A DNA stretch of 51,533 nucleotides, from the IMG/VR virus record IMGVR_UViG_2711768018_000019, one strand, 5' to 3'. The number at the start of each line of letters is the position of its first letter. Positions within the stretch are counted from its first letter, which is position 1. Source of the stretch: a virus. Taxonomy: Duplodnaviria > Heunggongvirae > Uroviricota > Caudoviricetes. A model generated the notes under the pieces. That model was not told where the DNA came from. It did not search any database and saw only the letters and a list, made by a program, of their open reading frames with translations. Shown here piece after piece: positions 1 through 51,533 of the stretch. Both the position numbers and the translations under genes were made by a program.

Positions 1-573
1 ATGTTTTGCGAAGAAAAAGTAGCTCAAATGGCTGCATACCTACTTCTTAAGCGAGGTGGGCGCATGGCATATCTGAAATTGATGAAGCTGCTCTATCTGT
101 CTAACCGCAAGTCGATTTTGAAGCATGGCAGGATGATCGGCGAAGATAGCCTTTACTCTATGAAATTTGGTCCAGTCATGTCGAATACGCTGAACTTGAT
201 TCGTGGTAAGGCTGAAGGTATTGGTGACTACTGGTACAACCTGATAGAGACGAACGGGCATGATGTGTTGTTGCGTTCAGATCCGAGGGAAATGGATGCA
301 GACGAGGTCTTTGATGAGTTGAGCCGTGCAGATATCCGGATTTTAGATGAAATCTATTCTCTGTATGGGCATATGAACCGATTTGATCTCGCAAACATGA
401 CGCATTTAGAAAGCGTTTGTCCAGAGTGGCACAATCCTGGCAATTCTCGTAAGCCTATAGACCTGAAAGAAATGCTGATCAGTGAGGGTAAAAGCGAGGA
501 TGAGGCTAATCGTATAATTGGCAAAATGGAAGAATCTCAGAAACTTAAGGAATTTTCTTTGCAATTATCATGA
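1..573 (+). CDS. Panacea-domain (DUF4065, SocA/GepA-like) protein, putative antitoxin; may be 5'-truncated by the window edge
   Basis: 190-aa ORF with an N-terminal motif (YLKLMKLLYL ... GEDSLYSMKFGPV) that I recall as typical of DUF4065/Panacea proteins. Its stop overlaps the next ORF's start (ATGA). Confidence 0.5.
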   Translation: MFCEEKVAQMAAYLLLKRGGRMAYLKLMKLLYLSNRKSILKHGRMIGEDSLYSMKFGPVMSNTLNLIRGKAEGIGDYWYNLIETNGHDVLLRSDPREMDADEVFDELSRADIRILDEIYSLYGHMNRFDLANMTHLESVCPEWHNPGNSRKPIDLKEMLISEGKSEDEANRIIGKMEESQKLKEFSLQLS

Positions 574-989
574 CGGATTATCAGCCATACAGGAAAGGAA
601 CTGTGCTTGCCCCAACTGGGCCATGCAATCATCTTCATGTGATTTGTAATGATCCTGTTTATTACCCCGTTAACGATTGTTATTGTGTTTTAGTTGTTAA
701 TATTTCTAGTATCAAGGATGGTGTCCCCCACGATCCGTCTTGCGTCTTGAATTCTGGTGATCATCGCTTTATCAAGCATCCAAGTTATGTTGTTTACGCT
801 GAAGCTATAATTTGGCGAGTGGATAACATGGTTAGAAAGCAGCGATCGGGTGAGATTTCCGTTCATGATGATATGCCAGAAGCTACATTCAATAGAATTC
901 TGGACGGTTTTGATATATCTGATGAAGTTACGCCAAAGAACCTTAAATTTAAAAATAAATATTGCGTATCATCTATTGATGATGAGTAA
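570..989 (+). CDS. Hypothetical protein, candidate toxin partner of the Panacea protein
   Basis: 139-aa ORF, Cys/His-rich, no family recognised. Start overlaps the upstream stop by 4 nt, which suggests translational coupling. Confidence 0.4.
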   Translation: MTDYQPYRKGTVLAPTGPCNHLHVICNDPVYYPVNDCYCVLVVNISSIKDGVPHDPSCVLNSGDHRFIKHPSYVVYAEAIIWRVDNMVRKQRSGEISVHDDMPEATFNRILDGFDISDEVTPKNLKFKNKYCVSSIDDE

Positions 990-1028
990 ACAACAGGAAT
1001 TGTTTCGGTATAGCTTCTGGAGTTTTCT

Positions 1029-1202
1029 ATGGAAGATCAAAAAGCAACCAAGCCACAGGTTAAGTTCGACACAATGAAAGCATTCGCAGGTATGGGTGCT
1101 GCTGTTGAAGTTCTGATGAAGGCTGCTCCTAATGCGTTCACTCACGCTACTGTCTCTGGTAAAGAGCAGCAGGGTAAGCTTCGTCGTCGCAAAGCAGCAT
1201 GA
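1029..1202 (+). CDS. Small hypothetical protein (57 aa)
   Basis: Short ORF (MEDQKATKPQVKFDTMKAFAGMGAAVEVLMKAAPNAFTHATVSGKEQQGKLRRRKAA) ending 20 nt before a strong hairpin terminator. Below the ORF-track length cutoff; coding status uncertain. Confidence 0.2.
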   Translation: MEDQKATKPQVKFDTMKAFAGMGAAVEVLMKAAPNAFTHATVSGKEQQGKLRRRKAA

Positions 1203-1221
1203 TCATAGCTGGTGCTTTTTG

Positions 1222-1247
1222 AAAACCCGCCTTTAGGCGGGTTTTTT
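1222..1247. terminator. Rho-independent terminator between convergent genes
   Basis: Stem cccgcc / ggcggg with loop ttta, followed by a T-run, and with an A-run on the other side (aaaacccgcctttaggcgggtttttt). Confidence 0.6.
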
Positions 1248-1249
1248 CT

Positions 1250-1531
1250 TTAGTGATGTTCTTTGCCCTTCTGTTTGCCTGTTCTGACCTGTTCCCACTC
1301 GATACGTCCTTCTTCTCGTCTTTTGTCTATGTATTCCGCAAGATCCTGAATATTGATGCAACGTTTTGCTTTTTGTGATGTACCGATGCGATATGTAGGT
1401 ACAGGCAACTTACAAGCGTTTGCTTTTGCTTCTGCTGTGGCTGGACTCATACCAAAGTATTTTTGACTAACTGCTGAGAGTTCAATGTTTGGGGTATTGA
1501 ATTCAGCCATCAGTAAAAACAAGGTATTCAT
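1250..1531 (-). CDS. PrtN-family (pyocin-activator-like) phage transcriptional regulator
   Basis: 93-aa ORF starting MNTLFLLMAEF and ending ...IQDLAEYIDKRREE, which matches my recollection of the PrtN/pyocin-activator family of small prophage regulators. Confidence 0.5.
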   Translation of the reverse strand: MNTLFLLMAEFNTPNIELSAVSQKYFGMSPATAEAKANACKLPVPTYRIGTSQKAKRCINIQDLAEYIDKRREEGRIEWEQVRTGKQKGKEHH

Positions 1532-1567
1532 ATCATTTCTCCATCATAACCGGCTGCACCCGGTGAG

Positions 1568-2401
1568 TTACTTATTCATTTCAATAATATTATTTTCTAT
1601 CATTGATTTATTTAAAACCAAAGAAGGAGCAAGATGGTTGTCTATTTTAAACAATGCATAACTTTTAAACTGTTGGTGATATCCGTAACTAATAAGGATG
1701 CTAGAAAAATCTCTTAATTCATCTTCTTTTAAAAAATTAAAATGAAATGGGTTGTCACCATTTATGAACAATGAAACATCTATTATGCAGTATTTCTCTC
1801 CGTTGTCATTTGCATAGAAAAAAATATAAGACATTCTGTTTGTTAAGACAATGCCATTAAATTTTCTTATGTCTGTAGCTATTTTGTTTTCCATGTTTGG
1901 TGCTACATATTTATTTTCAGAAATACATTTAATTTCATCTCCAGATGTCGTGATTATATAAAAATGAAACTTATCAGAAATATCTAACTTAACTACGCCA
2001 TCATTATTGTAAAGGCTGCTAAATTTTGGTGGTTCAACTTTTAAAGAATCATAGTTCTTTAAAAGAAGAGGGGAGTCAAATTTAATAACTTGTAGTATCC
2101 CTTTACCTTCAACCTCCATATTGATTGAAGATATAGCAATTGCATTATCTCTTTTATTATTCAGGATTATGGTTGATATATGCATGTCATATATTCTACT
2201 TGCATTTGCTGAATACGACACTGTCACCTTTTTTGATATTTTTTGCACGCCAAAATATATAGTGAAGGCAGCGGCAAGAATAGATAAGAATTTAATGTCA
2301 AATAAGGACCATAGCCACATTAGTTGCTCAATTGCTTCAGAGTTAATCATTTGCTTTACCATTATCGCTGTAATACAACACATGTGTGTATATATACGCA
2401 A
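1568..2401 (-). CDS. AT-rich hypothetical membrane-anchored protein (possible superinfection-exclusion or abortive-infection function)
   Basis: 277-aa ORF in a markedly AT-rich segment, with a hydrophobic N-terminal helix (FLSILAAAFTIYFGV) and a Lys/Asn/Ile-rich body. Exact start is uncertain among several Met codons. Confidence 0.45.
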   Translation of the reverse strand: MRIYTHMCCITAIMVKQMINSEAIEQLMWLWSLFDIKFLSILAAAFTIYFGVQKISKKVTVSYSANASRIYDMHISTIILNNKRDNAIAISSINMEVEGKGILQVIKFDSPLLLKNYDSLKVEPPKFSSLYNNDGVVKLDISDKFHFYIITTSGDEIKCISENKYVAPNMENKIATDIRKFNGIVLTNRMSYIFFYANDNGEKYCIIDVSLFINGDNPFHFNFLKEDELRDFSSILISYGYHQQFKSYALFKIDNHLAPSLVLNKSMIENNIIEMNK

Positions 2402-2538
2402 TGCAATTATTTTGCAAGTGCTTCATTTACTATCAATAGCTACGTCACGTTATTGTTTAATGGTTCTTTATAGGGGCGGCAATAGTTAAAATTATCGCTT
2501 CCGTAAATGCCCCCGCAGGGGCATTTGCAGTAATGAAA

Positions 2539-3363
2539 TCAGGCGGTGAAAGTACCAATAAAGGTTTCTACTTTGCTGTCTTTGAATTTCTCAACAAGCA
2601 GATCACGAAATTCGTTAGCCATTTCTTCCTGTACCGCTTCCAGCTGAATAATGCGCAGAACCAGTACAGGACGATCGCCAGTGATAATGCTGAGGCGTAA
2701 TTTAAACGGACGTTCTTTCAGACCTTCAAACGGAACGCATTTAAATTCAAATGCCACTGGCATAATGTCTTTGGTCTTCGCTTCGACAGACTCCATCAGG
2801 GAGCGTTTGCCGCTGAAGTCATTATCTTCAAAATCAGCGGTCTGGTTCGCTTCAATTGTGATTTTACGGATCGCCGCAGCCGCTTTGGTTGCCTGAATGG
2901 CGTCACCATTAGCATCAAAGCCCACAAGGTAGTCGGCCCAGTCTTCAATCCATTCTGCCAGTGACTTCTGGGAGTTACGCTCGCCATTAACAGACAACAG
3001 AGCAGAGAACGGAGCTGTCTTTTTCAGTTTGAGAGTGGCGGTGTTATCTGCGTGACCTGGTTCATCAATAGTACCCAGGTTAAGAACACTGACGGCACGC
3101 ATATTATCAGCATCGATAAAGCAGCGGGTGCCTTCATCTGCAAGATCTTTAGAATAACGAGTAAAGTCATCGATGCTGGCAGTGGAAAGCGCACCACGGA
3201 AACGGAAACGATTTAAATTTAATTTTTCCAGATCATGAATGCGGAAATTCTCAGGCAATGCCACAGCATCGGCACCAATCTTACTGATAATTTCATTAAC
3301 ACCCTGAGCAGAAATAAGGGCATGGATTTGATTAATTGCGGTTGCGTCTAAGTTCTGAGACAT
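2539..3363 (-). CDS. YfdQ-like DUF2303 prophage protein
   Basis: 274-aa ORF beginning [21 protein letters not shown]. Size and sequence match my recollection of the YfdQ/DUF2303 family of lambdoid early-left-operon proteins. Confidence 0.5.
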
Positions 3364-3428
3364 AATAAGTCCTCACTATATAAAGATATTCAGTGATGAG
3401 ATAAATAATCGGTTAATTAAGAACGATA

Positions 3429-3791
3429 TTAATGACCTGCTGCGCGGAGTTTTCCGTCAGGTTCACCGGCAAGAGTCAGTAATTGTCCCTGGTCTTCCTG
3501 CAGAATAGTCAGGCGACCACCGCGATTGACATACATCGGCGTTTCGGTGGTGTCTTCTTCGGAAATTTTCCCGCGGTTAGTCGGGCGAACATATGAGAGT
3601 TTGTGTTTGATTTTCACACGGTTCTCATCAAATGGTTCGATTTCCAGGTTGAGTGAGACCTTACCTTTGGTTTTCGTGTTCATCACACCGGAAGCGACTT
3701 CACTGAGAACTGCGCCGATTTTGGTTTCAAATACGCCGCCGTCCAGCTCCCCAATAAATGCCTGCACATCAGTACTGCGTTCGCTAGCCAT
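3429..3791 (-). CDS. Hypothetical early-left-operon protein (121 aa)
   Basis: The ORF-track ORF 3429..3977 has an internal start (MASERSTDVQAF...) at 3791 preceded by an RBS-like aggagca; upstream ATGs lack an RBS. Gly/Glu-rich soluble protein. Confidence 0.4.
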   Translation of the reverse strand: MASERSTDVQAFIGELDGGVFETKIGAVLSEVASGVMNTKTKGKVSLNLEIEPFDENRVKIKHKLSYVRPTNRGKISEEDTTETPMYVNRGGRLTILQEDQGQLLTLAGEPDGKLRAAGH

Positions 3792-4410
3792 TTTGCTGCT
3801 CCTAATCATATCGACCCTGCAAGGTCGGTTGGTTTCTCCACAAAACAGAGAAGAACACCTGCGGTGGCAGCCGCCCGGATGGATTTGGTTATGAGCCCGT
3901 CGTCCGGTGATGCTCTTCTCTGTTTTGTAAAAAGAGCGGTACCAGCCGGAAGCAAGTGTACAAACTGGTACCGCCAAAGCAGTGGCTGTTGTGGTGACCG
4001 GTGCTGATCTCCGGCTTGCGGTTATTTCAGACTCTCACGGGCGTTTAATTGCCCCGCCGAACAGCTCTTTTCCGCATTAGCTGCAATGTCTTTCGCGCAT
4101 CAGCCTGCGCATTCACCACAACGCTGAGAGCACTTAGCCAGTTACGGCACCACACTTTGTCGCGGTTCCATAAATGTCCTCATCGTTGCACCCTGGTCTC
4201 TTCCCAGGCGTCAAACCGAATCGCCACGCTGGTTAGGCGTCTTATCAGCATCATCATTGACTTGCACATTCCGGCTACCTGGTTTGTTTGCCCGAGCAAG
4301 GAGTGGATTGTCCCCTTTAACGTCCCCAGACCGCTAACGACGCATGTGCCATACGCCGTGTTACAACCAAATTTTGTTTAATCTTGCCTGTGCTGTGTTT
4401 CTTTTAGATA

Positions 4411-4439
4411 CATTATGTATCCCAAAGGTACATTGTCAA
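4411..4439 (-). promoter_or_regulatory. pL-like leftward promoter with overlapping operator (OL)
   Basis: On the minus strand: -35 TTGACA (4439..4434), 17-nt spacer, -10 ATAATG (4416..4411). The palindrome ATGTATCccaaaGGTACAT (4415-4433) overlaps the spacer and shares the GGTACA half-site seen at OR. Confidence 0.5.
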
Positions 4440-4443
4440 GTAT

Positions 4444-4466
4444 AAAAAAACCTGCCGAAGCAGGTT
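4444..4466 (-). terminator. Rho-independent terminator downstream of the repressor gene
   Basis: Minus strand reads acctgcTTCGgcaggt followed by a 7-T run, 12 nt after the cI stop. Confidence 0.65.
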
Positions 4467-4477
4467 ATAAATATTGA

Positions 4478-5152
4478 TTAGGCCTTTATTATGTATCTTC
4501 TTGGTTTTCCTGAGAAAATCACTGTACCAATTATAGAGCAATTACCGTTAATCTTAATGTAAGGCTCAGGCCAGTTTGGGTTTAATGCTTTGAGATAACG
4601 CTGTGTTCCATCTTCTATCAACCGCTTGAAGGTGGTTTCGCCTGTATCGTGCATCAATGCAATAACGTCGTCACCGTGGCAGGCAGGGACTTCAGGATCA
4701 ACAAAAATCATGTCTCCCGGGCGGTACTCATCAATCATTGAATCACCAATCACCCGCAAGATATAAGTCATTTCGCCACAGGGTACAGGGCAGGGATAAG
4801 TTTCTGCTGTGCTCAAATCAACCTCAGAATAGCCAACTTCTTTCCATGCTCCGGCCTGTACCCATGATATGACAGGGACTAACGTTATTTGTTTGTTAGT
4901 GATTGAAACGTCAGGTTTTTTTGTGATGTTCGTTGTCTGGTGTTCTTGATCAAGCCATCCGACAGGCAGGTCGAAACATTTTTCGATGTGCCGTGCCATG
5001 CTGTCACCGATATTTTTAGTTGCACCATCTCCCATAAACCTGCTGGTCTGGGTTGGCTCGCGATCAATCATGGTGGCAAAGGAAGAATTCCCGCCAACAC
5101 CATCTCTCAGTTTTCTGGCGTTAGACCGCCGGATGTCATGGACTGTTTTCAT
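4478..5152 (-). CDS. cI: CI-type prophage repressor (HTH plus S24 LexA-like peptidase domain)
   Basis: 224 aa. N-terminal HTH region and a C-terminal S24 signature with Ser in GDSM (VIGDSMIDEYRPGDMIFVD) and a downstream Lys (TTFKRL). Divergent from the Cro-like gene across an operator region. Confidence 0.8.
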   Translation of the reverse strand: MKTVHDIRRSNARKLRDGVGGNSSFATMIDREPTQTSRFMGDGATKNIGDSMARHIEKCFDLPVGWLDQEHQTTNITKKPDVSITNKQITLVPVISWVQAGAWKEVGYSEVDLSTAETYPCPVPCGEMTYILRVIGDSMIDEYRPGDMIFVDPEVPACHGDDVIALMHDTGETTFKRLIEDGTQRYLKALNPNWPEPYIKINGNCSIIGTVIFSGKPRRYIIKA

Positions 5153-5242
5153 AAAGAAATTAAAACCTTTGTACCGATAAGGTACAAGTATCTTGAAGGT
5201 TCATCTCAATCATGTAATATGTATACCGGAGGTACATATTGT
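5153..5242. promoter_or_regulatory. OR region: operators with divergent pRM/pR promoters
   Basis: Perfect palindrome TTGTACCgataaGGTACAA at 5169-5187; second imperfect site GTATACCggaGGTACAT at 5221-5237. pR candidate: -35 TTGAAG (5193-5198), 16-nt spacer, -10 TAATAT (5215-5220), upstream of the Cro-like ATG at 5243. Confidence 0.55.
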
Positions 5243-5443
5243 ATGAAAGCGTATTGGGACTCTTTAACCAAAGAACAGCAGGGTGAGTTGGCCGGAAAAG
5301 TTGGCTCAACACCAGGCTACTTACGGCTGGTTTTCAATGGTTATAAAAAAGCCAGTTTTGTGCTGGCTAAAAAACTTGAGCAATGCACGTCAGGTGCAAT
5401 TACGAAATCTGACTTAAGACCGGATATCTATCCGAAAGATTAA
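5243..5443 (+). CDS. cro: Cro-like (YdaS-family) HTH regulator
   Basis: 66-aa ORF (MKAYWDSLTKEQQGELAGKVGSTPGYLRLV...SDLRPDIYPKD) with RBS ggagg. The HTH and C-terminal DLRPD motif are typical of YdaS/Cro-family proteins. Not in the ORF track because the 4940..5443 frame shadows it. Confidence 0.6.
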   Translation: MKAYWDSLTKEQQGELAGKVGSTPGYLRLVFNGYKKASFVLAKKLEQCTSGAITKSDLRPDIYPKD

Positions 5444-5474
5444 CAGAACACCTTCAATTTTTAACCACAGAACG

Positions 5475-6038
5475 ATGAGGCTAACCGTGGGTAAGCATCA
5501 CTGGAAAGTAGAAAAACAGCCTGAGTGGTACGTGAAAGCTGTCAGAAAAACTATCGCGGCGTTGCCGGGGGGTTACGCTGAAGCTGCTGAGTGGCTGGAT
5601 GTAACAGAGAACGCTTTATTCAACCGCCTTCGTGCAGATGGCGATCAGATTTTCCCGCTGGGATGGGCAATGATTTTACAGCGCGCGGCTGGCACTCACT
5701 ACATTGCGGATGCTGTCGCACAGTCTGCTGGTGGGGTGTTTGTATCGCTTCCTGAAATTGAGGAAGTAGAGAACGCCGATATAAACCAGCGCCTGCTGGA
5801 AGTCATCGAACAGATCGGGAGTTACTCAAAGCAGATTCGTTCGGCAATCGAAGATGGGGTAGTGGAGCCACACGAGCAGACAGCAATTAATGATGAGTTG
5901 TATCTGTCAATTTCGAAGCTCCAGGAGCATGCAGCACTGGTCTACAAAATCTTTTGCGCTCCAGAAAAGAGTGACGCCCGCGAGTGTGCAGCTCCGGGCG
6001 TCGTGGCGTTTTGTGTCTGTGGAGAAACTAACGCATGA
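5475..6038 (+). CDS. YdaT/CII-like early regulatory protein
   Basis: 187-aa ORF immediately after the Cro-like gene, which is the conserved YdaS-YdaT arrangement. Assignment rests on position and general resemblance only. Confidence 0.4.
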   Translation: MRLTVGKHHWKVEKQPEWYVKAVRKTIAALPGGYAEAAEWLDVTENALFNRLRADGDQIFPLGWAMILQRAAGTHYIADAVAQSAGGVFVSLPEIEEVENADINQRLLEVIEQIGSYSKQIRSAIEDGVVEPHEQTAINDELYLSISKLQEHAALVYKIFCAPEKSDARECAAPGVVAFCVCGETNA

Positions 6039-6871
6039 ACAGTTTAACGGCAAATAACCGTTTGTCGCAACAGCTGGTGGTCAGCGTCGCTGAACACCTG
6101 TTGTTACGGCATGAATGCAGATTACCAAATCACCTGGCTGTAAGTAACCACAGAGAACTTTACCTGACTGTGGGGGGCGAGTTGTGCAGGAACTTAACCG
6201 CTGGTTTCGTGACGGAAGAGGACTTTATGTTCATGTTATTCGTTGGGAGCCAGAAACACAGCGCGTTATCTATCTTCGCAAAGACTACCCGCATGAGTGC
6301 TTTAGTCCTTTGTGGAAATTCAGGCGTGATTTTGTTGAGTGTGAAGGACCACCAGCACATTGATTCTGCCATTCCGGGACGTTACACTGTTCAGGCACCT
6401 TATAAAGCGGGTGCCGGGATTGGCGTCCTGGAATTGATCAAGGCGATATATGACGCGCCAGCGTCTTTTTTATCGTCCGCATTTGCTCACATCAAAGTTA
6501 TGGTGGGCTGGGCGGGGGCATCGAAAGATGCGCCGGTTTCCTTGATCACCGGTTACGCCAACCCCGTTCAGTTCACCACCAGCGAAATTGGCGTTTCCGG
6601 TGGTGGAAGTATTTCACCGATCAAGGAGGCTGCCATCATGGCTACTGTCCCAGCCCTCACTCGTCTGAATGATGAAGACTTACATAAACTCAGTTATGTA
6701 ACAACTGCACTACGTGCTCTGCGCAAGGTAACTCTTTCGGATCCGCAGGCACATCAGGTTCTGGTAGAAACCCTTCTTAACTTGCAAGCTGAACGTATTC
6801 GTCTGGCGGATAAGGCTAATTTTCATATTCACCGTCTCCTGAATATCAGCGGAGGGCATCGTCATGCTTAA
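6035..6871 (+). CDS. Hypothetical protein; ORF may be composite or contain a frameshift
   Basis: 278-aa open frame. A GTG-initiated alternative frame (about 6186-6365, with GGGGGG RBS) encodes a more protein-like peptide, and an internal ATG at 6638 has a strong AAGGAGG RBS. Confidence 0.3.
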   Translation: MNSLTANNRLSQQLVVSVAEHLLLRHECRLPNHLAVSNHRELYLTVGGELCRNLTAGFVTEEDFMFMLFVGSQKHSALSIFAKTTRMSALVLCGNSGVILLSVKDHQHIDSAIPGRYTVQAPYKAGAGIGVLELIKAIYDAPASFLSSAFAHIKVMVGWAGASKDAPVSLITGYANPVQFTTSEIGVSGGGSISPIKEAAIMATVPALTRLNDEDLHKLSYVTTALRALRKVTLSDPQAHQVLVETLLNLQAERIRLADKANFHIHRLLNISGGHRHA

Positions 6872-7100
6872 TCCGTTGATCCTCAATATTTGCCGTTTGC
6901 TTCAGCGTAAAAAAATATCAATTCCTACAGTTGGGCAGTGGTACACCACGCCTGCAGGGCATGTTCTACGTGTTAGCCTGGTTGACCGTGAATGCCAGAA
7001 GGTGATTTGTGAACCGCTGGGCCGTAATTACCGCGTCAGTATGCCGCTTATAGCCTTTCGCTCCGGAAAAAACATGAAGCATCTCGGAGGTGCAGCATGA
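6864..7100 (+). CDS. Small hypothetical protein (78 aa)
   Basis: ORF overlapping the stop of the preceding ORF and the start of the following gene, as in tightly packed phage operons. Confidence 0.3.
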   Translation: MLNPLILNICRLLQRKKISIPTVGQWYTTPAGHVLRVSLVDRECQKVICEPLGRNYRVSMPLIAFRSGKNMKHLGGAA

Positions 7101-7915
7101 GTATGGAGCTGATGGTTAAAGCGATGAAAATTCGAGTGGGTAATCCATTGCGAAAACTGGTTCTGATCAAGCTGGCTGATAATGCCAGCGATCAGGGTGA
7201 GTGCTGGCCCAGCTACCAGCATATTGCTGACCAGTGCGAAATTAGCAAACGTTCTGTGATGAATCATATTGCGGCCCTTTGTGAGTCCGGGCTGGTAAAA
7301 AAAGTCACCCGGAAAGGTGAAAAAGGTAACTCAAGTAATATCTATCTCCTTCATCTGGATGGTGCAGGAGATTCACTAGGGGGTAGTGCAAATAATTCAC
7401 TATCTGGTGCAGCAAATTCACCAGGTAGTGCAGGAGTTGCACCAGGGGGTAGTGCAGGAGATTCACCCAGAACCAGTCACTCTTTTGAACCAGTCAAAGA
7501 ACCAGTCAATGAACCAATAGCTGTTGGTGCATCAGTTGATGAGTCCGTGCGAGTTCGTTCAAACCGACCGGAATACTCTCCGGAGTTTGAGCAGGCATGG
7601 CTGGCATATCCCAAACGTGCTGGTGGCAATTCAAAATCTGCAGCCTTCAAAGCCTGGAAAGCCCGTTTGAATGAGGGAGTAAACCCCGAAACCATGCTGG
7701 AAGGTGTGAAACGCTACGCGGGATGGGTATCTGCGATGGGTAACAGCGGCACACAATTTGTGAAACAGGCTGTCACGTTCTTTGGTCCGGATCGTCATTT
7801 CGAAGAATTCTGGGAAGTTCCTGCGGTATCTGCAGCCAGACGCGAGGACCCGTACTTCAAAGCCAGTTACGACAACGTGGACTACAGCCAGATCCCGGCA
7901 GGATTCAGGGGGTGA
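7097..7915 (+). CDS. Replication initiation protein (HTH_36 / O-like replisome organiser)
   Basis: 272 aa with RBS ggagg. N-terminal winged-helix region, a low-complexity linker encoded by iteron-like DNA repeats, and a conserved C-terminal region. Sits in the lambda O position. Confidence 0.55.
   Translation: MSMELMVKAMKIRVGNPLRKLVLIKLADNASDQGECWPSYQHIADQCEISKRSVMNHIAALCESGLVKKVTRKGEKGNSSNIYLLHLDGAGDSLGGSANNSLSGAANSPGSAGVAPGGSAGDSPRTSHSFEPVKEPVNEPIAVGASVDESVRVRSNRPEYSPEFEQAWLAYPKRAGGNSKSAAFKAWKARLNEGVNPETMLEGVKRYAGWVSAMGNSGTQFVKQAVTFFGPDRHFEEFWEVPAVSAARREDPYFKASYDNVDYSQIPAGFRG
7360..7520. repeat. Iteron-like direct repeats inside the replication gene (candidate origin)
   Basis: Repeated units ggtgcaggagattcac (7361-7376 and 7452-7467), ggtagtgca(gga) several times, and three copies of gaaccagtca at 7470-7510. 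Confidence 0.45.
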
Positions 7916-7917
7916 TC

Positions 7918-8406
7918 ATGAGTCTTTTGAATGAAGTTCAGAAATTCATTGAAGCCCATCCGGGGTGTACTTCCGGAGACATTGCGGATGCTTTTGCAGG
8001 TTACTCACGGCAGCGCGTTCTGCAGTCAGCAAGCAAGTTACGTCAGAGTGGGCGTGTGGCTCACCGTTATGAAGGAGATACACGCAGACATTTCCCACGC
8101 CTGACTGAGAGAGCGCAGGAGCCGGAACCACAACCAGTTCGTGAAACCAGACCTGTGCGCAATTTCTATGTCGGCACTAACGATCCCCGGGTGATTTTGT
8201 GCCTGACCCGCCAGGCGGAAGAACTGGAGTCCAGGGGCTTATACCGTCGTGCTGCAACGGTGTGGATGGCGGCATTCCGTGAAAGCCACTCCCAGCCAGA
8301 ACGAAACAATTTTCTGGCGCGTCGTGAGCGGTGCTTACGGAAAAGCAGCAAGCGCGCTGCATCGGGTGAAGAGTGGTATCTGTCAGGGAATTACGTGGGG
8401 GCTTAA
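7918..8406 (+). CDS. Hypothetical protein with PerC/ANR-like C-terminal motif
   Basis: ATG at 7918 with RBS cagggggtgatc. The C-terminal segment LYRRAATVWMAAF resembles the PerC/ANR small-regulator family as I recall it. Confidence 0.35.
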   Translation: MSLLNEVQKFIEAHPGCTSGDIADAFAGYSRQRVLQSASKLRQSGRVAHRYEGDTRRHFPRLTERAQEPEPQPVRETRPVRNFYVGTNDPRVILCLTRQAEELESRGLYRRAATVWMAAFRESHSQPERNNFLARRERCLRKSSKRAASGEEWYLSGNYVGA

Positions 8407-9059
8407 TGAGTAATAAATATTGCCAGGCGCTGGTGGAGCTGCGGAACAAACCAGCCCATGAACTGAAGGAAGTGGGCGATCAGTGGCGCACGCCGGATAA
8501 CATTTTCTGGGGAATTAACACCCTGTTTGGCCCGTTTGTTCTGGATCTGTTCACTGATGGTGATAACGCCAAATGTGCCGCTTATTACACTGCGGAAGAC
8601 AACGCGCTGGCGCATGACTGGTCTGAACGTCTTGCGGAGCTTAAAGGTGCTGCCTTTGGTAATCCCCCGTACAGCCGCGCCAGTCAGCATGAAGGGCAAT
8701 ACATCACCGGCATGCGTTACATCATGAAACATGCCAGTGCCATGCGTGATAAGGGCGGACGCTATGTTTTCCTGATCAAAGCTGCCACCAGCGAAGTGTG
8801 GTGGCCGGAAGATGCAGATCATATTGCTTTTATTCGCGGGCGTATTGGTTTTGAACTGCCTGCCTGGTTTATCCCGAAGGACGAGAAGCAGGTGCCGACA
8901 GGCGCTTTCTTCGCTGGTGCTATTGCTGTTTTCGACAAGACCTGGAAGGGACCGGCAATCAGCTACATCGGGCGCGATGAACTTGAGGCATGTGGTGAGG
9001 CGTTTCTGGCGCAGGTTCGCCAGCAGGCGGAAAAACTGGTCAGGGAGATGGCGGCATGA
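8406..9059 (+). CDS. Phage Dam-family N6-adenine DNA methyltransferase
   Basis: 217 aa. Catalytic NPPY motif (AFGNPPYSR) and overall similarity to the phage N-6-adenine-methyltransferase family. Start overlaps the upstream stop (TAATG). Confidence 0.7.
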   Translation: MSNKYCQALVELRNKPAHELKEVGDQWRTPDNIFWGINTLFGPFVLDLFTDGDNAKCAAYYTAEDNALAHDWSERLAELKGAAFGNPPYSRASQHEGQYITGMRYIMKHASAMRDKGGRYVFLIKAATSEVWWPEDADHIAFIRGRIGFELPAWFIPKDEKQVPTGAFFAGAIAVFDKTWKGPAISYIGRDELEACGEAFLAQVRQQAEKLVREMAA

Positions 9060-9382
9060 CGACGTTAACTCAATGCCAGCAGCAGGTGCTGGATATGCTG
9101 ATTTCTTACCAGAAAGAACGTGGCTTCCCGCCAACCAATCAGGAGGTGGCAACCATGCTGGGATACCGTTCAGTGAATGCAGCGGTGGAACATCTTCGCG
9201 CACTGGAGAAAAAAGGCGTCATCACGATAAAGCGTGGCATGGCCCGGGGTATCACTCTTCATACCGCGGTGAAGGACGACGACAGCGAGGCGGTCGGGAT
9301 TATCCGCTCACTGCTTGCCGGTGAGGAAAACGCCAGGCTGCGTGCAACCCACTGGTTACATGAGAGAGGCCTGAAAGTATGA
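9056..9382 (+). CDS. LexA DNA-binding-domain-only protein
   Basis: 108-aa ORF (LTQCQQQVLDMLISYQKERGFPPTNQEVATMLGYRSVNAAVEHLRALEKKGVITI) closely parallels the LexA N-terminal winged helix. No S24 peptidase domain follows. Confidence 0.6.
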   Translation: MTTLTQCQQQVLDMLISYQKERGFPPTNQEVATMLGYRSVNAAVEHLRALEKKGVITIKRGMARGITLHTAVKDDDSEAVGIIRSLLAGEENARLRATHWLHERGLKV

Positions 9383-9768
9383 AGCTGATCCTGCCTTTCC
9401 CGCCCAGCGTGAACACGTACTGGCGACACCCCAACAAAGGGGCATTTGCTGGTAAGAGCCTGATAAGCGCGGCGGGGCGAAAATTTCAGAGCGCGGCGTG
9501 CGCAGCAATAGTTGAGCAGTTACGTCGTCTGCCAAAACCAACGTCGGCACCTGCTTCAGTGGAGATCGTGTTGTTTCCTCCGGATAACCGGATCCGCGAT
9601 CTGGACAACTATAACAAGGCGCTGTTTGACGCCCTGACCCACGCGGGGGTGTGGGAAGACGACAGCCAGGTGAAAAGAATGCTGGTGGAGTGGGGACCGG
9701 TTATCCAGAAAGGGAAGGTCGAGATCACTATCAGTAAGTATGAGAAACCGGCGGGTGCAGCCGCCTGA
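9379..9768 (+). CDS. rusA: RusA Holliday-junction resolvase
   Basis: 129 aa; PFPPSVNTYWRH ... RDLDNYNKALFDALTHAGVWEDDSQV matches RusA family catalytic motifs. Confidence 0.8.
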   Translation: MKLILPFPPSVNTYWRHPNKGAFAGKSLISAAGRKFQSAACAAIVEQLRRLPKPTSAPASVEIVLFPPDNRIRDLDNYNKALFDALTHAGVWEDDSQVKRMLVEWGPVIQKGKVEITISKYEKPAGAAA

Positions 9769-9787
9769 TCAAGAGGAGAAACGAAGT

Positions 9788-10597
9788 ATGAATAATCTGA
9801 TGGTCATTGATGGTATTGAAGTTCGTCGTGATGCTTATGGGCGTTACAGCCTGAACGATCTGCACAGGGCAGCCGGGGGAGAACAAAAAAACCGCCCGAA
9901 ATACTGGCTCTCCAATAAGCAAACCTGTGAATTGATTGAACAACTTTTCACCGAGGGTGGAATTCCGCCTCTGGAACAAAATCAACCAGTTAGCGTCATT
10001 AATGGCGGAAATAACCAGGGGACGTATGTCTGCAAAGAACTGGTGTATGCCTATGCAATGTGGATCAGCCCGTCATTCCATCTGAAGGTGATCCGTACTT
10101 TCGACATGGTAACCAGCGCACCGGAAAAATTATCCGGACAGGCTGCTGACAAGATGCAGGCTGGCGTGATCCTGCTGGACTTTATGCGCCGGGAATTAAA
10201 TCTGTCTAACTCATCAGTGCTTGGAGCCTGTCAGAAGCTTCAGGAGGCTGTTGGCTTACCGAATCTGGCACCGCGCTATGCCATTGATGCTCCTGCTGAC
10301 GCGCCTGATGGCTCAAGTCGCCCCACGCTGTCGCTGAGTGCACTGCTGAAGCAGTATGGTATCCGCCTGACGGCTAATCAGGCATATCACCAGATGGTGA
10401 AGCTGGGGATCGTTGAACAACGCGAACGATACAGCCGTACCGCGATTAACAACATCAAAAAATTCTGGTCGCTGACGGCGAAAGGCTGCATGTTCGGCAA
10501 GAACATCACCAGTCCTGCAAATCCGCGCGAGACGCAGCCGCATTTCTTCGAATCCCGATTCCCTGAGCTGTTAAAGCTGCTCGATACCGTTCATTGA
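9788..10597 (+). CDS. KilA-N domain protein
   Basis: ATG at 9788 with RBS agaggag. The N-terminal region (IDGIEVRRDAYGRYSLNDLHRAAGGEQKNRPKYWLSNKQTCELIEQL) follows the KilA-N pattern. Confidence 0.55.
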   Translation: MNNLMVIDGIEVRRDAYGRYSLNDLHRAAGGEQKNRPKYWLSNKQTCELIEQLFTEGGIPPLEQNQPVSVINGGNNQGTYVCKELVYAYAMWISPSFHLKVIRTFDMVTSAPEKLSGQAADKMQAGVILLDFMRRELNLSNSSVLGACQKLQEAVGLPNLAPRYAIDAPADAPDGSSRPTLSLSALLKQYGIRLTANQAYHQMVKLGIVEQRERYSRTAINNIKKFWSLTAKGCMFGKNITSPANPRETQPHFFESRFPELLKLLDTVH

Positions 10598-10598
10598 G

Positions 10599-11594
10599 GT
10601 GACCGTGAGAGCACTACTGACCCCTGAAATTGCCCCGCGTATGGGGATCGTATTGTTCAGGCCAGGTTCAGAGCTGATGCCCCTGTTTATGCAGGGGCGT
10701 GTTCTGCTGGAGCCTGAGCCGGAACGTTATTCATCTTTCGCCAGTGGTGCCGTTCCGGCGGCATCACAACCGCTGGCGGATGATCCTGCCGTTCGGGCCG
10801 TGTTCCGCAATGAGGCAGTGATCCGTCGTGCTGGTGGCGTGGAATGTCTTGAAAGCTGGTTACTTCGTGAAAAAGGCTGCCAGTGGCCTCATTCCGACTG
10901 GCACAGCGAGAACATGACCACAATGCGACACGCTCCGGGCGCAATCCGTCTGTGCTGGCACTGCGATAACCAGCTGCGCGATCAGTTCACGGAACGGCTG
11001 GAATCAATGGCAACGGATAACTGTGCCCGCTGGGTGTTGTCTGTTGTGCGTCGGGATCTCGGTTTTGATGATAGTCACGTTGTGACAATGCCGGAACTGT
11101 GCTGGTGGCTGATTCGTAATGACCTGGCGGATGCCTTACCGGAAAGTGCAGCCCGTAAGGCACTGAGATTACCAAAGCCTGTTGTGCCGTCTGTCACCCG
11201 GGAAAGTGACCTTGTGCCTTCGGTTCCTGCCACCAGCATCATCCAGGATAAGGCAAAAAAGGTGCTGGCGCTGAAAGTGGATCCGGAGTCGCCGGAGTCT
11301 TTTATGTTACGCCCAAAACGCCGCCGCTGGGTTAATGAAAAGTACACGCGCTGGGTTAAGACACAGCCGTGTGCATGTTGTGGAAAGCCTGCTGATGATC
11401 CCCACCACCTGATAGGCCACGGTCAGGGTGGAATGGGTACAAAAGCGCATGACCTCTTTGTGTTGCCTTTGTGCAGAAAGCATCACGACGAGCTGCATGC
11501 GGATACCGTGGCATTTGAAGAGAAGTATGGCTCCCAGCTGGAGCTGATATTTCGTTTTATCGATCGTGCGCTGGCAATTGGCGTATTGGCGTAA
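10599..11594 (+). CDS. DUF968 (YdfU-like) nin-region protein with C-terminal HNH-like zinc motif
   Basis: 331 aa; C-terminal CACCGKPADDPHHLIGHGQGG ... CRKHHDELH. Position before Q matches YdfU in Qin-type prophages. Start codon uncertain (GTG per ORF track). Confidence 0.5.
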   Translation: MTVRALLTPEIAPRMGIVLFRPGSELMPLFMQGRVLLEPEPERYSSFASGAVPAASQPLADDPAVRAVFRNEAVIRRAGGVECLESWLLREKGCQWPHSDWHSENMTTMRHAPGAIRLCWHCDNQLRDQFTERLESMATDNCARWVLSVVRRDLGFDDSHVVTMPELCWWLIRNDLADALPESAARKALRLPKPVVPSVTRESDLVPSVPATSIIQDKAKKVLALKVDPESPESFMLRPKRRRWVNEKYTRWVKTQPCACCGKPADDPHHLIGHGQGGMGTKAHDLFVLPLCRKHHDELHADTVAFEEKYGSQLELIFRFIDRALAIGVLA

Positions 11595-11607
11595 GTGGAG
11601 AACGAGC

Positions 11608-12360
11608 ATGAACCTTGAAGCCTTACCAAAATATTACTCCCCAAAATCTCCAAAATTGAGCGATGACGCACCGGCGACAGGCTCAGGTGGTTTAACGATT
11701 ACGGATGTGATGGCTGCGCAGGGGATGGTGCAGTCGAAAGCACCGCTTGGGTTTGCCTTATTCCTGGCAAAAGTTGGTGTTCAGGATCCTCAATTTGCGA
11801 TTGAAGGTCTGCTCAATTACGCGATGGCACTGGATAACCCGACATTGAACAAATTGAGTGAAGAAACCCGGTTACAGATCATCCCTTACCTTGTGAATTT
11901 TGCCTTTGCTGATTATTCCAGGTCTGCGGCAAGTAAGGCTCGCTGTGAGCATTGTGCTGGTACTGGATTTCATAATGTATTGCGCGAAGTGGTGAAACAC
12001 TCCAGAAGCGGGGAATCTGTTATCAAGGAAGAGTGGGTGAAGGAACTATGTCAGCATTGCCATGGTAAGGGAGAAGTCAGCACAGCGTGCAGAGGGTGTA
12101 AGGGTAAAGGTATTGTCCTGGATGAAAAAAGAACCCGGCTTCATGGTGTGCCTGTTTATAAGATTTGTGGGCGTTGCAATGGCAACCGGTTTAGCCGTTT
12201 ACCAACCACACTGGCGCGGCATCATGTCCAGAAACTGGTACCGGACCTGACGGATTATCAGTGGTACAAAGGATATGCAGACGTTATTAATAAACTGGTT
12301 ACAAAGTGCTGGCAGGAAGAAGCGTATGCTGAATCGCAATTGAGAAAAGTGACAAGATAG
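11608..12360 (+). CDS. Q: Late-gene antiterminator Q
   Basis: 250 aa from the ATG at 11608 (RBS ggag). Cys-rich zinc-finger region (CEHCAGTG ... CQHCHGKG ... CRGCKGKG ... CGRCNG), followed by a promoter plus terminator as expected for PR'/tR'. Confidence 0.6.
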   Translation: MNLEALPKYYSPKSPKLSDDAPATGSGGLTITDVMAAQGMVQSKAPLGFALFLAKVGVQDPQFAIEGLLNYAMALDNPTLNKLSEETRLQIIPYLVNFAFADYSRSAASKARCEHCAGTGFHNVLREVVKHSRSGESVIKEEWVKELCQHCHGKGEVSTACRGCKGKGIVLDEKRTRLHGVPVYKICGRCNGNRFSRLPTTLARHHVQKLVPDLTDYQWYKGYADVINKLVTKCWQEEAYAESQLRKVTR

Positions 12361-12391
12361 ATAATTTTCGCCGAAGATGTCGACGTGATAC

Positions 12392-12420
12392 TTGCATTTT
12401 TCAAAAAATATGGATAAGAT
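12392..12420 (+). promoter_or_regulatory. Candidate PR' late promoter
   Basis: -35 TTGCAT (12392-12397), 17-nt spacer, -10 TAAGAT (12415-12420), located 30 nt after the Q stop and about 45 nt before the tR'-like terminator. Confidence 0.4.
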
Positions 12421-12463
12421 TTTCTCAACGATGGGCCTTGTATGTCTACCGTTGGTAAATGTC

Positions 12464-12492
12464 AAAAACCCGCCGCTGAGCGGGTTTTTTGT
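12464..12492 (+). terminator. tR'-like rho-independent terminator
   Basis: aaaaacccgccgctgagcgggttttttg: GC stem plus T-run. A near-identical copy lies at 13143-13170. Confidence 0.65.
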
Positions 12493-12639
12493 GCCTGATG
12501 TCTCATGAAACTATGAAATGGATTGGTGCGTTAAACATTTTTTCTTATTATCTTTTAGATTTTGGAGAGATGGTTAACGTCTGTATTCCAGAAACTCGAT
12601 GGTTATTTAATAAATTAGTTTCAATGATGCTTCTAGGTT

Positions 12640-13065
12640 ATGACTGTAATGAAAAAGGTATTAATAGCAGCGATAGGTTTTTGTTTAGTTGGTTGTGCAG
12701 GTATGAAATTACCTGAGTATTCGCAAGTTAAAGCAAGTCCGTATTATACAGATTGCCGTGCGTTTGCCATGGATGTTTATAAAAATGATGGATACAGCAA
12801 AATTGCGAAAACTACTATCCTTAGCATGGATGATGTGAAAGCTAGATATATTGTGACAGGGTGTGTAGTTGCTATGGGGAAAAACACTGTAGAGGAAATC
12901 AAAGCTGATCTCTCTGCTAAAGGGAGTTCTTTTGGGCTTATCAGTGGAGCTTGTTCTAGTGCGGCATGTCGGGTTGATGTAGAGCAGCAAATGAACGCTT
13001 ATGTACTTGGTAGTTATTATGCTGCAAATAAAAAATTCCCGGATAAAATGAAAGCAGAGTTTTAA
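12640..13065 (+). CDS. Lipoprotein moron
   Basis: Signal peptide with lipobox (MKKVLIAAIGFCLVGCAG). AT-rich relative to flanking phage genes; flanked by duplicated terminators. Start is 12640 or 12649. Confidence 0.6.
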   Translation: MTVMKKVLIAAIGFCLVGCAGMKLPEYSQVKASPYYTDCRAFAMDVYKNDGYSKIAKTTILSMDDVKARYIVTGCVVAMGKNTVEEIKADLSAKGSSFGLISGACSSAACRVDVEQQMNAYVLGSYYAANKKFPDKMKAEF

Positions 13066-13142
13066 GCAAACCTTGTTTTCGATTATATGTCGAAGATAAA
13101 TGTTAGTAACGGCATAATAAGTAAATATATAGCTGTGATAGC

Positions 13143-13170
13143 AACCCGCCACTGAGCGGGTTTTTTGTAC
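13143..13170 (+). terminator. Rho-independent terminator (second copy of the tR'-like element)
   Basis: aacccgccactgagcgggttttttgtacc, differing from the 12467-12495 copy at two positions. Confidence 0.6.
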
Positions 13171-13264
13171 CCGTAAACTTGGTGCAGTACAGTAAACACG
13201 CTGGTGGTCGTGAATACTGACTTTTTATCTTGCTGGCTTTTTAGACAAGAGTTATTGGTATGTC

Positions 13265-13492
13265 ATGTTAACCAGAAGGGAAAAAGACATGCTAAAACAG
13301 CAAGATATGACAGAAACCGCCGCCGCAGTCCTTCATTTCTTACCTGCTGACAAGTGGGTAACGCCACGCATGATGACGAGAACTACCGGAGTAAGCGAAG
13401 CCCGGTGCCAGTTAATACTGACTCAGTTAGTTCTGGCGGGTCTGGCGAAGGATAACGGCGGGTACGGGAATAAATTCAGACGCTGCCAGTAA
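13265..13492 (+). CDS. Small hypothetical protein (75 aa)
   Basis: ORF between the lipoprotein moron and the methyltransferase; no family recognised. Confidence 0.3.
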   Translation: MLTRREKDMLKQQDMTETAAAVLHFLPADKWVTPRMMTRTTGVSEARCQLILTQLVLAGLAKDNGGYGNKFRRCQ

Positions 13493-13642
13493 TGGCGGTT
13501 TCCTGCTGTGAAAATGGGCGGCTGGTGGGTGTTGGTAGCACCTGCCAGCCATTCGCTCATGCTTACTGGTCACAAGCGAACCACGGCCCACTGCTTTAGC
13601 GCAAAAGCAGAGTGAGCCTACCAGAGTTACGCTTACTGATCC

Positions 13643-14695
13643 ATGAAAAATACTGTAAAAATAAACAGTGTTGATTTAATCAACGCTGATTGCCTGCATT
13701 TTATTCAGTCCCTGCCTGATGATTCCATTGACCTGATTGTTACCGATCCGCCTTACTTCAAGGTGAAACCCAACGGTTGGGACAATCAGTGGAAAGGGGA
13801 CGAAGATTACCTTAAGTGGCTGGACCACTGTCTGGCCCAGTTCTGGCGGGTGTTGAAACCTGCCGGAAGCCTTTACCTGTTCTGTGGGCATCGCCTGGCA
13901 TCTGATATTGAGATCATGATGCGTGAACGTTTCAACGTGCTTAACCATATCATCTGGGCGAAGCCGTCCGGACGTTGGAATGGGTGTAATAAAGAAAGTC
14001 TGCGCGCATATTTTCCTGCCACAGAGCGCGTTCTGTTTGCTGAACATTACCAGGGGCCATATCGCGGCAAAAGTGACGGCTATGCGGCAAAAGAAAGGGA
14101 ACTCAAACAGCACATAATGGCACCGCTGATATCGTATTTCAGGGATGCTCGTGCCGAACTGGGTATAACGGCAAAACAAATTGCCGAAGCCACAGGTAAG
14201 AAAAATATGGTTTCCCACTGGTTTGGTGCCAGTCAGTGGCAGTTGCCGAATGAGGCTGACTATCGGAAGTTACAGGCACTGTTTTCCCGTATAGCGGCAG
14301 AGAAGTTTCAGGAACAACAACTGGAACAACCACACCACCAGCTGGTGGCATCTTATGATTCACTGAATCGTAAATATTCTGAATTGCTGGATGAGTTTAA
14401 ATCTCTCCGGCGCTATTTCTCCGTATCAGTCTCCGTGCCTTATACCGATGTCTGGATGCATAAACCCGTTCAGTTCTACCCGGGGAAACATCCGTGTGAG
14501 AAACCGGCGGATATGCTCAGGCAAATAATCAATGCCAGTAGTCGACCAGGTGATCTGGTTGCTGATTTTTTTATGGGATCCGGTTCCACAATAAAAGCAG
14601 CAATGGCGCTGGGGCGTCGGGCCTTAGGTGTTGAGCTTGAGTCAGAGCGGTTTAATCAGACAGTGAAAGAGATAAACGAGCTGGTGGGGAAATAA
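13643..14695 (+). CDS. DNA methyltransferase (DPPY-motif N6-adenine/N4-cytosine family), apparently orphan
   Basis: 350 aa. Motif [11 protein letters not shown] near the N-terminus, with a C-terminal SAM-binding region (DFFMGSGST) typical of beta-class amino-methyltransferases. No adjacent restriction endonuclease. Confidence 0.75.
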
Positions 14696-14699
14696 TCTG

Positions 14700-14726
14700 G
14701 TGGCCACGTCAGGTGGCCTTTTTATT
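14700..14726 (+). terminator. Hairpin terminator upstream of the lysis cassette
   Basis: ggccac gtcag gtggcc followed by tttttat. Confidence 0.4.
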
Positions 14727-14762
14727 TCCATTACACAGCACCCGCATCTGCGAGGTGGGGTT

Positions 14763-14978
14763 ATGAAATCCATGGATAAGTTAACAACGGGTGTCGCCTA
14801 TGGCACCTCAGCAGGTAGTGCCGGGTACTGGTTTTTACAGTTGCTCGATAAAGTCACGCCCTCACAGTGGGCGGCAATAGGTGTGCTGGGTAGTCTGGTA
14901 TTTGGCTTGCTGACGTATCTGACAAACCTTTATTTCAAGATTAAAGAAGACAAGCGTAAGGCTGCACGGGGAGAGTAA
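14763..14978 (+). CDS. S: Phage-21-type pinholin (S21-like) with dual start
   Basis: [71 protein letters not shown] is near-identical to S21 as I recall it, including the Met1/Met4 dual-start arrangement. Confidence 0.75.
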
Positions 14979-14982
14979 TTCA

Positions 14983-15333
14983 ATGACTCAAAACTATGAA
15001 CTGATTGTGAAAGGGATCCGCAATTTTGAGAATAAAGTTACGGTAACTTTAGCGTTACGGGACAAAAAACGCTTTGACGGTGAAATTTTTGACCTGGACA
15101 TCTCGCTGGACCGTGTTGAAGGTGCCGCGCTGGAGTTTTATGAGGCAGCAGCCAGAAGGAGCATCAGACAGGTCTTCCTGGATGTTGCTGCCGGGTTATG
15201 TGAAGGGGATGAGCAGTCGCCGGAAAAGCGCCCCGTAATTTTAGATGCGCAGAATGTTTGGATAACCTACAAAGGAAAGCTACCAGGAAGAATTACTGGT
15301 TCTCTGAAGACTCCTCCGGAATCACAACCTTAA
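14983..15333 (+). CDS. YdfR-like (DUF1327) protein between holin and endolysin
   Basis: 116-aa ORF in the position YdfR occupies in the Qin prophage lysis cassette. Assignment is mainly positional. Confidence 0.4.
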   Translation: MTQNYELIVKGIRNFENKVTVTLALRDKKRFDGEIFDLDISLDRVEGAALEFYEAAARRSIRQVFLDVAAGLCEGDEQSPEKRPVILDAQNVWITYKGKLPGRITGSLKTPPESQP

Positions 15334-15396
15334 GTCACTGACCGGAACAGATAAACCTGTCCGTGGGCAGAAACCGATAAATCCTGATAAATATCC

Positions 15397-15930
15397 ATGA
15401 ACGCAAAAATCAGATACGGCCTGTCGGCTGCCGTTCTGGCACTGATTGCCGTCGGTGCGCCCGCGCCTGATATTCTCGACCAGTTTCTGGATGAAAAAGA
15501 AGGTAACCACACAACGGCATACCGCGATGGGTCCGGCATCTGGACCATCTGTCGGGGTGCCACGATGGTGGATGGAAAACCCGTTTTTCCCGGTATGAAA
15601 CTGTCGAAGGAAAAATGCGACCAGGTCAACGCCATTGAGCGTGATAAGGCGCTGGCATGGGTGGAGCGCAATATTAAAGTACCACTGACCGAGCCACAAA
15701 AAGCGGGTATCGCGTCATTTTGTCCCTATAACATTGGCCCCGGTAAGTGTTTTCCGTCGACGTTTTATAAGCGGCTGAATGCTGGTGATCGTAAAGGTGC
15801 ATGCGAGGCGATTCGCTGGTGGATAAAAGATGGTGGGCGCGATTGCCGCATACGTTCAAATAACTGCTATGGACAGGTTATTCGTCGTGACCAGGAAAGC
15901 GCATTAGCCTGTTGGGGGATAGATCAGTGA
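15397..15930 (+). CDS. R: SAR endolysin (GH24 lysozyme with N-terminal signal-anchor-release domain)
   Basis: Hydrophobic Gly/Ala-rich N-terminus ([16 protein letters not shown]) followed by the lysozyme catalytic region ([22 protein letters not shown]). Paired with a pinholin, as in phage 21. Confidence 0.8.
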
Positions 15931-16394
15931 GCAGAGTCGCCGCGATTATTTATGCTCTGGTTATCTGCATCATCGTCTGCCTGTCGTGGGCGGTCAATCA
16001 TTACCGTGATAACGCCATCGCCTACAAAGAACAGCGTGATAAAAAAGTCAGTGAGCTGAAGCAGGCGACCGCCACCATTACTGACATGCAGCAACGCCAG
16101 CGTGCTGCTGATGTACTCGATGCTAAATACACGAAGGAGTTGGCTGATGCGAAAGCTGAAAATGATGCTCTTCGGCGCAAGCTTGATAATGGTGGTCGGG
16201 TGCTCGTCAAAGGAAAATGCCCTGTGCCATCCTCAGCCGAAACCTCCAGCGCCTCCGGCATGGGCAATGATGCCACCGTCGAACTCTCTCCAGTTGCTGG
16301 ACGAAACGTTCTCGGTATCCGGGACGGAATCATCAGAGACCAGACAGCACTGAGAACGCTTCAGGAATATATCAGGACGCAATGCCTTCGATGA
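15927..16394 (+). CDS. Rz: Rz-like inner-membrane spanin
   Basis: GTG start overlapping the R stop (GTGA). N-terminal TM segment ([19 protein letters not shown]) followed by a coiled-coil-like periplasmic domain. Confidence 0.6.
16147..16353 (+). CDS. Rz1: Rz1-like outer-membrane lipoprotein spanin, embedded in the +1 frame of Rz
   Basis: [22 protein letters not shown] lipobox, then a Pro-rich mature region (PQPKPPAPP). Entirely nested within Rz. Confidence 0.6.
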
Positions 16395-16565
16395 TAGCGA
16401 TAATTTTACTCATCATCCTTCACATTTGGCTCTGTAGACAGGGTGGTGATCACTTCTGGAGTGAATCCAGATTAAACATCTCATTGCTGATGCTTGAAGT
16501 TGAGCATCTGGCGCGCGGTAAGGGGCTGCGTTGAAATAAGAGCCAGTCATTAAAAATACCTGGAT

Positions 16566-16592
16566 TTAGCCTCGCATTCGCGGGGCTTTTTA
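16566..16592 (+). terminator. Hairpin terminator after the lysis cassette
   Basis: gcctcgcattcgcggggc followed by tttttatt. Confidence 0.4.
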
Positions 16593-17209
16593 TTGCCATT
16601 ACAAAAGCCACTCCCTACAGAGTGGCTTTGATAATGGCTTATACCCTACACGGGATAACTTAACTGATATCCCTTTTAACGGATAAAGGTATTCAAGCCT
16701 GACACATCATGCGCTGTATCGTCGCCGTATTCCCGTATTAACAGAGACCGTAGCCCGACGGGGAACTCCTTCTGCGAGAGTGTGCGGGAATAATCAAAAA
16801 CGATGCACACCGGGTTTTTACCGCGTTTATGGTTCGCGGGTTTGTCCCTCATGCTCGCCAGTCCTGTGCGGGGGTGGAAGAAACAGGATACTCACACAGA
16901 TTCTTGTGGGCACGATGCTATTCCTTTCTGGATTATCCCGATGCCATTCATGCAAGGCGCTGTATCAGACGTTCGTCATGTCTGTCAGGCTGACGGGTCC
17001 TCCCGGTGGAGTGGCCTGCCACGGGGCGGGAGCGTCGCGGAAAAAGGCTAGTTTTTGAAATTTCATTCGTCATCACCACCACTGTAATAGATTGATATTA
17101 CAGTGGTTTTGTTTTTATGGTGTCGATTTTGATTGTTTTTTGTTCATCACTAACACCGTTTGCCTAAAGTTGTTCGCGAGATGCATGTTTAAAACATTCT
17201 GGAGCGGGT

Positions 17210-17704
17210 ATGGATCGAGAGTTAAAAAATCTGACGCTGAATATCAGTCAACTGGCGGCACTGTCAGGTGTACATCGCCAGACTGCTGCGGCAAGGCTGC
17301 AAAATCTACCCGTTGCAGGGGGGCATGAAAGCAACCTCAAGCTTTATCGGGTGGTTGATATTGTGTCGGCATTTCTGGCATTGCCACCGCCGGTTGCAGA
17401 AGGCGAAATGGACGCGCATGAGCGCAAAGCCTGGTATCAGTCTGAACGTGAGCGTCTTAAGTTCGAACAGGAAACGGCACAACTCATTCCGGCCAGTGAT
17501 GTCAGACGGGAGTTTGCCATCTGGGCAAAAGCGGTCGTGCAGGTGCTGGAGACATTACCGGATATTCTGGAACGTGACTGCGGTCTGCAGCCTGCCGCTG
17601 TGAGCCGTGTTCAGTCCATTATTGATGATCTGCGCGATCAGATAGCCCTGCGGGTGACTGAAGCAGGTGCGGATGATGAGGAGGAATTACAGCAGGAGGA
17701 GTAA
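17210..17704 (+). CDS. nu1: Terminase small subunit (Nu1-like)
   Basis: 164 aa. N-terminal HTH (LNISQLAALSGVHRQTAAARL), acidic C-terminus, stop overlapping the large-subunit start. Confidence 0.7.
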   Translation: MDRELKNLTLNISQLAALSGVHRQTAAARLQNLPVAGGHESNLKLYRVVDIVSAFLALPPPVAEGEMDAHERKAWYQSERERLKFEQETAQLIPASDVRREFAIWAKAVVQVLETLPDILERDCGLQPAAVSRVQSIIDDLRDQIALRVTEAGADDEEELQQEE

Positions 17705-19806
17705 TGCTGAATCAGGAAACCGCAAAGGCAGCACGAACCGATTCAGGTTATATCCTTCGCGCACCGAGACGAATGCGGGTTGCTGATGCCGTTGCTCAGT
17801 ATATGCGGGTGCCCATGGGGGCAGGGAACTCAGTCCCGTGGGATCCGCTGGTGGCACCGTATGTTATTGAGCCGATGAACTGCCTGGCCTCGCGTGAATA
17901 CGACGCAGTGATATTTGTTGGCCCGGCACGAACCGGCAAGACTATCGGCCTGATTGACGGCTGGGTGATTTACAACGTGATTTGCGATCCTGCTGATATG
18001 CTGATCATTCAGATGACGGAGGAAAAAGCCCGCGAACACTCCAAAAAACGACTCGCCAGAACGTTTCGCGTCAGCCCGGAAGTGGTCAGTCGCCTGAGTC
18101 CGAACAAAAATGACAACAACGTTTATGACAGAACATTCCTTGCTGGTAACTACCTGAAAATCGGCTGGCCGTCAGTCAATATCATGTCCTCATCAGATTA
18201 TAAATGCGTCGCGCTGACGGATTATGACCGTTTTCCGGAAGATATTGATGGCGAGGGGGATGCTTTCTCTCTTGCCTCAAAACGTACCACAACATTTATG
18301 TCCAGTGGTATGACGCTTGTGGAGAGTTCCCCCGGCAGGGATGTGAAGGATGTGAAATGGCGACGGACTTCACCGCATGAGGCTCCACCAACCACGGGGA
18401 TACTGTCGCTCTATAACCGTGGCGATCGCCGTCGCTGGTACTGGCCCTGTCCACACTGTGGTGAGTATTTTCAGCCCTGCGGCGATGTGGTTGCTGGTTT
18501 CCGTGATATTGCCGATCCCGTGCTGGCAAGTGAGGCGGCTTATATTCAGTGTCCTTCCTGTTCAGGACGGATTATGCCTGAACACAAACGTGAGCTGAAC
18601 GGACGTGGGGTCTGGTTGCGGGATGGTGAATCCATCAATGCGGATGGCAGTCGTTATGGTGATCCCCGACGCTCACGTATTGCGTCATTCTGGATGGAGG
18701 GTCCGGCAGCTGCTTACCAGACACTCTCGCAACTCGTTTACAAACTGCTTACTGCAGAACAGGAATACGAGACAACCGGAAGTGAAGAAACACTCAAGAC
18801 GGTTATCAATACCGACTGGGGATTACCTTATCTTCCCCGCGCCAGCATGGAGCAACGAAAAAGTGAACTGCTTGAGCAGCGGGCAGAGCCAGTTCCTTCC
18901 CGCAGTGTGCCGGATGGCGTTAATTTCCTTGTGGCGACAGTGGATGTGCAGGCGGGACGTCATCGCCGTTTTGTGGTTCAGGTAACGGGCTATGGCAGCC
19001 GTGGCGAACGCTGGATTATTGATCGTTACAACATCACGCAGTCATTGCGCGGTGACAGCGACGGGGAGAGCCAGCGAATTGATCCGGCCAGCTATCCGGA
19101 AGACTGGGATGTCCTGCTGACGGATGTTTTTCATAAAAGCTGGCCGCTGGCCTCCGATCCTTCTCAACAAATGCGACTGATGGCAATGGCGGTGGACTCC
19201 GGCGGTGAAGACGGGGTCACTGATAATGCCTATAAATTCTGGCGTCGTTGCCGTCGTGATGGCCTTGGTAAACGTATTTACCTGTTTAAGGGCGACAGCA
19301 TCCGGCGCGCAAAACTGATCACCCGTACATTCCCTGATAACACCGGACGAACGGGCCGACGGGCGCAGGCCGCAGGTGATGTGCCGCTCTGGCTTCTTCA
19401 GACGGATGCACTGAAAGACCGGGTGAATAACGCGTTATGGCGTGACTCGCCAGGTCCCGGCTATGTGCATTTCCCTGACTGGCTGGGGAGCTGGTTTTAC
19501 GACGAACTGACGTATGAAGAGCGGAGCAGTGACGGGAAATGGAGTAAGCCGGGTCGCGGTGCCAACGAAGCTTTTGACCTGATGGTGTATGCCGAGGCTC
19601 TGGTCATTCTGCATGGATACGAAAAGATCCGCTGGCCGGATGCACCGGAGTGGGCGAGCCGGGAAACCTGGCTGGAGTGTGTCCCGGACAGTACCGAACC
19701 GTCACCCTCACCGGAACCGGTATCCACGCCTGTTAAAAAACAAAAACGGAAGAAAACAGTAACTGACGATGTTAACCCCTGGCTGACTTCCGGAGGATGG
19801 TTATGA
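17704..19806 (+). CDS. A: Terminase large subunit (gpA-like)
   Basis: 700 aa. Walker-A-like VGPARTGKT and a CPHCGEYF zinc motif paralleling lambda gpA. Confidence 0.85.
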   Translation: MLNQETAKAARTDSGYILRAPRRMRVADAVAQYMRVPMGAGNSVPWDPLVAPYVIEPMNCLASREYDAVIFVGPARTGKTIGLIDGWVIYNVICDPADMLIIQMTEEKAREHSKKRLARTFRVSPEVVSRLSPNKNDNNVYDRTFLAGNYLKIGWPSVNIMSSSDYKCVALTDYDRFPEDIDGEGDAFSLASKRTTTFMSSGMTLVESSPGRDVKDVKWRRTSPHEAPPTTGILSLYNRGDRRRWYWPCPHCGEYFQPCGDVVAGFRDIADPVLASEAAYIQCPSCSGRIMPEHKRELNGRGVWLRDGESINADGSRYGDPRRSRIASFWMEGPAAAYQTLSQLVYKLLTAEQEYETTGSEETLKTVINTDWGLPYLPRASMEQRKSELLEQRAEPVPSRSVPDGVNFLVATVDVQAGRHRRFVVQVTGYGSRGERWIIDRYNITQSLRGDSDGESQRIDPASYPEDWDVLLTDVFHKSWPLASDPSQQMRLMAMAVDSGGEDGVTDNAYKFWRRCRRDGLGKRIYLFKGDSIRRAKLITRTFPDNTGRTGRRAQAAGDVPLWLLQTDALKDRVNNALWRDSPGPGYVHFPDWLGSWFYDELTYEERSSDGKWSKPGRGANEAFDLMVYAEALVILHGYEKIRWPDAPEWASRETWLECVPDSTEPSPSPEPVSTPVKKQKRKKTVTDDVNPWLTSGGWL

Positions 19807-20015
19807 ACCAGAATGATATTGAAGCCATGATTCAGCGTTATACGGAAGCTGAAATGGCGGTGCTGGACGGAAAATCCGTCACCTTTAATGGTCAGCAGAT
19901 GACCATGGAAAACTTATCTGAGATCCGGCAGGGACGGCAGGAGTGGGAGCGCCGCCTTGCGGCTCTGATTACACGACGACGGGGGCATCCCGGGTACCGG
20001 CTGGCGAGGTTCTGA
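19797..20015 (+). CDS. W: gpW-like head-tail joining protein
   Basis: 72 aa between terminase and portal, with stop overlapping the portal ATG, as for lambda W. Confidence 0.5.
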   Translation: MVMNQNDIEAMIQRYTEAEMAVLDGKSVTFNGQQMTMENLSEIRQGRQEWERRLAALITRRRGHPGYRLARF

Positions 20016-21523
20016 TGGCAATTCTTGATGATGTGATTGGCGTTTTTTCACCAGGATGGAAAGCGGCAAGGCTGCGTTCCCGTGCGGTGATCCAGGCTTA
20101 TGAGGCCGTAAAAACGACGCGGACACACAAAGGCCGGCGGGAAAACCGAACTGCCGACCAGTTAAGCCAGTACGGGGCCGTGTCGTTACGTGAGCAGGCC
20201 CGTTACCTTGATAACAACCACGATCTGGTTATTGGTGTATTTGACAAGCTGGAAGAACGGGTGGTGGGGAAAAACGGGATTATTGTCGAGCCACATCCGG
20301 TATTACGCAATGGGGCCATTGCCCGTGACCTGGCTGCGGAGATTCGCACCCGATGGAGTGAATGGTCTGTCAGCCCGGAAGTCACCGGGCAGTTTACCCG
20401 TCCGATGCTGGAACGTCTGATGCTGCGTACCTGGCTGCGCGATGGTGAGGTGTTTGCCCAGATGGTTTCCGGGCGCATAAACAGCCTGACGCCTTCTGCC
20501 GGTGTTCATTTCTGGCTGGAGGCGCTCGAGCCGGACTTTATTCCCATGACCAGTGATGAGAGCAACAGGCTGAATCAGGGCGTGTTTGTTGATGACTGGG
20601 GGCGTCCCGAAAAATATCTGGTGTATAAAAGCCGTCCCGTATCCGGACGGCAGATGGAAACCAAAGAAGTGGATGCAGAGCGAATGCTGCATCTTAAATT
20701 TGTTCGCCGTCTGCACCAGATGCGCGGGACGTCTTTGTTGTCCGGTGTGCTGATCCGCCTCAGTGCCCTGAAAGATTATGAAGATTATGAGCTGACTGCA
20801 GCAAGGATCGCCGCTGCTCTGGGGATGTACATCCGCAAAGGCGACGGGCAGAGCTATGAACCGGATGGTAATGGCAGCAAGGATAAGGAACGCGAGCTTA
20901 CCATTCAGCCAGGCATTATTTACGACGATCTGAAACCCGGCGAAGAAATCGGAATGGTGAAGTCGGATCGCCCCAATCCTAACCTTGAAACTTTTCGTAA
21001 TGGTCAGTTGCGTGCCGTGGCGGCGGGCAGTCGTCTGAGTTTTTCCAGTACAGCGCGCAACTATAACGGCACTTACAGCGCCCAGCGTCAGGAGCTGGTT
21101 GAATCTACTGATGGCTACCTGATCCTGCAGGACTGGTTTATTGGTGCCGTCACCCGCCCGATGTATCGTGCATGGCTGAAACAGGCTGTGGCATCCGGTG
21201 TTATCAGGCTACCCCGCGATCTTGACCGTTCTTCACTGTATACCGCGGTGTATTCCGGACCGGTGATGCCGTGGATTGACCCTGTTAAGGAGGCTGAGGC
21301 CTGGAAAATCCAGATTCGTGGTGGAGCGGCGACAGAATCAGACTGGGTACGTGCAGGTGGTCGTAATCCGGATGATGTCAAACGTCGGCGCAAGGCCGAA
21401 ATTGATGAAAACCGCAAGCTGGATCTGGTATTTGATACCGATCCGGCCAGTGATAAAGGAGGCAGCAGTGCCGCAACGAAACGACAGGAGCCGCAGCACA
21501 CCGACGACCAGTCCGAAGAATAA
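20015..21523 (+). CDS. B: Portal protein (gpB-like)
   Basis: ATG at 20015 overlapping the W stop; about 500 aa in the portal position. Confidence 0.8.
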   Translation: MAILDDVIGVFSPGWKAARLRSRAVIQAYEAVKTTRTHKGRRENRTADQLSQYGAVSLREQARYLDNNHDLVIGVFDKLEERVVGKNGIIVEPHPVLRNGAIARDLAAEIRTRWSEWSVSPEVTGQFTRPMLERLMLRTWLRDGEVFAQMVSGRINSLTPSAGVHFWLEALEPDFIPMTSDESNRLNQGVFVDDWGRPEKYLVYKSRPVSGRQMETKEVDAERMLHLKFVRRLHQMRGTSLLSGVLIRLSALKDYEDYELTAARIAAALGMYIRKGDGQSYEPDGNGSKDKERELTIQPGIIYDDLKPGEEIGMVKSDRPNPNLETFRNGQLRAVAAGSRLSFSSTARNYNGTYSAQRQELVESTDGYLILQDWFIGAVTRPMYRAWLKQAVASGVIRLPRDLDRSSLYTAVYSGPVMPWIDPVKEAEAWKIQIRGGAATESDWVRAGGRNPDDVKRRRKAEIDENRKLDLVFDTDPASDKGGSSAATKRQEPQHTDDQSEE

Positions 21524-23495
21524 TTCCTGGTTCAGGATGCAGGCTGGTCACCAGAGTGACGCGGATATTTATATTTATGACGAGATTGGTTTCTGGGGTG
21601 TTACAGCGAAGCAGTTTATCAGTGATCTGAATGCACTGGGCGATATCACCCACATTAATCTCCATATTAATTCACCGGGTGGCGATGTCTTTGAAGGCAT
21701 CGCCATTTTTAATGCGCTGAAAACACATGGTGCGTCCATTACCGTTTATGTCGACGGTGTGGCGGCGTCAATGGCGTCGGTCATTGCGATGGTGGGAAAC
21801 CCGGTCATTATGCCGGAAAACACCTTCATGATGATTCATAAACCATTTGGCTTTACGGGCGGTGATGCGGAGGACATGCGCACCTATGCCGACCTGCTCG
21901 ATAAGGTTGAGGCGGTTCTGTTACCCGCTTATGCACAGAAAACCGGGAAAACCACCGATGAAATTGCTGCCATGCTGGCGGATGAGACCTGGATGTCCGG
22001 TGCCGAATGTCTGGCACAGGGATTTGCTGATCAGGTGACGCCAGCCGTTAAGGCAATGGCATGTATTCAGTCAAAACGTACAGAGGAATTTAAAAAGATG
22101 CCGGAATCCATTCGAAACATGATTACTCCGCCACGCAACAGTGCTCCACGCGTACAGGATGATGAACCTGCAGCCTCCCGGACGCCAGTGCAGGCAGCAG
22201 CACCCGTGGTGGATGAAAACAGTATCCGTGCGCAGGTACTGGCAGAGCAAAAAGCGCGTGTAAACGGTATTAATGATCTGTTTGCCATGTTTGGCGGGCG
22301 TTATCAGACGCTGCAGGCTCAGTGTCTTGCCGATCCTGAATGTTCGCTGGAGCAGGCCCGCGAAAAGCTGTTGAACGAGATGGGGCGCGAGTCCACGCCA
22401 TCCAATAAAAATACCCCGGCTCATATTTATGCCGGAAACGGTAATTTTGTGGGGGACGGGATCCGCCAGGCGCTGATGGCGCGTGCCGGATTTGAAAAAA
22501 CCGAACGTGATAATGTCTACAACGGGATGACCCTGCGTGAATATGCCCGTATGTCACTGACTGAACGGGGTATTGGGGTTTCCAGTTATAACCCGATGCA
22601 GATGGTCGGTGCGGCGTTCACACACAGTACGTCTGACTTCGGTAATATTCTGCTGGATGTTGCGAACAAAGCCATTCTGCAGGGCTGGGAAGATGCCCCT
22701 GAAACCTATGAACAGTGGACGCGGAAAGGTCAGTTGTCTGATTTTAAAATTGCCCATCGTGTGGGTATGGGGGGCTTCAGTGCTCTGCGTCAGGTGCGTG
22801 AAGGGGCGGAATATAAATACGTCACCACCGGAGATAAACAGGCCACTATTGCACTGGCGACCTATGGCGAGCTGTTCAGTATCACCCGTCAGGCCATTAT
22901 CAATGATGATCTGAATATGCTGACCGATGTCCCGATGAAACTGGGCCGTGCGGCGAAATCCACTATTGCCGATCTGGTTTATGCCATTCTGACGTCTAAC
23001 CCGAAAATCTCCACAGATAATGTAAGTCTGTTCGATAAAGCGAAACATGCAAACGTACTGGATAGCGCTGCAATGGACGTGGCATCGCTGGATAAAGCCC
23101 GCCAGTTGATGCGCGTTCAGAAAGAGGGGGAGCGTCATCTGAATATTCGTCCTGCGTTCGTACTGGTACCGACGGCGATGGAGTCTGTTGCTAACCAGGT
23201 CATTCGCTCCTCAAGTGTCAAGGGGGCCGACATTAACGCCGGTATTATTAACCCGGTGAAAGATTTTGCGACCGTTATTGCAGAGCCTCGTCTTGATGAT
23301 AACAGCCAGACCACCTTCTACCTGGCTGCGTCAAAAGGCTCCGATACGATTGAAGTGGCTTATCTCAACGGTGTGGATACGCCATATATTGATCAGATGG
23401 AGGGCTTCAGTGTGGATGGCGTGACAACGAAAGTGCGTATTGACGCCGGTGTCGCGCCAGTTGATCACCGCGGTCTGGTGAAATGTACGGCGTAA
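21468..23495 (+). CDS. Prohead protease (ClpP/S14 family) fused to major capsid protein
   Basis: GTG at 21468 with an AAGGAGG RBS 7 nt upstream. N-terminal ClpP-like region (INSPGGDVFEGIAIFNALK ... ASMASVIAMVG), a linker, and a C-terminal HK97-fold-like capsid region of about 400 aa. Confidence 0.7.
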   Translation: MPQRNDRSRSTPTTSPKNNSWFRMQAGHQSDADIYIYDEIGFWGVTAKQFISDLNALGDITHINLHINSPGGDVFEGIAIFNALKTHGASITVYVDGVAASMASVIAMVGNPVIMPENTFMMIHKPFGFTGGDAEDMRTYADLLDKVEAVLLPAYAQKTGKTTDEIAAMLADETWMSGAECLAQGFADQVTPAVKAMACIQSKRTEEFKKMPESIRNMITPPRNSAPRVQDDEPAASRTPVQAAAPVVDENSIRAQVLAEQKARVNGINDLFAMFGGRYQTLQAQCLADPECSLEQAREKLLNEMGRESTPSNKNTPAHIYAGNGNFVGDGIRQALMARAGFEKTERDNVYNGMTLREYARMSLTERGIGVSSYNPMQMVGAAFTHSTSDFGNILLDVANKAILQGWEDAPETYEQWTRKGQLSDFKIAHRVGMGGFSALRQVREGAEYKYVTTGDKQATIALATYGELFSITRQAIINDDLNMLTDVPMKLGRAAKSTIADLVYAILTSNPKISTDNVSLFDKAKHANVLDSAAMDVASLDKARQLMRVQKEGERHLNIRPAFVLVPTAMESVANQVIRSSSVKGADINAGIINPVKDFATVIAEPRLDDNSQTTFYLAASKGSDTIEVAYLNGVDTPYIDQMEGFSVDGVTTKVRIDAGVAPVDHRGLVKCTA

Positions 23496-23506
23496 ACGTC
23501 GCAGAC

Positions 23507-23536
23507 AACAACTCTGATGGCCCGTAAGGGCTTTTT
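23507..23536 (+). terminator. Hairpin terminator after the capsid gene
   Basis: ggcccgtaagggc followed by tttttttgt. Confidence 0.5.
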
Positions 23537-23581
23537 TTGTACCTGAAATCAGCCCCTGAACGGGGCTGTGCGGAGACAGTT

Positions 23582-23905
23582 ATGGCAAAGAATTTTGTAG
23601 AAGAAGGAAAAACGGTGGCGATTGTTGCCAGTGCAGCCATCAGCAGCGGAGATCTGGTGCAGGTGGGTGATGTTTTTGCGGTGGCACTGACCGATATTCC
23701 ACAGGGTGAAACAGGCGACGGCCTGACCGAAGGTGTGTTTATGCTGCCTAAGCTGAAAACGGATGACATGAAAACGGGTAAGAAGGTTTATCTGAAGTCC
23801 GGAAAAGTTCAGCTGACTAACAGCGGCTCTGATCCGCTGGTCGGGGTTGTCTGGGCAGATGCCGGAACCAGTGCAGAAGAAGTGCCGGTAAAACTCAATG
23901 TCTGA
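23582..23905 (+). CDS. Small head protein (decoration/DUF2190-like)
   Basis: 107 aa from the ATG at 23582, directly after the capsid gene. Assignment is positional. Confidence 0.4.
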   Translation: MAKNFVEEGKTVAIVASAAISSGDLVQVGDVFAVALTDIPQGETGDGLTEGVFMLPKLKTDDMKTGKKVYLKSGKVQLTNSGSDPLVGVVWADAGTSAEEVPVKLNV

Positions 23906-24173
23906 TCCCTTTTCCCGGCTGGCAGCGCGTATGGATGCGATCACGGTCAGAAAGATGGGAAAGACAGCCTCGATTAATGATGTCGATATGACTGTGATCC
24001 CGGGAGAAACACTGGCAGAGCTGAATGCTCTGTCCGGACCTGCGGTCTCTCTGGTGGTGTTTTCTTCGGGATACCGCCCACGGCGCGGGGATCGCGTTGT
24101 TTATGACGGACAACAATGGACGGTCACACGGCATGAACGCTTTAACGGTAAGCCAATGATCTTTATTGAGTAA
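23898..24173 (+). CDS. Head-tail joining / head completion protein
   Basis: 91-aa ORF between the head and tail modules. Confidence 0.4.
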   Translation: MSDPFSRLAARMDAITVRKMGKTASINDVDMTVIPGETLAELNALSGPAVSLVVFSSGYRPRRGDRVVYDGQQWTVTRHERFNGKPMIFIE

Positions 24174-24184
24174 AGAGGTGTGGG

Positions 24185-24763
24185 ATGAAGGGGCTTGAGA
24201 ATGCCATCCGCAATCTGAACAGCCTTGATACCCGTATGGTGCCACAGGCCAGCGCATGGGCGATAAACCGTGTGGCACAGAAAGCGGTCTCGGTTGCCAC
24301 CCGGCAGGTTGCCGGGAATACCGTTGCGGGAGATAACCAGGTGAAAGGGATCCCCCTGAAACTGGTACGTCAGCGTGTCCGGGTGTTTAAAGCCAGTCCG
24401 TCAGGAAAAATGACGGCCAGGATCCGCGTTAACCGGGGCAATCTGCCCGCCATTAAGCTGGGGACAGCCCGGGTCAGACTGGCCCGGCGTGGTGGAAAAC
24501 TGCAGTACCGTGGCAGTGTGCTGAAGGTGGGTAAATATCTTTTCCGGGATGCGTTTATTCAGCAACTGGCGAATGGTCGCTGGCATGTGATGCGGCGTAT
24601 TGATGGCAAAAATCGTTACCCCATTGATGTGGTGAAAATCCCGCTGTCCGGACCGCTGACACAGGCATTTGAAGATGCCCGCGACCGCATCATTGCTGCG
24701 GAAATGCCGAAACAGCTGGGGTATGCACTGAAACAACAACTGAGGTTATGGCTGACCCGATGA
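24185..24763 (+). CDS. Z: Minor tail protein Z
   Basis: 192 aa immediately upstream of an unambiguous gpU homologue; size and position match lambda Z. Confidence 0.6.
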   Translation: MKGLENAIRNLNSLDTRMVPQASAWAINRVAQKAVSVATRQVAGNTVAGDNQVKGIPLKLVRQRVRVFKASPSGKMTARIRVNRGNLPAIKLGTARVRLARRGGKLQYRGSVLKVGKYLFRDAFIQQLANGRWHVMRRIDGKNRYPIDVVKIPLSGPLTQAFEDARDRIIAAEMPKQLGYALKQQLRLWLTR

Positions 24764-25161
24764 ACCGACATACACAAATCCGCCAGGTCGTACTGGCACG
24801 CCTTCGGGAACAGTGTGGAGACAGCGCCACGTTTTTTGACGGGCTTCCGGCATTTGTTGATGCGCAGGAACTGCCTGCCGTGGCGGTGTGGCTGAGTGAT
24901 GCTCAGTACACCGGAAAAATGACGGATGAAGATGACTGGCAGGCTGTTCTGCATATTGCTGTCTTCATCCGGGCACAGGCACCGGATTCAGAGCTGGATA
25001 TGTGGATGGAGAGCACCATTTTCCCGGCCTTGAATGATGTACCAGCACTTTCCGGACTCATCGACACCCTGATCCCACTCGGTTTTAACTATCAACGTGA
25101 TAATGAGATGGCCACCTGGGCGATGGCGGAAATCACGTACCAGATCACGTACACGAATTAA
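24748..25161 (+). CDS. U: Tail terminator protein U
   Basis: ATFFDGLPAFVDAQELPAVAVWLSDAQYTGKMTDEDDWQAVLHIAVFIRAQAPDSELDMWMES parallels lambda gpU. Confidence 0.8.
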   Translation: MADPMNRHTQIRQVVLARLREQCGDSATFFDGLPAFVDAQELPAVAVWLSDAQYTGKMTDEDDWQAVLHIAVFIRAQAPDSELDMWMESTIFPALNDVPALSGLIDTLIPLGFNYQRDNEMATWAMAEITYQITYTN

Positions 25162-25171
25162 GGAGGTGGTA

Positions 25172-25915
25172 ATGACCACACCAAATCCACTGGCAAAAAC
25201 GAAAGGTGCGGGAACGACGTTCTGGATGTATACCGGCAAGGGCGATGCGTTTGCGAACCCTTTATCGGACACTGACTGGCTGCGTCTTGCGATGGTGAAG
25301 GATCTGCAACCTGGCGAAATGACCGCTGATGCAGAAGATGACACTTATCTCGATGATGAAGATGCAGACTGGAAAACGACAACCCAGGGGCAGAAATCCG
25401 TTGGTGATACTTCGGCGACGCTGGCCTGGCGTCCGGGTGACAGCGGGCAGAAAAAACTGGTTCAGTTGTTCGACTCCGGTGAAGTCTGCGCGTTTCGTAT
25501 CAAATATCCCAACGGTACTGTTGATGTTTTCCGTGGCTGGCTGAGTTCACTGGGTAAAACCATTGCCTCAAAAGACGTGATGACCCGCACAGTGAAAATC
25601 AGCGGTGTGGGGCGTCCGTATCTGGCAGAGGAAGGCACTGAAACAGTGAGCGTTACCGGGCTGACGGTGGCACCGGCATCTGCCAGTGTAAAAGTGGGAG
25701 CAACCACCACGCTGACCTTTACAGTAAAACCTGACGGAGCCAGTGACAAAGCGATCAGTGTGCATTCGACAGATCCACAGACTGCCACGGTGACCCTGAA
25801 CGGGCTTGTGGCCACGGTGAAAGGCGTGAAGCAGGGCAGTGTCAGCATTGTGGGCATGACCGCTGACGGGAATTTTGTGGCAGTGGCTACGGTGACTGTC
25901 AGCGCAGCAGGTTAA
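25172..25915 (+). CDS. V: Major tail protein V (with C-terminal Ig-like domain)
   Basis: RBS AAGGAGG. KGAGTTFWMYTG ... YLDDEDADW ... PNGTVDVFRGWLSS closely matches lambda gpV. Confidence 0.9.
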   Translation: MTTPNPLAKTKGAGTTFWMYTGKGDAFANPLSDTDWLRLAMVKDLQPGEMTADAEDDTYLDDEDADWKTTTQGQKSVGDTSATLAWRPGDSGQKKLVQLFDSGEVCAFRIKYPNGTVDVFRGWLSSLGKTIASKDVMTRTVKISGVGRPYLAEEGTETVSVTGLTVAPASASVKVGATTTLTFTVKPDGASDKAISVHSTDPQTATVTLNGLVATVKGVKQGSVSIVGMTADGNFVAVATVTVSAAG

Positions 25916-25933
25916 CAGGACGATACTCATCAT

Positions 25934-25960
25934 TTGCCCCGGTTATTCGGGGCTTTTTTA
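25934..25960 (+). terminator. Hairpin after V
   Basis: gccccggttattcggggc followed by tttttta. Confidence 0.45.
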
Positions 25961-25972
25961 CAGGTGGAGAAC

Positions 25973-26362
25973 ATGATGTTTCTGAAACAGGACACGTTTA
26001 ATTATGAAAAACAGTCCGTGGTGCTCAGTGAGCTGTCCGGGCTGCAGAGAATTGAATATCTGACGTTTGTTCAGCAGCGAACGGCAAAGTTTGATGCCGG
26101 GGAGGGAGAACTGCCGGAGGCTGAACGACAGATTGCTTTTCTGCGGATGGGGATGGATATCAATGCCTGGCTGGTTTCCCGCTCACTGTGGAATGCGGAA
26201 CAGTCTCAGGATGTTGAGACGCTTTACGCATCCGTTATTACAACATGGTCGTATGATGCCCTGGGTGCGGGGGCGGAGATGGTTCTGTCGCTGAGCGGTA
26301 TGGGGGCCATTGATAATGCCGGGGATTTGGAGCATGAGGGGCTGACGCCGGAAAAGTCCTGA
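25973..26362 (+). CDS. G: Tail assembly chaperone G
   Basis: MMFLKQDTFNYEKQSVVLSELSGLQRIEYL parallels the lambda gpG N-terminus. Confidence 0.8.
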   Translation: MMFLKQDTFNYEKQSVVLSELSGLQRIEYLTFVQQRTAKFDAGEGELPEAERQIAFLRMGMDINAWLVSRSLWNAEQSQDVETLYASVITTWSYDALGAGAEMVLSLSGMGAIDNAGDLEHEGLTPEKS

Positions 26363-26700
26363 CGCGGGAAATGCAGTTTGTCATGCGGCTTGCCCGGGAG
26401 TTCCGGCGGGCAGACTGGCGGCGGATGCTGTCGGAAATGTCGGCCACTGAGCTTGGTCAGTGGGGCGATTATTTCCGGATGCAGAGCTTCAGTGATGTGT
26501 GGATGGATGCGCAGTTTGCCTCGCTGAAGGCATTGATCGTGAGAATGGTGTCCGGCAGCAGTGATGCTGCGGTGGCTGATTTCAGCCTTTTACCGGAAGA
26601 GAACGGGATACCGGAGCGAACGGACGAAGAACTGATGCATCTTGGGGAAGGTATTTCCGGAGGTGTGCGTTATGGACCAGATAGCCAACCTGGTCATTGA
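26338..26700 (+). CDS. T: gpT portion, expected to be made as a G-T fusion by -1 frameshifting
   Basis: The -1 frame relative to G opens at 26338, just before the G stop at 26360, and runs to 26700. The candidate slip region CCGGAAAAG (26348-26356) resembles the lambda G GGA AAG site. Confidence 0.6.
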   Translation, partial: GADAGKVLTREMQFVMRLAREFRRADWRRMLSEMSATELGQWGDYFRMQSFSDVWMDAQFASLKALIVRMVSGSSDAAVADFSLLPEENGIPERTDEELMHLGEGISGGVRYGPDSQPGH

Positions 26701-29700
26701 TTTGGGGATTGATGCGGCAGAGTTTAAAAATGAAATTCCCCGTATCAAAAACCTTCTGAATGGTGCAGCCAGCGATGCAGAACGGTCTTCTGCCCGTATG
26801 CAGCGTTTTATGGAGCGTCAGACTCAGGCCGCCCGGCAGACAACGCAGGCGGCTTCTTCGGCTGCAACAGCCGCATCCGTCCATGCGCAGACGGTGGAGA
26901 AGAACGCACAGGCTCATGAACGCATGTCCCGCGAGGTGGAGAAAACCCGCCAGCGCATGGAGGCACTGAGCCAGAAAATGCGCGAGGAACAGGCGCAGGC
27001 CATGGCTCTGGCGGAGGCTCAGGATAAAGCGGCTGCTGCGTTTTATCGTCAGATTGACAGTGTGAAACAGGCCAGTGCGGGGCTGCAGGAATTACAGCGT
27101 ATTCAGCAGCAGATCCGACAGGCCAGAAACAGTGGCGGGATTGGTCAGCAGGATTATCTGGCGCTGATTTCTGAGGTTACGGCGAAAACCCGTGTTCTTA
27201 CACAGGCTGAGGAAGAGGCTACCCGACAGAAAGTGGCGTTTATCCGTCAGCTTAAAGAGCAGGCAACCCGCCAGAATCTTTCATCTTCTGAGTTGCTTCG
27301 TGCTAAGGCTGCCCAGCTGGGGGTAAGCAGTGCTGCAGAAGTGTATATCCGCAAAATGGAGCAGGCAGGAAAAGCCACGCATTCGCTGGGTCTGAAAAGT
27401 GCAGCAGCCCGCCAGGAGATAGGCGTTCTGATAGGTGAACTGGCCCGCGGCAATTTAGGGGCGCTGAGGGGGTCCGGAATAACGCTGGCTAACCGTGCCG
27501 GATGGATAGACACACTGATGTCACCGAAAGGCATGATGCTGGGCGGGGTTATTGGCGGTATTGCCGCGGCTGTCTATGGTCTGGGTAAAGCCTGGTATGA
27601 CGGTCAGAAGGAGGGGGAAGAATTTAACCGCCAGTTGTCGCTGACGGGGCATTATGCCGGAGTCACTGCCGGGCAGCTGTGGACGCTCAGTCGTGCTATT
27701 TCCGGGAATGGTATTACGCAACATGCTGCAGCCGGTGCGCTGGCTCAGGTGGTGGGGAGTGGTGCATTTCGTGGAAACGATATCGGTATGGTGGCGAGAG
27801 CTGCCGCACAGATGGAGCGATCGGTTGGCCAGTCGGTCAGCGATACCATAAATCAGTTTAAGCGGCTGAAGGATGATCCTGTAAATGCCGCGAAGGCTCT
27901 GGACAATGAGCTGCATTTTCTTACTGCCACTCAGCTTGAGCAGATACGCGTCCTTGGGGAACAGGGGCGGTCCAGTGATGCGGCACGGATAGCCATGTCT
28001 GCACTGGCAGAGGAAACCGGTCGGCGTACTGCGGATATTGATAATAACCTCAATGCGCTGGGCAGTACGCTGAAGTATCTGTCTGATTTATGGAGTCGTT
28101 TCTGGGATGCGGCCATGAATATTGGTCGTGAAGACTCGCTGGATGAACAGATTTCCGCTTTACAGGAGAAAGTGTCGCGGGCGAAAAGACTCCCCTGGAC
28201 GGCATCATCTTCTCAGGTTGAGTACGATCAGCAGCGTCTTAACGAGCTTCAGGAGAAAAAACGCCAGAAGGATTTGCAGGATGCAAAAGAGCAGGCAGAG
28301 CGGAATTATCAGGAGCAACAGAAACGCCGTAATGCTGAAAATGCTGCACTGAACCGGATGAATGAAACGGAAGCAGCACGACATCAGCGTGAAATTGCGC
28401 GTATTAATTCCATGCAGTACGCCGATCAGGCTGTCAGGGATGCGGCGATACAACGTGAAAATGAACGTTACGAGAAAGCCCTGGCATCCGGTAAGAAAAA
28501 AACACGCGAACCCCGTAATGATGAGGCCACCCGGTTATTGCTGCAGTACAGTCAGCAACAGGCACAGGTGGAAGGACAGATTGCTGCTGCCAGACAGTCA
28601 GCAGGCATTGCCACGGAAAGGATGACAGAAGCGCATAAACAGCTTCTGGCTCTGCAGCAGCGCATCAGCGACCTGGACGGGAAAAAACTGACGGCAGATG
28701 AAAAGAGTGTGCTGGCCCGTAAAGATGAACTGATTCAGGCACTGACGCTGCTGGATGTAAAACAGCAGGAGCTTCAGAAACAGACGGCACTCAACGAGCT
28801 GAAGAAAAAAACAATTCAGCTGACCAGTCAACTGGCTGAAGAAGAGCGCGCTCAGCGTCAGCAACATGACCTGGATATCGCCACGGTGGGTATGGGTGAT
28901 CAGCAGCGGCAGCGATATCAGGTACAACTGAGTCTTCGCCAGAAATACCAGCAACAGCTGGAGCAGTTGAGGCGGGATAGTGAGCAGAAAGGAACATATA
29001 ACACGGATGACTACAGAAAGGCCGAGCAGGCGCTGACGGAGAGCCTGAACCGACAACTGAATGAGAATCGCCGTTACTGGCAACAGCTTGAAGTTGTGCA
29101 GGGTAACTGGAAAAACGGAGTCCTGCGTGCATTTCAGGATTTTACCGTGGATGCAGATAATACGGCAGGAACAGCAGAACAGGTGTTCTCGTCAGCCTTC
29201 AGCAACATGGGAAATGGCCTGGCAACTTTTGTCACTACCGGCAAACTCAATTTCAAATCCTTCACCTCTTCTGTGCTGTCAGATATGGCGAAAATCCTGG
29301 CGCAGGCAACCATGATGAAATCGATAAAAGGGATTGGCAGTGTACTGGGATTTGATCTCAGCAGCCTTTCCCTGAATGCCAATGGGGGGATTTATCAGTC
29401 TGCTGATTTGAGTCGTTACAGTGGCACGGTGGTTAACCGTCCGACGTTTTTTGCTTTTGCAAAAGGCGCGGGTGTGATGGGGGAAGCGGGACCTGAAGCC
29501 ATTCTGCCACTGCGTCGTGGTGCTGACGGTAAGCTGGGGGTTGTGGCGGATATTGGTGGTTCAGGTATGGCGATGTTTGCCCCGCAGTACAACATCGAGA
29601 TCAATAACGATGGCACGAACGGGCAGATAGGTCCGGCTGCCCTGAAGGTGGTTTATGACCTTGGGAAAAAAGCGGCAGCGGACTTTATGCAACAGCAGGC

Positions 29701-29737
29701 CCGTGATGGTGGTCGGTTAAGTGGAGCATATCGGTAA
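26672..29737 (+). CDS. H: Tail tape-measure protein H (copy 1, diverged from lambda)
   Basis: 1021 aa from the ATG at 26672 (RBS ggaggtg). The C-terminal region (NNDGTNGQIGPAALKVVYDLGKKAAADFMQQQARDGGRLSG) parallels the lambda gpH C-terminus. Confidence 0.85.
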   Translation: MDQIANLVIDLGIDAAEFKNEIPRIKNLLNGAASDAERSSARMQRFMERQTQAARQTTQAASSAATAASVHAQTVEKNAQAHERMSREVEKTRQRMEALSQKMREEQAQAMALAEAQDKAAAAFYRQIDSVKQASAGLQELQRIQQQIRQARNSGGIGQQDYLALISEVTAKTRVLTQAEEEATRQKVAFIRQLKEQATRQNLSSSELLRAKAAQLGVSSAAEVYIRKMEQAGKATHSLGLKSAAARQEIGVLIGELARGNLGALRGSGITLANRAGWIDTLMSPKGMMLGGVIGGIAAAVYGLGKAWYDGQKEGEEFNRQLSLTGHYAGVTAGQLWTLSRAISGNGITQHAAAGALAQVVGSGAFRGNDIGMVARAAAQMERSVGQSVSDTINQFKRLKDDPVNAAKALDNELHFLTATQLEQIRVLGEQGRSSDAARIAMSALAEETGRRTADIDNNLNALGSTLKYLSDLWSRFWDAAMNIGREDSLDEQISALQEKVSRAKRLPWTASSSQVEYDQQRLNELQEKKRQKDLQDAKEQAERNYQEQQKRRNAENAALNRMNETEAARHQREIARINSMQYADQAVRDAAIQRENERYEKALASGKKKTREPRNDEATRLLLQYSQQQAQVEGQIAAARQSAGIATERMTEAHKQLLALQQRISDLDGKKLTADEKSVLARKDELIQALTLLDVKQQELQKQTALNELKKKTIQLTSQLAEEERAQRQQHDLDIATVGMGDQQRQRYQVQLSLRQKYQQQLEQLRRDSEQKGTYNTDDYRKAEQALTESLNRQLNENRRYWQQLEVVQGNWKNGVLRAFQDFTVDADNTAGTAEQVFSSAFSNMGNGLATFVTTGKLNFKSFTSSVLSDMAKILAQATMMKSIKGIGSVLGFDLSSLSLNANGGIYQSADLSRYSGTVVNRPTFFAFAKGAGVMGEAGPEAILPLRRGADGKLGVVADIGGSGMAMFAPQYNIEINNDGTNGQIGPAALKVVYDLGKKAAADFMQQQARDGGRLSGAYR

Positions 29738-30066
29738 TGGAGACGTTTCACTGGAAAGTGCGCCCGGATATGAATGTGGTATCAGAGCCGAAAGTGGTGA
29801 CAGTGAAGCTGGGCGATGGTTATGAACAGCGTCGTGCGGCGGGACTGAATAACCAGTTGTCGACTTACAGCGTGACGATACGTGTTCGTAAATGTGAACA
29901 CCCATCTTTAAAAGCCTTTCTGGAACGGCACGGTGGCGTCCGCGCATTTCAGTGGACGCCACCTTATGACTGGAAGCCGATCAGGGTGGTTTGTCGTAAA
30001 TGGTCGGCAAGCGTGGGGGCGTTGTGGGTAACCATAACGGCAGATTTTGAACAGGTCGTGGCATAG
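29737..30066 (+). CDS. M: Minor tail protein M (copy 1)
   Basis: 109 aa, colinear with lambda gpM (…GDGYEQRRAAGLN…TYSVT…WTPPYDWKPIRVVCRKWS…FEQVVA). Confidence 0.9.
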   Translation: METFHWKVRPDMNVVSEPKVVTVKLGDGYEQRRAAGLNNQLSTYSVTIRVRKCEHPSLKAFLERHGGVRAFQWTPPYDWKPIRVVCRKWSASVGALWVTITADFEQVVA

Positions 30067-30075
30067 GAGTCTCTG

Positions 30076-30774
30076 ATGCAGGATATTCCACAGGAAACAC
30101 ATCATGAGACGACACGCCTCACTCAGTCAGCCCAGGTGGTGCTCTGGGAAATCGATCTGACAGAGGTCGGTGGAGAACGTTATTTTTTCTGTAATGAGCA
30201 GAACGAAAAAGGTGAGCCGGTCACCTGGCAGGGGCGACAGTATCAGGCGTATCCCATTCAGGGGACGGGATTTGAACTGAACGGCAAGGGCAGTGCTGCC
30301 CGTCCGACACTGACGGTTTCTAACCTGCACGGCATGGTCACCGGGATGGCGGAAGATCTGCAGAGTCTGGTCGGCGGAACGGTGGTCCGGCGTAAGGTTT
30401 ACGCCCGTTTTCTGGATGCGGTGAACTTCGTCAACGGAAACAGTGACGCCGATCCGGAGCAGGAGGTGATCAGCCGCTGGCGCATCGAGCAGTGCAGCGA
30501 ACTGAGCGCGGTGAGTGCCTCCTTTGTACTGTCCACGCCGACGGAAACGGATGGCGCTGTTTTTCCGGGGCGCATCATGCTGGCCAACACCTGCACCTGG
30601 ACCTATCGCGGCGATGAGTGCGGTTATCACGGTCCGGCGGTCGCGGATGAATATGATCAGCCGACGTCCGATATCACGAAGGATAAATGCAGCAAATGCC
30701 TGAGCGGCTGTAAGTTTCGCAATAACGTCGGCAACTTTGGCGGCTTCCTTTCCATTAACAAACTTTCGCAGTAA
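30076..30774 (+). CDS. L: Minor tail protein L (copy 1)
   Basis: 232 aa, near-identical to lambda gpL (VVLWEIDLTEVGGERYFFCNEQNEKGEPVTWQGRQYQ…). Confidence 0.9.
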   Translation: MQDIPQETHHETTRLTQSAQVVLWEIDLTEVGGERYFFCNEQNEKGEPVTWQGRQYQAYPIQGTGFELNGKGSAARPTLTVSNLHGMVTGMAEDLQSLVGGTVVRRKVYARFLDAVNFVNGNSDADPEQEVISRWRIEQCSELSAVSASFVLSTPTETDGAVFPGRIMLANTCTWTYRGDECGYHGPAVADEYDQPTSDITKDKCSKCLSGCKFRNNVGNFGGFLSINKLSQ

Positions 30775-30779
30775 ATCCC

Positions 30780-31523
30780 ATGACAGAGACAGAATCAGCG
30801 ATTCTGGCGCACGCCCGGCGATGTGCGCCAGCGGAGTCGTGCGGCTTCGTGGTGAGAACACCGGAGGGGGAAAGATATTTTCCCTGCGTGAATATCTCCG
30901 GTGAGCCGGAGGAGTATTTCCGGATGTCGCCGGAGGACTGGCTGCGGGCAGAGATGCAGGGTGAGATTGTGGCGCTGGTCCACAGCCACCCCGGTGGTCT
31001 GCCCTGGCTGAGTGAGGCCGACCGGCGGCTGCAGGTGCAGAGTGATTTGCCGTGGTGGCTGGTCTGCCGGGGGGCGATTCACAAGTTCCGCTGTGTGCCA
31101 CATCTTACCGGGCGGCGCTTTGAGCACGGGGTGACGGACTGTTACACGCTGTTCCGGGATGCTTACCATCTGGCGGGGATTGAGATGCCGGATTTTCATC
31201 GCGGGGATGACTGGTGGCGTCACGGTCAGAATCTCTATCTGGATAATCTGGAGGCTACAGGGCTGTATCAGGTGCCGTTGTCAGCGGCGCAGCCGGGCGA
31301 TGTGCTGCTGTGCTGTTTTGGTTCATCGGTGCCGAATCATGCCGCCATTTACTGTGGTGACGGCGAGCTGCTGCACCATATTCCTGAACAACTGAGCAAA
31401 CGAGAGAGGTATACCGACAAATGGCAGCGACGCACACACTCCCTCTGGCGTCACCGGGCATGGCACGCATCTGCCTTTACGGGGATTTACAACGATTTGG
31501 CCGCCGCATCGACCTTCGAGTGA
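30780..31523 (+). CDS. K: Tail tip assembly protein K (copy 1)
   Basis: MTETESAILAHARRCAPAESCGFVV ... HSHPGG (JAB/MPN-like) ... NlpC/P60-like C-terminus, as in lambda gpK. Confidence 0.9.
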   Translation: MTETESAILAHARRCAPAESCGFVVRTPEGERYFPCVNISGEPEEYFRMSPEDWLRAEMQGEIVALVHSHPGGLPWLSEADRRLQVQSDLPWWLVCRGAIHKFRCVPHLTGRRFEHGVTDCYTLFRDAYHLAGIEMPDFHRGDDWWRHGQNLYLDNLEATGLYQVPLSAAQPGDVLLCCFGSSVPNHAAIYCGDGELLHHIPEQLSKRERYTDKWQRRTHSLWRHRAWHASAFTGIYNDLAAASTFE

Positions 31524-32068
31524 AAACGGGGTCCGAAGCCATCCGGGCGCTGGCCATGCAGATCCCGGCGTTTCGTCAGAAACTGAATGAGGGCTGGTAT
31601 CAGGTGCGCATTGCCGGGCGTGATGCAGGCGAAAATGAATTATCTGCCCGTCTTAATGAGCCGCTGGCAAATGGTGCCGTGATCCACATCGTGCCGCGTC
31701 TGGCGGGAGCTAAAAGTGGCGGTGTGTTTCAGGTGGTGCTTGGGGCGGCGCTGATTGCGGTGGCATGGTGGAACCCTGTGGGCTGGCTGGGGGCCGCGGC
31801 TGTATCGGGCATGTATGCGGCAGGGGCCAGTATGATCCTGGGCGGAGTGGCGCAGATGCTGGCACCGAAAGCCAGGACGCCCACGGCAGCCAGTACAGAT
31901 AACGGCAAACAGAACACCTATTTCTCCTCACTGGATAACATGGTTGCCCAGGGCAATGTTCTGCCTGTTCTGTACGGTGAAATGCGCGTGGGGTCACGTG
32001 TGGTTTCTCAGGAGATCAGCACGGCAGACGAAGGGGATGGTGGTCAGGTTGTGGTGATTGGTCGCTGA
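31421..32068 (+). CDS. I: Tail assembly protein I (copy 1)
   Basis: MAATHTLPLASPGMARICLYGDLQRFGRRIDLRVKTG ... matches lambda gpI; overlaps the 3' end of K. Confidence 0.85.
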   Translation: MAATHTLPLASPGMARICLYGDLQRFGRRIDLRVKTGSEAIRALAMQIPAFRQKLNEGWYQVRIAGRDAGENELSARLNEPLANGAVIHIVPRLAGAKSGGVFQVVLGAALIAVAWWNPVGWLGAAAVSGMYAAGASMILGGVAQMLAPKARTPTAASTDNGKQNTYFSSLDNMVAQGNVLPVLYGEMRVGSRVVSQEISTADEGDGGQVVVIGR

Positions 32069-32128
32069 TGCAAAATGTTTTATGTGAAACCGCCTCCGGG
32101 CGGTTTTGTCGTTTATGGAGCGTGAGGA

Positions 32129-34124
32129 ATGGGTAAAGGCAGCAGTAAGGGGCATACCCCGCGCGAAGCAAAGGACAACCTGAAGTCCACGCAGTTGCTG
32201 AGTGTGATCGATACCATCAGCGAAGGGCCGGTTGAAGGTCCGGTGGATGGATTAAAAAGCGTGCTGCTGAACAGTACACCGGTGCTGGACAGTGAGGGGA
32301 ATACCAACATCTCTGGTGTCACGGTGGTGTTCCGGGCAGGTGAGCAGGAACAGACACCGCCGGAGGGATTTGAATCATCAGGTTCCGAGACGGTACTGGG
32401 TACGGAAGTGAAATACGACACGCCGATCACCCGGACCATCACGTCGGCAAACATTGACCGACTGCGTTTTACCTTCGGTGTACAGGCACTGGTGGAAACC
32501 ACCTCAAAGGGAGACAGGAATCCGTCTGAAGTTCGCCTGCTGGTTCAGATACAGCGTAACGGTGGCTGGGTGACGGAAAAAGACATCACCATTAAGGGCA
32601 AAACCACCTCGCAGTATCTGGCCTCGGTGGTGGTGGGTAACCTGCCGCCGCGCCCGTTCAATATACGGATGCGCAGGATGACGCCGGACAGCACCACAGA
32701 CCAGCTGCAGAACAAAACGCTCTGGTCGTCATACACCGAAATCATCGATGTGAAACAGTGCTACCCGAACACGGCACTGGTCGGCGTGCAGGTGGATTCG
32801 GAGCAGTTCGGCAGCCAGCAGGTGAGCCGTAATTATCATCTGCGCGGGCGCATTCTGCAGGTGCCGTCGAGCTATAACCCGCAGACGCGGCAATACAGCG
32901 GTATCTGGGACGGAACGTTTAAGCCAGCATACAGCAACAACATGGCCTGGTGTCTGTGGGATATGCTGACCCATCCGCGCTACGGCATGGGGAAACGTCT
33001 TGGTGCGGCGGATGTGGACAAATGGGCGCTGTATGTCATCGGCCAGCATTGCGATCAGTCGGTGCCGGACGGTTTTGGCGGCACGGAGCCGCGCATCACC
33101 TGTAATGCGTACCTGACCACACAGCGCAAGGCGTGGGATGTGCTCAGTGATTTCTGCTCGGCGATGCGCTGTATGCCGGTATGGAACGGGCAGACGCTGA
33201 CGTTCGTGCAGGACCGACCGTCGGATAAGGTGTGGACCTATAACCGCAGTAATGTGGTGATGCCGGATGATGGTGCGCCGTTCCGCTACAGCTTCAGCGC
33301 CCTGAAGGACCGCCATAATGCCGTTGAGGTGAACTGGATTGACCCGAATAACGGCTGGGAGACGGCGACAGAGCTTGTGGAGGACACGCAGGCCATTGCC
33401 CGTTACGGTCGTAACGTCACGAAGATGGATGCTTTTGGCTGTACCAGCCGGGGGCAGGCACACCGCGCCGGGCTGTGGCTGATTAAAACAGAACTGCTGG
33501 AAACGCAGACCGTGGACTTCAGCGTGGGTGCCGAAGGGCTTCGCCATGTACCGGGCGATGTCATTGAAATCTGCGATGATGACTATGCCGGTATCCGCAC
33601 CGGCGGGCGCGTGCTGGCGGTAAACAGCCAGACCCGGACGCTGACGCTCGACCGTGAAATCACGCTGCCATCTTCCGGCACCACGCTGATAAGCCTGGTT
33701 GACGGGCAGGGGAGTCCGGTCAGCGTGGAGGTTCAGTCCGTCACCGACGGCGTGAAGGTGAAAGTGAGCCGTGTTCCTGACGGCGTTGCTGAATACAGCG
33801 TATGGGGGCTGAAGCTGCCGACGCTGCGCCAGCGCCTGTTCCGCTGCGTGAGTATCCGTGAGAACGACGACGGCACGTATGCCATCACTGCCGTGCAGCA
33901 TGTACCGGAAAAAGAGGCCATCGTGGATAACGGGGCGCACTTTGACGGCGACCAGAGCGGCACGGTAAATGGTGTCACGCCGCCAGCGGTGCAGCACCTG
34001 ACCGCAGAAGTCACCGCAGACAGCGGGGAATACCAGGTGCTGGCCCGCTGGGACACGCCGAAGGTGGTGAAGGGCGTGAGCTTCCTGCTTCGCCTGACCG
34101 TGGCAGCGGATGACGGCCGTGAGC
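32129..34124 (+). CDS. J: Tail tip/host-specificity protein J (copy 1), 3' end lost in an assembly gap
   Basis: MGKGSSKGHTPREAKDNLKSTQLLSVIDTISEGPVEGPVDGLKSVLLNSTPVLDSEGNTNISGV ... matches lambda gpJ; the coding sequence runs into the N-run at 34125. Confidence 0.85.
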
Positions 34125-34374
34125 NNNNNNNNNNNNNNNNNNNNNNNNNNNNNNNNNNNNNNNNNNNNNNNNNNNNNNNNNNNNNNNNNNNNNNNNNNNN
34201 NNNNNNNNNNNNNNNNNNNNNNNNNNNNNNNNNNNNNNNNNNNNNNNNNNNNNNNNNNNNNNNNNNNNNNNNNNNNNNNNNNNNNNNNNNNNNNNNNNNN
34301 NNNNNNNNNNNNNNNNNNNNNNNNNNNNNNNNNNNNNNNNNNNNNNNNNNNNNNNNNNNNNNNNNNNNNNNNNN
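34125..34374. other. Assembly gap (250 N)
   Basis: Run of n characters in the sequence. Confidence 1.
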
Positions 34375-34375
34375 G

Positions 34376-35209
34376 AGCGATACCGAAGCGTCACGGCTGA
34401 AATATACCGAAGAGGCGCAGAAGGCTTACGAACGGCTGCAGACGCCGCTGGAGAAATATACCGCCCGTCAGGAAGAACTGAACAAGGCACTGAAAGACGG
34501 GAAAATCCTGCAGGCGGATTACAACACGCTGATGGCGGCGGCGAAAAAGGATTATGAAGCGACGCTGAAAAAGCCGAAACAGTCCGGCGTGAAGGTGTCT
34601 GCGGGCGATCGTCAGGAAGACAGTGCTCATGCTGCCCTGCTGACGCTTCAGGCAGAACTCCGGACGCTGGAGAAGCATGCCGGAGCGAATGAGAAAATCA
34701 GCCAGCAGCGCCGGGATTTGTGGAAGGCAGAAAGTCAGTTCGCGGTACTGGAGGAGGCGGCACAACGTCGCCAGCTGTCCGCACAGGAGAAATCCCTGCT
34801 GGCGCATAAAGACGAGACGCTGGAGTACAAACGCCAGCTGGCTGCACTTGGTGACAAGGTTACGTATCAGGAGCACCTGAATGCGCTGGCGCAGCAGGCG
34901 GATAAATTCGCACAGCAGCAACGGGCAAAACGGGCAGCCATTGATGCGAAAAACCGGGGGCTGACTGACCGGCAGGCAGCGCGGGAAGCCACGGAACAGC
35001 GTCTGAAGGAACAGTATGGCGATAATCCGCTGGCGCTGAATAACGTCATGTCAGAGCAGAAAAAGACCTGGGCGGCTGAAGACCAGCTTCGCGGGAGCTG
35101 GATGGCAGGCCTGAAGTCCGGCTGGAGTGAGTGGGAAGAGAGCGCCACGGACAGTATGTCACAGGTTAAAAGTGCAGCCACGCAGACCTTTGATGGTATT
35201 GCACAGAAT
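34376..35209 (+). CDS. H: Tape-measure protein H, internal fragment of a second lambda-like copy, bounded by gaps
   Basis: SDTEASRLKYTEEAQKAYERLQTPLEKYTARQEELNKALKDGKILQADYNTLMAAAKKDYE ... matches the middle of lambda gpH, sitting between two N-runs. Confidence 0.8.
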
Positions 35210-35514
35210 NNNNNNNNNNNNNNNNNNNNNNNNNNNNNNNNNNNNNNNNNNNNNNNNNNNNNNNNNNNNNNNNNNNNNNNNNNNNNNNNNNNNNNNNNNN
35301 NNNNNNNNNNNNNNNNNNNNNNNNNNNNNNNNNNNNNNNNNNNNNNNNNNNNNNNNNNNNNNNNNNNNNNNNNNNNNNNNNNNNNNNNNNNNNNNNNNNN
35401 NNNNNNNNNNNNNNNNNNNNNNNNNNNNNNNNNNNNNNNNNNNNNNNNNNNNNNNNNNNNNNNNNNNNNNNNNNNNNNNNNNNNNNNNNNNNNNNNNNNN
35501 NNNNNNNNNNNNNN
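35210..35514. other. Assembly gap (305 N)
   Basis: Run of n characters. Confidence 1.
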
Positions 35515-35811
35515 TTTGTCTTCACGAAGGAGGCAACCAGCCGGATTGGCGTGGGGAATCTCTACCGGCTGATGCGCGGCTATGCGGAAGGTGGTTATGT
35601 GGGCGGTGCCGGAAGTCCGGCGCAGATGCGGCGGGCTGAAGGCATTAATTTTAATCAGAACAATCACGTGGTGATTCAGAACGACGGTACGAATGGTCTG
35701 CCAGGTCCACAGATGATGAAGGCCGTGTATGACATGGCCCGCAAGGGTGCCCGTGATGAAATTCAGACACAGATGCGTGATGGTGGCCTGTTCTCCGGAG
35801 GTGGACGATGA
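35515..35811 (+). CDS. H: Tape-measure protein H, C-terminal fragment (copy 2)
   Basis: FVFTKEATSRIGVGNLYRLMRGYAEGGYVG ... IQTQMRDGGLFSGGGR matches the lambda gpH C-terminus; stop overlaps the ATG of M'. Confidence 0.8.
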   Translation, partial: FVFTKEATSRIGVGNLYRLMRGYAEGGYVGGAGSPAQMRRAEGINFNQNNHVVIQNDGTNGLPGPQMMKAVYDMARKGARDEIQTQMRDGGLFSGGGR

Positions 35812-36137
35812 AAACCTTCCGCTGGAAAGTGAAACCCGGTATGGATGTGGCTTCGGCCCCTTCTGTAAGAAAGGTGCGCTTTGGTGATGGCTATTCCCAG
35901 CGAGCGCCTGCCGGGCTGAATGCCAACCTGAAAACGTACAGCGTGACGCTTTCTGTCCCCCGTGAGGAGGCCATGGTACTGGAGTCGTTTCTGGAAGAGC
36001 ACGGGGGCTGGAAAGCCTTTCTGTGGACGCCGCCTTATGAGTGGCGGCAGATAAAGGTGACCTGCGCAAAATGGTCGTCGCGGGTCAGTATGCTGCGTGT
36101 TGAGTTCAGCGCAGAGTTTGAACAGGTGGTGAACTGA
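35808..36137 (+). CDS. M: Minor tail protein M (copy 2, lambda-type)
   Basis: MKTFRWKVKPGMDVAS ... FEQVVN; closer to lambda gpM than copy 1 is. Confidence 0.9.
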   Translation: MKTFRWKVKPGMDVASAPSVRKVRFGDGYSQRAPAGLNANLKTYSVTLSVPREEAMVLESFLEEHGGWKAFLWTPPYEWRQIKVTCAKWSSRVSMLRVEFSAEFEQVVN

Positions 36138-36835
36138 TGCAGGATATCCGGCAGGAAACACTGAATGAATGCACCCGTGCGGAGCAGTCGGCCAGCGTGG
36201 TGCTCTGGGAAATCGATCTGACAGAGGTCGGTGGAGAACGTTATTTTTTCTGTAATGAGCAGAACGAAAAAGGTGAGCCGGTCACCTGGCAGGGGCGACA
36301 GTATCAGCCGTATCCCATTCAGGGGAGTGGTTTTGAACTGAATGGCAAAGGCACCAGTACGCGCCCCACGCTGACGGTTTCTAACCTGTACGGTATGGTC
36401 ACCGGGATGGCGGAAGATATGCAGAGTCTGGTCGGCGGAACGGTGGTCCGGCGTAAGGTTTACGCCCGTTTTCTGGATGCGGTGAACTTCGTCAACGGAA
36501 ACAGTGACGCCGATCCGGAGCAGGAGGTGATCAGCCGCTGGCGCATTGAGCAGTGCAGCGAACTGAGCGCGGTGAGTGCCTCTTTTGTACTGTCCACGCC
36601 GACGGAAACAGATGGCGCTGTTTTTCCGGGACGTATCATGCTGGCCAACACCTGCACCTGGACCTATCGCGGCGATGAGTGCGGTTATCACGGTCCGGCG
36701 GTCGCGGATGAATATGACCAGCCAACGTCCGACATCACGAAGGATAAATGCAGCAAATGCCTGAGTGGCTGTAAGTTTCGCAATAACGTCGGCAACTTTG
36801 GCGGCTTCCTTTCCATTAACAAACTTTCGCAGTAA
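36137..36835 (+). CDS. L: Minor tail protein L (copy 2)
   Basis: Near-identical to copy 1 and to lambda gpL. Confidence 0.9.
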   Translation: MQDIRQETLNECTRAEQSASVVLWEIDLTEVGGERYFFCNEQNEKGEPVTWQGRQYQPYPIQGSGFELNGKGTSTRPTLTVSNLYGMVTGMAEDMQSLVGGTVVRRKVYARFLDAVNFVNGNSDADPEQEVISRWRIEQCSELSAVSASFVLSTPTETDGAVFPGRIMLANTCTWTYRGDECGYHGPAVADEYDQPTSDITKDKCSKCLSGCKFRNNVGNFGGFLSINKLSQ

Positions 36836-36840
36836 ATCCC

Positions 36841-37261
36841 ATGACAGAGACAGAATCAGCGATTCTGGCGCACGCCCGGCGATGTGCTCCAGCGGAGTCG
36901 TGCGGCTTCGTGGTAAGAACGCCGGAGGGGGAAAGATATTTCCCCTGCGTGAATATCTCCGGTGAGCCGGAGGCGTATTTCCGTATGTCGCCGGAAGACT
37001 GGCTGCAGGCAGAGATGCAGGGTGAGATTGTGGCACTGGTCCACAGCCACCCCGGTGGTCTGCCCTGGCTGAGTGAGGCCGACCGGCGGCTGCAGGTGCA
37101 GAGTGATTTGCCGTGGTGGCTGGTCTGCCGGGGGGCGATTCACAAGTTCCGCTGTGTGCCACATCTTACCGGGCGGCGCTTTGAGCACGGGGTGACGGAC
37201 TGTTACACGCTGTTCCGGGATGCTTACCATCTGGCGGGGATTGAGATGCCGGATTTTCATC
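36841..37261 (+). CDS. K: Tail protein K (copy 2), N-terminal part, truncated by a gap
   Basis: Identical in organisation to copy-1 K up to ...GIEMPDFH, then the N-run. Confidence 0.8.
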
Positions 37262-37498
37262 NNNNNNNNNNNNNNNNNNNNNNNNNNNNNNNNNNNNNNN
37301 NNNNNNNNNNNNNNNNNNNNNNNNNNNNNNNNNNNNNNNNNNNNNNNNNNNNNNNNNNNNNNNNNNNNNNNNNNNNNNNNNNNNNNNNNNNNNNNNNNNN
37401 NNNNNNNNNNNNNNNNNNNNNNNNNNNNNNNNNNNNNNNNNNNNNNNNNNNNNNNNNNNNNNNNNNNNNNNNNNNNNNNNNNNNNNNNNNNNNNNNNN
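37262..37498. other. Assembly gap (237 N), flanked by near-identical 114-bp segments
   Basis: Sequence 37148-37261 and 37499-37612 are the same K-gene segment with about 6 substitutions, i.e. overlapping contig ends from non-identical alleles. Confidence 1.
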
Positions 37499-38173
37499 TT
37501 CCGCTGTGTGCCGCATCTCACCGGGCGGCGCTTTGAGCACGGGGCGACGGACTGTTACACGCTGTTCCGGGATGCTTATCATCTGGCTGGGATTGAGATG
37601 CCGGATTTTCATCGCGGGGATGACTGGTGGCGTAACGGTCAGAATCTCTATCTGGATAATCTGGAGGCCACAGGGCTGTATCAGGTGCGTATTGCCGGGC
37701 AGGATGTTAGCACGTCCGGATTAACGGCACAGTTACATGAGGCTCTGCCTGACGGCGCTGTGATTCATATTGTTCCCAGAGTCGCCGGGGCCAAGTCAGG
37801 TGGTGTATTCCAGATTGTCCTGGGAGCAGCCGCCATTGCCGGATCATTCTTTACCGCCGGAGCCACCCTTGCAGCATGGGGGGCTGCCATTGGTGCCGGT
37901 GGTATGACCGGCATTCTGTTTTCTCTCGGTGCCAGTATGGTGCTCGGCGGTGTGGCTCAGATGCTGGCACCGAAAGCCAGAACTCCCCGCACACAGACAA
38001 CGGATAACGGTAAGCAGAACACCTATTTCTCCTCACTGGATAACATGGTTGCCCAGGGCAATGTTATGCCTGTTCTGTATGGTGAAATGCGCGTGGGGTC
38101 ACGTGTGGTATCTCAGGAGATCAGCACGGCAGACGAAGGGGACGGTGGTCAGGTTGTGGTGATTGGTCGCTGA
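37499..38173 (+). CDS. In-frame K-I hybrid ORF (K segment joined to lambda-type gpI at a shared YQV codon stretch)
   Basis: ...LEATGLYQV|RIAGQDVSTSGLTAQLHEALPDGAVIHIVPRVAGAKSGG...: the K C-terminus and I N-terminus are missing relative to copy 1. The I part matches lambda gpI more closely than copy 1 does. Confidence 0.6.
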   Translation, partial: FRCVPHLTGRRFEHGATDCYTLFRDAYHLAGIEMPDFHRGDDWWRNGQNLYLDNLEATGLYQVRIAGQDVSTSGLTAQLHEALPDGAVIHIVPRVAGAKSGGVFQIVLGAAAIAGSFFTAGATLAAWGAAIGAGGMTGILFSLGASMVLGGVAQMLAPKARTPRTQTTDNGKQNTYFSSLDNMVAQGNVMPVLYGEMRVGSRVVSQEISTADEGDGGQVVVIGR

Positions 38174-38233
38174 TGCAAAATGTTTTATGTGAAATCGCCT
38201 CCGGGCGGTTTTATCGTTTATGGAGCATGACGA

Positions 38234-39593
38234 ATGGGTAAAGGCAGCAGTAAGGGGCATACCCCGCGCGAAGCGAAGGACAACCTGAAGTCCACGCAGC
38301 TGCTGAGTGTGATCGATGCCATCAGCGAAGGGCCGGTTGAAGGTCCGGTGGATGGATTAAAAAGCGTGCTGCTGAACAGTACGCCGGTGCTGGACAGTGA
38401 GGGGAATACCAACATCTCCGGCGTCACGGTGGTGTTCCGGGCAGGTGAGCAGGAGCAGTCACCGCCGGAGGGATTTGAATCCTCCGGCTCCGAGACGGTG
38501 CTGGGTACGGAAGTGAAATATGACACGCCGATCACCCGGACCATCACGTCGGCAAACATTGACCGACTGCGTTTTACCTTCGGTGTACAGGCACTGGTGG
38601 AAACCACCTCAAAGGGGGACAGGAATCCATCGGAAGTCCGCCTGCTGGTTCAGATACAGCGTAACGGTGGCTGGGTGACGGAAAAAGACATCACCATTAA
38701 GGGCAAAACCACCTCGCAGTATCTGGCCTCGGTGGTGGTGGATAACCTGCCGCCGCGCCCGTTTAATATCCGGATGCGCAGAATGACGCCGGACAGCACC
38801 ACAGACCAGCTGCAGAACAAAACGCTCTGGTCGTCATACACCGAAATCATCGATGTGAAACAGTGCTACCCGAACACGGCACTGGTCGGCGTACAGGTGG
38901 ATTCGGAGCAGTTCGGCAGCCAGCAGGTGAGCCGTAATTATCATCTTCGCGGGCGCATTCTGCAGGTGCCGTCGAACTATAATCCGCAGACGCGGCAATA
39001 CAGCGGTATCTGGGACGGAACGTTAAAACCGGCATACAGCAACAACATGGCCTGGTGTCTGTGGGATATGCTGACCCATCCGCGCTATGGCATGGGGAAA
39101 CGTCTTGGTGCGGCAGATGTGGATAAATGGGCGCTGTATGTCATCGGCCAGTACTGTGACCAGTCGGTGCCGGACGGCTTTGGCAGCACGGAGCCGCGCA
39201 TCACCTGTAATGCCTGGCTGACCACACAGCGCAAGGCGTGGGATGTGCTCAGTGATTTCTGCTCGGCGATGCGCTGTATGCCGGTATGGAACGGGCAGAC
39301 GCTGACGTTCGTGCAGGACCGACAGTCGGATAAGGTGTGGGCCTATAACCGCAGTAATGTGGTGATGCCGGATGATGGCGCGCCGTTCCGCTACAGTTTC
39401 AGCGCCCTGAAAGACCGCCATAATGCCGTTGAGGTGAACTGGATTGACCCGGATAACGGCTGGGAGACGGCGACAGAGCTTGTGGAGGATACGCAGGCCA
39501 TTGTCCGTTACGGTCGTAACGTCACGAAGATGGATGCCTTTGGCTGTACCAGCCGGGGGCAGGCACACCGCGCCGGGCTGTGGCTGATTAAAA
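38234..39593 (+). CDS. J: Tail protein J (copy 2), N-terminal part up to a gap
   Basis: Near-identical to copy-1 J and to lambda gpJ; interrupted by an N-run. Confidence 0.85.
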
Positions 39594-39915
39594 NNNNNNN
39601 NNNNNNNNNNNNNNNNNNNNNNNNNNNNNNNNNNNNNNNNNNNNNNNNNNNNNNNNNNNNNNNNNNNNNNNNNNNNNNNNNNNNNNNNNNNNNNNNNNNN
39701 NNNNNNNNNNNNNNNNNNNNNNNNNNNNNNNNNNNNNNNNNNNNNNNNNNNNNNNNNNNNNNNNNNNNNNNNNNNNNNNNNNNNNNNNNNNNNNNNNNNN
39801 NNNNNNNNNNNNNNNNNNNNNNNNNNNNNNNNNNNNNNNNNNNNNNNNNNNNNNNNNNNNNNNNNNNNNNNNNNNNNNNNNNNNNNNNNNNNNNNNNNNN
39901 NNNNNNNNNNNNNNN
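39594..39915. other. Assembly gap (322 N)
   Basis: Run of n characters. Confidence 1.
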
Positions 39916-39917
39916 CT

Positions 39918-40353
39918 GAATACAGCGTGTGGGGGCTGAAGCTGCCGACGCTGCACCAGCGATTGTTCCGCTGCGTGAGTATCCGTGAGAACGACGACGG
40001 CACGTATGCCATCACCGCCGTGCAGCATGTGCCGGAAAAAGAAGCCATCGTGGATAACGGGGCGCACTTTGACGGCGACCAGAGCGGCACGGTGAATGGT
40101 GTCACGCCGCCAGCGGTGCAGCACCTGACTGCCGAAGTCACCGCAGACAGCGGGGAATATCAGGTGCTGGCGCGCTGGGACACGCCGAAGGTGGTGAAGG
40201 GCGTGAGCTTCCTGCTCCGTCTGACCGTAACAGCGGATGACGGCAGTGAGCGGCTGGTCAGCACGGCCCGGACGACGGAAACCACTTACCGCTTCACACA
40301 ACTGGCGCTGGGGAACTACAGGCTGACAGTCCGGGCAGTAAATGCGTGGGGGC
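39918..40353 (+). CDS. J: Tail protein J (copy 2), middle fragment
   Basis: EYSVWGLKLPTLHQRLFRCVSIRENDDGTYAITAVQHVPEKEAIVDNGAHFDG... matches the lambda gpJ central region. Confidence 0.85.
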
Positions 40354-40396
40354 NNNNNNNNNNNNNNNNNNNNNNNNNNNNNNNNNNNNNNNNNNN
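40354..40396. other. Assembly gap (43 N)
   Basis: Run of n characters. Confidence 1.
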
Positions 40397-40398
40397 CC

Positions 40399-41673
40399 CC
40401 GGCAGCGCCGTCGCGGATTGAGCTGACGCCGGGCTATTTTCAGATAACCGCCACGCCGCATCTTGCGGTTTATGACCCGACGGTACAGTTTGAGTTCTGG
40501 TTCTCGGAAAAACGGATTGCGGATATCAGGCAGGTTGAAACCAGCGCGCGTTATCTTGGTACGGCACTGTACTGGATAGCCGCCAGTATCAATATCAAAC
40601 CGGGCCATGATTATTACTTTTATATCCGCAGTGTGAACACCGTCGGCAAATCAGCATTCGTGGAGGCTGTCGGTCGGGCGAGCGATGATGCGGAAGGTTA
40701 CCTGGATTTTTTCAAAGGCCAGATAACCGAATCCCATCTCGGCCAGGAGCTGCTGGAAAAAGTCGACCTGACGGAGGATAACGCCAGCAGACTGGAGGAG
40801 TTTTCGAAAGAGTGGAAGGACGCCAACGATAAGTGGAATGCCATGTGGGGCGTCAAAATTGAGCAGACCAAAGACGGCAAACATTATGTCGCGGGTATTG
40901 GCCTCAGCATGGAGGACACGGAGGAAGGCAAACTGAGCCAGTTTCTGGTTGCCGCTAACCGTATCGCGTTTATTGACCCGGCAAACGGGAATGAAACGCC
41001 GATGTTTGTGGCGCAGGGCAACCAGATATTCATGAATGACGTGTTCCTGAAACGCCTGACGGCTCCCACCATTACCAGCGGTGGAAATCCGCCGGCATTT
41101 TCCCTGACACCAGACGGAAAGCTGACCGCTAAAAATGCGGATATCAGCGGTAATGTGAATGCAAATTCAGGGACGCTCAACAATGTCACGATTAACCAGA
41201 ACTGTACGATTAAGGGCATGCTGGAGGCGACCCAGGTCAGAGGAGATTTCGTTAAAGCTGTATCAAAAGCCTTCCCGAAAAAAGTCGGTACGTGGGGTAA
41301 CACGGAAACACCAAACGGTACGGTTACAGTCACCATCAGCGATGATCATAACTTTGACCGCCAGATTATTATTCCGCCCATTATTTTTAACGGTATAGCG
41401 TATGACGATCCGGGGAGCGGAAATAACCCAGGAGGCACGCGATACACGGGTTATGGTTTTGAAGTTCGCAAAAACGGCGTATTAATCGCATCCAGAGAAA
41501 CTAAAGGGGCCATTCCCGGTAGTTACAGTGCAGTTATTGATATGCCGAGTGGCAGGGGAAGCGTCACTCTGGAGTTTAAGATTTTCCAGAAAGGCAATCA
41601 GGGGGCAGGCAATATCACCGACTGTACGGTGATTGTGACCAAAAAAGCCGCTTCCGGCATCAGTATTCGTTGA
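40399..41673 (+). CDS. J: Tail protein J (copy 2), C-terminal receptor-binding part
   Basis: [38 protein letters not shown] ... [10 protein letters not shown] matches the lambda gpJ C-terminus. Confidence 0.85.
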
Positions 41674-41743
41674 AATATTTATAACCCCAATAAAGGGCGT
41701 CAGGAATGACGCCTTTTTTATTGCAGAAAAGCGAGAGGTAATT

Positions 41744-42343
41744 ATGCGTAAAGTTTGTGCAGCAATTTTGTCCGCAGCCATTTGTCTGGCCGTATCCGGT
41801 GCGCCTGCATGGGCGTCTGAACATCAGTCCACGCTGAGCGCGGGGTATCTTCATGCCCGGACGAACGTTCCCGGCAGTGATGATCTGAACGGGATTAACG
41901 TGAAATACCGTTATGAGTTTACGGACACACTGGGGCTGGTGACGTCGTTCAGCTATGCAGGAGACAAGAATCGCCAGCTGACCCGTTACAGCGATACCCG
42001 CTGGTATGAAGATTCCGTGCGTAACCGCTGGTTCAGCGTGATGGCGGGGCCGTCTGTGCGCGTGAATGAATGGTTCAGCGCGTATGCGATGGCGGGTGTG
42101 GCTTACAGCCGTGTGTCGACTTTTTCCGGGGATTATATCCGCGTAACTGACAATAAGGGGAAAACGCACGATGTGCTGACCGGAAGTGATGACGGTCGCC
42201 ACAGCAACACGTCTCTGGCGTGGGGAGCTGGCGTGCAGTTTAACCCGACCGAATCCGTGGCCATTGATATTGCTTATGAAGGCTCCGGCAGTGGCGACTG
42301 GCGCACTGACGGTTTCATCGTGGGTGTCGGTTATAAATTCTGA
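41744..42343 (+). CDS. lom: Lom outer-membrane protein (Ail/Lom family)
   Basis: Signal peptide plus beta-barrel; the C-terminus IDIAYEGSGSGDWRTDGFIVGVGYKF is identical to the lambda Lom C-terminus as I recall it. Confidence 0.85.
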   Translation: MRKVCAAILSAAICLAVSGAPAWASEHQSTLSAGYLHARTNVPGSDDLNGINVKYRYEFTDTLGLVTSFSYAGDKNRQLTRYSDTRWYEDSVRNRWFSVMAGPSVRVNEWFSAYAMAGVAYSRVSTFSGDYIRVTDNKGKTHDVLTGSDDGRHSNTSLAWGAGVQFNPTESVAIDIAYEGSGSGDWRTDGFIVGVGYKF

Positions 42344-42369
42344 TTAGCCAGGTAACACAGTATTATGAC

Positions 42370-42397
42370 AGCCCGCCGGTTCAGGCGGGCTTTTTTG
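42370..42397 (+). terminator. Rho-independent terminator after lom
   Basis: gcccgccggttcaggcgggc followed by tttttt. Confidence 0.6.
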
Positions 42398-42407
42398 TGG
42401 GGTGAAT

Positions 42408-45400
42408 ATGGCAGTAAAGATTTCAGGTGTACTGAAAGACGGCACAGGAAAACCGGTACAGAACTGCACAATCCAGCTGAAAGCAAAACGTAACAGCACC
42501 ACGGTGGTGGTGAACACGCTGGCCTCAGAAAATCCGGATGAAGCCGGGCGTTACAGCATGGACGTTGAGTACGGGCAGTACAGCGTTATTCTGTTGGTGG
42601 AGGGATTCCCGCCGTCACATGCCGGGACCATCACCGTGTATGAAGATTCCCGACCCGGTACGCTGAATGATTTTCTCGGTGCCATGACGGAGGATGATGC
42701 CCGTCCTGAGGCACTGCGCCGCTTTGAACTGATGGTGGAAGAGGTGGCGCGTAACGCGTCCGCGGTGGCACAGAACACGGCAGCCGCGAAGAAATCAGCC
42801 AGCGATGCCAGCACATCAGCCCGTGAGGCGGCAACCCGTGCGACTGATGCTGCAGGCTCAGCACGAGCAGCCAGCACGTCAGCCGGACAGGCCGCTTCGT
42901 CGGCTCAGTCTGCGTCTTCCAGCGCAGGAACGGCATCAGCAAAGGCCACTGAAGCATCAAAAAGTGCTGCCGCTGCAGAGTCCTCAAAAAGCGCGGCGGC
43001 CACCAGTGCCGGTGCGGCGAAAACGTCAGAAACGAATGCGGCAGCGTCACAACAATCAGCTGCCACTTCTGCATCCACCGCGACCACGAAAGCGTCAGAA
43101 GCAGCCACCTCAGCCAGAGATGCGTCGGCTTCAAAAGAGGCGGCAAAATTATCAGAAACGAGCGCAGCTTCGAGCGCCAGTAATGCCGCTTCCTCGGCAA
43201 CGGCGGCAGGAAATTCCGCGAAGGCGGCAAAGACGTCTGAGACAAACGCTAAGTCCTCTGAAACGGCAGCAGCACAGAGTGCCTCCGCAGCAGCAGGCTC
43301 AAAAACAGCGGCTGCGTCGTCTGCCAGTGCAGCGTCAACAAGTGCCGGGCAGGCCTCAGCCAGTGCTAGCGCCGCCGGAAAATCGGCAGAAAGCGCCGCA
43401 TCGTCCGCTTCAACAGCCACAACGAAGGCTGGCGAAGCCACTGAACAGGCCAGTGCAGCAGCGAGGTCTGCTTCCGCAGCGAAGACATCGGAGACGAACG
43501 CGAAAGCGTCGGAGACCAGCGCAGAATCCTCAAAAACGGCTGCCGCATCGTCCGCCAGTTCGGCGGCGTCATCGGCATCATCGGCGTCTGCTTCAAAAGA
43601 TGAGGCGACCAGACAAGCGTCCGCAGCGAAGGGCAGCGCCACGACAGCATCCACGAAGGCGACAGAGGCTGCTGGCAGTGCGACGGCGGCAGCACAGAGC
43701 AAAAGTACGGCGGAATCCGCGGCAACGCGCGCCGAGACAGCGGCAAAACGTGCAGAGGATATTGCATCCGCCGTGGCGCTTGAGGATGCGAGCACGACGA
43801 AAAAGGGGATAGTACAGCTCAGTAGTGCGACTAATAGCACGTCTGAAACGCTGGCGGCAACGCCAAAGGCAGTAAAAGCAGCCAATGACAATGCTGAGAA
43901 ACGTCTGCAGAAAGACCAGAACGGCGCTGATATACCCGATAAGGGACGCTTCCTGAACAACATTAACGCGGTCAGTAAAACAGACTTTGCTGATAAGCGT
44001 GGTATGCGTTATGTGCGGGTTAACGCTCCTGCAGGTGCAACATCTGGAAAATATTACCCTGTTGTTGTTATGCGTTCTGCTGGCTCAGTAAGCGAACTGG
44101 CATCAAGGGTCATTATCACCACGGCAACGCGAATCGCAGGCGATCCGATGAATAACTGCGAGTTTAACGGATTTGTTATGCCTGGTGGCTGGACTGACAG
44201 GGGGCGTTATGCTTATGGAATGTTCTGGCAATATCAAAACAATGAACGAGCCATCCACTCAATAATGATGAGTAATAAGGGCGATGATTTGCGCTCTGTG
44301 TTCTATGTTGATGGCGCTGCTTTCCCTGTTTTTGCGTTTCTCGAAGATGGCCTGTCAATATCCGCACCTGGTGCTGATCTCGTTGTTAATGATACGACCT
44401 ATAAGTTTGGGGCAACAAATCCGGCGACTGAATGTATCGCGGCGGACGTTATCCTTGATTTTAAGAGTGGGCGTGGTTTTTATGAGTCTCATTCGTTAAT
44501 CGTTAACGATAACTTGTCGTGCAAAAAACTTTTTGCCACAGACGAAATTGTAGCGCGTGGTGGTAATCAGATTCGAATGATAGGTGGGGAGTATGGTGCA
44601 TTATGGCGTAATGATGGCGCTAAAACTTACCTGCTGCTTACCAATCAAGGTGATGTTTATGGTGGCTGGAATACATTAAGACCGTTTGTTATTGATAACG
44701 CAACCGGCGAACTGGTTATTGGAACCAAACTGTCTGCAAGTCTGAACGGTAACGCATTGACAGCAACAAAGCTGCAAACGCCAAGACTGGTTTCTGGTGT
44801 TGAGTTTGATGGTTCCAAAGATATTACTTTAACCGCCGCGCATGTGGCTGCTTTTGCCAGAAGGGCAACGGATACATATGCCGATGCGGATGGTGGCGTT
44901 CCATGGAATGCCGAATCAGGCGCTTACAATGTCACCCGCTCTGGCAACAGCTATATTCTGGTTAACTTCTATACCGGAGTCGGAAGTTGCCGGACCTTGC
45001 AGATGAAGGCGCATTACAGAAATGGTGGTCTGTTCTACCGTTCTTCAAGAGACGGTTATGGTTTTGAGGAAGACTGGGCAGAAGTTTATACCTCGAAAAA
45101 TCTTCCACCAGAAAGCTACCCAGTCGGTGCACCAATCCCGTGGCCATCAGATACCGTTCCGTCTGGTTATGCCCTGATGCAGGGACAGACTTTTGACAAA
45201 TCTGCTTACCCGAAACTTGCAGCCGTTTATCCGTCAGGTGTGATCCCTGATATGCGTGGCTGGACGATTAAGGGCAAACCTGCCAGTGGTCGGGCCGTAT
45301 TGTCTCAGGAACAGGACGGCATTAAATCGCATACCCACAGCGCCAGCGCATCCAGTACGGATTTGGGGACGAAAACCACATCGTCGTTTGATTACGGCAC

Positions 45401-45806
45401 TAAATCCACGAATAACACTGGTGCGCATACCCATAGTTTAAGTGGCAGCACGAATGCAGCTGGTAATCACAGCCATAGAGATGGCCGTCGATTTAACCCC
45501 AGTGTTTTTAAAGATACTTATCAATATGGTTATACAAGCTCAGGTCAAAATACCTGGGGTGTACAAGGCTCAGTAGGTATGTCTACGGGGTGGTTAGCGA
45601 ATACCAGTACAGATGGTAATCATAGCCACTCACTGTCCGGCACAGCAGCATCTGCAGGTGCACACGCGCATACTGTCGGTATTGGTGCTCATACGCACTC
45701 CGTTGCGATTGGTTCACATGGACATACCATCACCGTTAACGCTGCGGGTAACGCGGAAAACACCGTCAAAAACATCGCATTTAACTATATTGTGAGGCTT
45801 GCATAA
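42408..45806 (+). CDS. stf: Side tail fibre protein Stf
   Basis: About 1130 aa. [79 protein letters not shown] matches K-12 StfR-type fibres as I recall them; long Ala/Ser/Thr repeat region; C-terminal His-rich repeats (GAHTHS, GNHSHS). Confidence 0.85.
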
Positions 45807-46390
45807 TGGCATTCAGAATGAGTGAACAACCACGGACCATAAAAATTTATAATCTGCTGACCGGAACTAATGAATTTATTGGTGAAGGTGACGCATATAT
45901 TCCGCCTCATACAGGTCTGCCAGCAAACAGTACCTATATTGCACCGCCAGATATTCCGGCTGGCTTTGTGGCTGTTTTCAACAGTGATGAGGCATCGTGG
46001 CATCTCGTTGAAGACCATCGGGGTAAAACGGTTTATGACGTAGCGTCAGGGGACGCGTTATTTATTTCTGAACTCGGTCCGTTACCGGAAAATGTTACCT
46101 GGTTATCCCCGGAAGGGGAGTTTCAGAAGTGGAACGGCACAGCCTGGGTGAAGGATACGGAAGCAGAAAAACTGTTCCGGATCCGGGAGGCGGAAGAAAC
46201 AAAAAACAGCCTGATGCAGGTAGCCAGTGAGCATATAGCGCCACTTCAGGATGCTGTAGATCTGGAGATCGCAACGGAGGAAGAAAACTCGTTGCTGGAA
46301 GCCTGGAAGAAGTATCGGGTGTTGCTGAACCGTGTTGATACATCAACTGCACCTGATATTGAGTGGCCTGCGGTCCCTGTTATGGAGTAA
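45806..46390 (+). CDS. tfa: Tail fibre assembly protein Tfa
   Basis: 194 aa directly after stf; the N-terminal [58 protein letters not shown] is characteristic of the Tfa family. Confidence 0.8.
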
Positions 46391-46502
46391 TCGTTTTGTG
46401 ATATGCCGCAGCAACTTGTCATGGCAGGATACTGCGGCTGATTTGTGAATTTAAATAGTGTGTTTATTGCTTTATATATAAAGGATTTAATGGATTACAT
46501 AT

Positions 46503-47873
46503 CTATGATATCCCTGAAATGTCCTCTTCAAGCTCTTTTACTGATTTCGCAATTTTAAATTTAAATTTTCTCTCTATTTCACTATTGCTAAGTTTTTTTT
46601 CATTCTCTTTCCCTATCCACATAGAAACAATTTCTCGTTTCTGAGATATATGTAGATTGTCAAAGTTAGGTATGTATTTAAAAGTCTCCGCTCTACCCCT
46701 GCGGAGTTCATAGAAAGTTTTAATCAAAGACTTTGGTTTTATTTCTGATGAAAGGCCGAATCGGCGGATAAGATTATTGATCGTATGATTAACAGCTCGA
46801 AGTTGAGCTGTTGACGTTATTTGTGAGAAGTACGATACCCATCCCAATCGTTTACCTTCAAACACACATCCCGTAATTCTAAGATTTAGTTTCCACTGAC
46901 AATATGCAACAGCTCGTTCTTTATCGCGCTTATTTTTAGCTTGTAGTAGAGCGTGTCTATATGCAGTAAAAATTTTTGCTAAGGATGACTCAAATCTAAG
47001 AATGCTCTCATGTTTTATCAATAATTCTCGATTTTTTATGTGGTAGCCCAAAAAGTTGAAACTTTCATCCAAGCTGCCTACTTTGGATTTTGAGTTCTCT
47101 TCATTTAATGGATGTGGGTTTAAATTTAATGATTGAAGCTTATCAATGATATGAGAAGCTATTTTTGTTGCTTGATATTTTGGTGTTAAAATAAGAATGT
47201 CATCAACGTATCGCATGTACCATATGTCATGCATTTTATTGATTTCATCATCGAAATTAGATAGTGATATTTCAGCTAAAATGTTTGATATCGCTAATCC
47301 CTGAGGTACTCCTCTGGTATTATTAGGGATACCTTTGCTTCCTGTGGTTCCACTTACAGTAGGCACGATTAATGATGATGTTATTAACTGTCTAATTTCT
47401 TTTTTTCTAATTTTATTTTTTATTGCATTAATTATCAATTTATGTTCAATTGAAGGATAGAAACTTTTAAGATCTATTTTTGCATATTCAGCATATAGAC
47501 TGTTGTTTAATGCTTCTTTCAATGAGTCAATTACTGTATGTGGTAGTTTTAATCTGGACTTAGGATATATTTCCGTAAGGCATTCACAGAGAGCTCTAAG
47601 AGTAATTCTGTCCCTAGCAGTTGGTATGGAAATCTGTCTGGGTGTAGAGTTAGCGCCTTTAGATATTAATTTTTCTTTATATGCTGTAAATTTGTAATTG
47701 CCAGAATTAACCTTTTCAAAAATGAAAGTGATCTCATTTTTTATTGTCAAATCAAGTTTTGATGGGCGAATCCGATCTATGCCAATCGCTCCTGATTCTT
47801 TGATTTTTTCAGAGTATACTTTTAGAAGATTTTTTTTCGAGAATGACTTTTTAAAAATTCTGCTTGCAGTCAT
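46503..47873 (-). CDS. Reverse transcriptase (defence-associated, retron/UG/Abi-like; unclassified)
   Basis: 456 aa from the ATG at 47873..47871. RT motifs: RQISIPTARDRI (motif 1), AKIDLKSFYPSI (motif 2), RGVPQGLAISNILAEI (QG motif), YMRYVDDILIL (YxDD active site), FLGYHI (thumb). AT-rich; start overlaps the upstream gene's 3' end. Confidence 0.8.
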   Translation of the reverse strand: MTASRIFKKSFSKKNLLKVYSEKIKESGAIGIDRIRPSKLDLTIKNEITFIFEKVNSGNYKFTAYKEKLISKGANSTPRQISIPTARDRITLRALCECLTEIYPKSRLKLPHTVIDSLKEALNNSLYAEYAKIDLKSFYPSIEHKLIINAIKNKIRKKEIRQLITSSLIVPTVSGTTGSKGIPNNTRGVPQGLAISNILAEISLSNFDDEINKMHDIWYMRYVDDILILTPKYQATKIASHIIDKLQSLNLNPHPLNEENSKSKVGSLDESFNFLGYHIKNRELLIKHESILRFESSLAKIFTAYRHALLQAKNKRDKERAVAYCQWKLNLRITGCVFEGKRLGWVSYFSQITSTAQLRAVNHTINNLIRRFGLSSEIKPKSLIKTFYELRRGRAETFKYIPNFDNLHISQKREIVSMWIGKENEKKLSNSEIERKFKFKIAKSVKELEEDISGIS

Positions 47874-48402
47874 AGTCAATCCAAAGATATATTAATGGGA
47901 GTATATAAAGTGCGGCAGTAATAAATATTCGAAGTAATATCCATAAAATAACAATTATTTTTTCTTTTTGTGTGGGGATCCTCGTCTTAAGTCCAACTTG
48001 AGTTACCCTTGAAATTTTATCATCTATGTCACGGTGATTCTCAACCTCATTGAGCAAATTAAAATATTTTTCTTTCTGTTCAAGAGATAACTGTTGACTG
48101 GTGGTAATGTCAAAATAGAGTCGCTGTAGTGCAATATAATTCCTTCTCATGGCTATTGCTCGACCACGAAAATCTAGGTTAGATACGATCAGAGAAATAC
48201 CCAGTAGAGCCACTGAAAGTATCGCCGCAACGACATCTGTATTATCTCCTAGAACCTTTGGAAATCGCAACGTTACAATTGAAAGTACCGCACTCAATAT
48301 AGCATACCAAACGAGGATAAATTGAGAGTGTTTTTCAAGCCATTCTAGTCGATGGTGCGCTTGGATACGTGCTTTATATGTAAACCAAATATTGTCATGC
48401 AT
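47851..48402 (-). CDS. Small multi-TM membrane protein (SLATT-like candidate effector) co-transcribed with the RT
   Basis: 183 aa, RBS aagga. Two adjacent TM helices (FILVWYAILSAVLSIVTL; VVAAILSVALLGISLIVS) and a third at the C-terminus (IIVILWILLRIFITAALYILPLIYLW). Its 3' end overlaps the RT start by about 23 nt. Confidence 0.6.
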   Translation of the reverse strand: MHDNIWFTYKARIQAHHRLEWLEKHSQFILVWYAILSAVLSIVTLRFPKVLGDNTDVVAAILSVALLGISLIVSNLDFRGRAIAMRRNYIALQRLYFDITTSQQLSLEQKEKYFNLLNEVENHRDIDDKISRVTQVGLKTRIPTQKEKIIVILWILLRIFITAALYILPLIYLWIDYDCKQNF

Positions 48403-48624
48403 AAAAGATCCTTTTTAAAAGCGGAAGGGGCAGGATATATTGGAACCGTTGAACATCCTGCCCGGCAGGATCAGTGAGCATAAGCTCAACAGTAAAATAT
48501 TACTGTTCATTATCAGAGCCGCCCTTGCATGCGCAAGAGGAAAAACCTGCCCCATCCCTTTGAATTATTACAATTTAATGATCTTAAAGTCAATACAAGT
48601 GAATGGTGTCCAGAGATGATGAAC
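48403..48624 (-). ncRNA. Candidate structured ncRNA (retron msr/msd-like or DRT-type) upstream of the membrane-protein/RT operon
   Basis: On the minus strand: promoter-like -35 TTGACT (48593..48588) and -10 TAATAA (48570..48565), then inverted repeats GGATGGGGCAGG (48557..48546) and CCTGCCCCTTCC (48434..48423), 11/12 complementary, enclosing three hairpins. No ORF. Confidence 0.35.
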
Positions 48625-48873
48625 TTAATGAACAAACCACTCGTCAGCAGACTCCCAGGTATCTTTCAGAGTCTCCTGAACAAAAGTTTTAGCTGAATCT
48701 TTATCAGCGGTGCGCGTAACAGAAAGGCCATCGTTGCTGGTGGCTTTTACGATCACTTCTACATCGTCATAACGTTTACTGATGCGTCGGGTTAATTCTT
48801 CCTTTAACGCATCCACAGCACCGGTTGGCATTTTAGTCATTTTTTCTTTGGCTATGCAGATTTCAATACGCAT
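48625..48873 (-). CDS. dinI: DinI-family damage-inducible protein
   Basis: 82 aa; [11 protein letters not shown] ... [16 protein letters not shown] matches the DinI family. Preceded by two LexA boxes. Confidence 0.75.
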
Positions 48874-48887
48874 AAAAGTCCCCTACA

Positions 48888-48931
48888 CTGTATTTGTATA
48901 CAGTATTATTTTTAACTGTATGGATAAACAG
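48888..48931. promoter_or_regulatory. Two LexA (SOS) boxes in the dinI promoter
   Basis: CTGTatttgtatACAG (48888-48903) and CTGTatggataaACAG (48916-48931), both matching CTGT-N8-ACAG, between the integrase stop and the dinI start. Confidence 0.7.
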
Positions 48932-48933
48932 TG

Positions 48934-50031
48934 TCAAGAGGTCTTATTTCTGCTCCTTTGGAGTTCTTCAAAACGATTATGTAAAGATTTCGGATACAGT
49001 TCGGTATATACCTGCCATAGCACGTTTAATGAACGATGCCCTGTAACCTGAGCGACTTCCTCAATACTAAAACCAGCCTCAAATAAGCGACTTGCCCCTT
49101 CTCTACGCAAATCATGGTATCTCAGATCTTTAATACCTAATTTGCTTCTTACCCTCTGAAATCCTGCGGTAACAGAAGTGCTGTTATATGGAAAAATGAA
49201 TTCTGATTTTTTGGGTTGTCGCTGGACGATATCCCAGGCTTCCCCAAGCAAGGCAACTTTCATATGGTTGCCTTCCTTTTTACGTGGATCTTTCCTGTCT
49301 CTTACTAGTATAGATTTTTGTTCCTGGTCGAGATCTTCCCATCGTAACCGGCATACTTCTCCGATTCGCATACAGGACCACACAGAAAATTTGAGGATAT
49401 CAACGAACGGAATTTTTGAGCATTTATGAGTAGATCGTTGTTGAAGGCCTTCAATGAGCATGTTCAGTTCATCAGATGCTGGTCTACGATTACGACGGTT
49501 TGATTTACCAATCAAACCGAGTTTAAGTAGATATGGACGAGCGCTTTTCGCCGGGTTTGATGTGTAATTGATTCCGTATACAGGTTTTGCCGCATCCAGA
49601 ACACTGCCAAGATAACTAACATCGTGGCTGACTGTTGCTGGGCCTGCACCAGCGTTGTTTCTTAGCCTGCAATGTTCAATTACGTCATTTTCTGTCAGTT
49701 CAGATAGTTTGATCGCGGAGATGTCACTATCCATAAGCAGTTCCAGCACATATCTTTTAGTACGGCCTGCTTTACCTCCGGCATTTGGGTCATTTAAATA
49801 TTTGTGTAGTAAGTCACGGACTGTAAGTCCGTCAACAGCATTTGATGATGGAATGCCATATAGATCTAATTCCATCACTTTCTGTGCGCCCCATGTTTTG
49901 GCATGAGCATGTTTAGGGAATGTTTTGCTTTCCCTGTAAGTGATAACACCTTTTTCTTTGATAATCACATTACAGCGATAGCGTGGTGTGCCATCGGATT
50001 TTAGTCGTTTCTCTATGTTATAGTACGCCAT
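48934..50031 (-). CDS. int: Tyrosine integrase (DusA-associated family)
   Basis: 365 aa with C-terminal catalytic-domain motifs (HDLRREGASRL, VTGHRSLNVLWQVY); lies immediately beside and divergent from dusA. Confidence 0.85.
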   Translation of the reverse strand: MAYYNIEKRLKSDGTPRYRCNVIIKEKGVITYRESKTFPKHAHAKTWGAQKVMELDLYGIPSSNAVDGLTVRDLLHKYLNDPNAGGKAGRTKRYVLELLMDSDISAIKLSELTENDVIEHCRLRNNAGAGPATVSHDVSYLGSVLDAAKPVYGINYTSNPAKSARPYLLKLGLIGKSNRRNRRPASDELNMLIEGLQQRSTHKCSKIPFVDILKFSVWSCMRIGEVCRLRWEDLDQEQKSILVRDRKDPRKKEGNHMKVALLGEAWDIVQRQPKKSEFIFPYNSTSVTAGFQRVRSKLGIKDLRYHDLRREGASRLFEAGFSIEEVAQVTGHRSLNVLWQVYTELYPKSLHNRFEELQRSRNKTS

Positions 50032-50119
50032 TACACGACCTCGTTATTTCGGGTTCCCATAAAGCGTGGGAACCTGTGCGGGAACCTAACGCGAGAAAAA
50101 TAGCCTGAAATGTTCAAAA

Positions 50120-51157
50120 ATGCACGATAATCCTGAAACACAGAAAACTAATCAAACCAGCGTGATGCCTGAAAAAACTGGCGCTTACTGGAGTTCTCGG
50201 TTTAGCATTGCTCCTATGCTCGACTGGACGGACAGACATTGCCGCTATTTCTTGCGTCTGCTTTCCCGCAATACGTTGCTGTATACCGAAATGGTGACCA
50301 CAGGGGCGATTATTCACGGTAAAGGTGATTACCTGGCGTACAGTGAAGAAGAACATCCGGTAGCGTTGCAACTCGGCGGTAGCGATCCGGCGGCGCTGGC
50401 ACAGTGTGCGAAGCTGGCAGAAGCGCGTGGATATGATGAGATCAACCTGAATGTCGGCTGCCCGTCTGACCGGGTGCAGAACGGCATGTTTGGTGCGTGT
50501 CTGATGGGTAATGCGCAGCTGGTTGCCGACTGCGTGAAAGCGATGCGCGATGTGGTGTCGATTCCAGTGACGGTGAAAACGCGTATTGGCATCGATGACC
50601 AGGACAGCTATGAATTTCTCTGCGATTTCATCAACACCGTTTCCGGCAAAGGCGAGTGTGAGATGTTTATCATCCACGCACGTAAAGCCTGGCTTTCGGG
50701 GTTAAGCCCGAAAGAAAACCGTGAAATCCCGCCACTCGATTATCCGCGTGTGTATCAACTGAAGCGTGACTTTCCGCATCTGACAATGTCGATTAACGGT
50801 GGTATCAAGTCGCTGGAAGAGGCCAAAGCACACCTGCAACATATGGATGGCGTGATGGTCGGGCGCGAGGCGTATCAGAATCCGGGTATTCTGGCGGCGG
50901 TAGACCGGGAGATCTTTGGTTCCTCGGATACCGATGCCGATCCGGTGGCGGTAGTGCGCGCCATGTATCCGTACATTGAGCGTGAACTCAGCCAGGGGAC
51001 GTATCTCGGCCATATTACCCGGCATATGTTGGGCTTGTTCCAGGGTATTCCTGGCGCGCGGCAGTGGCGGCGTTATTTAAGTGAAAATGCCCATAAAGCG
51101 GGTGCAGACATTAATGTGCTGGAACACGCGCTCAAACTGGTGGCGGATAAGCGTTAA
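50120..51157 (+). CDS. dusA: tRNA-dihydrouridine synthase A
   Basis: 345 aa; TIM-barrel Dus family ([22 protein letters not shown] ... NLNVGCPS ... catalytic Cys region). The first ~25 codons are probably prophage-derived. Confidence 0.9.
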
Positions 51158-51239
51158 CTTTTCACCAAAAAGTAGTCAAATTCACCACGCCCTGCGCACC
51201 GTCGCGGGGCGTTTTGCTGTTAAATCAATAGATTATTTT

Positions 51240-51255
51240 TGGCATGATTCTTGTA
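51240..51255 (+). promoter_or_regulatory. Candidate sigma-54 promoter for pspG
   Basis: TGGCATgattcTTGTA resembles the -24/-12 consensus TGGCAC-N5-TTGCA, about 36 nt upstream of the pspG ATG. Confidence 0.35.
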
Positions 51256-51290
51256 ATGCCAGCAAGAGATTTCATATTTGGGAGAGCATC

Positions 51291-51533
51291 ATGCTGGAAC
51301 TACTTTTTGTGATTGGCTTTTTTGTCATGCTGATGGTCACCGGCGTTTCGTTGCTGGGCATTATCGCCGCGCTGGTTGTGGCGACGGCCATTATGTTCCT
51401 CGGCGGTATGCTGGCATTGATGATTAAGTTGCTGCCGTGGTTACTACTGGCGATTGCGGTGGTGTGGGTTATTAAGGCGATTAAAGCACCAAAAGTGCCG
51501 AAATATCAGCGTTATGACCGCTGGCGTTACTAA
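51291..51533 (+). CDS. pspG: Phage shock protein G
   Basis: 80-aa hydrophobic protein MLELLFVIGFFVMLMVTGVSLLGI ... KVPKYQRYDRWRY matching PspG, in its expected position after dusA. RBS gggag. Confidence 0.85.
   Translation: MLELLFVIGFFVMLMVTGVSLLGIIAALVVATAIMFLGGMLALMIKLLPWLLLAIAVVWVIKAIKAPKVPKYQRYDRWRY

Follow-up and report, generated by a model that had tools for sequence, protein, structure and literature searches.

The late-operon leader of this lambda-like E. coli prophage carries what we take, with a probability of roughly 0.7, to be a self-contained moron: a 676-bp cassette with a lipoprotein gene, placed in the untranslated leader of a Q-dependent late operon between two copies of a tR'-like terminator. 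In the definition of Juhala and Hendrix, a moron has its own promoter and terminator, deviates in GC content and is absent from relatives (PMC3594210). The cassette is a classic moron of unknown function, real but fairly ordinary as phage accessory cargo. Coordinates are those of the window, the whole 51,533-nt stretch of DNA analysed, and all features lie on its plus strand.

Upstream of the cassette is the gene for a late-gene antiterminator Q of the YdfT/Q82-type family (11608–12360; Pfam PF03589 Antiterm, E 5.2e-54). Its product has a DnaJ-type CXXCXGXG zinc motif, and in the identical region of E. coli PK8217 it is annotated as ydfT/antitermination protein. A predicted PR'-like late promoter follows at 12392–12420 (-35 TTGCAT at 12392–12397, a 17-nt spacer, -10 TAAGAT at 12415–12420), with a score of 8.5, the second-best sigma-70-like site within 12380–12660. 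Direct reading of the sequence finds a -10-like element, AACGATGGG (12427–12435), where the PR' transcript begins; we take it to be the counterpart of the lambda PR' pause element reportedly described by Ring, Yarnell and Roberts in 1996, and it would probably cause sigma-70-dependent promoter-proximal pausing for Q loading. AACGATGGGC is also present upstream of this terminator in the viral contigs L034, L035, L092 and L125. The anatomy of a Q-dependent leader is complete (PF03589 Q, TTGCAT-17-TAAGAT, AACGATGGG, T1 hairpin) and conserved in the phages SfV, vB_EcoM-720R4 (720R4) and Ayreon, in all of which the PR' block is unchanged. Downstream of the cassette come a DNA methylase gene and then the holin, endolysin and spanin genes. 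The order of Q, promoter, AACGAT pause-type element, strong intrinsic terminator and late genes is that of the lambda PR'-6S RNA-tR' region and of phage 82/YdfT-type systems. Unlike in lambda, Q belongs to PF03589 and not to the lambda Q family, the leader is just ~65 nt long, and a second terminator copy lies past the cargo.

The two terminators, T1 (left copy) and T2, form a single 29-nt direct repeat, AACCCGCCGCTGAGCGGGTTTTTTGTGCC at 12467–12495 and AACCCGCCACTGAGCGGGTTTTTTGTACC at 13143–13171, with a spacing of 676 nt and 27/29 identical positions (93%, 2 mismatches). The initial annotation had named this pair, and a repeat search and hairpin folds bear it out: each copy folds as a hairpin followed by a U-run (-13.9 kcal/mol for T1, -13.3 kcal/mol for T2). 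Searching the 51.5-kb window for the 22-nt terminator core with at most 2 mismatches gave 2 sites, T1 and T2, against 0.00 expected from 100 shuffles. T1 is a predicted tR'-like intrinsic terminator, and the SfV and Ayreon annotations place a terminator at its position. A simple terminator scan listed T2 and missed T1; our guess is that this is because the stem of T1 can reach into its own T-run (AAAAACCCGC/GCGGGUUUUU). The predicted hairpin and T-run of T2 start 77 nt past the lipoprotein stop codon, and T2 with loop A and a GTACC tail was seen in 12/12 cassette 3' junctions found in IMG/VR. From this position T2 would keep transcription of the moron from running on into the methylase and lysis genes. 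Rfam models returned nothing above gathering score over 12200–13400, and the sub-threshold matches (Trp_leader, Leu_leader, isrK) merely mirror the terminator hairpin.

The unit that is present or absent can be drawn as 12496–13171 or, equally, as 12467–13142. Its GC content is 0.32–0.39, against ~0.48–0.56 in the flanks. The AT-rich gene with lipobox LVGC described earlier downstream of Q and a PR'-like promoter is confirmed by its ORF and GC content, by the PF03589 match and by the promoter score. Within the cassette a moron promoter is predicted at 12523–12551 (TTGGTG at 12523–12528, a 17-nt spacer, TATTAT at 12546–12551). This site has the top sigma-70-like score in the leader (9.8); its -35 matches the consensus at 3/6 positions, and a standard consensus scan missed it. 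In the Salmonella orthologue the homologous position likewise holds the best site (TTGGTA-18-TATCAT, score 10.1), and the lipoprotein leader is 68.5% identical between the two, compared with only ~32% at synonymous sites. On this comparison the leader is under constraint and the predicted promoter has been kept in position. The 3' end of the cassette is an AT-rich untranslated stretch (13066–13142) present in all filled sites and missing from empty ones; its sequence past 13073 is not common to the Salmonella orthologue. A 75-aa ORF (12489–12716, phrog_37626) overlaps the leader and the lipoprotein start and is probably an annotation artefact. We also considered sRNA-17, published from an mEp460-like prophage of E. 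coli K1, as a product of the cassette and rejected it, as it matches the window at ~3936.

Like HK97 gene 15 and the HK022 morons, the cassette is an extra gene that close relatives lack, with exact borders and deviant GC, with a terminator after it and a predicted promoter before it, placed between two normal elements of a phage transcription unit. It differs from them in that the tR'-like terminator of the operon itself flanks it in two copies, and in lying in the late-operon leader, not among tail genes; expression from the prophage is predicted.

The comparison with insert-free relatives proposed in the initial annotation proved informative. SfV, 720R4 and 19 IMG/VR contigs hold one terminator and no lipoprotein gene, and exactly the 676-bp unit is missing; in SfV, 720R4 and contig L038 the flanks around the missing 676 bp are 97–100% identical to those of the window. 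Among complete E. coli genomes sharing these flanks, 168 are filled and 186 empty, and the cassette occurs in 215/5426 complete E. coli genomes (~4%). Among the matches listed, every two-copy locus has a spacing of 676–677 nt and is this cassette; relatives with two terminators and no gene between them were not among them. Nor does the ORF belong to the phage core, given the near-even split between filled and empty genomes and the homologues in differing contexts. Neither of the two findings that the initial annotation had named as refuting its reading was therefore made. The cassette had gone unremarked in phages already sequenced: mEp460, Ayreon, Stx2c phages (15 records) and Stx2k phages. 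Phage phiSTEC1575-Stx2k carries an identical copy between Q and the tRNA-stx2 genes, upstream of stx2. Of the two positions to which the site had been likened, that of stx is therefore apt and that of bor is not: in lambda, bor lies after the lysis genes, beyond Rz and on the opposite strand.

The window haplotype has its exact empty counterpart in contig L038, which matches at 100% over 10600–12495 and at 99.55% over 13143–14700. The two flank matches overlap by exactly the 29-nt repeat, and the single terminator of L038 has the body of T1 joined to the tail of T2. This chimera, together with the matching flanks, shows recombination precisely within the repeat. As judged from these sequences, recombination at the terminator adds or removes the 676-bp unit, in line with the insertion that the initial annotation had supposed; for any single event, gain and loss cannot be told apart.

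We considered whether the filled state is ancestral and the empty phages arose by deletion, through recombination or slippage between the terminator copies, so that the cassette would be no recent insertion, which we regard as a serious contender at somewhat below even odds. The same order of terminator, lipoprotein gene, terminator and methylase gene occurs in Salmonella at 73–74% identity with saturated synonymous sites, indicating that the arrangement is old. L038, with window-specific alleles on both sides of its T1-body/T2-tail chimera, looks as expected of a T1 x T2 crossover, and all filled haplotypes have one and the same T2 allele. However, the cassette GC is foreign to the flanks, the gene is found in unrelated contexts, and the two kinds of empty allele, that of SfV and that of 720R4, are unlike each other beyond the T-run, as expected of old alleles. 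An ancestral filled state also still needs an original insertion. Most empty sites are T2-like (alleles in 29 viral contigs), which fits insertion upstream of a resident T2 and deletion with a left-hand crossover alike.

A different question is whether the repeat arose by duplication at all. The cassette could have brought its own copy of a very common terminator, or arisen beside one, so that T1 and T2 are alike by class; we find this rather unlikely, though its case deserves to be set out. The exact 22-mer CCCGCC[AG]CTGAGCGGGTTTTTT occurs in at least 120 viral contigs, with at least 53 distinct upstream and at least 58 distinct downstream contexts among the matches listed and a locus GC of 0.41–0.65, and a variant with a different loop, CCCGCCRTCGAGCGGGTTTTTT, likewise has at least 120 matches. 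The bases that extend the core on either side to give the full 29 nt, AA ahead of it and GTRCC behind, are frequent in this terminator class too. Since the core recurs in more than 50 unrelated phage contexts, the identity of T1 and T2 is by itself no proof of local duplication. In Salmonella the terminator past the gene has a different loop, CCCGCATTGCGCGGG, and the other cargo found at the same site in contig L010 comes with its own, different hairpin. On the other hand, two other loop permutations have just 14 and 0 matches, which shows the sequence to be no arbitrary one; each empty site has exactly one copy, and the L038 chimera shows that the copies recombine as homologues. The two Salmonella terminators also have the tail TTTTTGTAYCYGAAAC in common. 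The duplication proposed earlier is thus plausible, and inseparable from the arrival of a cassette with its own copy; the choice alters the origin story only, not the nature or working of the element. A longer duplication suggested by the SfV tail (GTGCCTTGATGT, compared with GTGCCTGATGT at T1) was not relied on because it overlaps the generic consensus tail.

The cargo gene (12649–13065) encodes a 138-aa lipoprotein precursor (PHROG 4748, WP_000217632.1), delimited from the ORF list, the PHROG match and the homologue alignment. A longer ORF (12640–13065) is available, and WP_000217632.1 is annotated from its ATG at 12640; as the Salmonella orthologue has ATC at the equivalent position, the ATG at 12649 is the conserved start. 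The signal peptide (12649–12696) has a basic region, a hydrophobic core and a lipobox of the [LVI][ASTVI][GAS]C pattern, LVG before the Cys, and reads as MKKVLIAAIGFCLVG followed by Cys16 (codon 12694–12696), with the cleavage junction between MKKVLIAAIGFCLVG and CAG. Across 8 homologues Gly15 and Cys16 are invariant, as are C36, C72, C102 and C107; the residue before Gly is V, A or T, and +2 is occupied by Ala except in one of the 8, which has Ser. Lol-dependent sorting to the outer membrane follows the rule of no Asp at +2, and the protein is predicted to be acylated and located there. With dN/dS at 0.08–0.22 and synonymous sites saturated relative to Salmonella, the gene is, by these alignments, real, old and under strong purifying selection. 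An AlphaFold2 model (pLDDT 84) has five helices and a small hairpin, with residues 1–17 disordered. The mature protein of ~122 aa is likely to form a compact five-helix domain of ~13 kDa with two disulfides.

The family is confined to Enterobacteriaceae, with 8 representatives in 1.84 billion proteins. The earlier impression that it belongs to no recognisable family was upheld: the lipoprotein has no Pfam family at E <= 0.01 and no NCBIfam match, and PADLOC defence-system models gave none at E <= 0.1. A fold search of BFVD and PDB had no match at E <= 0.001. The only PHROG matches were phrog_4748 and phrog_8068, both annotated as function unknown. In the literature on WP_000217632.1 and mEp460 we found neither functional data nor, for WP_000217632.1, transcript data. 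Elsewhere, homologues occur as stand-alone genes in a Rac-like early region, at a chromosomal locus and on a phage-plasmid, with lysis genes not nearby, and have only the ORF in common with the cassette.

These settings bear on whether the lipoprotein is instead a late-operon function, such as an accessory to lysis or release, with no promoter of its own and driven by Q only. The gene may be expressed solely from the late transcript: it lies ahead of the holin, endolysin and spanin genes in a transcription unit that depends on Q, the Salmonella copy is likewise between a Q gene and lysis genes, and the predicted promoter is weak by consensus. Yet the cassette is missing from about half of otherwise near-identical prophages, other homologues are far from lysis genes, and the two Q-linked contexts stem from one ancestral arrangement and are not independent evidence. 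The leader and promoter-like site are conserved, and a terminator right after the gene suits mainly an autonomous unit. We consider a Q-only late function improbable. That the cassette is a small transposable element with the repeats as target-site duplication can be set aside almost entirely: direct repeats do flank the insert, and close to its ends are the two arms (12537–12551 and 13114–13128) of a 15-nt inverted repeat with 87% complementarity, but the 676 bp encode no transposase or recombinase, the lipoprotein gene is the only conserved ORF, the inverted arms are rich in AT, pair imperfectly and lie short of the termini, homologues elsewhere share the ORF alone, and a 29-nt duplication is, to our knowledge, far longer than known target duplications.

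For the self-contained moron that we favour, we propose the following working. In the lysogen, polymerase starting from PR' (12392–12420) would pause at AACGAT and, without Q, stop at T1 to leave a leader RNA of ~65 nt. A separate, weak-to-moderate sigma-70 promoter at 12523–12551 would drive the lipoprotein gene, and T2 would halt this transcript ahead of the methylase, holin, endolysin and spanin genes, so that the cargo could be expressed from a repressed prophage without triggering lysis. Upon induction, Q-modified polymerase is expected to read through both terminators and the cassette between them and on into the late genes, with the lipoprotein gene then also transcribed late. The product would leave the cytoplasm, receive its lipid at Cys16 and, given Ala at +2, reach the outer membrane through the Lol pathway; there it may alter the envelope to the benefit of the lysogen. 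The cassette itself comes and goes by recombination in the terminator, which in lambdoid phages is also the shared joint of alternative Q modules and downstream cargo. Many E. coli prophage matches, including the K-12 ydfT regions, stop at ~12488–12494, in the T-run of T1, and many E. coli matches start exactly at 13143, the first base of T2. Contig L011 has the downstream module seen here behind another type of Q, with this terminator between them, and in Salmonella a different Q (PF06530/DUF1133) is followed by the homologous T1, leader and ORF and then by a methylase remnant at 74% identity.

Several known cargo genes resemble this one in part. Stx phages use the same cargo site, between Q and the lysis genes; stx is expressed mainly via Q-dependent read-through, whereas the cassette is predicted to have an insulating terminator at either end and does not encode a toxin. 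Lambda Bor/Iss (Pfam Lambda_Bor) is likewise a small prophage lipoprotein encoded as accessory cargo near the late/lysis region. Bor is beta-rich, whereas the lipoprotein here is predicted all-helical, and none of the 8 family members matched the Bor-type Pfam family at E <= 10. Cor (phi80, N15, HK022) and Llp (T5) are also small phage outer-membrane lipoproteins with disulfides that act alone, and receptor-blocking superinfection exclusion, their activity, is the commonest known role for such genes. Cor and Llp are ~60–80 aa long, against ~122 aa for the mature protein here, with which they have no PHROG, Pfam or fold similarity. The cor and llp genes adjoin tail or receptor-binding genes; the lipoprotein gene follows Q, ~20 kb from the J-type tail-tip genes, and its homologues lie in non-tail contexts. 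This lack of linkage weakens a receptor-blocking role. Our best guess is that the lipoprotein changes the envelope in favour of the lysogen; it might, for example, block an incoming phage or toxin or give Bor-like protection.

Strong selection and the absence of a relative by sequence or fold make the gene a cheap and well-defined candidate for phenotype screens (phage exclusion; serum, bile or colicin resistance; envelope stress), for which natural pairs of filled and empty haplotypes with near-identical flanks are ready-made isogenic comparisons. If the lipoprotein has no phenotype, the element is simply another uncharacterised moron. Its carriers include avian-pathogenic and human isolates as well as Stx2c and Stx2k phages, and in these phages the cassette sits in the transcript path from Q to stx2.

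Finally, the use of the terminator as a joint illustrates, in a small but concrete way, where mosaic borders fall in lambdoid phages. It is a long shot that the terminator acts as a portable homology patch and that, in addition, the lipoprotein founds a new envelope-acting conversion or exclusion family with a relative-less fold. If so, ~22–30 nt of shared terminator would be the site where unrelated phages swap Q modules and cargo, and terminator-flanked cassettes would represent a general, site-directed mobility of morons, gained and precisely lost via twin copies.

The window is a lambda-like prophage, with a gpA-type terminase, a lambda-type tape measure and tail L and J genes. Its antiterminator gene Q (11608–12360; Pfam PF03589, E 5e-54) is followed, 3' of the stop codon, by a sigma-70-type promoter (TTGCAT-17-TAAGAT, 12392–12420), by AACGATGGG at the predicted transcript start between this promoter and the first terminator, and by that terminator, T1 (12467–12495), a hairpin with a T-run. 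A 153-nt AT-rich leader then separates T1 from the start codon of a lipoprotein gene, and a 77-nt AT-rich trailer separates the end of this ORF (13065) from T2 (13143–13171), again a hairpin with a T-run. Beyond T2 lie a 75-aa ORF (13265–13492, plus strand; phrog_331), an N6/N4 DNA methylase, a P21-type holin, DUF1327, a lysozyme-like ORF and an Rz-like ORF, the methylase, holin and DUF1327 being assigned by Pfam and the last two genes judged from their translations. As the initial annotation had it, the two terminators bracket an AT-rich gene: they form the sole long direct repeat of the region, matching at 27 of 29 nt with a spacing of 676 nt, each folds into the expected hairpin, and GC drops to 0.32–0.39 between them. 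Their 22-nt core has 0 copies elsewhere in the window (chance expectation 0.00). The phrog_331 ORF is kept in phages with and without the lipoprotein cassette alike, and its relative at the same position in phiSTEC1575-Stx2k is annotated as a TrmB-family regulator. Another 75-aa ORF (12489–12716, plus strand) matches phrog_37626 and runs, in a different frame, across the cassette leader and the beginning of the lipoprotein gene; it is probably a spurious annotation passed on among mEp460-like records.

Related phages show filled and empty versions of this site. In mEp460, Ayreon (whose record annotates both terminators) and 15 Stx2c phage records, the region from Q through the cassette to the methylase is 98% identical to the window. 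Phage phiSTEC1575-Stx2k carries Q, cassette and T2 at 97%, with a different downstream module in place of the methylase, and there the cassette sits upstream of tRNA and stx2 genes. SfV and vB_EcoM-720R4 share the same Q, leader of the late promoter PR' and downstream genes, with a single terminator; precisely the 676-bp unit is missing from both. In a set of 5426 complete E. coli genomes, the cassette was present in 215 with any flanks and in 168 with the window's flanks, and the empty junction was found in 186. The clearest case is an empty viral contig (L038) that matches the window at 100% over 10600–12495 and at 99.55% over 13143–14700, the two matches sharing the 29-nt repeat and nothing more. 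In its one terminator, the loop and GTGCC are those of T1, and the CGTAAAC tail that follows is T2's. Recombination inside the repeat therefore accounts for gain or loss of the cassette. The cassette is a typical moron at a known post-Q cargo site, and the initial interpretation holds in its main points. Sequenced phages already contained this cassette, its product labelled no more than a hypothetical protein; the modest novelty lies in a well-defined orphan lipoprotein family, in exact filled/empty haplotype pairs and in a terminator that also serves as a joint for recombination.

Insertion had also been proposed to duplicate the terminator. Recombination at the terminator stands; duplication is plausible, but the motif is a common one. 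The exact core CCCGCC[AG]CTGAGCGGGTTTTTT occurs in at least 120 IMG/VR viral contigs, and in the matches listed its surroundings fall into more than 50 unrelated contexts, upstream as well as downstream. The listed contigs with this core or a loop variant (L014–L133 and L152–L230) have GC of 0.41–0.65, unrelated flanks and a common, loosely conserved tail, nTGCCTGRA. Three control patterns with altered loops gave at least 120 hits (CCCGCCRTCGAGCGGGTTTTTT), 14 hits (CCCGCCTGRCAGCGGGTTTTTT) and 0 hits (CCCGCAGTCRCGCGGGTTTTTT). Taken together, these counts indicate that CCCGCC...GAGCGGG-T6 terminators are generically common in phages. The trp terminator of E. coli is built in this way too, and the cassette terminators draw a sub-threshold Trp_leader match from Rfam. 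Since the 29-nt identity falls wholly inside this common motif, it is no proof of local duplication, and one copy may have been brought in by the cassette itself. The presence/absence evidence is independent of this question. The 22-mer and its loop variant may be this widespread either because terminators converged on an effective form or because the sequence spread as a recombination linker.

Many matches to the region in E. coli genomes end in T1's T-run, those in K-12 strains falling under ydfT, and many others begin at T2's first base. In an ST131 strain (L011), another type of Q and a pair of reverse-strand genes lead into this terminator and the downstream module of the window; the pair (L011:900–2530) encodes proteins of 182 and 308 aa. 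Strain VE-V10-F carries an unrelated 176-aa gene with its own hairpin at the end (L010:1560–2230), inserted between the T1 hairpin and T-run. Neither set of cargo genes matched Pfam or PADLOC. A Salmonella prophage (L004) has a different Q (PF06530/DUF1133). Behind it come homologues of T1, the leader and the lipoprotein gene, 73% identical over window 12463–13073, then a second terminator that has diverged and what remains of a methylase gene (74% identity). The terminator–lipoprotein–terminator–methylase arrangement is therefore old, with Q exchanged at the terminator. The remnant (L004:5484–5780) is the 3' end of the gene only, 74% identical to window 14368–14664; deletion has removed the 75-aa ORF and the rest of the methylase gene, its 5' part.

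Several features mark the bracketed ORF as a genuine gene for a lipoprotein. Its conserved start is the ATG at 12649, since the Salmonella orthologue has ATC at the position equivalent to 12640. The precursor begins with MKKVLIAAIGFCLVG|CAG, and the Gly-Cys of the lipobox is invariant, as are four further cysteines, in an alignment of eight homologues (55–77% identity). Pairwise dN/dS is 0.08–0.22, with synonymous sites saturated between E. coli and Salmonella copies. An AlphaFold2 model of the mature protein is confident (mean pLDDT 84), with five helices and a short hairpin; the signal peptide is disordered. With Ala at +2, the lipoprotein should reach the outer membrane. By analogy with Cor, Llp and Bor we favour a role in protecting the lysogen's envelope; however, when membership was tested the protein fell into none of these families, and its gene is not linked to tail genes.

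As first noted, the protein has no recognised family: it matched nothing in Pfam, NCBIfam or PADLOC, only PHROG 4748, a family without assigned function. PDB yielded no sequence relative, fold searches no informative match, and a literature search no mention of its accession, WP_000217632.1. The family is very small, with 11 clusters (90% identity) in a collection of 5.8 billion sequences and eight representatives in a profile search of 1.84 billion; Escherichia, Salmonella and Buttiauxella account for every named member. Homologues outside Q-linked loci have only the ORF in common with the cassette. They occur in a Rac-like early region, on a chromosome close to blc and a type II secretion cluster, beside insertion sequences, on a 111-kb Buttiauxella plasmid with phage-like replication genes (gp32, DNA polymerase III alpha) that is probably a phage-plasmid, and between a ROK-family kinase gene and carB. 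This last copy (L135:4001–4425) is broken into 90-aa and 63-aa ORFs and is apparently a frameshifted pseudogene. The gene acts alone and is mobile.

In the leader from T1 to the start codon, E. coli and Salmonella share 68.5% identity, compared with only ~32% at synonymous sites. The best sigma-70-like site of the window's leader (TTGGTG-17-TATTAT, 12523–12551) lies at the position homologous to the best one in Salmonella (TTGGTA-18-TATCAT). This constraint and the co-located promoter-like sites led us to propose a scheme whose every step we infer from sequence. In the lysogen, PR' transcripts would stop at T1, the lipoprotein would be driven by the cassette's own promoter, and T2 would shield the methylase and lysis genes from its transcript; after induction, Q-modified polymerase would pass through both terminators. 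This matches the moron logic described in PMC3594210.

Elsewhere in the window, positions 3936–3956 (plus strand), in the early region outside the cassette, exactly match the 5' part of sRNA-17, a 193-nt ArcA-modulated small RNA of an mEp460-like prophage in E. coli K1 RS218 (PMC7719688). A reverse transcriptase (46503–48402, minus strand; PADLOC RT_UG17, E 1e-158) and an adjacent SLATT-type effector (E 1.5e-56), a DRT-type anti-phage defence pair, adjoin the integrase (48934–50031). Finally, the tail-tip region (30076–41673, plus strand) is duplicated in appearance: a 1147-aa J-like ORF (32129–35572), which towards its C-terminus has an odd stretch resembling a tape measure, is followed by a second tail L gene (36137–36835) and then by J as two ORFs (38234–39919 and 40342–41673).

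Follow-up and report, generated by a model that had tools for sequence, protein, structure and literature searches.

The apparent second tail module in a draft of an E. coli dusA prophage is almost certainly an assembly artefact

Two series of lambda-like tail genes

The window, the whole stretch of 51,533 nucleotides analysed here, is 100% identical to scaffold CWWD01000004.1 of an E. coli draft assembly (GCA_001255455.1), with which it also shares its five runs of N, and it contains two successive series of tail genes, all on the plus strand. The first begins with open reading frames for H (26672-29737), M (29737-30066), L (30076-30774), K (30780-31523) and I (31421-32068), which on the identical source scaffold correspond to the Pfam families TMP_2/Tape_meas_lam_C, Phage_min_tail, Phage_tail_L, Prok-JAB with NLPC_P60, and Lambda_tail_I, respectively. 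A sequence-only reading had described a complete H-M-L-K-I-J set at 26672-34124, which holds for the genes from H to I and not for J, of which the 5' 1996 nt (32129-34124; 665 of 1137 codons) are present before gap 1 ends it. The gene order and Pfam families of this copy are like those of the H-M-L-K-I-J-lom-stf-tfa region of lambda; its H (1021 aa, 25% amino acid identity to lambda H) and M (56% to lambda M) belong to a lineage other than lambda's, and its head module, with the HK97-like fusion of ClpP protease and capsid annotated in E. coli A14, is also unlike lambda's.

The second series is present as the same reading had it, an H'-M'-L'-K'-(K-I hybrid)-J' succession of fragments broken up by the five runs of N after the first module. 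An internal fragment of H' (34375-35209; nt 1161-1995 of lambda H) is succeeded by a contig (35515-37261) with the 3' end of H' (35515-35811), M' (35808-36137), L' (36137-36835) and the 5' part of K' (36841-37261), by a further contig (37499-39593) in which a K' fragment (37499-37688) is fused in frame to I' (to 38173) and followed by the 5' part of J' (38234-39593), and by a 438-nt contig from the middle of J' (39916-40353). H, M, L, K, I and J are colinear with their Pfam families in both series, as in a lambda-type tail tip, with J truncated in copy 1 and H', K', I' and J' represented by fragments in copy 2. To the right lie the 3' end of J (40397-41673), lom (41744-42343), stf (42408-45806) and tfa (45806-46390), within one contig (40397-51533) that runs on without a break into dusA and pspG.

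All of copy 2 is of lambda type, with nucleotide identities to the lambda genes of 97.8% for H', 98.5% for M', 98.0% for L', 94.8% for I' (79% for copy-1 I) and 96.2% for the 5' part of J', which bears out the earlier observation that its H', M' and I' are closer to lambda than are their copy-1 counterparts. Two parts of the lambda module are missing from it, the 5'-terminal 1160 nt of H and a stretch of about 316 nt in K/I. The H' contig at 34375-35209 is 98.3% identical to a lambda-like prophage of strain AF39, and the copy-2 contigs together are colinear with one lambda-like tail module at 96-98% identity (8026 nt here, 7944 nt in AF39). Among the matches listed, all other occurrences of the exact M' and L' proteins are in ordinary single lambda-like head-tail modules.

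Comparison of the two copies gives matches (E ~0 in each case) between 35988-37261 and 29917-31200 (90.9%), 37499-37688 and 31086-31275 (96.3%), 37928-39593 and 31823-33488 (95.4%), and 39916-40251 and 33789-34124 (94.9%). L and the 5' part of K, previously called near-identical, are mostly 95-100% identical, yet not uniformly so, as one interval in 5' L is only 83% identical and exact identity within L and K is confined to the last 226 nt before gap 3. No DNA match was found between copy-1 H and the H' fragment at 34375-35209, M and M' share about 56% protein identity, and the M region is only about 60% identical in nucleotides. The divergence of H from H' and of M from M' thus indicates that the copies derive from different phage lineages, to which we refer as prophage A (copy 1, at dusA) and prophage B (copy 2).

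Gaps, contig edges and the K-I hybrid

The gaps had been placed at the boundaries of shared sequence, which is accurate for gap 1 (34125-34374; 250 N) and for the left edge of gap 3 (37262-37498; 237 N), applies weakly to gap 4 (39594-39915; 322 N), and fails for gap 2 within H' (35210-35514; 305 N). At gap 1, which we regard as a false join of prophage A J to prophage B mid-H', the copy-1 contig ends 6 nt past the last base that discriminates A from B, and the junction of J codon 665 with mid-H' is represented by the 250 N only. The contig preceding gap 4 ends in 55 nt of exact match common to the A, B and C alleles. At gap 3 the neighbouring contigs are inconsistent with each other: they overlap by 115 nt in K coordinates, the same part of K being present twice with five differing sites, and the upstream contig is 100% copy-1 allele over the final 226 nt. 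The stated length of gap 2 compares with about 270 nt in lambda-like references, that of gap 4 with 300 nt in copy 1 and the references, and that of gap 5 (40354-40396; 43 N) with 41 nt in sister assemblies.

The K-I hybrid, also noted previously, is borne out by the sequence itself. K' extends as far as 37688, where an 11-nt microhomology (GTATCAGGTGC; 37678-37688) links it in frame to I', with about 316 nt missing and a junction string of GGGCTGTATCAGGTGCGTATTGCCGGGCAGG. When the hybrid was used as a 602-nt query, the best 15 complete E. coli matches listed all needed two pieces and spanned 934 nt; the 191-aa hybrid product is recorded on CWWD01000004.1 alone. GapFiller closes gaps where the overlap is 10 nt or longer (PMC3446322). 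On balance the hybrid would seem somewhat more probably an artefact of gap closure on the 11-nt overlap than a real deletion.

Sister assemblies and finished genomes

Seven drafts encode exactly the same 1132-aa stf protein (ATG at 42408) and are considered here as sister assemblies; they represent different isolates or assemblies, which may not all be of the same clone as this isolate, and they have 0 mismatches along a 6873-nt stretch from int to tyrB. In the gapless L006, positions 1-7848 correspond to window 26277-34124 (99.82%) and positions 7992-19126 to window 40399-51533 (99.78%), and from these two alignment blocks it follows that 143 nt lie between 34124 and 40399. The same place is occupied in the window by the 6274 nt from 34125 to 40398, 1157 N among them. 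The 143-nt link, present in UDRL01000005.1, is the same in L004 and L007. Of the mid-J' contig at 39916-40353, the first 336 nt carry the B allele and the last 102 nt differ from this link by one mismatch.

Copy-1 J continues past 34124 in L006, L004, L007 and A14. Joining its 5' part to the 143-nt link and 40399-41673 produces an intact 1137-aa open reading frame with no internal stops and two amino acid differences from the J of L006, and the 3' end at 40397-41673 is the true continuation of copy-1 J. The region 40397-46390 is 99.8% identical to L006, where it follows the copy-1 module without a gap. The ownership of the right-end genes, considered uncertain in the sequence-only reading, is resolved by this arrangement in L006 and A14: because the right-hand contig continues to dusA and pspG, and because in L006 and A14 alike the copy-1 module is followed by this right end, lom, stf, tfa, the RT island and int are genes of the copy-1 dusA prophage.

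One tail module each is found in L006, L004 and the complete A14. The A14 dusA prophage (NZ_CP028760.1, 340.9-380.4 kb) has the same gene order and integration beside dusA as the prophage in the window, its single tail module preceding lom, stf, tfa, RT, SLATT, DinI, int and dusA. The two are 99.91% identical over 29,625 nt (4500-34124), with 99.9% across the copy-1 tail genes at 26672-32068, and this alignment ends exactly at 34124; identity is 99.5% over 45610-51533. In contrast, identity is only 95-96% in the C-terminal part of J, in lom and in most of stf, and J is 1165 aa long in A14 as against 1137 aa here, a difference that looks like a swapped host-range segment.

Upstream of the shared stf, five different arrangements occur among the seven sister assemblies, and several include gapped pseudo-tandems of their own. 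The differences between the assemblies are clustered in short patches of the repeated tail genes; where L006 agrees with A14, the window has paralog alleles. A search for prophage B in the sisters with the exact M' and L' proteins returned thousands of blocks, with only unrelated genomes among the matches listed. Queries with copy 1, copy 2, contig 35515-37261 and 40397-45700 found no finished genome of the same strain among 5,426 complete E. coli genomes, and as the best matches to copy 2 are 97-98.5% identical, the location of prophage B is not readable from a finished genome. Matching tail-module places per complete E. coli genome number a median of 2-3 and up to 16.

Origin of the extra tail stretch

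The apparent double tail module is not a biological feature. The second module is almost certainly an assembly artefact, in which four contigs of another lambda-like prophage have been placed in a 143-nt break within J, and a repeat-induced scaffolding error in this short-read E. coli draft is very probably its cause. The proposal that contigs of two lambdoid prophages had been joined through repeats is thus upheld by the 143-nt bridge in L006 and L004 and the single module of A14. We suggest that prophage A at dusA has one tail module, with lom, stf, tfa, RT-SLATT, DinI and int behind it, and that the same genome would contain at least one further lambdoid prophage, B, whose H, M and I are of lambda type and whose L, K, 3' part of I, and J are 95-100% identical to those of prophage A. 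The A contig breaks within J at the exact point where the A and B sequences converge, and the scaffolder would then have threaded the four short B contigs, which reach from mid-H' to mid-J', in between the A contig and the shared or right-hand contig. The true continuation of J after 34124 would be expected to start GGCTGGTCAGC, and prophage B is probably located elsewhere in the same genome.

This pattern has no essential difference from known repeat-induced misjoins among lambdoid paralogs in E. coli drafts of the SSPACE/GapFiller type, which likewise have joins of N only and of irregular lengths, breaks where prophages begin to share sequence, short repeat contigs between long ones, mixed alleles at contig ends, and sister assemblies in disagreement, although in the present case the pipeline is deduced. 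SSPACE and GapFiller are greedy and can make false joins, according to their own users and pipeline authors (PMC5320598). The pipeline used for this accession was presumably Velvet/SSPACE/GapFiller-like; the assembly accessions were not found in the portion of the supplement text of the Sanger pipeline paper that was consulted.

It is very unlikely that the structure is genuine and that J of the dusA prophage took up, by insertion or recombination, a partial lambda-like module (mid-H' to mid-J') to form a real tandem pair of tail modules. In favour of this, the contigs were linked by the scaffolder, the lengths of the gaps within and after copy 2 are near those of the references, and lambdoid prophages recombine, as the J C-terminal, lom and stf segment that differs from A14 between near-identical flanks exemplifies. 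However, the junction of J with H' would be non-homologous and unique and should have assembled, and consists of 250 N instead; the contig halts at the very point of A/B convergence; sisters whose backbone is identical cross the site with 143 nt; and 115 nt of K are doubled at the flanks of gap 3 with alleles in conflict. The five arrangements across seven sister assemblies, and the record of the exact K-I hybrid product from this scaffold only, argue further against it. In the specific form of an illegitimate recombination that placed a 6-kb piece of a second prophage in the dusA-prophage J of this isolate alone, it is equally improbable; if true, the prophage would be defective, its two tail modules both partial, and would encode a K-I fusion protein.

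We likewise give little credence to an origin of the copy-2 contigs from a second E. coli strain contaminating the culture. Prophage B was not located elsewhere in the assembly and its contigs are short and fragmented, as contamination would have it, but several lambdoid tail modules per genome are the norm and extra tail-module alleles appear at the join in sister assemblies too, so contamination is not needed to explain the contigs. The remaining alternative, that the prophage recently duplicated its own tail module in tandem and that the copies then diverged, accords with the head-to-tail repetition of the H-M-L-K-I-J order and had been entertained in the sequence-only reading, but its probability is negligible, given that H and H' lack DNA similarity, that M' is 98.5% identical to lambda M in nucleotides and copy-1 M only 56% in amino acids, with the same 56% or so between M and M' themselves, that copy 2 begins in mid-H and copy 1 ends in mid-J, that high identity does not extend throughout, and that the junction between the copies consists of Ns with no sequenced novel joint. 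Tandem prophages at dusA were also considered and rejected; int directly abuts dusA, and copy 2 lies inside J and not past an att site.

With the extra stretch regarded as a scaffolding error, the provirus record (CWWD01000004.1, about 10032-61564) is unfit as evidence for duplicated tail modules, for an oversized lambdoid genome, or for a K-I fusion protein. The actual prophage would be about 6.1 kb shorter, with one intact 1137-aa J, and its right-end cargo – lom, stf, tfa, a UG17 RT with SLATT, DinI and the dusA-type integrase – is assignable to the copy-1 prophage. We note that sister drafts from the same presumed pipeline have five false or ambiguous arrangements at a single repeat hub.

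Layout of the tail region

The first tail module, which we refer to as copy 1, comprises genes H (26672-29737), M (29737-30066), L (30076-30774), K (30780-31523) and I (31421-32068), followed by only the initial 1996 nt of J (32129-34124); expected Pfam families are present in the annotation of these tail genes on the identical scaffold CWWD01000004.1. The copy-1 J had been described as complete, but it is cut at codon 665 by the first of five N-runs, located at 34125-34374 (gap 1, 250 N), 35210-35514 (gap 2, 305 N), 37262-37498 (gap 3, 237 N), 39594-39915 (gap 4, 322 N) and 40354-40396 (gap 5, 43 N). Among them lie four short contigs of copy 2, whose genes are designated with primes: an internal fragment of the tape-measure gene H' (34375-35209); the 3' end of H', then M', L' and the beginning of K' (35515-37261); a piece of K' fused with I', then the 5' part of J' (37499-39593); and a 438-nt mid-J' piece (39916-40353). 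The sequence-only reading, which described a gapped second tail series after the first, is essentially right in this respect. A gap-free right-hand contig extends from 40397 to the window end, and carries the J 3' end, lom, stf, tfa, an RT-SLATT pair, DinI, int, dusA and pspG.

The tail region in sister assemblies and a finished genome

Seven NCBI draft assemblies have a scaffold that encodes the identical stf protein (42408-45806). Among these scaffolds, CWWD01000004.1 (GCA_001255455.1) matches the window at 100%, down to all five N-runs, and is its source. Between int and tyrB (6873 nt) the seven drafts show 0 mismatches, and they therefore represent one lineage with the same prophage at dusA. 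In the gapless sister L006 (UDRL01000005.1), positions 1-7848 align to 26277-34124 of the window at 99.82% and positions 7992-19126 align to 40399-51533 at 99.78%, such that the end of the copy-1 contig and the start of the right-hand contig are 143 nt apart. This link is the same in sisters L004 and L007, and the complete genome of strain A14 has the same sequence at the site. Joining 32129-34124, the 143-nt link and 40399-41673 yields an intact J of 1137 aa with no stops, differing from the L006 J by 2 aa. A14 matches 4500-34124 at 99.91%, ungapped and stopping exactly at gap 1, and 45610-51533 at 99.5%; it has one tail module, and its genes are annotated in the order H-M-L-K-I-J-lom-stfR-tfa-RT-SLATT-DinI-int-dusA. 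Comparison with L006, L004, L007 and A14 thus shows that 34125-40398 (6274 nt) stands where 143 nt belong. This bridge supports the suspected joining of two prophages into a chimeric scaffold, and the second tail module is not a biological feature; that the isolate carries a private but real rearrangement is very improbable.

Assembly breakpoints and the source of the second series

The contig 5' of gap 1 stops 6 nt past the last base that discriminates the two copies, and beyond this convergence the small copy-2 contig (39916-40353) has 1 mismatch in 102 nt to the sisters' link; the contig end is a repeat fork. The 115 nt on either side of gap 3 occupy the same K coordinates with 5 differing sites, and therefore cannot be adjacent parts of one gene; the stretch upstream of the gap has the copy-1 allele throughout (100%).

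The seven sister assemblies present five distinct arrangements upstream of the same stf: one tail module (L006 and L004); the chain of copies 1 and 2 (the window); the 5' part of the copy-1 J, then a gapped J3'-lom-stf'-tfa', then J3'-lom-stf (L007); a third module (H of 1077 aa, M of 112 aa) joined via a gap in J (L005 and L010); and the third module with its own J and lom, then an stf' fragment, then lom-stf (L009). The third module type therefore meets the same right end in three sisters, and L007 and L009 have gapped pseudo-tandems of J3'/lom/stf of their own. The right-hand contig seems to act as a hub at which ambiguous joins arise in this lineage. Differences between sisters cluster as short patches within the repeated tail genes; in copy-1 patches 30522-30573 (L) and 32461-32560 (J) the window differs where L006 and A14 agree, carrying alleles of copy 2 or the third module at 12 of 14 sites, which reflects either assembler mixing of paralog alleles or gene conversion.

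Self-comparison of the window gives identities between copies 2 and 1 of 90.9% (35988-37261 and 29917-31200), 96.3% (37499-37688 and 31086-31275), 95.4% (37928-39593 and 31823-33488) and 94.9% (39916-40251 and 33789-34124), with no DNA similarity between H' and the copy-1 H. Identity across L and the start of K, reported as near-identical between copies, is mostly 95-100% (83% in one interval of 5' L), and the 226 nt that lead up to gap 3 do not differ at all. Copy 2 was correctly judged nearer to lambda, with nucleotide identities of 97.8% for H, 98.5% for M, 98.0% for L and 94.8% for I, whereas copy 1 has 25% (aa), 56% (aa), 92.3% (nt) and 79% (nt) respectively. The copies derive from two phage lineages, and tandem duplication of a tail module is thus ruled out.

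In contig 37499-39593, K' (to 37688) meets I' at an 11-nt exact microhomology, GTATCAGGTGC (37678-37688), with loss of about 316 nt, leaving a single open frame. The best 15 complete-genome matches to a 602-nt junction query are all in two pieces, spanning 934 nt, and the 191-aa hybrid product is on record only on scaffold CWWD01000004.1. GapFiller closes a gap once its two extensions share an overlap of 10 nt or more (PMC3446322), and the authors of the widely used Velvet/SSPACE/GapFiller pipeline call it greedy and prone to false joins (PMC5320598); the assembly accession was not found in the accessible portion of that paper's supplement. A gap-closure artefact is somewhat favored over a real deletion in the copy-2 prophage.

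The copy-2 contigs and the contig that follows are colinear with one tail module as found in genuine lambda-like prophages, such as that at the ydfJ site of strain AF39 (96-98% identity; 7944 nt there versus 8026 nt in the window). Proteins identical to M' and L' are encoded in thousands of assemblies and, among the places listed, always within an ordinary portal-to-tfa lambda-like module; E. coli genomes have a median of 2-3 lambda-like tail modules.

Right end, integration site and head genes

Ownership of lom, stf, tfa, the RT and int had been considered uncertain. Because contig 40397-51533 is unbroken into dusA, and the same right end follows the copy-1 module in L006, L004 and A14, these genes and those for SLATT and DinI can be assigned to the copy-1 prophage. 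Over the J C-terminal part, lom and stf (about 40400-45600), identity to A14 is 95-96%, versus 99.8% to L006 and 99.5-99.9% to A14 in the remaining prophage; the lineage thus has a different segment here from that of A14, in which J is 1165 rather than 1137 aa. This is ordinary lambdoid mosaicism, in which a host-range segment appears to have been exchanged between otherwise identical prophages.

The reverse transcriptase (46503-48402, minus strand) matches PADLOC RT_UG17 (E 1e-158) and is adjoined by an RT-associated SLATT protein (E 1.5e-56). Judged by these matches, the two form a candidate anti-phage pair of the DRT class, which the prophage carries as cargo in the interval from tfa to DinI/int; the pair is also present in A14 and all sister assemblies.

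The tyrosine integrase gene int (48934-50031, minus strand) lies immediately next to dusA (50120-51157), and the window, which starts at an ATG, finishes on the pspG stop codon (51533), indicating a prophage integrated at dusA; the limits are as would be given by a provirus call cut back to whole genes. By the A14 annotation, the copy-1 prophage has head genes (17210-23495) that are not lambda-like, namely those for a DUF1441 small terminase, a large terminase, a portal and a ClpP-like protease/major capsid fusion. The prophage is therefore mosaic, pairing an HK97-type head module with a tail module in lambda order.

What the first reader, a model, noticed from the sequence alone, without database searches (positions are those of the whole stretch)
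37141..37700. Gap flanked by overlapping, non-identical copies of the same K segment, followed by an in-frame K-I hybrid
Seen in sequence: 37148-37261 and 37499-37612 are the same 114-bp stretch of gene K with about 6 substitutions, which looks like unmerged contig ends from two alleles. Downstream, the K frame runs straight into gpI at the shared codons for YQV, deleting the K C-terminus and I N-terminus. The tatcaggtgc microhomology is present in both K and I of copy 1. This is either an assembly collapse or a real microhomology-mediated deletion.
Basis: seen in the sequence. Interest (0 to 1): 0.4.

Follow-up and report, generated by a model that had tools for sequence, protein, structure and literature searches.

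The report
Chimeric scaffold gap in prophage tail genes
The gap with overlapping flanks and the K-I "hybrid gene" come from a short-read draft assembly that stitched pieces of several near-identical lambda-like prophages into one scaffold, so this is most likely an assembly artefact and not biology.

Summary
37147-37261 and 37499-37613 are the same 115 nt of gene K with 5 substitutions. 190 nt after the gap, K runs in frame into I at an 11-nt shared word (GTATCAGGTGC), with 332 nt missing.

The window is scaffold CWWD01000004.1 (GCA_001255455.1). Five N-runs split it into six contigs. Contigs A and F are a dusA-integrated prophage (P1); in a complete genome and a gap-free sister assembly they lie 143 nt apart. 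The 6.3 kb between them (B-E) belongs to a second lambda-like prophage (P2), interleaved by scaffolding. "Copy 2" is therefore not a duplication.

Nine other assemblies carry this P2 with intact K (247 aa) and I. Contig C matches P2 (3/1747 mismatches). D matches P2 from the 11-mer rightwards (0/939). D's K fragment does not (8/179, p=9e-7). The hybrid therefore joins K of a further prophage copy to P2's I.

The scaffold also keeps the spacing of the intact arrangement (417 vs 397 nt). The junction occurs in none of 5,426 complete E. coli genomes or the other collections scanned.

Most likely (about 0.7) it is a false in-silico join. A private real deletion in a third prophage copy (about 0.2) needs reads to exclude.

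The parts
1..34124 (+). Contig A: dusA-integrated lambdoid prophage P1, from the early region through H-M-L-K-I and about 2 kb of J. Holds intact K (30780-31523) and I (31421-32068).
   Evidence: Colinear with complete genome CDF6 at 99.73% with no gaps and with the gap-free sister scaffold L006. Pfam finds Prok-JAB + NLPC_P60 in K and Lambda_tail_I in I.
31265..31275 (+). GTATCAGGTGC in K of P1 (codons for YQV).
31597..31607 (+). GTATCAGGTGC in I of P1, 332 nt downstream of the K copy.
34125..34374 (.). N-run (250) at a false join: J of P1 is followed by the middle of the tape-measure gene of another prophage.
34375..35209 (+). Contig B: middle of the lambda-type tape-measure gene H of the second prophage P2. 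It is not part of J.
   Evidence: Translation. Tape_meas_lam_C match. 99.3% identity to P2 in sister assemblies.
35515..37261 (+). Contig C: P2 H 3' end (to 35808), M (35808-36137), L (36137-36835) and K codons 1-140 (36841-37261).
   Evidence: 3 mismatches in 1747 nt to P2 in L023/L024/L026/L027/L031, none of them in K. It ends at K position 421; P1 and P2 first differ again at position 423.
37147..37261 (+). Left copy of the 115-nt overlap. This is the P2 allele of K, identical here to the P1 allele.
37262..37498 (.). Scaffold gap (237 N). It is also present in the public record.
37499..37677 (+). K fragment (codons 103-162) of a further K allele (PX). It is neither P1, P2 nor P3. Its first 115 nt are the right copy of the overlap.
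   Evidence: 8/179 mismatches to P2. Over the 190 nt that include the 11-mer: 7 mismatches to P1, 11 to P3, and 3 to the closest allele, a VN2017-type K.
37678..37688 (+). Junction: the 11-nt word shared by K and I.
37689..38173 (+). gpI of P2 from codon 63 to the stop.
   Evidence: 0 mismatches to P2 of the sister assemblies over the first 939 nt counted from 37678. Lambda_tail_I profile positions 45-83 only.
38234..39593 (+). J 5' part of P2 (rest of contig D).
39916..40353 (+). Contig E: middle of J of P2. It overlaps the end of contig A at 94.9% identity.
   Evidence: 100% identical to P2 of eight sister assemblies. Overlap with A.
40397..51533 (+). Contig F: J 3' end, lom, stf, tfa, DRT defence genes, integrase and dusA of P1 plus its chromosomal flank.
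   Evidence: Colinear with CDF6 and L006, starting 143 nt after the end of A.

Best explanation
The window is a scaffold of a fragmented short-read draft assembly of an E. coli strain that carries several lambda-like prophages with 92-100% identical tail genes. Contigs break wherever two prophages are identical for longer than a read or k-mer. The scaffolder then strung four small contigs of a second prophage (P2: H-M-L-K...I-J) into a 143-nt hole in gene J of the dusA prophage (P1).

The gap at 37262-37498 separates contig C, which is true P2 sequence and ends where P1 and P2 start to differ, from contig D. D is itself a chimera. Its first 179 nt are a K fragment from yet another prophage copy (PX). 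From the 11-nt word GTATCAGGTGC onward it is P2's I and J.

The true P2 has 396 nt of K 3' end and I 5' end between contig C and that word. The scaffold reserves 416 positions for this stretch: 237 N plus the 179 nt of foreign K. The read-pair spacing therefore matches the intact arrangement.

Shown: the contig origins, the chimerism of D, the intact K and I of P2 elsewhere, and the preserved spacing.

Inferred: the K-to-I join was made in silico. A small orphan K contig would have been placed next to the I-J contig and the gap 'closed' on a 10- or 11-nt terminal overlap, as GapFiller's default rule allows. The overlapping flanks then result from two different K copies lying on either side of a gap that cannot be merged.
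For: Source and contig structure:
- The source record is CWWD01000004.1, with identical N-runs.
- A and F are colinear with complete genome CDF6 and with the gap-free sister L006, with only 143 nt between them.
- B and the start of C are lambda-type tape-measure sequence, so the apparent 1147-aa J ORF is a read-through of N-runs.
- M and H of 'copy 2' have no DNA similarity to copy 1.

P2 elsewhere, and the chimerism of D:
- Nine other assemblies, including a gap-free 4.86-Mb contig, carry P2 with K 247 aa and I 186-223 aa (190 aa in most).
- Mismatches to that P2: C 3/1747; D from 37678 on 0/939 (4/1916 overall); E 0/438; D's K part 8/179. Fisher p = 9e-7.
- The K allele in D differs from P1, P2 and P3.

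Spacing and gap sizes:
- From the end of C to the 11-mer is 417 nt in the scaffold and 397 nt in P2. It would be 65 nt if the deletion were real and the flanks were merged.
- For 13 other gaps, the N-run minus the true gap is within 45 nt in 9 cases. Single-N gaps hide 134 and 297 missing nt of tail genes in sister scaffolds, so the same assembly series produces false 'deletions' of this size.
- Sister scaffolds of the same locus each show a different interleaving of prophage pieces.

The junction elsewhere:
- It is absent as one piece from 5,426 complete E. coli genomes (7,581 matching places for the 126-nt junction query), from 50,697 phage records, from GTDB representative genomes, from IMG/VR and from JGI metagenomes.
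- The called 191-aa product is on record only in this scaffold.

Software behaviour (the pipeline for this record is inferred, not shown):
- GapFiller closes gaps on overlaps of at least 10 nt (PMC3446322).
- The Velvet+SSPACE+GapFiller pipeline paper warns of false joins (PMC5320598).
Against: - The junction lies inside a contig, and 11 nt is far too short for a k-mer or overlap assembler to join by itself.
- A false closure needs both contig ends to sit exactly on the 11-mer. By de Bruijn logic, the P2-specific I contig should start about 100-160 nt further upstream.
- I could not show that this record was made with SSPACE/GapFiller. The ENA-style accession series, the single-N gaps and the estimated gap sizes only suggest it.
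- An 11-nt direct repeat 332 nt apart is also the classic substrate of real slipped-strand deletion.
- Other K-I fusions in public data are seen by two independent assemblers (P0028 and P0060 have both NCBI and Logan sources).
- No reads were available.
Confidence: 0.7

Rival explanations
1. Real deletion in a third prophage copy. The strain carries a further lambdoid prophage or remnant (PX) whose K allele is the one seen at 37499-37677 and whose I-J region is identical to P2's. In PX, slipped-strand (RecA-independent) deletion between the two GTATCAGGTGC words removed 332 bp and fused K codon 165 in frame to I codon 63, inactivating both genes. The assembler correctly built the PX junction, collapsed the identical I-J of PX and P2 into contig D, and the scaffolder placed it after P2's contig C.
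For: - The junction is inside a contig, at the longest exact direct repeat of the K-I region.
- This reading explains without coincidence why contig D carries no I sequence upstream of the 11-mer: the graph would branch exactly there.
- PX is identical to P2 over the last 54 nt before the junction.
- Real K-I and other I fusions exist in public data with support from two assemblers (P0028, P0060, P0047).
- The spacing argument is also satisfied, because C-to-D read pairs would come from P2.
Against: - This junction is seen in none of 7,581 matching places in 5,426 complete genomes, nor in any other collection, although the longest microhomology should be the preferred site for real deletions.
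- The exact product is absent from all sister assemblies.
- It requires an otherwise unseen prophage copy that is 4.5% diverged from P2 in K but 100% identical over at least 939 nt of I-J.
Confidence: 0.22
2. Real deletion in the same prophage as the flanking contigs. C and D are adjacent in P2 of this strain, the 115-nt overlap is just an unmerged end, and P2 has lost 332 bp.
For: This is the simplest reading of the scaffold order. C and D map colinearly to lambda-like prophages.
Against: - The overlap differs at 5 of 115 positions. C carries the P2 allele and D does not: 8/179 mismatches to the left of the junction against 0/939 to the right.
- C ends exactly where P1 and the sister-type P2 diverge, which implies that sister-type P2 K reads continue past that point.
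- A true overlap of 115 nt would give a single N or a merge, not 237 N. That would be an error of +352 nt, larger than any of 13 calibrated gaps.
Confidence: 0.03
3. The 6.3-kb insert (B-E) is a real heterologous quasi-duplication of the tail module inside the dusA prophage of this strain, produced by recombination with a second phage.
For: The scaffolder must have had some read pairs linking A to B. The left junction is hidden in the 250-N gap and cannot be inspected.
Against: - Complete genomes and a gap-free sister scaffold join A to F directly.
- P2 sits on its own roughly 25-kb scaffold, with its own head genes, in other assemblies.
- Sister scaffolds insert different prophage pieces at or near the same point (L007, L009, L030, L031).
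- H and M of the insert are unrelated at DNA level to those of P1, so it cannot be a duplication.
Confidence: 0.04
4. The N-run hides real sequence one-for-one (masking), so the locus holds a 352-bp tandem duplication within K.
For: The two copies of the 115-nt segment start 352 nt apart.
Against: - The same N-runs are in the public record.
- N-run lengths deviate from true gap sizes by a few to tens of nt, as expected for estimates.
- No related genome has such a duplication.
Confidence: 0.01

Closest known systems
Repeat-induced mis-scaffolding and false gap closure in short-read bacterial assemblies (de Bruijn contigs, then SSPACE-type scaffolding, then GapFiller-type gap closing)
   Same: - N-runs of estimated length, and single-N gaps in sister scaffolds.
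- Small contigs of paralogous prophages chained in series.
- Contig ends that sit next to the sites where the prophage copies differ.
- A join on an overlap just above GapFiller's 10-nt default.
- Total scaffold length preserved across the region.
   Different: I could not show which software built this record. A 10- or 11-nt closure needs both ends exactly on the shared word, which is a rare event.
Bacteriophage lambda tail-tip assembly genes K (Prok-JAB + NlpC/P60) and I (Lambda_tail_I)
   Same: The intact genes of P1 (30780-31523 and 31421-32068) and of P2 in sister assemblies have the lambda order L-K-I-J, the lambda domain content, and K/I overlapping in different frames.
   Different: The 'hybrid' keeps only NlpC/P60 residues 111-165. 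It retains Cys121 but loses the stretch holding His187 and His199/200. It keeps only profile positions 45-83 of the I domain. It would not be a functional K or I.
RecA-independent microhomology-mediated (slipped-strand) deletion during prophage decay
   Same: An 11-bp direct repeat 332 bp apart, with one repeat copy retained at the junction.
   Different: The two sides of the junction belong to different prophage alleles. The junction is not recurrent in any other genome. Read support is unknown.

Membership tests
Lambda gpK-type tail protein (Prok-JAB + NlpC/P60) | Both the PF14464 and PF00877 domains are present in one protein of about 245 aa, encoded between L and I. | tested here: not met
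   P1 K has both domains. Contig C holds only the JAB half (140 codons). Contig D's ORF gives no NLPC_P60 hit, and only K residues 103-165 remain.
Lambda gpI-type tail assembly protein (PF06805) | Full Lambda_tail_I domain (profile positions 1-83) at the N-terminus. | tested here: not met
   The hybrid matches profile positions 45-83 only (37.7 bits). P1 I matches positions 2-83 (82.2 bits).
Real microhomology-mediated deletion allele | Sequence on both sides of the junction derives from the same parental locus. | tested here: not met
   8/179 mismatches to P2 on the K side against 0/939 on the I side (p = 9e-7). The K side also differs from P1 and P3. This could still be met if an unseen third locus has both halves.
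Real microhomology-mediated deletion allele | The junction is supported by independent molecules: reads, another assembler, or related isolates. | tested here: inconclusive
   No other record holds the junction or its product.
Scaffolding / gap-closing artefact | Flanking contigs map to different genomic loci in related finished genomes. | tested here: met
   A and F are adjacent in CDF6 and L006. B-E map to a separate lambda-like prophage with its own head genes.
Scaffolding / gap-closing artefact | Scaffold spacing agrees with the intact arrangement rather than the 'deleted' one. | tested here: met
   417 nt in the scaffold, 397 nt in P2, 65 nt if deleted and merged. Calibration on 13 other gaps is.
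Scaffolding / gap-closing artefact | The assembly was produced by software that merges on overlaps of 11 nt or less. | not testable with these tools
   GapFiller's default is 10 nt (PMC3446322), and the pipeline is described in PMC5320598. No paper naming this record was found.
Tandem duplication of the tail module | The two copies are homologous along their whole length. | tested here: not met
   H and M of 'copy 2' have no BLASTN match to copy 1. L, K, I and J are 91-96% identical.

The most novel reading that the evidence does not exclude
The junction is real. A third, otherwise uncharacterised lambdoid prophage remnant in this isolate underwent a private 332-bp slipped-strand deletion at the longest microhomology of the K-I region, creating an in-frame JAB/partial-NlpC-P60::gpI fusion ORF of about 326 codons.
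Probability: 0.2. Interest if true: 0.12.

Novelty: not a real feature. Interest (0 to 1): 0.06.

Why it matters
It matters mainly as a caution. In short-read drafts of E. coli with several lambdoid prophages, scaffolds can interleave contigs of different prophages. The results look like tandem gene duplications, giant ORFs that read through N-runs, and clean in-frame 'fusion genes'. Public protein databases already hold a range of singleton K-I fusions, internal I duplications and terminase-I chimeras. Some of these may be the same kind of artefact. Even if the deletion were real, it would be an ordinary inactivating deletion in a decaying prophage.

Tried and rejected
- I first inferred that the last 226 nt of contig C, which are identical to P1, were a chimeric extension built from P1 reads. 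This was rejected: P2 in five sister assemblies has exactly this sequence.
- I tried to infer the assembler's k-mer size from the distances between contig ends and the nearest distinguishing SNPs (k = 31, 41, 47 and 55 each fitted one end). This was rejected as numerology: contig E's left end lies inside P2-unique sequence.
- I used N-run length as a precise ruler. Calibration shows 4 of 13 gaps off by 130-296 nt, so the spacing argument is supportive only.
- I looked for the junction peptide in the 5.8-billion-protein collection, twice. No hit was found. However, the window's own 191-aa product is hidden inside a 5,268-member cluster of normal I proteins, so this negative result is weak.
- Looking up the L protein of P2 to find sister assemblies returned only unrelated long contigs, because the protein is too widespread.
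- A literature search for the record's accession numbers found nothing.
- The first lookup of the stf protein, from its GTG start, failed. The ATG two codons downstream worked.

Full report
**What is in the sequence**

The window has five N-runs: 34125-34374, 35210-35514, 37262-37498, 39594-39915 and 40354-40396. These split it into six contigs:
- A: 1-34124
- B: 34375-35209
- C: 35515-37261
- D: 37499-39593
- E: 39916-40353
- F: 40397-51533

The flanks of the third gap overlap. 37147-37261 and 37499-37613 are the same 115 nt of gene K with 5 substitutions, E = 3e-47.

In contig D the K frame runs to TAT CAG GTG (YQV, 37679-37687) and continues as gpI to the stop at 38173. Relative to intact loci, 332 nt are missing: K codons 166-247 and I codons 1-62.

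The junction is the 11-nt word GTATCAGGTGC (37678-37688). In copy 1 it occurs in K at 31265-31275 and in I at 31597-31607. It is the longest exact direct repeat in the K-I region; only 2-3 repeats of 10 nt or more exist there.

K and I are in different frames (offset 2) and 332 mod 3 = 2. The fusion is therefore in frame simply because the shared word encodes YQV in both genes.

**Where the window comes from**

An exact-protein lookup identifies the window as NCBI GCA_001255455.1, scaffold CWWD01000004.1 (76,094 nt). That record has the same five N-runs, so the Ns are part of the public record and not a mask.

The window is a lambdoid prophage integrated at dusA.

**'Copy 2' is not a duplication**

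Contig A is colinear with the complete genome of strain CDF6 at 99.73% with no indel. Contig F is colinear too, and in CDF6 only 143 nt separate the end of A from the start of F. The gap-free sister scaffold UDRL01000005.1 (L006) shows the same arrangement. The 6.27 kb between A and F is therefore extra.

Contig B translates as the middle of a lambda-type tape-measure protein, and contig C begins with the tape-measure C-terminus. The 1147-codon 'J' ORF at 32129-35572 is thus a read-through of two N-runs into unrelated sequence.

H and M of the insert have no BLASTN similarity to those of copy 1, while L, K, I and J are 91-96% identical. B-C-D-E map colinearly onto about 5.9 kb of lambda-like prophages in thousands of complete genomes, where K and I are separate and intact.

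The insert is therefore a piece of a second prophage (P2) that the scaffolder threaded into the J gap of the dusA prophage (P1).

Sister scaffolds from the same accession series show other interleavings at or near the same place:
- L007 carries a foreign J3'-lom-stf-tfa segment.
- L009 carries a second lom-stf.
- L030 and L031 carry two tail modules in series.

These sister scaffolds also contain single-N gaps.

**The decisive comparison**

The 86-codon partial tape-measure ORF at the start of contig C is also called in nine other assemblies. Eight are scaffolds of the same series; the ninth is a gap-free 4.86-Mb contig (L023). There P2 sits with its own head genes and has K of 247 aa and I of 186-223 aa (190 aa in most).

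Against these P2 copies:
- Contig C has 3 mismatches in 1747 nt, none in K and none in its last 226 nt.
- Contig E is 100% identical.
- Contig D from the 11-mer rightwards has 0 mismatches in the first 939 nt (4 in 1916; 0 against L028).
- The 179 nt of K to the left of the 11-mer have 8 mismatches (Fisher p = 9e-7).

Over the 190 nt that include the 11-mer, that K fragment also differs from P1 (7 mismatches) and from the third tail module seen in close relatives (P3, 11 mismatches). Its nearest relatives are K alleles of unrelated strains, with 3-4 mismatches.

Contig D is therefore a chimera of a further K allele (PX) and P2's I-J. The five substitutions in the overlap are differences between the K genes of P2 and PX.

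**Geometry**

In P2, 396 nt lie between the last base of C and the 11-mer in I. The scaffold has 416 positions there (237 N plus 179 nt), an excess of 20. The other gaps of the window overshoot by 35, 22 and 4 nt. If C and D were neighbours in a deleted prophage, the true gap would be -115 and the estimate would be wrong by +352.

The calibration is not tight. Among 13 other gaps, nine are within 45 nt and four are off by -296, +130, +139 and -133.

The same calibration shows that this assembly series produces false 'deletions' of tail-gene sequence. A single N stands for 297 missing nt of gene L in L004 and for 134 nt in L009. Of 17 gaps examined, only this one has overlapping flanks.

The right ends of contigs C and D both stop one base short of the last base shared by P1 and P2 before their next difference. 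This is the behaviour expected from graph branching or from greedy extension among paralogous copies.

**Is the K-I junction real?**

It is absent, as one piece, from all the collections scanned:
- 5,426 complete E. coli genomes. The only 24 with at least 80% coverage align in two pieces 332 nt apart (one search gives the same picture for a longer query).
- 50,697 phage records.
- GTDB representative genomes, IMG/VR and JGI metagenomes.

The called 191-aa product exists only in this scaffold.

Two readings remain.

(a) In-silico join. A small orphan contig of PX's K was placed beside P2's I-J contig, and the gap was closed on the 11-nt terminal match.
- GapFiller's default accepts overlaps of 10 nt or more, provided the size fits the estimate within 50 nt (PMC3446322).
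- The description of the Velvet+SSPACE+GapFiller pipeline itself warns of false joins (PMC5320598).
- Weakness: both ends must sit exactly on the word, I-gene sequence upstream of the word must be absent from the right-hand contig, and I could not prove which software was used.

(b) Real deletion. A real 332-bp slipped-strand deletion occurred in a third prophage copy whose I-J is identical to P2's.
- This explains the contig structure without coincidence.
- Real I fusions do exist in public data (P0028, P0060 and P0047 have both NCBI and Logan sources).
- It requires an unseen prophage that is 4.5% diverged from P2 in K yet identical over at least 939 nt.
- It requires a deletion at the best microhomology that has never been seen among 7,581 matching places in finished genomes, and its absence from all sister assemblies.

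I put (a) at about 0.7 and (b) at about 0.2. A deletion in P2 itself is contradicted by the allele pattern.

**Function**

Either way the ORF would not be a working K or I. It retains the JAB domain only if it is joined to contig C, which is a different allele. It keeps NlpC/P60 residues 111-165 without the histidine-bearing part, and only the last half of the Lambda_tail_I domain.

**Comparison with the known, and verdict**

The genes are ordinary lambda-type K and I. The anomaly belongs to the known class of repeat-induced scaffolding and gap-closing errors in multi-prophage E. coli drafts.

The protein database holds many similar singletons: K-I fusions with other junctions, internal I duplications, and terminase-I and methylase-I chimeras. 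This region is evidently a frequent source of such products, whether artefactual or real.

Novelty: not a real feature (most likely), or at best an ordinary private deletion in a prophage remnant. Interest is low.

Noticed in passing
window 32129-35572: The 1147-codon 'J' ORF of copy 1 is an artefact. It reads through two N-runs into the middle of a lambda-type tape-measure gene (34375-35209, in a different frame from that gene) and ends by chance in the tape-measure 3' end at 35572.
   Followed up: yes
window 46503-48402 (- strand): A defence-associated reverse transcriptase (RT_UG17, E = 1e-158) plus an RT-associated SLATT protein (E = 1.5e-56). They sit as a cargo pair between the tail-fibre assembly gene and DinI/integrase at the dusA end of the prophage. 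The pair is also present in CDF6 and in all sister scaffolds.
   Followed up: partly
L004 4157; L009 9731 (sister scaffolds CWVQ01000005.1, CWVG01000002.1): Single-N gaps hide 297 nt of gene L and 134 nt of lom respectively. There is no microhomology at the one of these joins that could be examined (L009). These are false deletions flagged only by one N.
   Followed up: yes
L007, L009, L030, L031 (sister scaffolds): Each scaffold chains tail-gene contigs of two or three different prophages in series, in a different order. Examples are J3'-lom-stf-tfa twice, lom-stf twice, and two H-M-L-K modules. All these assemblies are very fragmented, with largest scaffolds of about 70-90 kb.
   Followed up: partly
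proteins P0001, P0002, P0007, P0010, P0024, P0026, P0028, P0044, P0046, P0047, P0060, P0061: Public collections hold many, mostly singleton, abnormal gpI proteins: K-I fusions at various junctions, internal tandem duplications of I, and terminase-I and methylase-I chimeras. P0028, P0047 and P0060 are reported by both NCBI and Logan assemblies, so some may be real prophage-decay products.
   Followed up: partly
window 37036-37261 vs 30975-31200; K positions 196-422 and 478-709: P1 and P2 are exactly identical over two blocks of K/I (227 and 232 nt), flanked by 4-5% divergence. This is a recombination mosaic between co-resident prophages, and it explains where the contigs break.
   Followed up: yes
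window 40399-41216: The start of contig F (middle of J) is only 93.6% identical to CDF6 but 96.6% identical to a lambda-like prophage of STEC005. From about 40994 on it is 98.8% identical to CDF6. This is either a local mosaic or another mixed consensus in the J gene.
   Followed up: no
window 50117-50223 vs L001 (reverse complement) 93-199: An 83%-identical 107-nt repeat of the dusA 5' region lies at the far end of the prophage in CDF6, where it is annotated as a partial tRNA-dihydrouridine synthase. This is the attL/attR duplication typical of dusA-specific integrases.
   Followed up: no

Follow-up and report, generated by a model that had tools for sequence, protein, structure and literature searches.

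The accessory locus at the integrase-proximal end of a lambdoid, dusA-integrated prophage, found within a 51,533-nucleotide stretch of viral DNA (the window), is almost certainly a DRT10 (UG17) anti-phage system carried as prophage cargo and a natural allele of the characterised Eco3DRT10. The combination of a UG17 reverse transcriptase (RT), a SLATT protein and an upstream noncoding RNA (ncRNA) is known as the defence system DRT10 (Tang et al., 2025, PMC12632851; Sanchez-Nieto et al., 2026, 10.64898/2026.04.29.721553), and most UG17 loci are built in this way, with overlapping genes in the order ncRNA-SLATT-RT (Sanchez-Nieto et al., 2026). An earlier note on this DNA had held that the gene order and the 456-aa RT fitted no named type, and hence that the locus might be an undescribed variant. 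That reading is unsupported: the system is already known and is no new kind of system, because DRT10 was described in 2025-2026 using an E. coli homologue ~97.6% identical to the window RT. UG17 had been named before 2022 and its SLATT association described in 2022, and PADLOC already held both the RT_UG17 and the RTasSLATT HMMs in 2023. The new point is a small one: the template studied by experiment is the rarer allele in E. coli, and the common allele should make another repeat.

Eco3DRT10 (E. coli 703491, RT OKX54664) has the architecture of the present cassette: a promoter, a 137-nt ncRNA, a SLATT_5 gene and an overlapping 456-aa RT ending in Ser456 (Tang et al., 2025). Its A-B-A′ register recurs in the window, for which the same 9-nt period is predicted, and its dinI/tyrosine recombinase neighbourhood likewise matches.

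Genes of the prophage cassette

Two overlapping minus-strand genes lie in an AT-rich island between tfa and dinI/int, with a GC content of 0.31-0.34 over ~46400-48200 against ~0.47-0.50 in tfa and 0.40-0.43 in dinI/int. Pfam profiles identify the flanking genes (Caudo_TAP in tfa, DinI and Phage_integrase), and dusA is found beyond the integrase. The RT open reading frame covers 46503..47879 on the minus strand and encodes 458 aa if counted from its TTG start. Translation most likely begins instead at the ATG at 47873, for a product of 456 aa (46503..47873), because RefSeq uses this ATG, homologues begin there and the same 2-aa start misannotation was flagged for Eco3DRT10 (Tang et al., 2025). 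With this start the RT gene overlaps the SLATT gene (47851..48402, minus strand) by 23 nt. RefSeq labels the two products only as ‘reverse transcriptase domain-containing’ and ‘SLATT domain-containing’.

The RT matches the PADLOC RT_UG17 profile across 429 of 429 model positions (1-429; E 1.1e-158, 526.6 bits), ~400 bits ahead of the runner-up PADLOC model, Drt3a (E 3e-38, 130 bits). Comparison with Table S1 of Tang et al. (2025) likewise places it in the UG17 clade, as it is identical or near-identical to RTs given there as UG17 loci. It shares 445 of 456 residues with the RT of E. coli CE10 (11 differences, ~97.6%), which is itself identical to the Eco3DRT10 RT OKX54664 over the 397 aa printed in that table. 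QG stands at residue 191, RYVDD at 221-225 (catalytic YVDD 222-225) and FLGY at 274. The protein ends in ...ELEEDISGIS, with Ser456 as its final residue, and the terminal Ser and the ELEEDI motif are kept in 17 of 17 homologues; YVDD is conserved as well. S456 is required for priming in Eco3DRT10, and its Eco1DRT10 counterpart is Y444 (Tang et al., 2025); by analogy, Ser456 is a candidate priming residue of the window RT.

The 183-aa product of the upstream gene is a SLATT_5 membrane protein and the candidate effector. All three profile sets recognise it: PADLOC RTasSLATT (E 1.5e-56), Pfam SLATT_5 (E 1.3e-28, 100.1 bits, cut-off 29.5) and NCBIfam SLATT_5 (E 8.5e-40, 136 bits, cut-off 60). Kyte-Doolittle analysis gives three hydrophobic segments, at about residues 28-47, 57-76 and 149-173, and the protein differs from the CE10 SLATT at four positions (179/183 identical). 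Chance matches are excluded because the HMM E-values are 1e-158 for the RT and 1.5e-56 for SLATT.

Much of what the earlier note had read from this region thus stands: the coordinates and AT-richness of the two overlapping genes, the RT motifs QG, RYVDD and FLGY, the three hydrophobic segments of the 183-aa protein, and the anti-phage operon of membrane protein and RT in an integrase-side accessory slot, for which the UG17 and SLATT_5 profiles now speak. The profile comparisons it had proposed for RT class and for SLATT similarity both came out on the side of defence.

The upstream noncoding RNA and the cassette edges

The third component lies where the earlier note had seen an ncRNA-like region, and is a structured RNA of ~137 nt at 48557..48421 on the minus strand, upstream of SLATT and with its own promoter-like site. 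Its ends, 48557 and 48421, are our estimates from the numbering of Tang et al. (2025) and the 137-nt length. A closing stem, P1, pairs nt 1-12 with nt 124-135; there are four stem-loops (nt 19-36, 51-70, 71-82 and 87-103), and a 20-nt template loop (nt 104-123) follows directly 3′ of the stable SL5 (nt 87-103), as in DRT10. The minimum free energy (MFE) is -57.2 kcal/mol (z -4.58). In an alignment of 17 sequences from six genera, the 35 consensus pairs in five helices were 98.5% paired, as against ~50% with partners slid, and compensatory changes fell at 15 pairs as against 3-5; all five helices are backed by covariation. In the MFE fold, nt 38-44 also pair with template residues 110-116; these pairs are absent from the comparative consensus and were dropped.

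The identity of the ncRNA rests on comparison with CE10 as a stand-in for Eco3DRT10. CE10 carries the Eco3DRT10 RT (over 397 aa) together with the published CAAUGAUUC template, its residues U110, C116, A117 and U119 fall at the positions numbered by Tang et al. (2025), and the 222-nt ncRNA region of the window is 98.2% identical to that of CE10. The SLATT-RT pairing and the upstream ncRNA are also kept in Xenorhabdus, Photorhabdus, Buttiauxella, Pseudomonas and Stutzerimonas. A search of Rfam 15 over 45500-51533 (E <= 1) found no family matching the ncRNA; the sole matches there were IS009 within tfa and two chance miRNA matches.

The promoter-like site lies at 48564..48593 on the minus strand (TTGACT, an 18-nt spacer with TG, AATAAT). 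Its score of 10/12 is the highest in a scan of 46300-49000, tied with two other sites, and among the sites of that scan it alone has the extended -10 TG. The -10 box ends 7 nt before the inferred ncRNA 5′ end (48557), the site is invariant across five E. coli loci, and the Xenorhabdus and Pseudomonas loci have a -10-like box at equal distance. These features suggest that the site acts as the ncRNA promoter, and SLATT-RT is probably transcribed by read-through from it.

At the cassette's 3′ edge, a 7-bp inverted repeat (GCCGCAG/CTGCGGC; 46405-46411 / 46432-46438) extends to a hairpin (46405..46438, minus strand) of -17.5 kcal/mol (z -4.26) on the RT strand, after whose stem the window has no U-run on that strand. 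The homology between E. coli cassettes stops directly after the stem, where the RT-strand tail reads TTTTTAT in AR434, CE10 and HCM-28C-2, and ATATCAC, part of the tfa module, in the window and MS6192. Judged by this comparison of loci, the hairpin belongs to the RT cassette and is the operon's terminator stem in related loci, and the window's terminator tail has been replaced by the tfa module. Of the convergent terminator shared with tfa that had been proposed earlier, then, the hairpin itself is real, though it is the RT cassette's, and the TTTTTAT tail is gone.

The template allele and its predicted repeat

The template loop carries the A-B-A′ pattern of DRT10 at 48439..48451 on the minus strand, in the register of Eco3DRT10: A is CAAC (nt 107-110), B is GGUUC (nt 111-115) and A′ is CAAU (nt 116-119), so that the template reads CAACGGUUC, then CAAU. 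The Eco3DRT10 template is CAAU-GAUUC-CAAU and its sequenced product is (GAATCATTG)n (Tang et al., 2025). The window template, CAAC-GGUUC-CAAU, differs from it at two bases, U110C in A and A112G in B, and the predicted product is therefore (GAACCGTTG)n and not (GAATCATTG)n, with a 9-nt cDNA repeat, 5′-GAACCGTTG-3′, in place of the GAATCATTG of Eco3.

CAA is invariant at both A and A′ in 17 of 17 homologues, and B varies among these in both sequence and length (5-7 nt). A and A′ of the window match at three of four bases, and realignment would form three Watson-Crick pairs, with the fourth position a dG-rU wobble, unlike in Eco3DRT10. In the tested system three bases of A-A′ homology generally suffice, U110A is tolerated and B is freely variable (Tang et al., 2025). 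A112G also creates a competing GUUC-AACG-GUUC pattern, a secondary 8-nt register that might give a mixed or 8-nt (CGTTGAAC) product.

An intact cassette is present in 188 of 5426 complete E. coli genomes, and 154 of these 188 have the window's template allele, against 34 with that of Eco3DRT10. The window allele occurs in Xenorhabdus too. We regard it as an evenly balanced proposition that Eco3-type templates vary naturally, with the majority allele (CAACGGUUC) programming a different 9-nt repeat, GAACCGTTG, and perhaps adding the mixed or 8-nt (CGTTGAAC) product. The common and the studied allele would then offer a ready natural test of whether repeat sequence matters. Equal defence from the two repeats would amount to a natural confirmation that SLATT control ignores the repeat sequence; if defence differed, the sequence would matter for effector activation or for evading phage counter-measures.

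The same two bases could instead be signs of decay, the locus being related to DRT10 but without activity in this strain, a remnant or a silenced copy with an altered template or lost expression. One of the changes falls within A, and the terminator tail is missing at the window hairpin. We consider this improbable. The two reading frames are undamaged and retain YVDD and the terminal Ser, and the promoter-like site and all helices are likewise intact; the requirement for only three bases of A-A′ homology and the free variability of B accommodate both changes; and the majority standing of the allele, together with its occurrence in Xenorhabdus, argues for a functional variant. An intact DRT10 system with a natural template allele remains the preferred reading.

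Other reverse transcriptases and the proposed mechanism

Other RT systems were weighed as rivals, among them other class-2 UG systems: DRT3-like (poly-dTdG), DRT9-like (poly-dA) or DRT2-like (rolling-circle gene synthesis). The Drt3a, Drt2 and Drt9 HMMs are all significant on the window RT (E 3e-38 to 7e-20), and DRT9 (UG28) shares with it a class-2 UG RT, a similarly shaped structured upstream ncRNA and an occasional SLATT association. The DRT10 and DRT9 ncRNAs were reported to look alike (Tang et al., 2025), and DRT9, like DRT10, makes long repetitive ssDNA by protein-primed synthesis. It does so, however, by tyrosine priming and from a poly-U template that yields poly-dA, whereas the window's template loop has neither a U-run nor an ACACAC tract but the A-B-A′ pattern, and its RT ends in serine. 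With RT_UG17 ahead of the other UG models by ~400 bits, the NCBIfam Drt3a and Drt2 scores under their cut-offs and a single RT gene in place of the UG3+UG8 pair, assignment to any of these systems is very improbable.

Still less recommends a non-defence origin, with the RT a maturase of the group II intron type or from some other retroelement and the membrane gene next to it unrelated. The top NCBIfam match of the RT is group_II_RT_mat (TIGR04416; E 4.5e-42), and a PDB sequence search, which matched no DRT10 structure, returned group II intron RTs as the closest solved structures (E 4e-14), along with Drt3a/Drt2 (overall E 1e-14 to 1e-6). The group_II_RT_mat match nevertheless reaches 144 bits against a cut-off of 300, as compared with 526 bits over the full length of RT_UG17. 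The GIIM maturase domain is below threshold (14.8 vs 23), and Rfam detected no intron RNA domains over 45500-51533, so that neither maturase domain nor intron RNA was found. The overlap of the RT with the SLATT gene and the retention of the SLATT-RT-ncRNA set across the genera named above also count against this origin, which we give hardly any credence. Were the locus a retron, the RT would turn an msr/msd RNA into msDNA and the membrane protein would be the retron effector. Such a system shares the outline of an RT, a small ncRNA and an effector in a prophage hotspot, and the window RT draws a weak retron_St85_RT match (E 6.8e-16). The chances of this reading are negligible, as that match scores 58 bits against a cut-off of 235 and against 526 for RT_UG17, the ncRNA folds into a closed structure of several stems whose template loop is single-stranded, in place of a1/a2 repeats and a long msd hairpin, and Rfam (45500-51533, E <= 1) gave no msr family of any retron, so that neither a retron-clade RT nor an msr/msd RNA was found.

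For DRT10, the reading we retain, a requirement of defence for the RT active site, SLATT and the ncRNA was shown for Eco1-3DRT10 (Tang et al., 2025) and for E3659 (Sanchez-Nieto et al., 2026). RT-dependent synthesis of tandem-repeat, protein-linked ssDNA has been demonstrated in Eco3DRT10 together with eight further homologues (Tang et al., 2025), as well as in E3659 (Sanchez-Nieto et al., 2026). The ~97.6% RT identity suggests that the window system defends against phage too. E3659 (Escherichia sp., UG17-A model) has the same tripartite ncRNA-SLATT-RT order, overlapping genes and a Pseudomonadota host. A short repeat flanks the template for its tandem-repeat cDNA, and the system is SbcB-dependent. 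Its ncRNA is unlike the window's: it is 143 nt long, forms six stem-loops and has AGTAATA as its 7-nt repeat, and the published probe sequence showed no match to the window ncRNA by eye.

On the model of Eco3DRT10, the RT would bind the ncRNA, use the hydroxyl of its C-terminal serine (S456) as the primer and copy the short A-B template, which lies immediately 3′ of stem-loop 5. On reaching the 5′ boundary of the template, the nascent 3′ end would unpair and re-anneal on the downstream A′ copy, and repeated copying would build a long single-stranded tandem-repeat DNA covalently on the RT, in the manner of telomerase; from the window template, CAAC-GGUUC then CAAU, the 9-nt repeat would be (GAACCGTTG)n. 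Host ExoI (SbcB) would restrain the repeat DNA, a phage SSB-like protein would perturb this restraint during infection, and SLATT would then act as a membrane effector, aborting the infection. Both studies left open the link from repeat DNA to SLATT control, and their findings conflict as to whether infection lowers or raises cDNA (Tang et al., 2025; Sanchez-Nieto et al., 2026).

The analogy to telomerase (TERT with telomerase RNA) was drawn by Tang et al. (2025), and covers repeats made from a short internal template, a realignment segment and a 5′ boundary helix; the relationship between the RTs rests on their phylogeny. The window RT, by contrast, has 456 aa, and its system would be protein-primed, lack a chromosome-end substrate and serve in defence. 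Telomerase-like repeat addition from an internal RNA template, and the open question of how the DNA is linked to SLATT, make DRT10 of current interest.

The practical value of the locus is for annotation, as the essential ncRNA is missing from Rfam 15 and from RefSeq in all 188 cassette-bearing E. coli genomes. None of 50,697 GenBank phage records matched the cassette by Megablast, and the cassette has been seen only in prophages inside genomes. In some of these (H18-H21) we considered whether IS insertions inactivate the cassette and rejected this; the insertions are either next to dinI, on the upstream side of the ncRNA promoter, or in the dinI-int interval, and all parts of the cassette are intact.

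A DRT10 (UG17) cassette in a lambdoid prophage

As the earlier note had described, the two minus-strand genes of the cassette overlap, with the SLATT gene at 47851..48402 (183 aa) and the reverse transcriptase (RT) gene at 46503..47879, and they lie in an AT-rich island (GC 0.31-0.34 over both genes, versus ~0.47-0.50 in tfa and 0.40-0.43 in dinI/int). The RT open reading frame encodes 458 aa from a TTG start and 456 aa from the ATG at 47873, the start used in RefSeq for identical loci and by all homologues; Tang et al. noted the same 2-aa misannotation for the RT of Eco3DRT10, an experimentally studied E. coli system (PMC12632851). We found the RT motifs QG, RYVDD and FLGY, and three hydrophobic segments in the small protein (approximately residues 28-47, 57-76 and 149-173), in line with the motifs and the three TM helices read from the sequence. 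The cassette neighbors a lambda-type tail fibre gene, tfa (Caudo_TAP), DinI, a tyrosine integrase and dusA, and in a genome whose cassette is 100% identical the annotation places a lambdoid prophage of ~43 kb between zur and dusA.

Profile searches, which the earlier note had called for, placed the RT in UG17 rather than among group II introns or retrons: the PADLOC RT_UG17 model matched end to end (E 1.1e-158, 526 bits), and the second-best PADLOC model, Drt3a, reached 130 bits. The small protein matched the RT-associated SLATT model (E 1.5e-56), Pfam SLATT_5 (100 bits, cut-off 29.5) and NCBIfam SLATT_5 (136 bits, cut-off 60). Every model for a group II intron, retron, Drt2, Drt3a or Drt4 RT scored under its curated cut-off.

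By 2022, UG17 RTs were known for a tight link to SLATT proteins and for enrichment in defence islands, and in some E. coli they were known to render sbcB essential. DRT10 has been described as a tripartite ncRNA-SLATT-RT system that produces tandem-repeat cDNA by protein priming and follows an A-B-A′ template rule, where A′ is the downstream copy on which nascent DNA re-anneals (Tang et al. preprint, PMC12632851); a further preprint divided DRT10 into subtypes and demonstrated that it is controlled by ExoI/SbcB and triggered by a phage SSB-like protein (Sanchez-Nieto et al., 10.64898/2026.04.29.721553). Over all 397 residues of the Eco3DRT10 RT (OKX54664) printed in Tang Table S1 (PMC12632851), the E. 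coli CE10 RT shows no difference, and relative to CE10 the window differs at 11/456 RT residues and 4/183 SLATT residues. We identify the cassette as DRT10 (UG17) and as a naturally occurring allele of Eco3DRT10. The proposal of a real defence operon was right and its components were correctly named, but the system is already known rather than an undescribed variant. The present analysis adds map positions for the unannotated ncRNA, its promoter and its template, and shows that the studied template allele is not the commonest one in E. coli.

The ncRNA and its template allele

The "ncRNA-like region" noticed upstream of the membrane protein is the DRT10 ncRNA. A promoter-like site at 48593..48564 on the minus strand (TTGACT, an 18-nt spacer with TG, then AATAAT) places the transcript start at about 48557, and the 137-nt length in Tang et al. 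(PMC12632851) gives a 3′ end at 48421, directly past the closing stem, ahead of UUUU and 18 nt upstream of the SLATT ATG. In this numbering of the inferred transcript (48557..48421, minus strand), CE10 RNA has U at 110, C at 116, A at 117 and U at 119, in agreement with the Tang mutants U110A, C116G, A117U and U119A (PMC12632851). The 18-nt gap (48403-48420, minus strand) holds the UUUU run and an AAAGGA ribosome-binding site, so the ncRNA end and SLATT translation initiation would be physically coupled. In the same scan, the remaining minus-strand promoter-like sites close to the SLATT start all lay in dinI or upstream of it; transcription of SLATT-RT is therefore inferred to read through from the ncRNA promoter.

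The window ncRNA folds at -57.2 kcal/mol (z -4.58). Scanning species-representative genomes returned 14 full-length RT homologues (57-83% identity) in Xenorhabdus, Photorhabdus, Buttiauxella, Pseudomonas and Stutzerimonas, and the motif GGYGGYTCTRAYAA occurs exactly once in each of these 14 loci, upstream of the SLATT gene. An alignment of 17 ncRNA homologues from six genera yielded a consensus of a closing stem and four stem-loops, with covariation support: the 35 consensus pairs are 98.5% paired, versus 48-55% with partners slid 1-3 columns, and compensatory changes occur at 15 pairs versus 3-5 when slid; 0/500 shuffles attained the observed figures. No family in Rfam 15 matches the window's DRT10 ncRNA, and RefSeq gives the cassette genes generic domain names only, leaving the 222-nt intergenic region without any annotation.

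The template loop (nt 104-123 of the ncRNA, 20 nt) lies between stem-loop 5 and the closing stem and reads GUUCAACGGUUCCAAUAUAU. Eco3DRT10/CE10 has CAAU-GAUUC as template A-B and then CAAU as A′, and its product was sequenced as (GAATCATTG)n (PMC12632851), whereas the window carries CAAC-GGUUC and then CAAU, the changes being U110C and A112G. Tang et al. found that base 4 of A can be changed, the product then following A, that B is freely variable, and that three bases of A-A′ homology are generally enough (PMC12632851). Given this tolerance, and since dG copied opposite C110 would wobble-pair with U119 upon realignment, we predict that the window allele yields (GAACCGTTG)n. All 17 homologues keep CAA in A as well as in A′, while B differs among them in sequence and length, so that the predicted repeat period is 9 or 10 nt. 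A112G also creates a GUUC-AACG-GUUC pattern, making an 8-nt register possible but less likely than the predicted product, because copying must reach the base beside stem-loop 5, a boundary stem.

The dinI-intergenic-SLATT-RT cassette is present in 188 of 5426 complete E. coli genomes. By exact-match searches, the window template allele occurs in 154 and the Eco3 allele in 34, together accounting for all 188; the form studied experimentally is thus the minority one in E. coli.

Proposed mechanism

The steps below were demonstrated in the near-identical system and are extended by inference to the window cassette. The ncRNA would be transcribed from its own promoter and bound by the RT, which would prime from Ser456, its terminal residue, conserved in 17/17 homologues. 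Copying would run from C115 to C107, after which the DNA 3′ end would reset onto A′ and the cycle repeat, giving long protein-linked ssDNA that ExoI would limit; in E3659, an Escherichia sp. model system, sbcB loss is toxic (10.64898/2026.04.29.721553). Activation would need a phage SSB-like protein, as in E3659. Defence requires SLATT, which presumably forms a pore in the membrane, a role the window protein would share. Tang et al. observed that cDNA drops on infection and proposed that it neutralises SLATT (PMC12632851); Sanchez-Nieto et al. observed that it climbs and proposed that it activates SLATT (10.64898/2026.04.29.721553).

Cassette boundaries, spread and other prophage features

Downstream of the RT gene, the 7-bp inverted repeat forms a hairpin on the RT strand (-17.5 kcal/mol), and homology among E. 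coli cassettes with different tail-fibre neighbors stops right after its stem (window junction 46405). In AR434, CE10 and HCM-28C-2 the stem is followed on the RT strand by TTTTTAT, which completes a canonical terminator, whereas in the window and MS6192 it is followed by ATATCAC, supplied by the tfa module; the TTTTTAT tail is kept with a different tail-fibre accessory gene and lost with the lambda-type tfa. Given the end of homology and the TTTTTAT tails elsewhere, the hairpin is the terminator stem of the cassette itself as well as a recombination boundary, suggesting module exchange at the terminator. The hairpin had been proposed as a convergent terminator shared with tfa; it is real, but the stem belongs to the RT cassette and the tail to the tfa module, and terminator activity in the window is uncertain.

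In E. coli MS6192, CE10, 01G17CRGN001 and HCM-28C-2, the dinI-ncRNA-SLATT-RT block adjoins prfC rather than int/dusA, at the end of a prophage in a different integration site and with no integrase beside it. As the same block occurs at both locations, it is a cargo module exchanged among lambdoid prophages. The cassette was not found in sequenced free phages of the GenBank phage set at at least 85% identity. Among the prfC-adjacent loci, dinI is frameshifted in two, and in HCM-28C-2 a second dinI and a DUF4760 gene separate the block from prfC. Two insertions were seen across MS20649 and 02A16CRGN003: IS2 upstream of the ncRNA promoter, directly beside the stop codon of dinI, and ISKox3 between dinI and int; both insertions leave the DRT10 parts intact.

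Elsewhere in the prophage, a strong Rfam match to IS009 (46149-46347, plus strand; 224.6 bits, gathering score 117) lies wholly within the 3′ part of the tfa CDS (45806-46390), as a candidate sRNA family within a gene for phage tail-fibre assembly. At the other end of the prophage, beside zur in the matching genome, 1-573 (plus strand) encodes a Panacea/SocA-like antitoxin-domain protein (Pfam E 1.8e-18), overlapped by 4 nt by a 139-aa open reading frame at 570-989 (plus strand) with no Pfam or PADLOC match; the two may form a PanA-type toxin-antitoxin pair, which would give this prophage a second accessory module. The 1134-aa tail-fibre protein (42402-45806, plus strand) contains a very long Ala/Ser/Thr-rich low-complexity stretch (~aa 120-480, GC 0.60-0.63), and its gene is 381 nt shorter in the matching genome (3024 versus 3405 nt), so the length of this region differs from strain to strain.

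Follow-up and report, generated by a model that had tools for sequence, protein, structure and literature searches.

Reverse transcriptases (RTs) of the UG17 group belong to DRT10, a defence system with three parts, namely ncRNA, SLATT and RT (Tang et al., 2025, PMC12632851; Sanchez-Nieto et al., 2026, 10.64898/2026.04.29.721553). In its best-studied member, Eco3DRT10, RIP-seq found a 137-nt RNA upstream of SLATT, and a covariance model described it as a large closing stem with smaller stem-loops (Tang et al., 2025). The Eco3 RT, a protein of 456 amino acids, primes from its C-terminal Ser456 and produces kilobase-length tandem repeats of GAATCATTG by copying CAAUGAUUC (nt 107-115) and realigning on the downstream CAAU (nt 116-119), the A-B-A' rule (Tang et al., 2025; Ramirez et al., 2026, 10.64898/2026.06.29.735271). 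Cryo-EM of Eco3 resolved two RTs on one RNA, with a Loop A of 12 nt (including U43 and G44) and a Loop B of 19 nt; SL5 sets the 5' template boundary, with a G86-G104 Hoogsteen pair contacted by R371, and Loop A yields only an abortive product of about 10 nt (Ramirez et al., 2026).

A second system is UG17-A of Escherichia sp. E3659, whose RNA an independent group validated by Northern blot and primer extension; they reported that the RNA depends on SL1 and acts in trans, and that SbcB and a phage SSB-like protein control the system (Sanchez-Nieto et al., 2026). For Eco1-3 DRT10 and E3659, a discrete RNA bound by the RT, a tandem-repeat cDNA linked to protein and a phage defence phenotype that needs all three parts have been demonstrated, and the two published studies disagree on whether the cDNA rises or falls on infection (Tang et al., 2025; Sanchez-Nieto et al., 2026).

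We analysed the 222-nt spacer between dinI and a SLATT gene (48403-48624) in the window, which here means the whole stretch of 51,533 nt. The minus strand of this spacer very probably encodes the 137-nt ncRNA of a DRT10 (UG17) anti-phage system, borne by a prophage that lies next to dusA (Table 1). Gene families, RNA structure with its covariation, template pattern, promoter and colinearity with Eco3 were all observed at the window locus itself. The sequence-only reading had proposed a structured RNA upstream of the RT operon, serving as template or scaffold of the adjacent RT, and the data bear this core out: the 137-nt element, a structured ncRNA of the DRT type, lies upstream of a SLATT gene and a UG17 RT gene, and a DRT10 ncRNA has been shown experimentally in the same position (Tang et al., 2025; Sanchez-Nieto et al., 2026). 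The family was described in 2025-2026, and the locus stands so close to its best-studied member, as a natural allele, that it represents a variant of a known system and no new kind of element; its novelty is modest and confined to a natural 2-nt template allele.

Table 1. Features of the DRT10 locus in the window (nt, position in the 137-nt RNA, with nt 1 at 48557)
Feature	Position	Strand	Description	Basis or remark
Sigma-70-type promoter of the ncRNA	48564..48593	-	-35 TTGACT (48593-48588), 18-nt spacer with TG, -10 AATAAT (48569-48564)	
DRT10 (UG17) ncRNA, Eco3-like	48421..48557	-	137 nt	Fold, covariation, Eco3 colinearity
SL1 5' arm	48546..48557	-	nt 1-12, GGAUGGGGCAGG	9 of 12 SL1 pairs changed on both sides in homologues
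SL2	48519..48541	-	nt 17-39, 9 pairs and a one-base bulge, loop GCAU	Covariation
Loop A	48508..48518	-	nt 40-50, CUCUGAUAAUG, includes U43 and G44	Eco3 Loop A initiation site
SL3	48488..48507	-	nt 51-70, AACAGUAA-UAUU-UUACUGUU	Compensatory changes in 4 of 7 pairs
SL4	48476..48487	-	nt 71-82, GAGC-UUAU-GCUC	Covariation, pair 72-81 AU 22 : GC 18
SL5, template-boundary stem	48455..48471	-	nt 87-103, flanked by G86 and G104	Covariation; role from Eco3
Loop B, template loop	48435..48453	-	nt 105-123, 19 nt, GUUCAACGGUUCCAAUAUAU	Length and linkers (U105-U106, A120-U123) as in published Eco3
Template A-B	48443..48451	-	nt 107-115, CAA-CGGUUC	Predicted cDNA repeat 5'-GAACCGTTG-3'
Realignment segment A'	48439..48442	-	nt 116-119, CAAU	C116 is the published first templating base; A' role from Eco3
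SL1 3' arm	48423..48434	-	nt 124-135, CCUGCCCCUUCC	Pair probabilities 0.95-1.0
SLATT_5 two-transmembrane effector gene	47851..48402	-	183 aa	Pfam, PADLOC and NCBIfam profiles
UG17/DRT10 RT gene	46503..47873	-	456 aa from ATG	PADLOC RT_UG17, full length

Both proteins downstream of the spacer were assigned by profile searches. The 183-aa protein matches Pfam SLATT_5 (1.3e-28), PADLOC RTasSLATT (1.5e-56) and NCBIfam SLATT_5 (136 bits against a cut-off of 60). The RT, annotated in RefSeq as a coding sequence of 1371 nt, matches PADLOC RT_UG17 over the full profile (1.1e-158, 526.6 bits; residues 3-458 on profile positions 1-429 of 429), and the second-best PADLOC model, Drt3a, reaches 130 bits. 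The two genes lie in the order SLATT-RT on the same strand and overlap by 23 nt. The RT carries YVDD222, R371, K385, Y388 and a serine, S456, as the last of its 456 residues. Searching the sequences of solved structures with the RT returned no DRT10 entry, the best match being a group II intron RT (4e-14).

The RNA appears to have its own promoter. A promoter scan found a 10 of 12 match with a TG extension, the -10 element stopping 7 nt short of the first G in the terminal repeat, and homologues across clades have either a -35/-10 pair or a -10 of the TAGAAT type at this same spacing from SL1. The predicted start coincides with position 1 of the published 137-nt Eco3 RNA. Between the end of the RNA and the SLATT start codon, 18 nt downstream, no terminator was found, nor did a consensus scan find one after the RT gene; a tRNA scan found no tRNA.

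Downstream of this start, the minus strand is bounded by a terminal repeat, GGATGGGGCAGG and CCTGCCCCTTCC, which occupies the two SL1 arms with 111 nt between, is complementary at 11 of 12 positions and has one U-U mismatch. Thus, the 12-nt flanking inverted repeats that the sequence-only reading had described, about 110 nt apart, and the sigma-70-like promoter that it had placed to start transcription at the first repeat, were both found. Its three hairpins are likewise present, at 48537-48524 and at the positions of SL3 and SL5, but it had missed a fourth one (SL4), and the first hairpin is longer than stated, extending over the whole of SL2. On its own, the 11 of 12 repeat is weak evidence, as a repeat at least as good arose in 4.6% of 500 dinucleotide shuffles. 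The fold as a whole is not due to chance, with a z-score of −3.8 when all 222 nt are folded and of −5.0 for the 137-nt core, and the minimum free energy (MFE) structure of the 137 nt alone consists of SL1 and four hairpins, which is the family consensus. The GC contents of SL1 (75%) and SL3 (25%) are the same as those of the published Eco3 stems.

Two alternative folds were considered and rejected. If flanking sequence is included in the folding of the 222-nt spacer, the MFE structure pairs GGCAGG with an SL5 arm and SL1 is not formed; however, folded by itself, the 137-nt RNA adopts the consensus, its SL1 pairs having probabilities of at least 0.95, and the sequences of most homologues do not permit the alternative. 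A 9 of 9 pairing of GGGCAGGAU with AUCCUGCCC is lineage-specific and has a probability of about 0 in the 137-nt RNA. Both arise from a likeness between the arms of SL5 (AUCCUGC/GCAGGAU) and SL1 (GGCAGG/CCUGCC) in the window lineage, which brings together 48428-48436 with 48455-48463 and 48546-48551 with 48464-48469, and therefore accounts for the 9 of 9 pairing as well as for the MFE shift when flanks are included.

Folding and covariance analysis across homologous loci, which the sequence-only reading had named as a check, supports the consensus fold. Protein-guided scans yielded 99 loci, and two annotated E. coli regions brought the set to 101, with RT identities to the window of 39 to 100%; they come from Escherichia, Xenorhabdus, Photorhabdus, Buttiauxella, Pseudomonas, Stutzerimonas, viral contigs and metagenomes. 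With nhmmer, exactly one copy of the element was found in 81 of the 101 loci, in each case located upstream of SLATT and in the same orientation as the RT gene. Among the 20 loci without a match, 17 have no upstream DNA and three have RT fragments only, so that the element is present in 81 of 81 informative loci. The three fragmentary loci (L015, L090 and L097, covering RT residues 300-348, 226-458 and 225-458, respectively) are probably decayed or interrupted DRT10 modules, because they combine RT fragments with the lack of a covariance-model match despite 2.5 kb of upstream DNA.

We aligned the 48 distinct sequences with MAFFT and tested on this alignment a structure written from the window sequence. 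In total, 96.0% of cells are paired, compared with 47-53% in controls with slid partners, and 21 of the 40 pairs show changes on both sides (188 cells), values that none of 500 shuffles reached. Compensatory pairs occur in every helix (nine in SL1, three in SL2, four in SL3, two in SL4 and three in SL5). In SL2, the three apical pairs covary (UA/CG 25:23, GC/AU 25:19) and the basal pairs are invariant. RNAalifold, given no structure, recovered SL1-SL5 with 17 compensatory pairs. A covariance model (R1) derived from this alignment and run on the 51.5-kb window gave a single match, at the position of the ncRNA with 129.5 bits, which is informative only for the absence of other matches, since the window sequence was in the model. 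The covariation in 48 distinct homologues is decisive that the structure is not due to chance.

With nt 1 placed at 48557, all published Eco3 landmarks match, an identity that rests on about 20 positions rather than on a base-by-base comparison. These landmarks are U15, U62 and U64 (from the Eco3 supplementary legend), U43, G44, G111 and C116, together with G86, G104, U105-U106, C107, A117, U119 and A120-U123; the 4-nt linker between SL1 and SL2 and the 19-nt length of Loop B match as well. The locus therefore shares with Eco3DRT10 the layout of promoter, 137-nt ncRNA, SLATT_5 and 456-aa RT, the five stems, the lengths of Loop B and linkers, the landmark nucleotides, and the RT contact and priming residues, as well as the A-B-A' logic, in which nt 107-115 make up the 9-nt unit and nt 116-119 make up A'. 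The sole differences detectable from the published text are U110C and A112G in the window.

These two differences fall within the template. The template, CAA-CGGUUC-CAA (nt 107-118), begins two nt after SL5. None of the 48 distinct homologues departs from C107-A109 or C116-A118, and the sequence between these two segments varies freely, which is what a realigning template predicts. Across these homologues the repeat unit is 9, 10 or 11 nt and lies directly after SL5. Compared with the Eco3 template CAAUGAUUC, the window has C for U at nt 110 and G for A at nt 112 only, and its predicted repeat is therefore GAACCGTTG rather than Eco3's GAATCATTG. The identity between A and A' is 3 nt here (CAA), compared with 4 nt in Eco3, and the fourth position would form a dG:rU wobble; in Eco3, mutagenesis showed that the fourth A/A' position tolerates changes and is dispensable (Tang et al., 2025; Ramirez et al., 2026). 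In Loop A, no A-B-A' pattern of at least 3 nt was found.

Taken together, a mechanism can be proposed, for which the literature on close homologues supplies that the RNA is expressed and bound by the RT, that synthesis is primed from protein and yields repeats, and that the system defends against phages. A sigma-70 promoter of its own, immediately ahead of the SLATT-RT operon, would drive transcription of the RNA. The 5' and 3' ends of the RNA pair as the basal stem SL1 (the 12-nt inverted repeat), and SL2-SL5 and two single-stranded loops complete the fold. By homology with Eco3DRT10, to which the system is nearly identical, one RNA would scaffold two RT monomers. The Loop B monomer would prime DNA synthesis from its own Ser456 hydroxyl, starting opposite C116, copy the 9-nt template C107-C115 (CAACGGUUC) and halt at the SL5 boundary. 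The 3' end of the nascent DNA would then melt off and re-anneal to the downstream CAA (A', nt 116-118), and repeated cycles, as in telomerase, would build the predicted product, a long protein-linked single-stranded (GAACCGTTG)n whose exact repeat we infer from the template. The Loop A monomer would make only a short abortive product.

Alternative to a DRT10 ncRNA, the region had been labelled msr/msd-like in the sequence-only reading, in which case the repeats would be a1/a2, a branching guanosine would prime through its 2'-OH, and an msd hairpin would be copied into multicopy single-stranded DNA. Retrons do resemble this locus in having a structured RNA with inverted repeats at its ends immediately before the RT operon, an effector next to the RT (here a membrane protein, as in some retron types) and an anti-phage role. 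However, the 11 of 12 repeat alone cannot separate the two, since it corresponds to SL1 of the DRT10 scaffold, and retron msr-msd systems differ in RT clade, in priming chemistry, in template (a hairpin, compared with a loop here) and in product (branched msDNA, compared with a tandem repeat here). The RT at this locus belongs to UG17, scores 58.4 bits with NCBIfam retron_St85_RT against a cut-off of 235, and has no retron model among its top 25 PADLOC matches. Further, the internal helices have only 4-9 pairs, leaving no long msd stem; the gene order is ncRNA-effector-RT; and the conserved single-stranded A-B-A' loop together with the C-terminal Ser456 fits protein-primed repeat synthesis, as in Eco3DRT10, where the product is a Ser-primed tandem 9-nt repeat and not msDNA. 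The retron label is therefore hardly tenable. A further reading takes the element as a cis-acting 5' leader, an attenuator or translational regulator of the SLATT-RT mRNA instead of an RT template. The element ends so close to the SLATT start codon, with no terminator-like site between, that the RNA may be co-transcribed with the operon. However, the SLATT ribosome-binding site lies outside SL1 and is left open by the structure, and a regulatory leader does not predict an invariant CAA...CAA with a freely varying spacer. In near-identical systems, moreover, the RNA is RT-bound, templates cDNA and works in trans, and in the UG17-A homologue a deletion mutant regains both cDNA synthesis and defence when the RNA is provided in trans (Sanchez-Nieto et al., 2026). 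We consider a role as leader only very unlikely.

Coding sequence or chance structure could also be invoked. The statement in the sequence-only reading that the spacer has no ORF needs correction, as mechanical ORFs of 40-59 aa overlap it, for example one of 46 aa at 48415-48555 (-), and the terminal repeat alone could be a product of chance at the shuffle frequency given above. However, most homologues have GGAAGG, GAGAGA and similar sequences in place of the ATG of this ORF (GGAUGG), and the lengths of the loop indels are not divisible by three, on which grounds coding potential was rejected. The compensatory substitutions in the stems and the z-score of the core likewise speak against both a small protein-coding gene and a chance fold, so that this explanation is next to impossible.

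Within the DRT10 reading, the locus can be further placed among related systems. E3659 UG17-A and Eco1DRT10 share the tripartite ncRNA-SLATT-RT organization, a basal SL1 formed from the RNA ends, tandem-repeat cDNA and control by SbcB (Sanchez-Nieto et al., 2026), but their RNAs have six stem-loops (143 nt in E3659), repeats of 7 or 8 nt and other flanking motifs, Eco1 primes from a tyrosine, and covariance models of these RNAs do not transfer between clades. DRT9 (UG28) and DRT2 (UG2) also have Class 2 UG RTs with an upstream structured ncRNA that acts as RT scaffold and as template for repeated DNA synthesis, and DRT9 is, in addition, protein-primed. However, DRT9 copies a poly-U tract into poly-dA, and DRT2 builds a gene by rolling-circle copying of a template of about 120 nt; Loop B contains neither a poly-U template nor a long one. 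The PADLOC Drt9 model scores 69 bits with the RT, against 527 for UG17, which places the RT outside UG28. Telomerase RNA and TERT work in the same way, with a short template inside the RNA, an alignment segment downstream of it, a stem as template boundary and repeat-addition processivity, whereas DRT10 differs from them in priming from protein rather than from a chromosome end, in its small RT (456 aa), in a 2:1 RT:RNA complex and in its function in immunity. The likeness to telomerase is best taken as an analogy and a proposed distant relationship, not as family membership.

Upstream of the ncRNA are dinI and then a tyrosine integrase that abuts dusA, and past the RT gene are tail-fibre assembly and tail-fibre genes; because of these flanking genes, the DRT10 module is regarded as prophage cargo. 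Over this stretch the window is identical to E. coli O25b:H4 (NZ_CP015085.1), a strain that carries this prophage. A search of a phage genome collection with the module gave no match. A block of dinI, ncRNA, SLATT, RT and tail-fibre genes (window 48934-51157; L100, L101 and L102) is common to prophages at different chromosomal sites, namely dusA in the window, prfC in EC01440 and GPEC1337, and yecD/aspS in strain S8, where dinI is frameshifted. Among 5426 complete genomes, 188 carry the RNA gene, 81 at an identity of at least 99% and 107 at 95-99%.

In the RefSeq E. coli genomes that were checked, the RNA gene has no annotation. Rfam 15 was scanned with permissive E-values over 46000-50200 and at the gathering score over the whole window, and neither scan gave a match within 48403-48624 that passed the gathering threshold or had a meaningful E-value. 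Judged by these scans, Rfam contains no model of the DRT10 ncRNA, and annotation pipelines therefore miss a third of the system. The only Rfam matches in these scans, IS009, C4 and isrK, are all outside the spacer. IS009 matches over its full length at 46149-46347 (+) with 224.6 bits (gathering score 117), and since the match is wholly inside the tail-fibre assembly gene (45806-46390), this 'sRNA' family overlaps coding sequence here. The adjacent matches to isrK (64 bits) and C4 antisense RNA (82 bits), at 6395-6583 (+) in the same prophage, are antisense immunity RNAs of the P1/P7 type. The tail-fibre ORF (42402-45806, +; 1134 aa) has a very long low-complexity centre rich in Ala, Ser and Thr, and for this reason many spurious overlapping ORFs occur there on both strands.

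The template itself is polymorphic in E. coli. At nt 110 and 112 (about 48447 and 48449 in the window), the window and 14 identical loci carry CAACGGUUC, and in three E. coli loci (L026:1601-1737, L032 and L102:3001-3137) the RNA is that of the window except for U110 and A112, so that their template, CAAUGAUUC, and A', CAAU, are the published Eco3 sequence. A third E. coli allele (L049, L101) keeps the window template and has changes in SL1 at nt 12, in the SL2 loop at nt 27 and in the SL5 loop at nt 96. It is conceivable, though in our judgement unlikely, that C110/G112 is a functional allele rather than neutral drift, with near-identical E. coli DRT10 systems deliberately making GAACCGTTG or GAATCATTG repeats. 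If so, the repeat sequence would matter for SLATT control, for sensitivity to SbcB or for evading phage counter-defence.

The Loop B region also repeats GUUC, at nt 104-107 (48451-48454) and nt 112-115 (48443-48446), 8 nt apart. This GUUC...GUUC overlaps the 9-nt register set by CAA...CAA; it occurs commonly within the Escherichia/Xenorhabdus clade and is absent from the Eco3 allele. The 8-nt register could give off-register products if the SL5 boundary leaks, and would be usable only then; it is a possibility that the window allele thereby yields mixed 8- and 9-nt repeats. Either outcome, a functional allele or mixed repeats, would, if true, provide a natural handle on how the cDNA talks to SLATT.

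The locus thus offers a clean and intact natural example of DRT10, a bacterial RT system proposed to be related to telomerase, carried as E. coli prophage cargo between dinI and tail-fibre genes. Its natural template alleles predict different repeats, and could serve to probe whether immunity depends on the sequence of the repeat.

Follow-up and report, generated by a model that had tools for sequence, protein, structure and literature searches.

A DRT10 defence cassette inserted between the stop codon and the terminator of a predicted SOS-regulated prophage dinI gene

When a phage defence system is found directly behind a gene of the SOS response, does it also come under the control of that response? 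The question is raised by a prophage sequence of 51,533 nucleotides (IMG/VR record IMGVR_UViG_2711768018_000019), the whole of which we refer to as the window. Here a dinI-like gene preceded by two LexA boxes is followed on the same strand by a non-coding RNA (ncRNA), a membrane-protein gene and a reverse transcriptase (RT) gene. A first-pass annotation of the window had proposed that SOS induction could transcribe this candidate defence operon by read-through. We have analysed the operator region, the identity and boundaries of the downstream genes, and the occurrence of the same arrangement in other genomes. The coordinates of the features discussed are collected in the table.

Table. Features of the dinI-DRT10 region and of the surrounding prophage (coordinates refer to the window)
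Feature	Coordinates	Strand	Remarks
CI-like prophage repressor, Peptidase_S24 autocleavage domain	4478..5152	-	Pfam PF00717, E=1.5e-26
GC-rich hairpin GCCGCAGTATCCTGCCATGACAAGTTGCTGCGGC	46405..46440	.	stem that formerly terminated dinI; lies past the RT stop
UG17 / DRT10 reverse transcriptase, 456 aa from ATG 47873	46503..47873	-	PADLOC RT_UG17; Pfam RVT_1
SLATT_5 two-TM effector protein, 183 aa	47851..48402	-	Pfam PF18160; PADLOC RTasSLATT
DRT10 ncRNA, about 140 nt	48415..48557	-	long basal stem with small stem-loops; template loop CAACGGTTCCAAT
DRT10 cassette promoter: TTGACT, 18 nt, extended -10 TGTAATAAT	48564..48593	-	predicted from sequence; TGnTA.AAT-like -10 conserved
dinI-DRT10 junction, 30 nt	48595..48624	-	fusion-specific; replaces the canonical dinI 3'UTR from the first base past the stop
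dinI-like gene, 82 aa	48625..48873	-	Pfam DinI PF06183; RefSeq 'DinI-like family protein' WP_001217553.1
Proximal LexA box (box 1) CTGTATTTGTATACAG	48888..48903	.	overlaps the predicted transcription start; -33 from the ATG
Sigma-70-type dinI promoter	48908..48937	-	10/12 match; also annotated in mEp460 and VT1-Sakai
Distal LexA box (box 2) CTGTATGGATAAACAG	48916..48931	.	within the -35/-10 spacer of the dinI promoter; -61 from the ATG
Tyrosine integrase, dusA-integrated prophage	48934..50031	-	Pfam PF00589; RefSeq annotation, dusA adjoining; directly upstream of the dinI promoter

Two CTGT-N8-ACAG sites had been noted between the integrase stop codon and dinI. Both are present, inside the 60-bp gap (48874-48933) that separates the integrase stop (48934-48936) from the dinI ATG (48873). 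As a criterion for operators we used the gammaproteobacterial LexA consensus, a 16-bp CTGT-N8-ACAG palindrome with an AT-rich centre, close to TACTGTATATATATACAGTA, and the number of matches was compared with that expected after shuffling. The simple CTGT-N8-ACAG pattern occurs four times in the 51.5-kb window, compared with 0.62 expected. When up to three mismatches are allowed, the 20-mer consensus finds box 1 as its sole match in the window (expected 0.00), while the 16-mer core finds box 1, box 2 and one site at 13653 (expected 0.08). The CTGT and ACAG half-sites are perfect in both boxes; over the 20 consensus positions, box 1 (CACTGTATTTGTATACAGTA) agrees at 17 and box 2 at 15. The site outside the dinI region, CTGTAAAAATAAACAG at 13653-13668, has three mismatches to the 16-mer core and is located within the first codons of a DNA methyltransferase ORF (13643-14695, plus strand; Pfam N6_N4_Mtase). 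It could represent a further SOS-controlled phage gene, or chance.

The two boxes are integrated into the dinI promoter. The -35 hexamer is TTGACA (48937-48932) and the -10 can be read either as TAAAAA (with a 17-nt spacer) or as AAAAAT (with an 18-nt spacer). Along the minus strand, TTGACA is followed by box 2, which fills the spacer, then by the -10, by box 1, which begins 4-5 nt past the -10 and covers the predicted +1, by an AGGGGA Shine-Dalgarno sequence and by the ATG. This predicted arrangement is the one classically seen in promoters repressed by LexA. The TGA stop codon of the integrase gene is itself embedded in the -35 hexamer (48932-48937), and integrase transcription would therefore run into the LexA operator region without an intervening terminator.

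We compared this region with that of other lambdoid prophages, among them elements integrated at dusA, prfC, ssrA, yecD and yehV, and examined ten prophage dinI promoters. In eight of the ten the boxes are located at -61 and -33 from the ATG (P-EibC was judged by eye); the exceptions are JLK-2012, where the boxes are degraded, and Klebsiella phage P18-100, which has a single box. The sequence varies with the integration site 5' of the -35 and is conserved from the -35 onwards, and substitutions in the boxes are confined to the central N8. This LexA-like substitution pattern, together with the promoter layout, identifies 48874-48933 as the probable SOS-regulated promoter-operator of the prophage dinI gene, in agreement with the first-pass annotation. 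Since the support for the boxes comes from sequence, we also considered that both motifs might be chance palindromes in an AT-rich intergenic region and not be bound by LexA. This was rejected, and we give it almost no weight: the matches are far above shuffle expectation, they overlap the promoter in exactly the expected geometry, their half-sites are conserved around variable centres in diverged prophages, and homologous genes have been found experimentally to be LexA-regulated.

The gene itself is well defined, with a score of 70.9 bits against PF06183 (cut-off 24.2 bits; E=1.1e-19). A 316-bp dinI module, from the -35 to the stop codon, is present in 1,815 of 5,426 complete Escherichia coli genomes, often as several copies in each, and about 100 phage records contain it as well. 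That prophage dinI genes carry LexA boxes is established knowledge, as can be seen from the VT1-Sakai annotation, the Gifsy operon and chromatin immunoprecipitation (ChIP) in Klebsiella. The dinI-plus-promoter DNA of VT1-Sakai (H0001) and of phage mEp460 (gp21) is 92-97% identical to that of the window, with the same TTGACA promoter. In the VT1-Sakai record, the site homologous to the proximal box is labelled 'putative SOS box' and the promoter 'putative promoter of H0001 and H0002 genes' (that is, dinI and the next gene). Both phages differ from the window in that DRT10 is absent and that the annotation names one box, not two; the distal second box has simply been under-annotated.

A functional parallel comes from Gifsy-1/2/3, in which the dinI-antirepressor-irsA operon is LexA-regulated and mitomycin-inducible, with dinI as its first gene (Lemire et al. 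2011, PMC3121763). As in the window, a prophage dinI homologue with a LexA box heads the unit, and the Gifsy genes downstream are functionally important cargo. That cargo is, however, a small antirepressor which induces the prophage, whereas the cargo in the window is a defence cassette with a predicted promoter of its own and an ncRNA. Co-transcription of dinI and cargo has been demonstrated in Gifsy (PMC3121763), while for the window we infer it. In Klebsiella, the dinI promoter is bound by LexA as judged by ChIP, and the gene is damage-induced (PMC10907235). This chromosomal enterobacterial dinI resembles that of the window in that the LexA box overlaps the start site but has a single box and its own Rho-independent terminator. 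The 3' part of its mRNA contains a functional RNA, the DinR sRNA, which is therefore SOS-inducible (PMC10907235). DinR arises by cleavage of the dinI mRNA, not from a separate promoter, in contrast to the DRT10 ncRNA.

The same-strand genes downstream of dinI had been proposed to form a defence operon, and PADLOC identifies them as DRT10/UG17, with covariation supporting the ncRNA. The RT matches PADLOC RT_UG17 over its full length (E=1.1e-158; the next best family is Drt3a, 3e-38), and its translation carries the YVDD motif and a C-terminal Ser456. The SLATT protein matches both PF18160 (E=1.3e-28) and PADLOC RTasSLATT (E=1.5e-56), and the two ORFs overlap in the order SLATT-RT, the first ending at 47851 and the second starting at 47873. 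The 143 nt upstream of SLATT fold with a minimum free energy of -57.2 kcal/mol (z = -4.6), and an alignment of 35 diverse loci includes 34 consensus pairs, 17 of them with compensatory changes. The stable fold and the compensatory changes across these loci argue that the ncRNA is real. Its architecture agrees with the published description of DRT10, with an A-B-A' template loop CAA-CGGTTC-CAA. A retron was also considered and rejected: the best PADLOC family for the RT is UG17, not a retron RT, the RNA is of the DRT10 architecture, and Rfam gave no retron hits and no family matching the ncRNA stretch. The only real Rfam match near the ncRNA is IS009, which is matched over its full length at 46149-46347 (plus strand; 224.6 bits, cut-off 117) inside a tail-fibre assembly gene (45806-46390).

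DRT10 (UG17) is a tripartite ncRNA/SLATT/RT system that produces protein-primed tandem-repeat single-stranded DNA (ssDNA) and acts in phage defence (Tang et al. 2025, PMC12632851; Sanchez-Nieto et al. 2026, bioRxiv 10.64898/2026.04.29.721553). The ssDNA product is of kilobase length, and the ssDNA exonuclease SbcB restrains the toxicity of the system; in Eco3DRT10, Ser456 serves as the primer and GAAT-CATTG repeats are made (Tang et al. 2025; Sanchez-Nieto et al. 2026). The system in the window shares with Eco3DRT10 (UG17-A) the ncRNA-SLATT-RT order, the overlapping SLATT and RT ORFs, a 456-aa YVDD RT, Ser456 and the ncRNA architecture. We therefore classify it, from sequence and the template motif, as a DRT10 (UG17-A) system and an allele of the characterised Eco3DRT10 family; the tables of Tang et al. 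contain no exact match to the accessions of its RT and SLATT.

The template loop of the window (CAACGGTTCCAAT, 48440-48452) differs from that of Eco3DRT10 by two substitutions, and this allele is predicted to make the 9-nt repeat GAACCGTTG. The Eco3 template CAATGATTC (the reverse complement of the repeat), followed by CAAT, is found in E. coli alleles that are 97% identical, namely the prfC-type loci L051 and L053 and also L030 and L036. In the prfC-type alleles the loop reads CAATGATTCCAAT, the published Eco3DRT10 template. The full-length loci among these sister alleles (L051 and L053) are likewise located downstream of dinI. As the template loop differs between alleles that are 97% identical, the sequence of the cDNA repeat would be polymorphic.

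The new point concerning this locus is structural: as judged from comparison of sequences, DRT10 has been inserted behind the stop codon of dinI but ahead of its terminator. The homology with dinI-only prophages breaks off at 48625, which is the final base of the dinI stop codon. In the cargo-less prophages used for comparison (AR_0085 at dusA, O157 at ssrA, APEC O1 at prfC, and mEp460), a conserved 3'UTR of approximately 100 nt lies behind the stop codon and closes with a strong intrinsic terminator, in which a hairpin of -16 to -19 kcal/mol precedes a T-tract. The dinI 3'UTR is also present in VT1-Sakai, with only a weaker hairpin (-9 kcal/mol). The window differs from mEp460 and VT1-Sakai in this respect: the canonical 3'UTR is absent behind dinI, and the 30-nt junction that takes its place contains neither hairpin nor T-tract. 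The stem of the dinI terminator is found downstream of the RT stop, where the T-tract in the dinI direction has been lost (ATATCAC). Both the stem and TTTTT are intact in the dinI direction in prfC-type DRT10 loci; the T-tract is missing from the window and from the yecD type, in both of which the stem borders directly on a different tail-fibre-assembly module. The sequences downstream of RT in non-E. coli homologues do not include the hairpin, which argues that it belongs to the dinI module and not to the cassette. The disappearance of the 3'UTR and the position of the stem downstream of RT thus indicate that the dinI stop and its terminator were separated by insertion of a cassette of about 2.2 kb.

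Parts of the dinI module are very widespread. A query comprising the dinI 3' end and about 75 nt of its 3'UTR (L002, 4880-5060) matches 10,779 places in 5,243 of the 5,426 complete E. coli genomes, many of them without an annotated feature. Remnants of the module are thus almost universal lambdoid prophage scars. Other cargo also occurs on the same strand behind prophage dinI genes (for example, the T3SS effector gene espV in JLK-2012 (L059, 294-1738) and a YkgJ-like gene in VT1-Sakai (L056, 2567-3172)), so that the slot appears to be used by various morons.

Displacement of the dinI terminator beyond the cassette makes SOS read-through structurally plausible. The first-pass annotation had recorded no intrinsic terminator between the dinI stop and the ncRNA, SLATT and RT genes. 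We likewise found none on the minus strand from 48873 to 46503, using both a terminator prediction tool and a scan for hairpins followed by T-tracts. Nor does the 222-nt untranslated stretch between dinI and SLATT carry a Rho rut-like signature, since it shows no C-rich/G-poor bias (C/G = 1.04), although this is a weak test. The suggestion that SOS induction is at the same time prophage induction is also upheld: with a CI-like S24 repressor, the prophage is expected to be SOS-inducible and the two events would coincide.

The cassette also has a predicted promoter of its own. Inspection by eye suggests that its TGnTA.AAT-like -10 is conserved directly 5' of the ncRNA in most of 71 diverse upstream sequences. 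Homology with the dinI-less Xenorhabdus/Photorhabdus-type and related DRT10 loci, whose RTs are 70-83% identical, starts at 48593/4, which is the -35 of this promoter; more distant loci (for example, those of Pseudomonas) align only from within the ncRNA. At a UG17-A model locus, which is not the allele of the window, a native promoter was shown to drive independent transcription of the ncRNA, and cDNA synthesis by DRT10 has been described as constitutive (Tang et al. 2025; Sanchez-Nieto et al. 2026). We found no separate promoter for SLATT-RT, and the 3' end of the ncRNA does not consistently form a terminator in the different lineages, so that polymerase must routinely continue from the ncRNA into SLATT-RT.

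These observations bear on an alternative in which the LexA boxes regulate dinI only, with DRT10 as an autonomous module in the variable cargo slot that dinI and the tail-fibre genes enclose. Transcripts started at the dinI promoter would then end before or within the ncRNA, or be non-productive, and SOS would have no meaningful effect on defence. The conserved promoter of the cassette, at whose -35 the homology with other genera begins, speaks for this alternative, as do the published independent transcription of the ncRNA in a UG17-A homologue and the constitutive cDNA synthesis. It is less easily reconciled with the canonical dinI terminator being absent between dinI and the cassette and located after RT, with neither an intrinsic terminator nor a rut-like stretch in between, and with a polymerase that must normally traverse the ncRNA because SLATT-RT is promoterless and a terminator at the ncRNA 3' end is not a consistent feature. 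Taking into account the distribution of the system described below, we regard an effect restricted to dinI as possible but rather doubtful.

Among the 5,426 E. coli genomes, 188 carry the cassette (at 95-100% identity), and the junction between ncRNA, dinI and boxes is kept in 181 of these carriers, at three or more integration sites (dusA, prfC and yecD/aspS). The linkage in E. coli may go back to one insertion event that has been spread by recombination. Several loci have nevertheless lost it in part. The yecD-type loci have kept DRT10 with a frameshifted dinI. In L030 and L036 the 5' half of dinI has been deleted together with the promoter and DRT10 is still present (as a partial RT match in L036). 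An insertion of approximately 1.3 kb, presumed to be an IS, separates dinI from the ncRNA in L044 and L156, at the junction of the dinI stop with the ncRNA promoter; both have partial RT matches. In L064 (2619-4001), an insertion, again presumed to be an IS, splits the proximal LexA box and DRT10 is still there. The persistence of the cassette in these loci indicates that it is independent of the dinI promoter; retention of DRT10 where that promoter has been lost or separated is a further point in favour of boxes that serve dinI only. The uncoupling insertions (L064, L044 and L156) might reflect selection against SOS-driven toxic expression, or simply randomness.

To examine the wider family, 151 RT-bearing loci from genomes, viral contigs and metagenomes were scanned for dinI, umuD, umuC, SRAP and LexA boxes. 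Among the 71 distinct upstream contexts, a LexA box within 1.5 kb upstream of SLATT was found only in the E. coli lineage, in L099 and, weakly, in L118; the 60-odd other contexts showed neither a LexA box nor an SOS gene upstream. Linkage with SOS was therefore rejected as a trait of the DRT10 family, the association being lineage-specific, and the scarcity of upstream SOS genes is another argument that the boxes act on dinI only. In the metagenomic contig L099, a near-consensus box, TACTGTATATAAATACAGTA (4101-4116), is located between the DRT10 ncRNA and a divergent gene whose 440-aa product has no Pfam match. This box more plausibly serves the divergent gene, which may be SOS-regulated.

A different picture is provided by a prophage of Buttiauxella sp. 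B2 (L006/L046/L158, 1394-5371), in which a perfect box, TACTGTATATAAATACAGTT, umuD, umuC, ncRNA, SLATT and RT follow each other on one strand; no terminator is obvious in the umuC-ncRNA interval. From its sequence, DRT10 has here come to lie behind an SOS operon a second time, independently of the E. coli lineage. Elsewhere, umuDC (in L040) and dinI (in L041 and L042) are arranged in ways that exclude read-through, which again fits regulation of dinI alone in the window. In L040/L152 (IMG/VR UViG_2545824537, 1-4790), an SRAP gene (SOS response-associated peptidase) is placed directly upstream of DRT10 on the same strand, and a LexA-boxed umuDC operon is convergent, just downstream of RT. In L041 and L042, a dinI gene with its own box is found downstream of RT.

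Such recurrent adjacency could suggest a functional coupling that goes beyond transcription, in which the RecA/ssDNA state arising from the long DRT10 cDNA is the target of DinI, UmuDC and SRAP-type proteins, and the SOS promoter forms part of a feedback loop setting the activation threshold. DRT10 is indeed found beside SOS or ssDNA-handling genes in four separate lineages (E. coli, Buttiauxella, L040 and L041/L042), and it makes kilobase-length ssDNA, with a toxicity that SbcB restrains. However, the orientations vary among these lineages, most lineages have no such neighbours, the yecD-type loci retain DRT10 with a frameshifted dinI, and accessory regions of prophages commonly gather SOS and defence genes, so that the co-location may be incidental. 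We consider this coupling highly improbable. Adjacency that recurs in enterobacterial prophages in mixed orientations fits co-location in an accessory region better than an obligatory coupling.

The reading that we prefer combines an autonomous cassette with an additional promoter. Two LexA dimers would bind the -35/-10 spacer and the transcription start and thereby occlude RNA polymerase; following DNA damage, activated RecA would promote self-cleavage of LexA, and dinI would be transcribed. LexA control of dinI is established in relatives, as are the mechanism and the autonomy of DRT10, and these are applied to the window by analogy. Sequence shows where the boxes lie and how the promoter is laid out, which genes are present, where the cassette begins and ends, and that the terminator has been lost behind dinI and relocated. 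A self-contained DRT10 cassette (own promoter, ncRNA, SLATT and RT) would have been inserted into the dinI transcription unit, replacing a 3'UTR spacer of roughly 70 nt, from the base past the dinI stop up to the terminator stem. DRT10 would be expressed constitutively from its own promoter. Under SOS conditions, read-through from the LexA-controlled dinI promoter would most likely be added to this, supplying more ncRNA-precursor and more SLATT-RT mRNA. Read-through into DRT10 and its functional consequence are the steps we infer.

We lean towards the view that SOS measurably raises transcription through the cassette in this way. On the other hand, Rho, promoter interference or the extensive structure of the ncRNA could each halt read-through. 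In view of the cassette's own cross-genus promoter, of the lineages without SOS genes and of the copies without a dinI promoter, SOS control would be at most an added, unproven input. We think it unlikely that the link between SOS and DRT10 represents a selected, functionally important coupling. Transcription in the opposite direction may also be relevant: Q-antiterminated late transcription from the convergent tail operon would, speculatively, run antisense through RT, SLATT, ncRNA and dinI during the lytic cycle, and could counteract SOS induction of the cassette. Term searches of the main texts of the DRT10/UG17 papers gave no mention of LexA, SOS or dinI (nor of 'DinI' in the supplements of Tang et al.), and we found no literature on SOS-induced SLATT/RT expression or on the locus of the window.

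An extension of the preferred reading, which we likewise hold to be improbable, is that immunity is primed by SOS: LexA cleavage would lead through dinI read-through to more RT, SLATT and ncRNA-precursor and would so lower the activation threshold set by SbcB. The triggers would be DNA damage, induction of a co-resident prophage or phage-induced ssDNA, and the DRT10 ssDNA product and DinI/RecA might feed back on the dinI promoter. If this were true, the Buttiauxella DRT10 behind a LexA-controlled umuDC would represent convergent evolution of the same coupling.

If the dinI promoter does feed DRT10, a transcriptional DNA-damage input would be added to the defence system. This would be relevant to its behaviour in the presence of fluoroquinolones or mitomycin, to competition between co-induced prophages and to sbcB-dependent toxicity. 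More generally, prophage cargo can use the compact dinI module, bounded by its -35 and its terminator, as a landing pad under SOS control.
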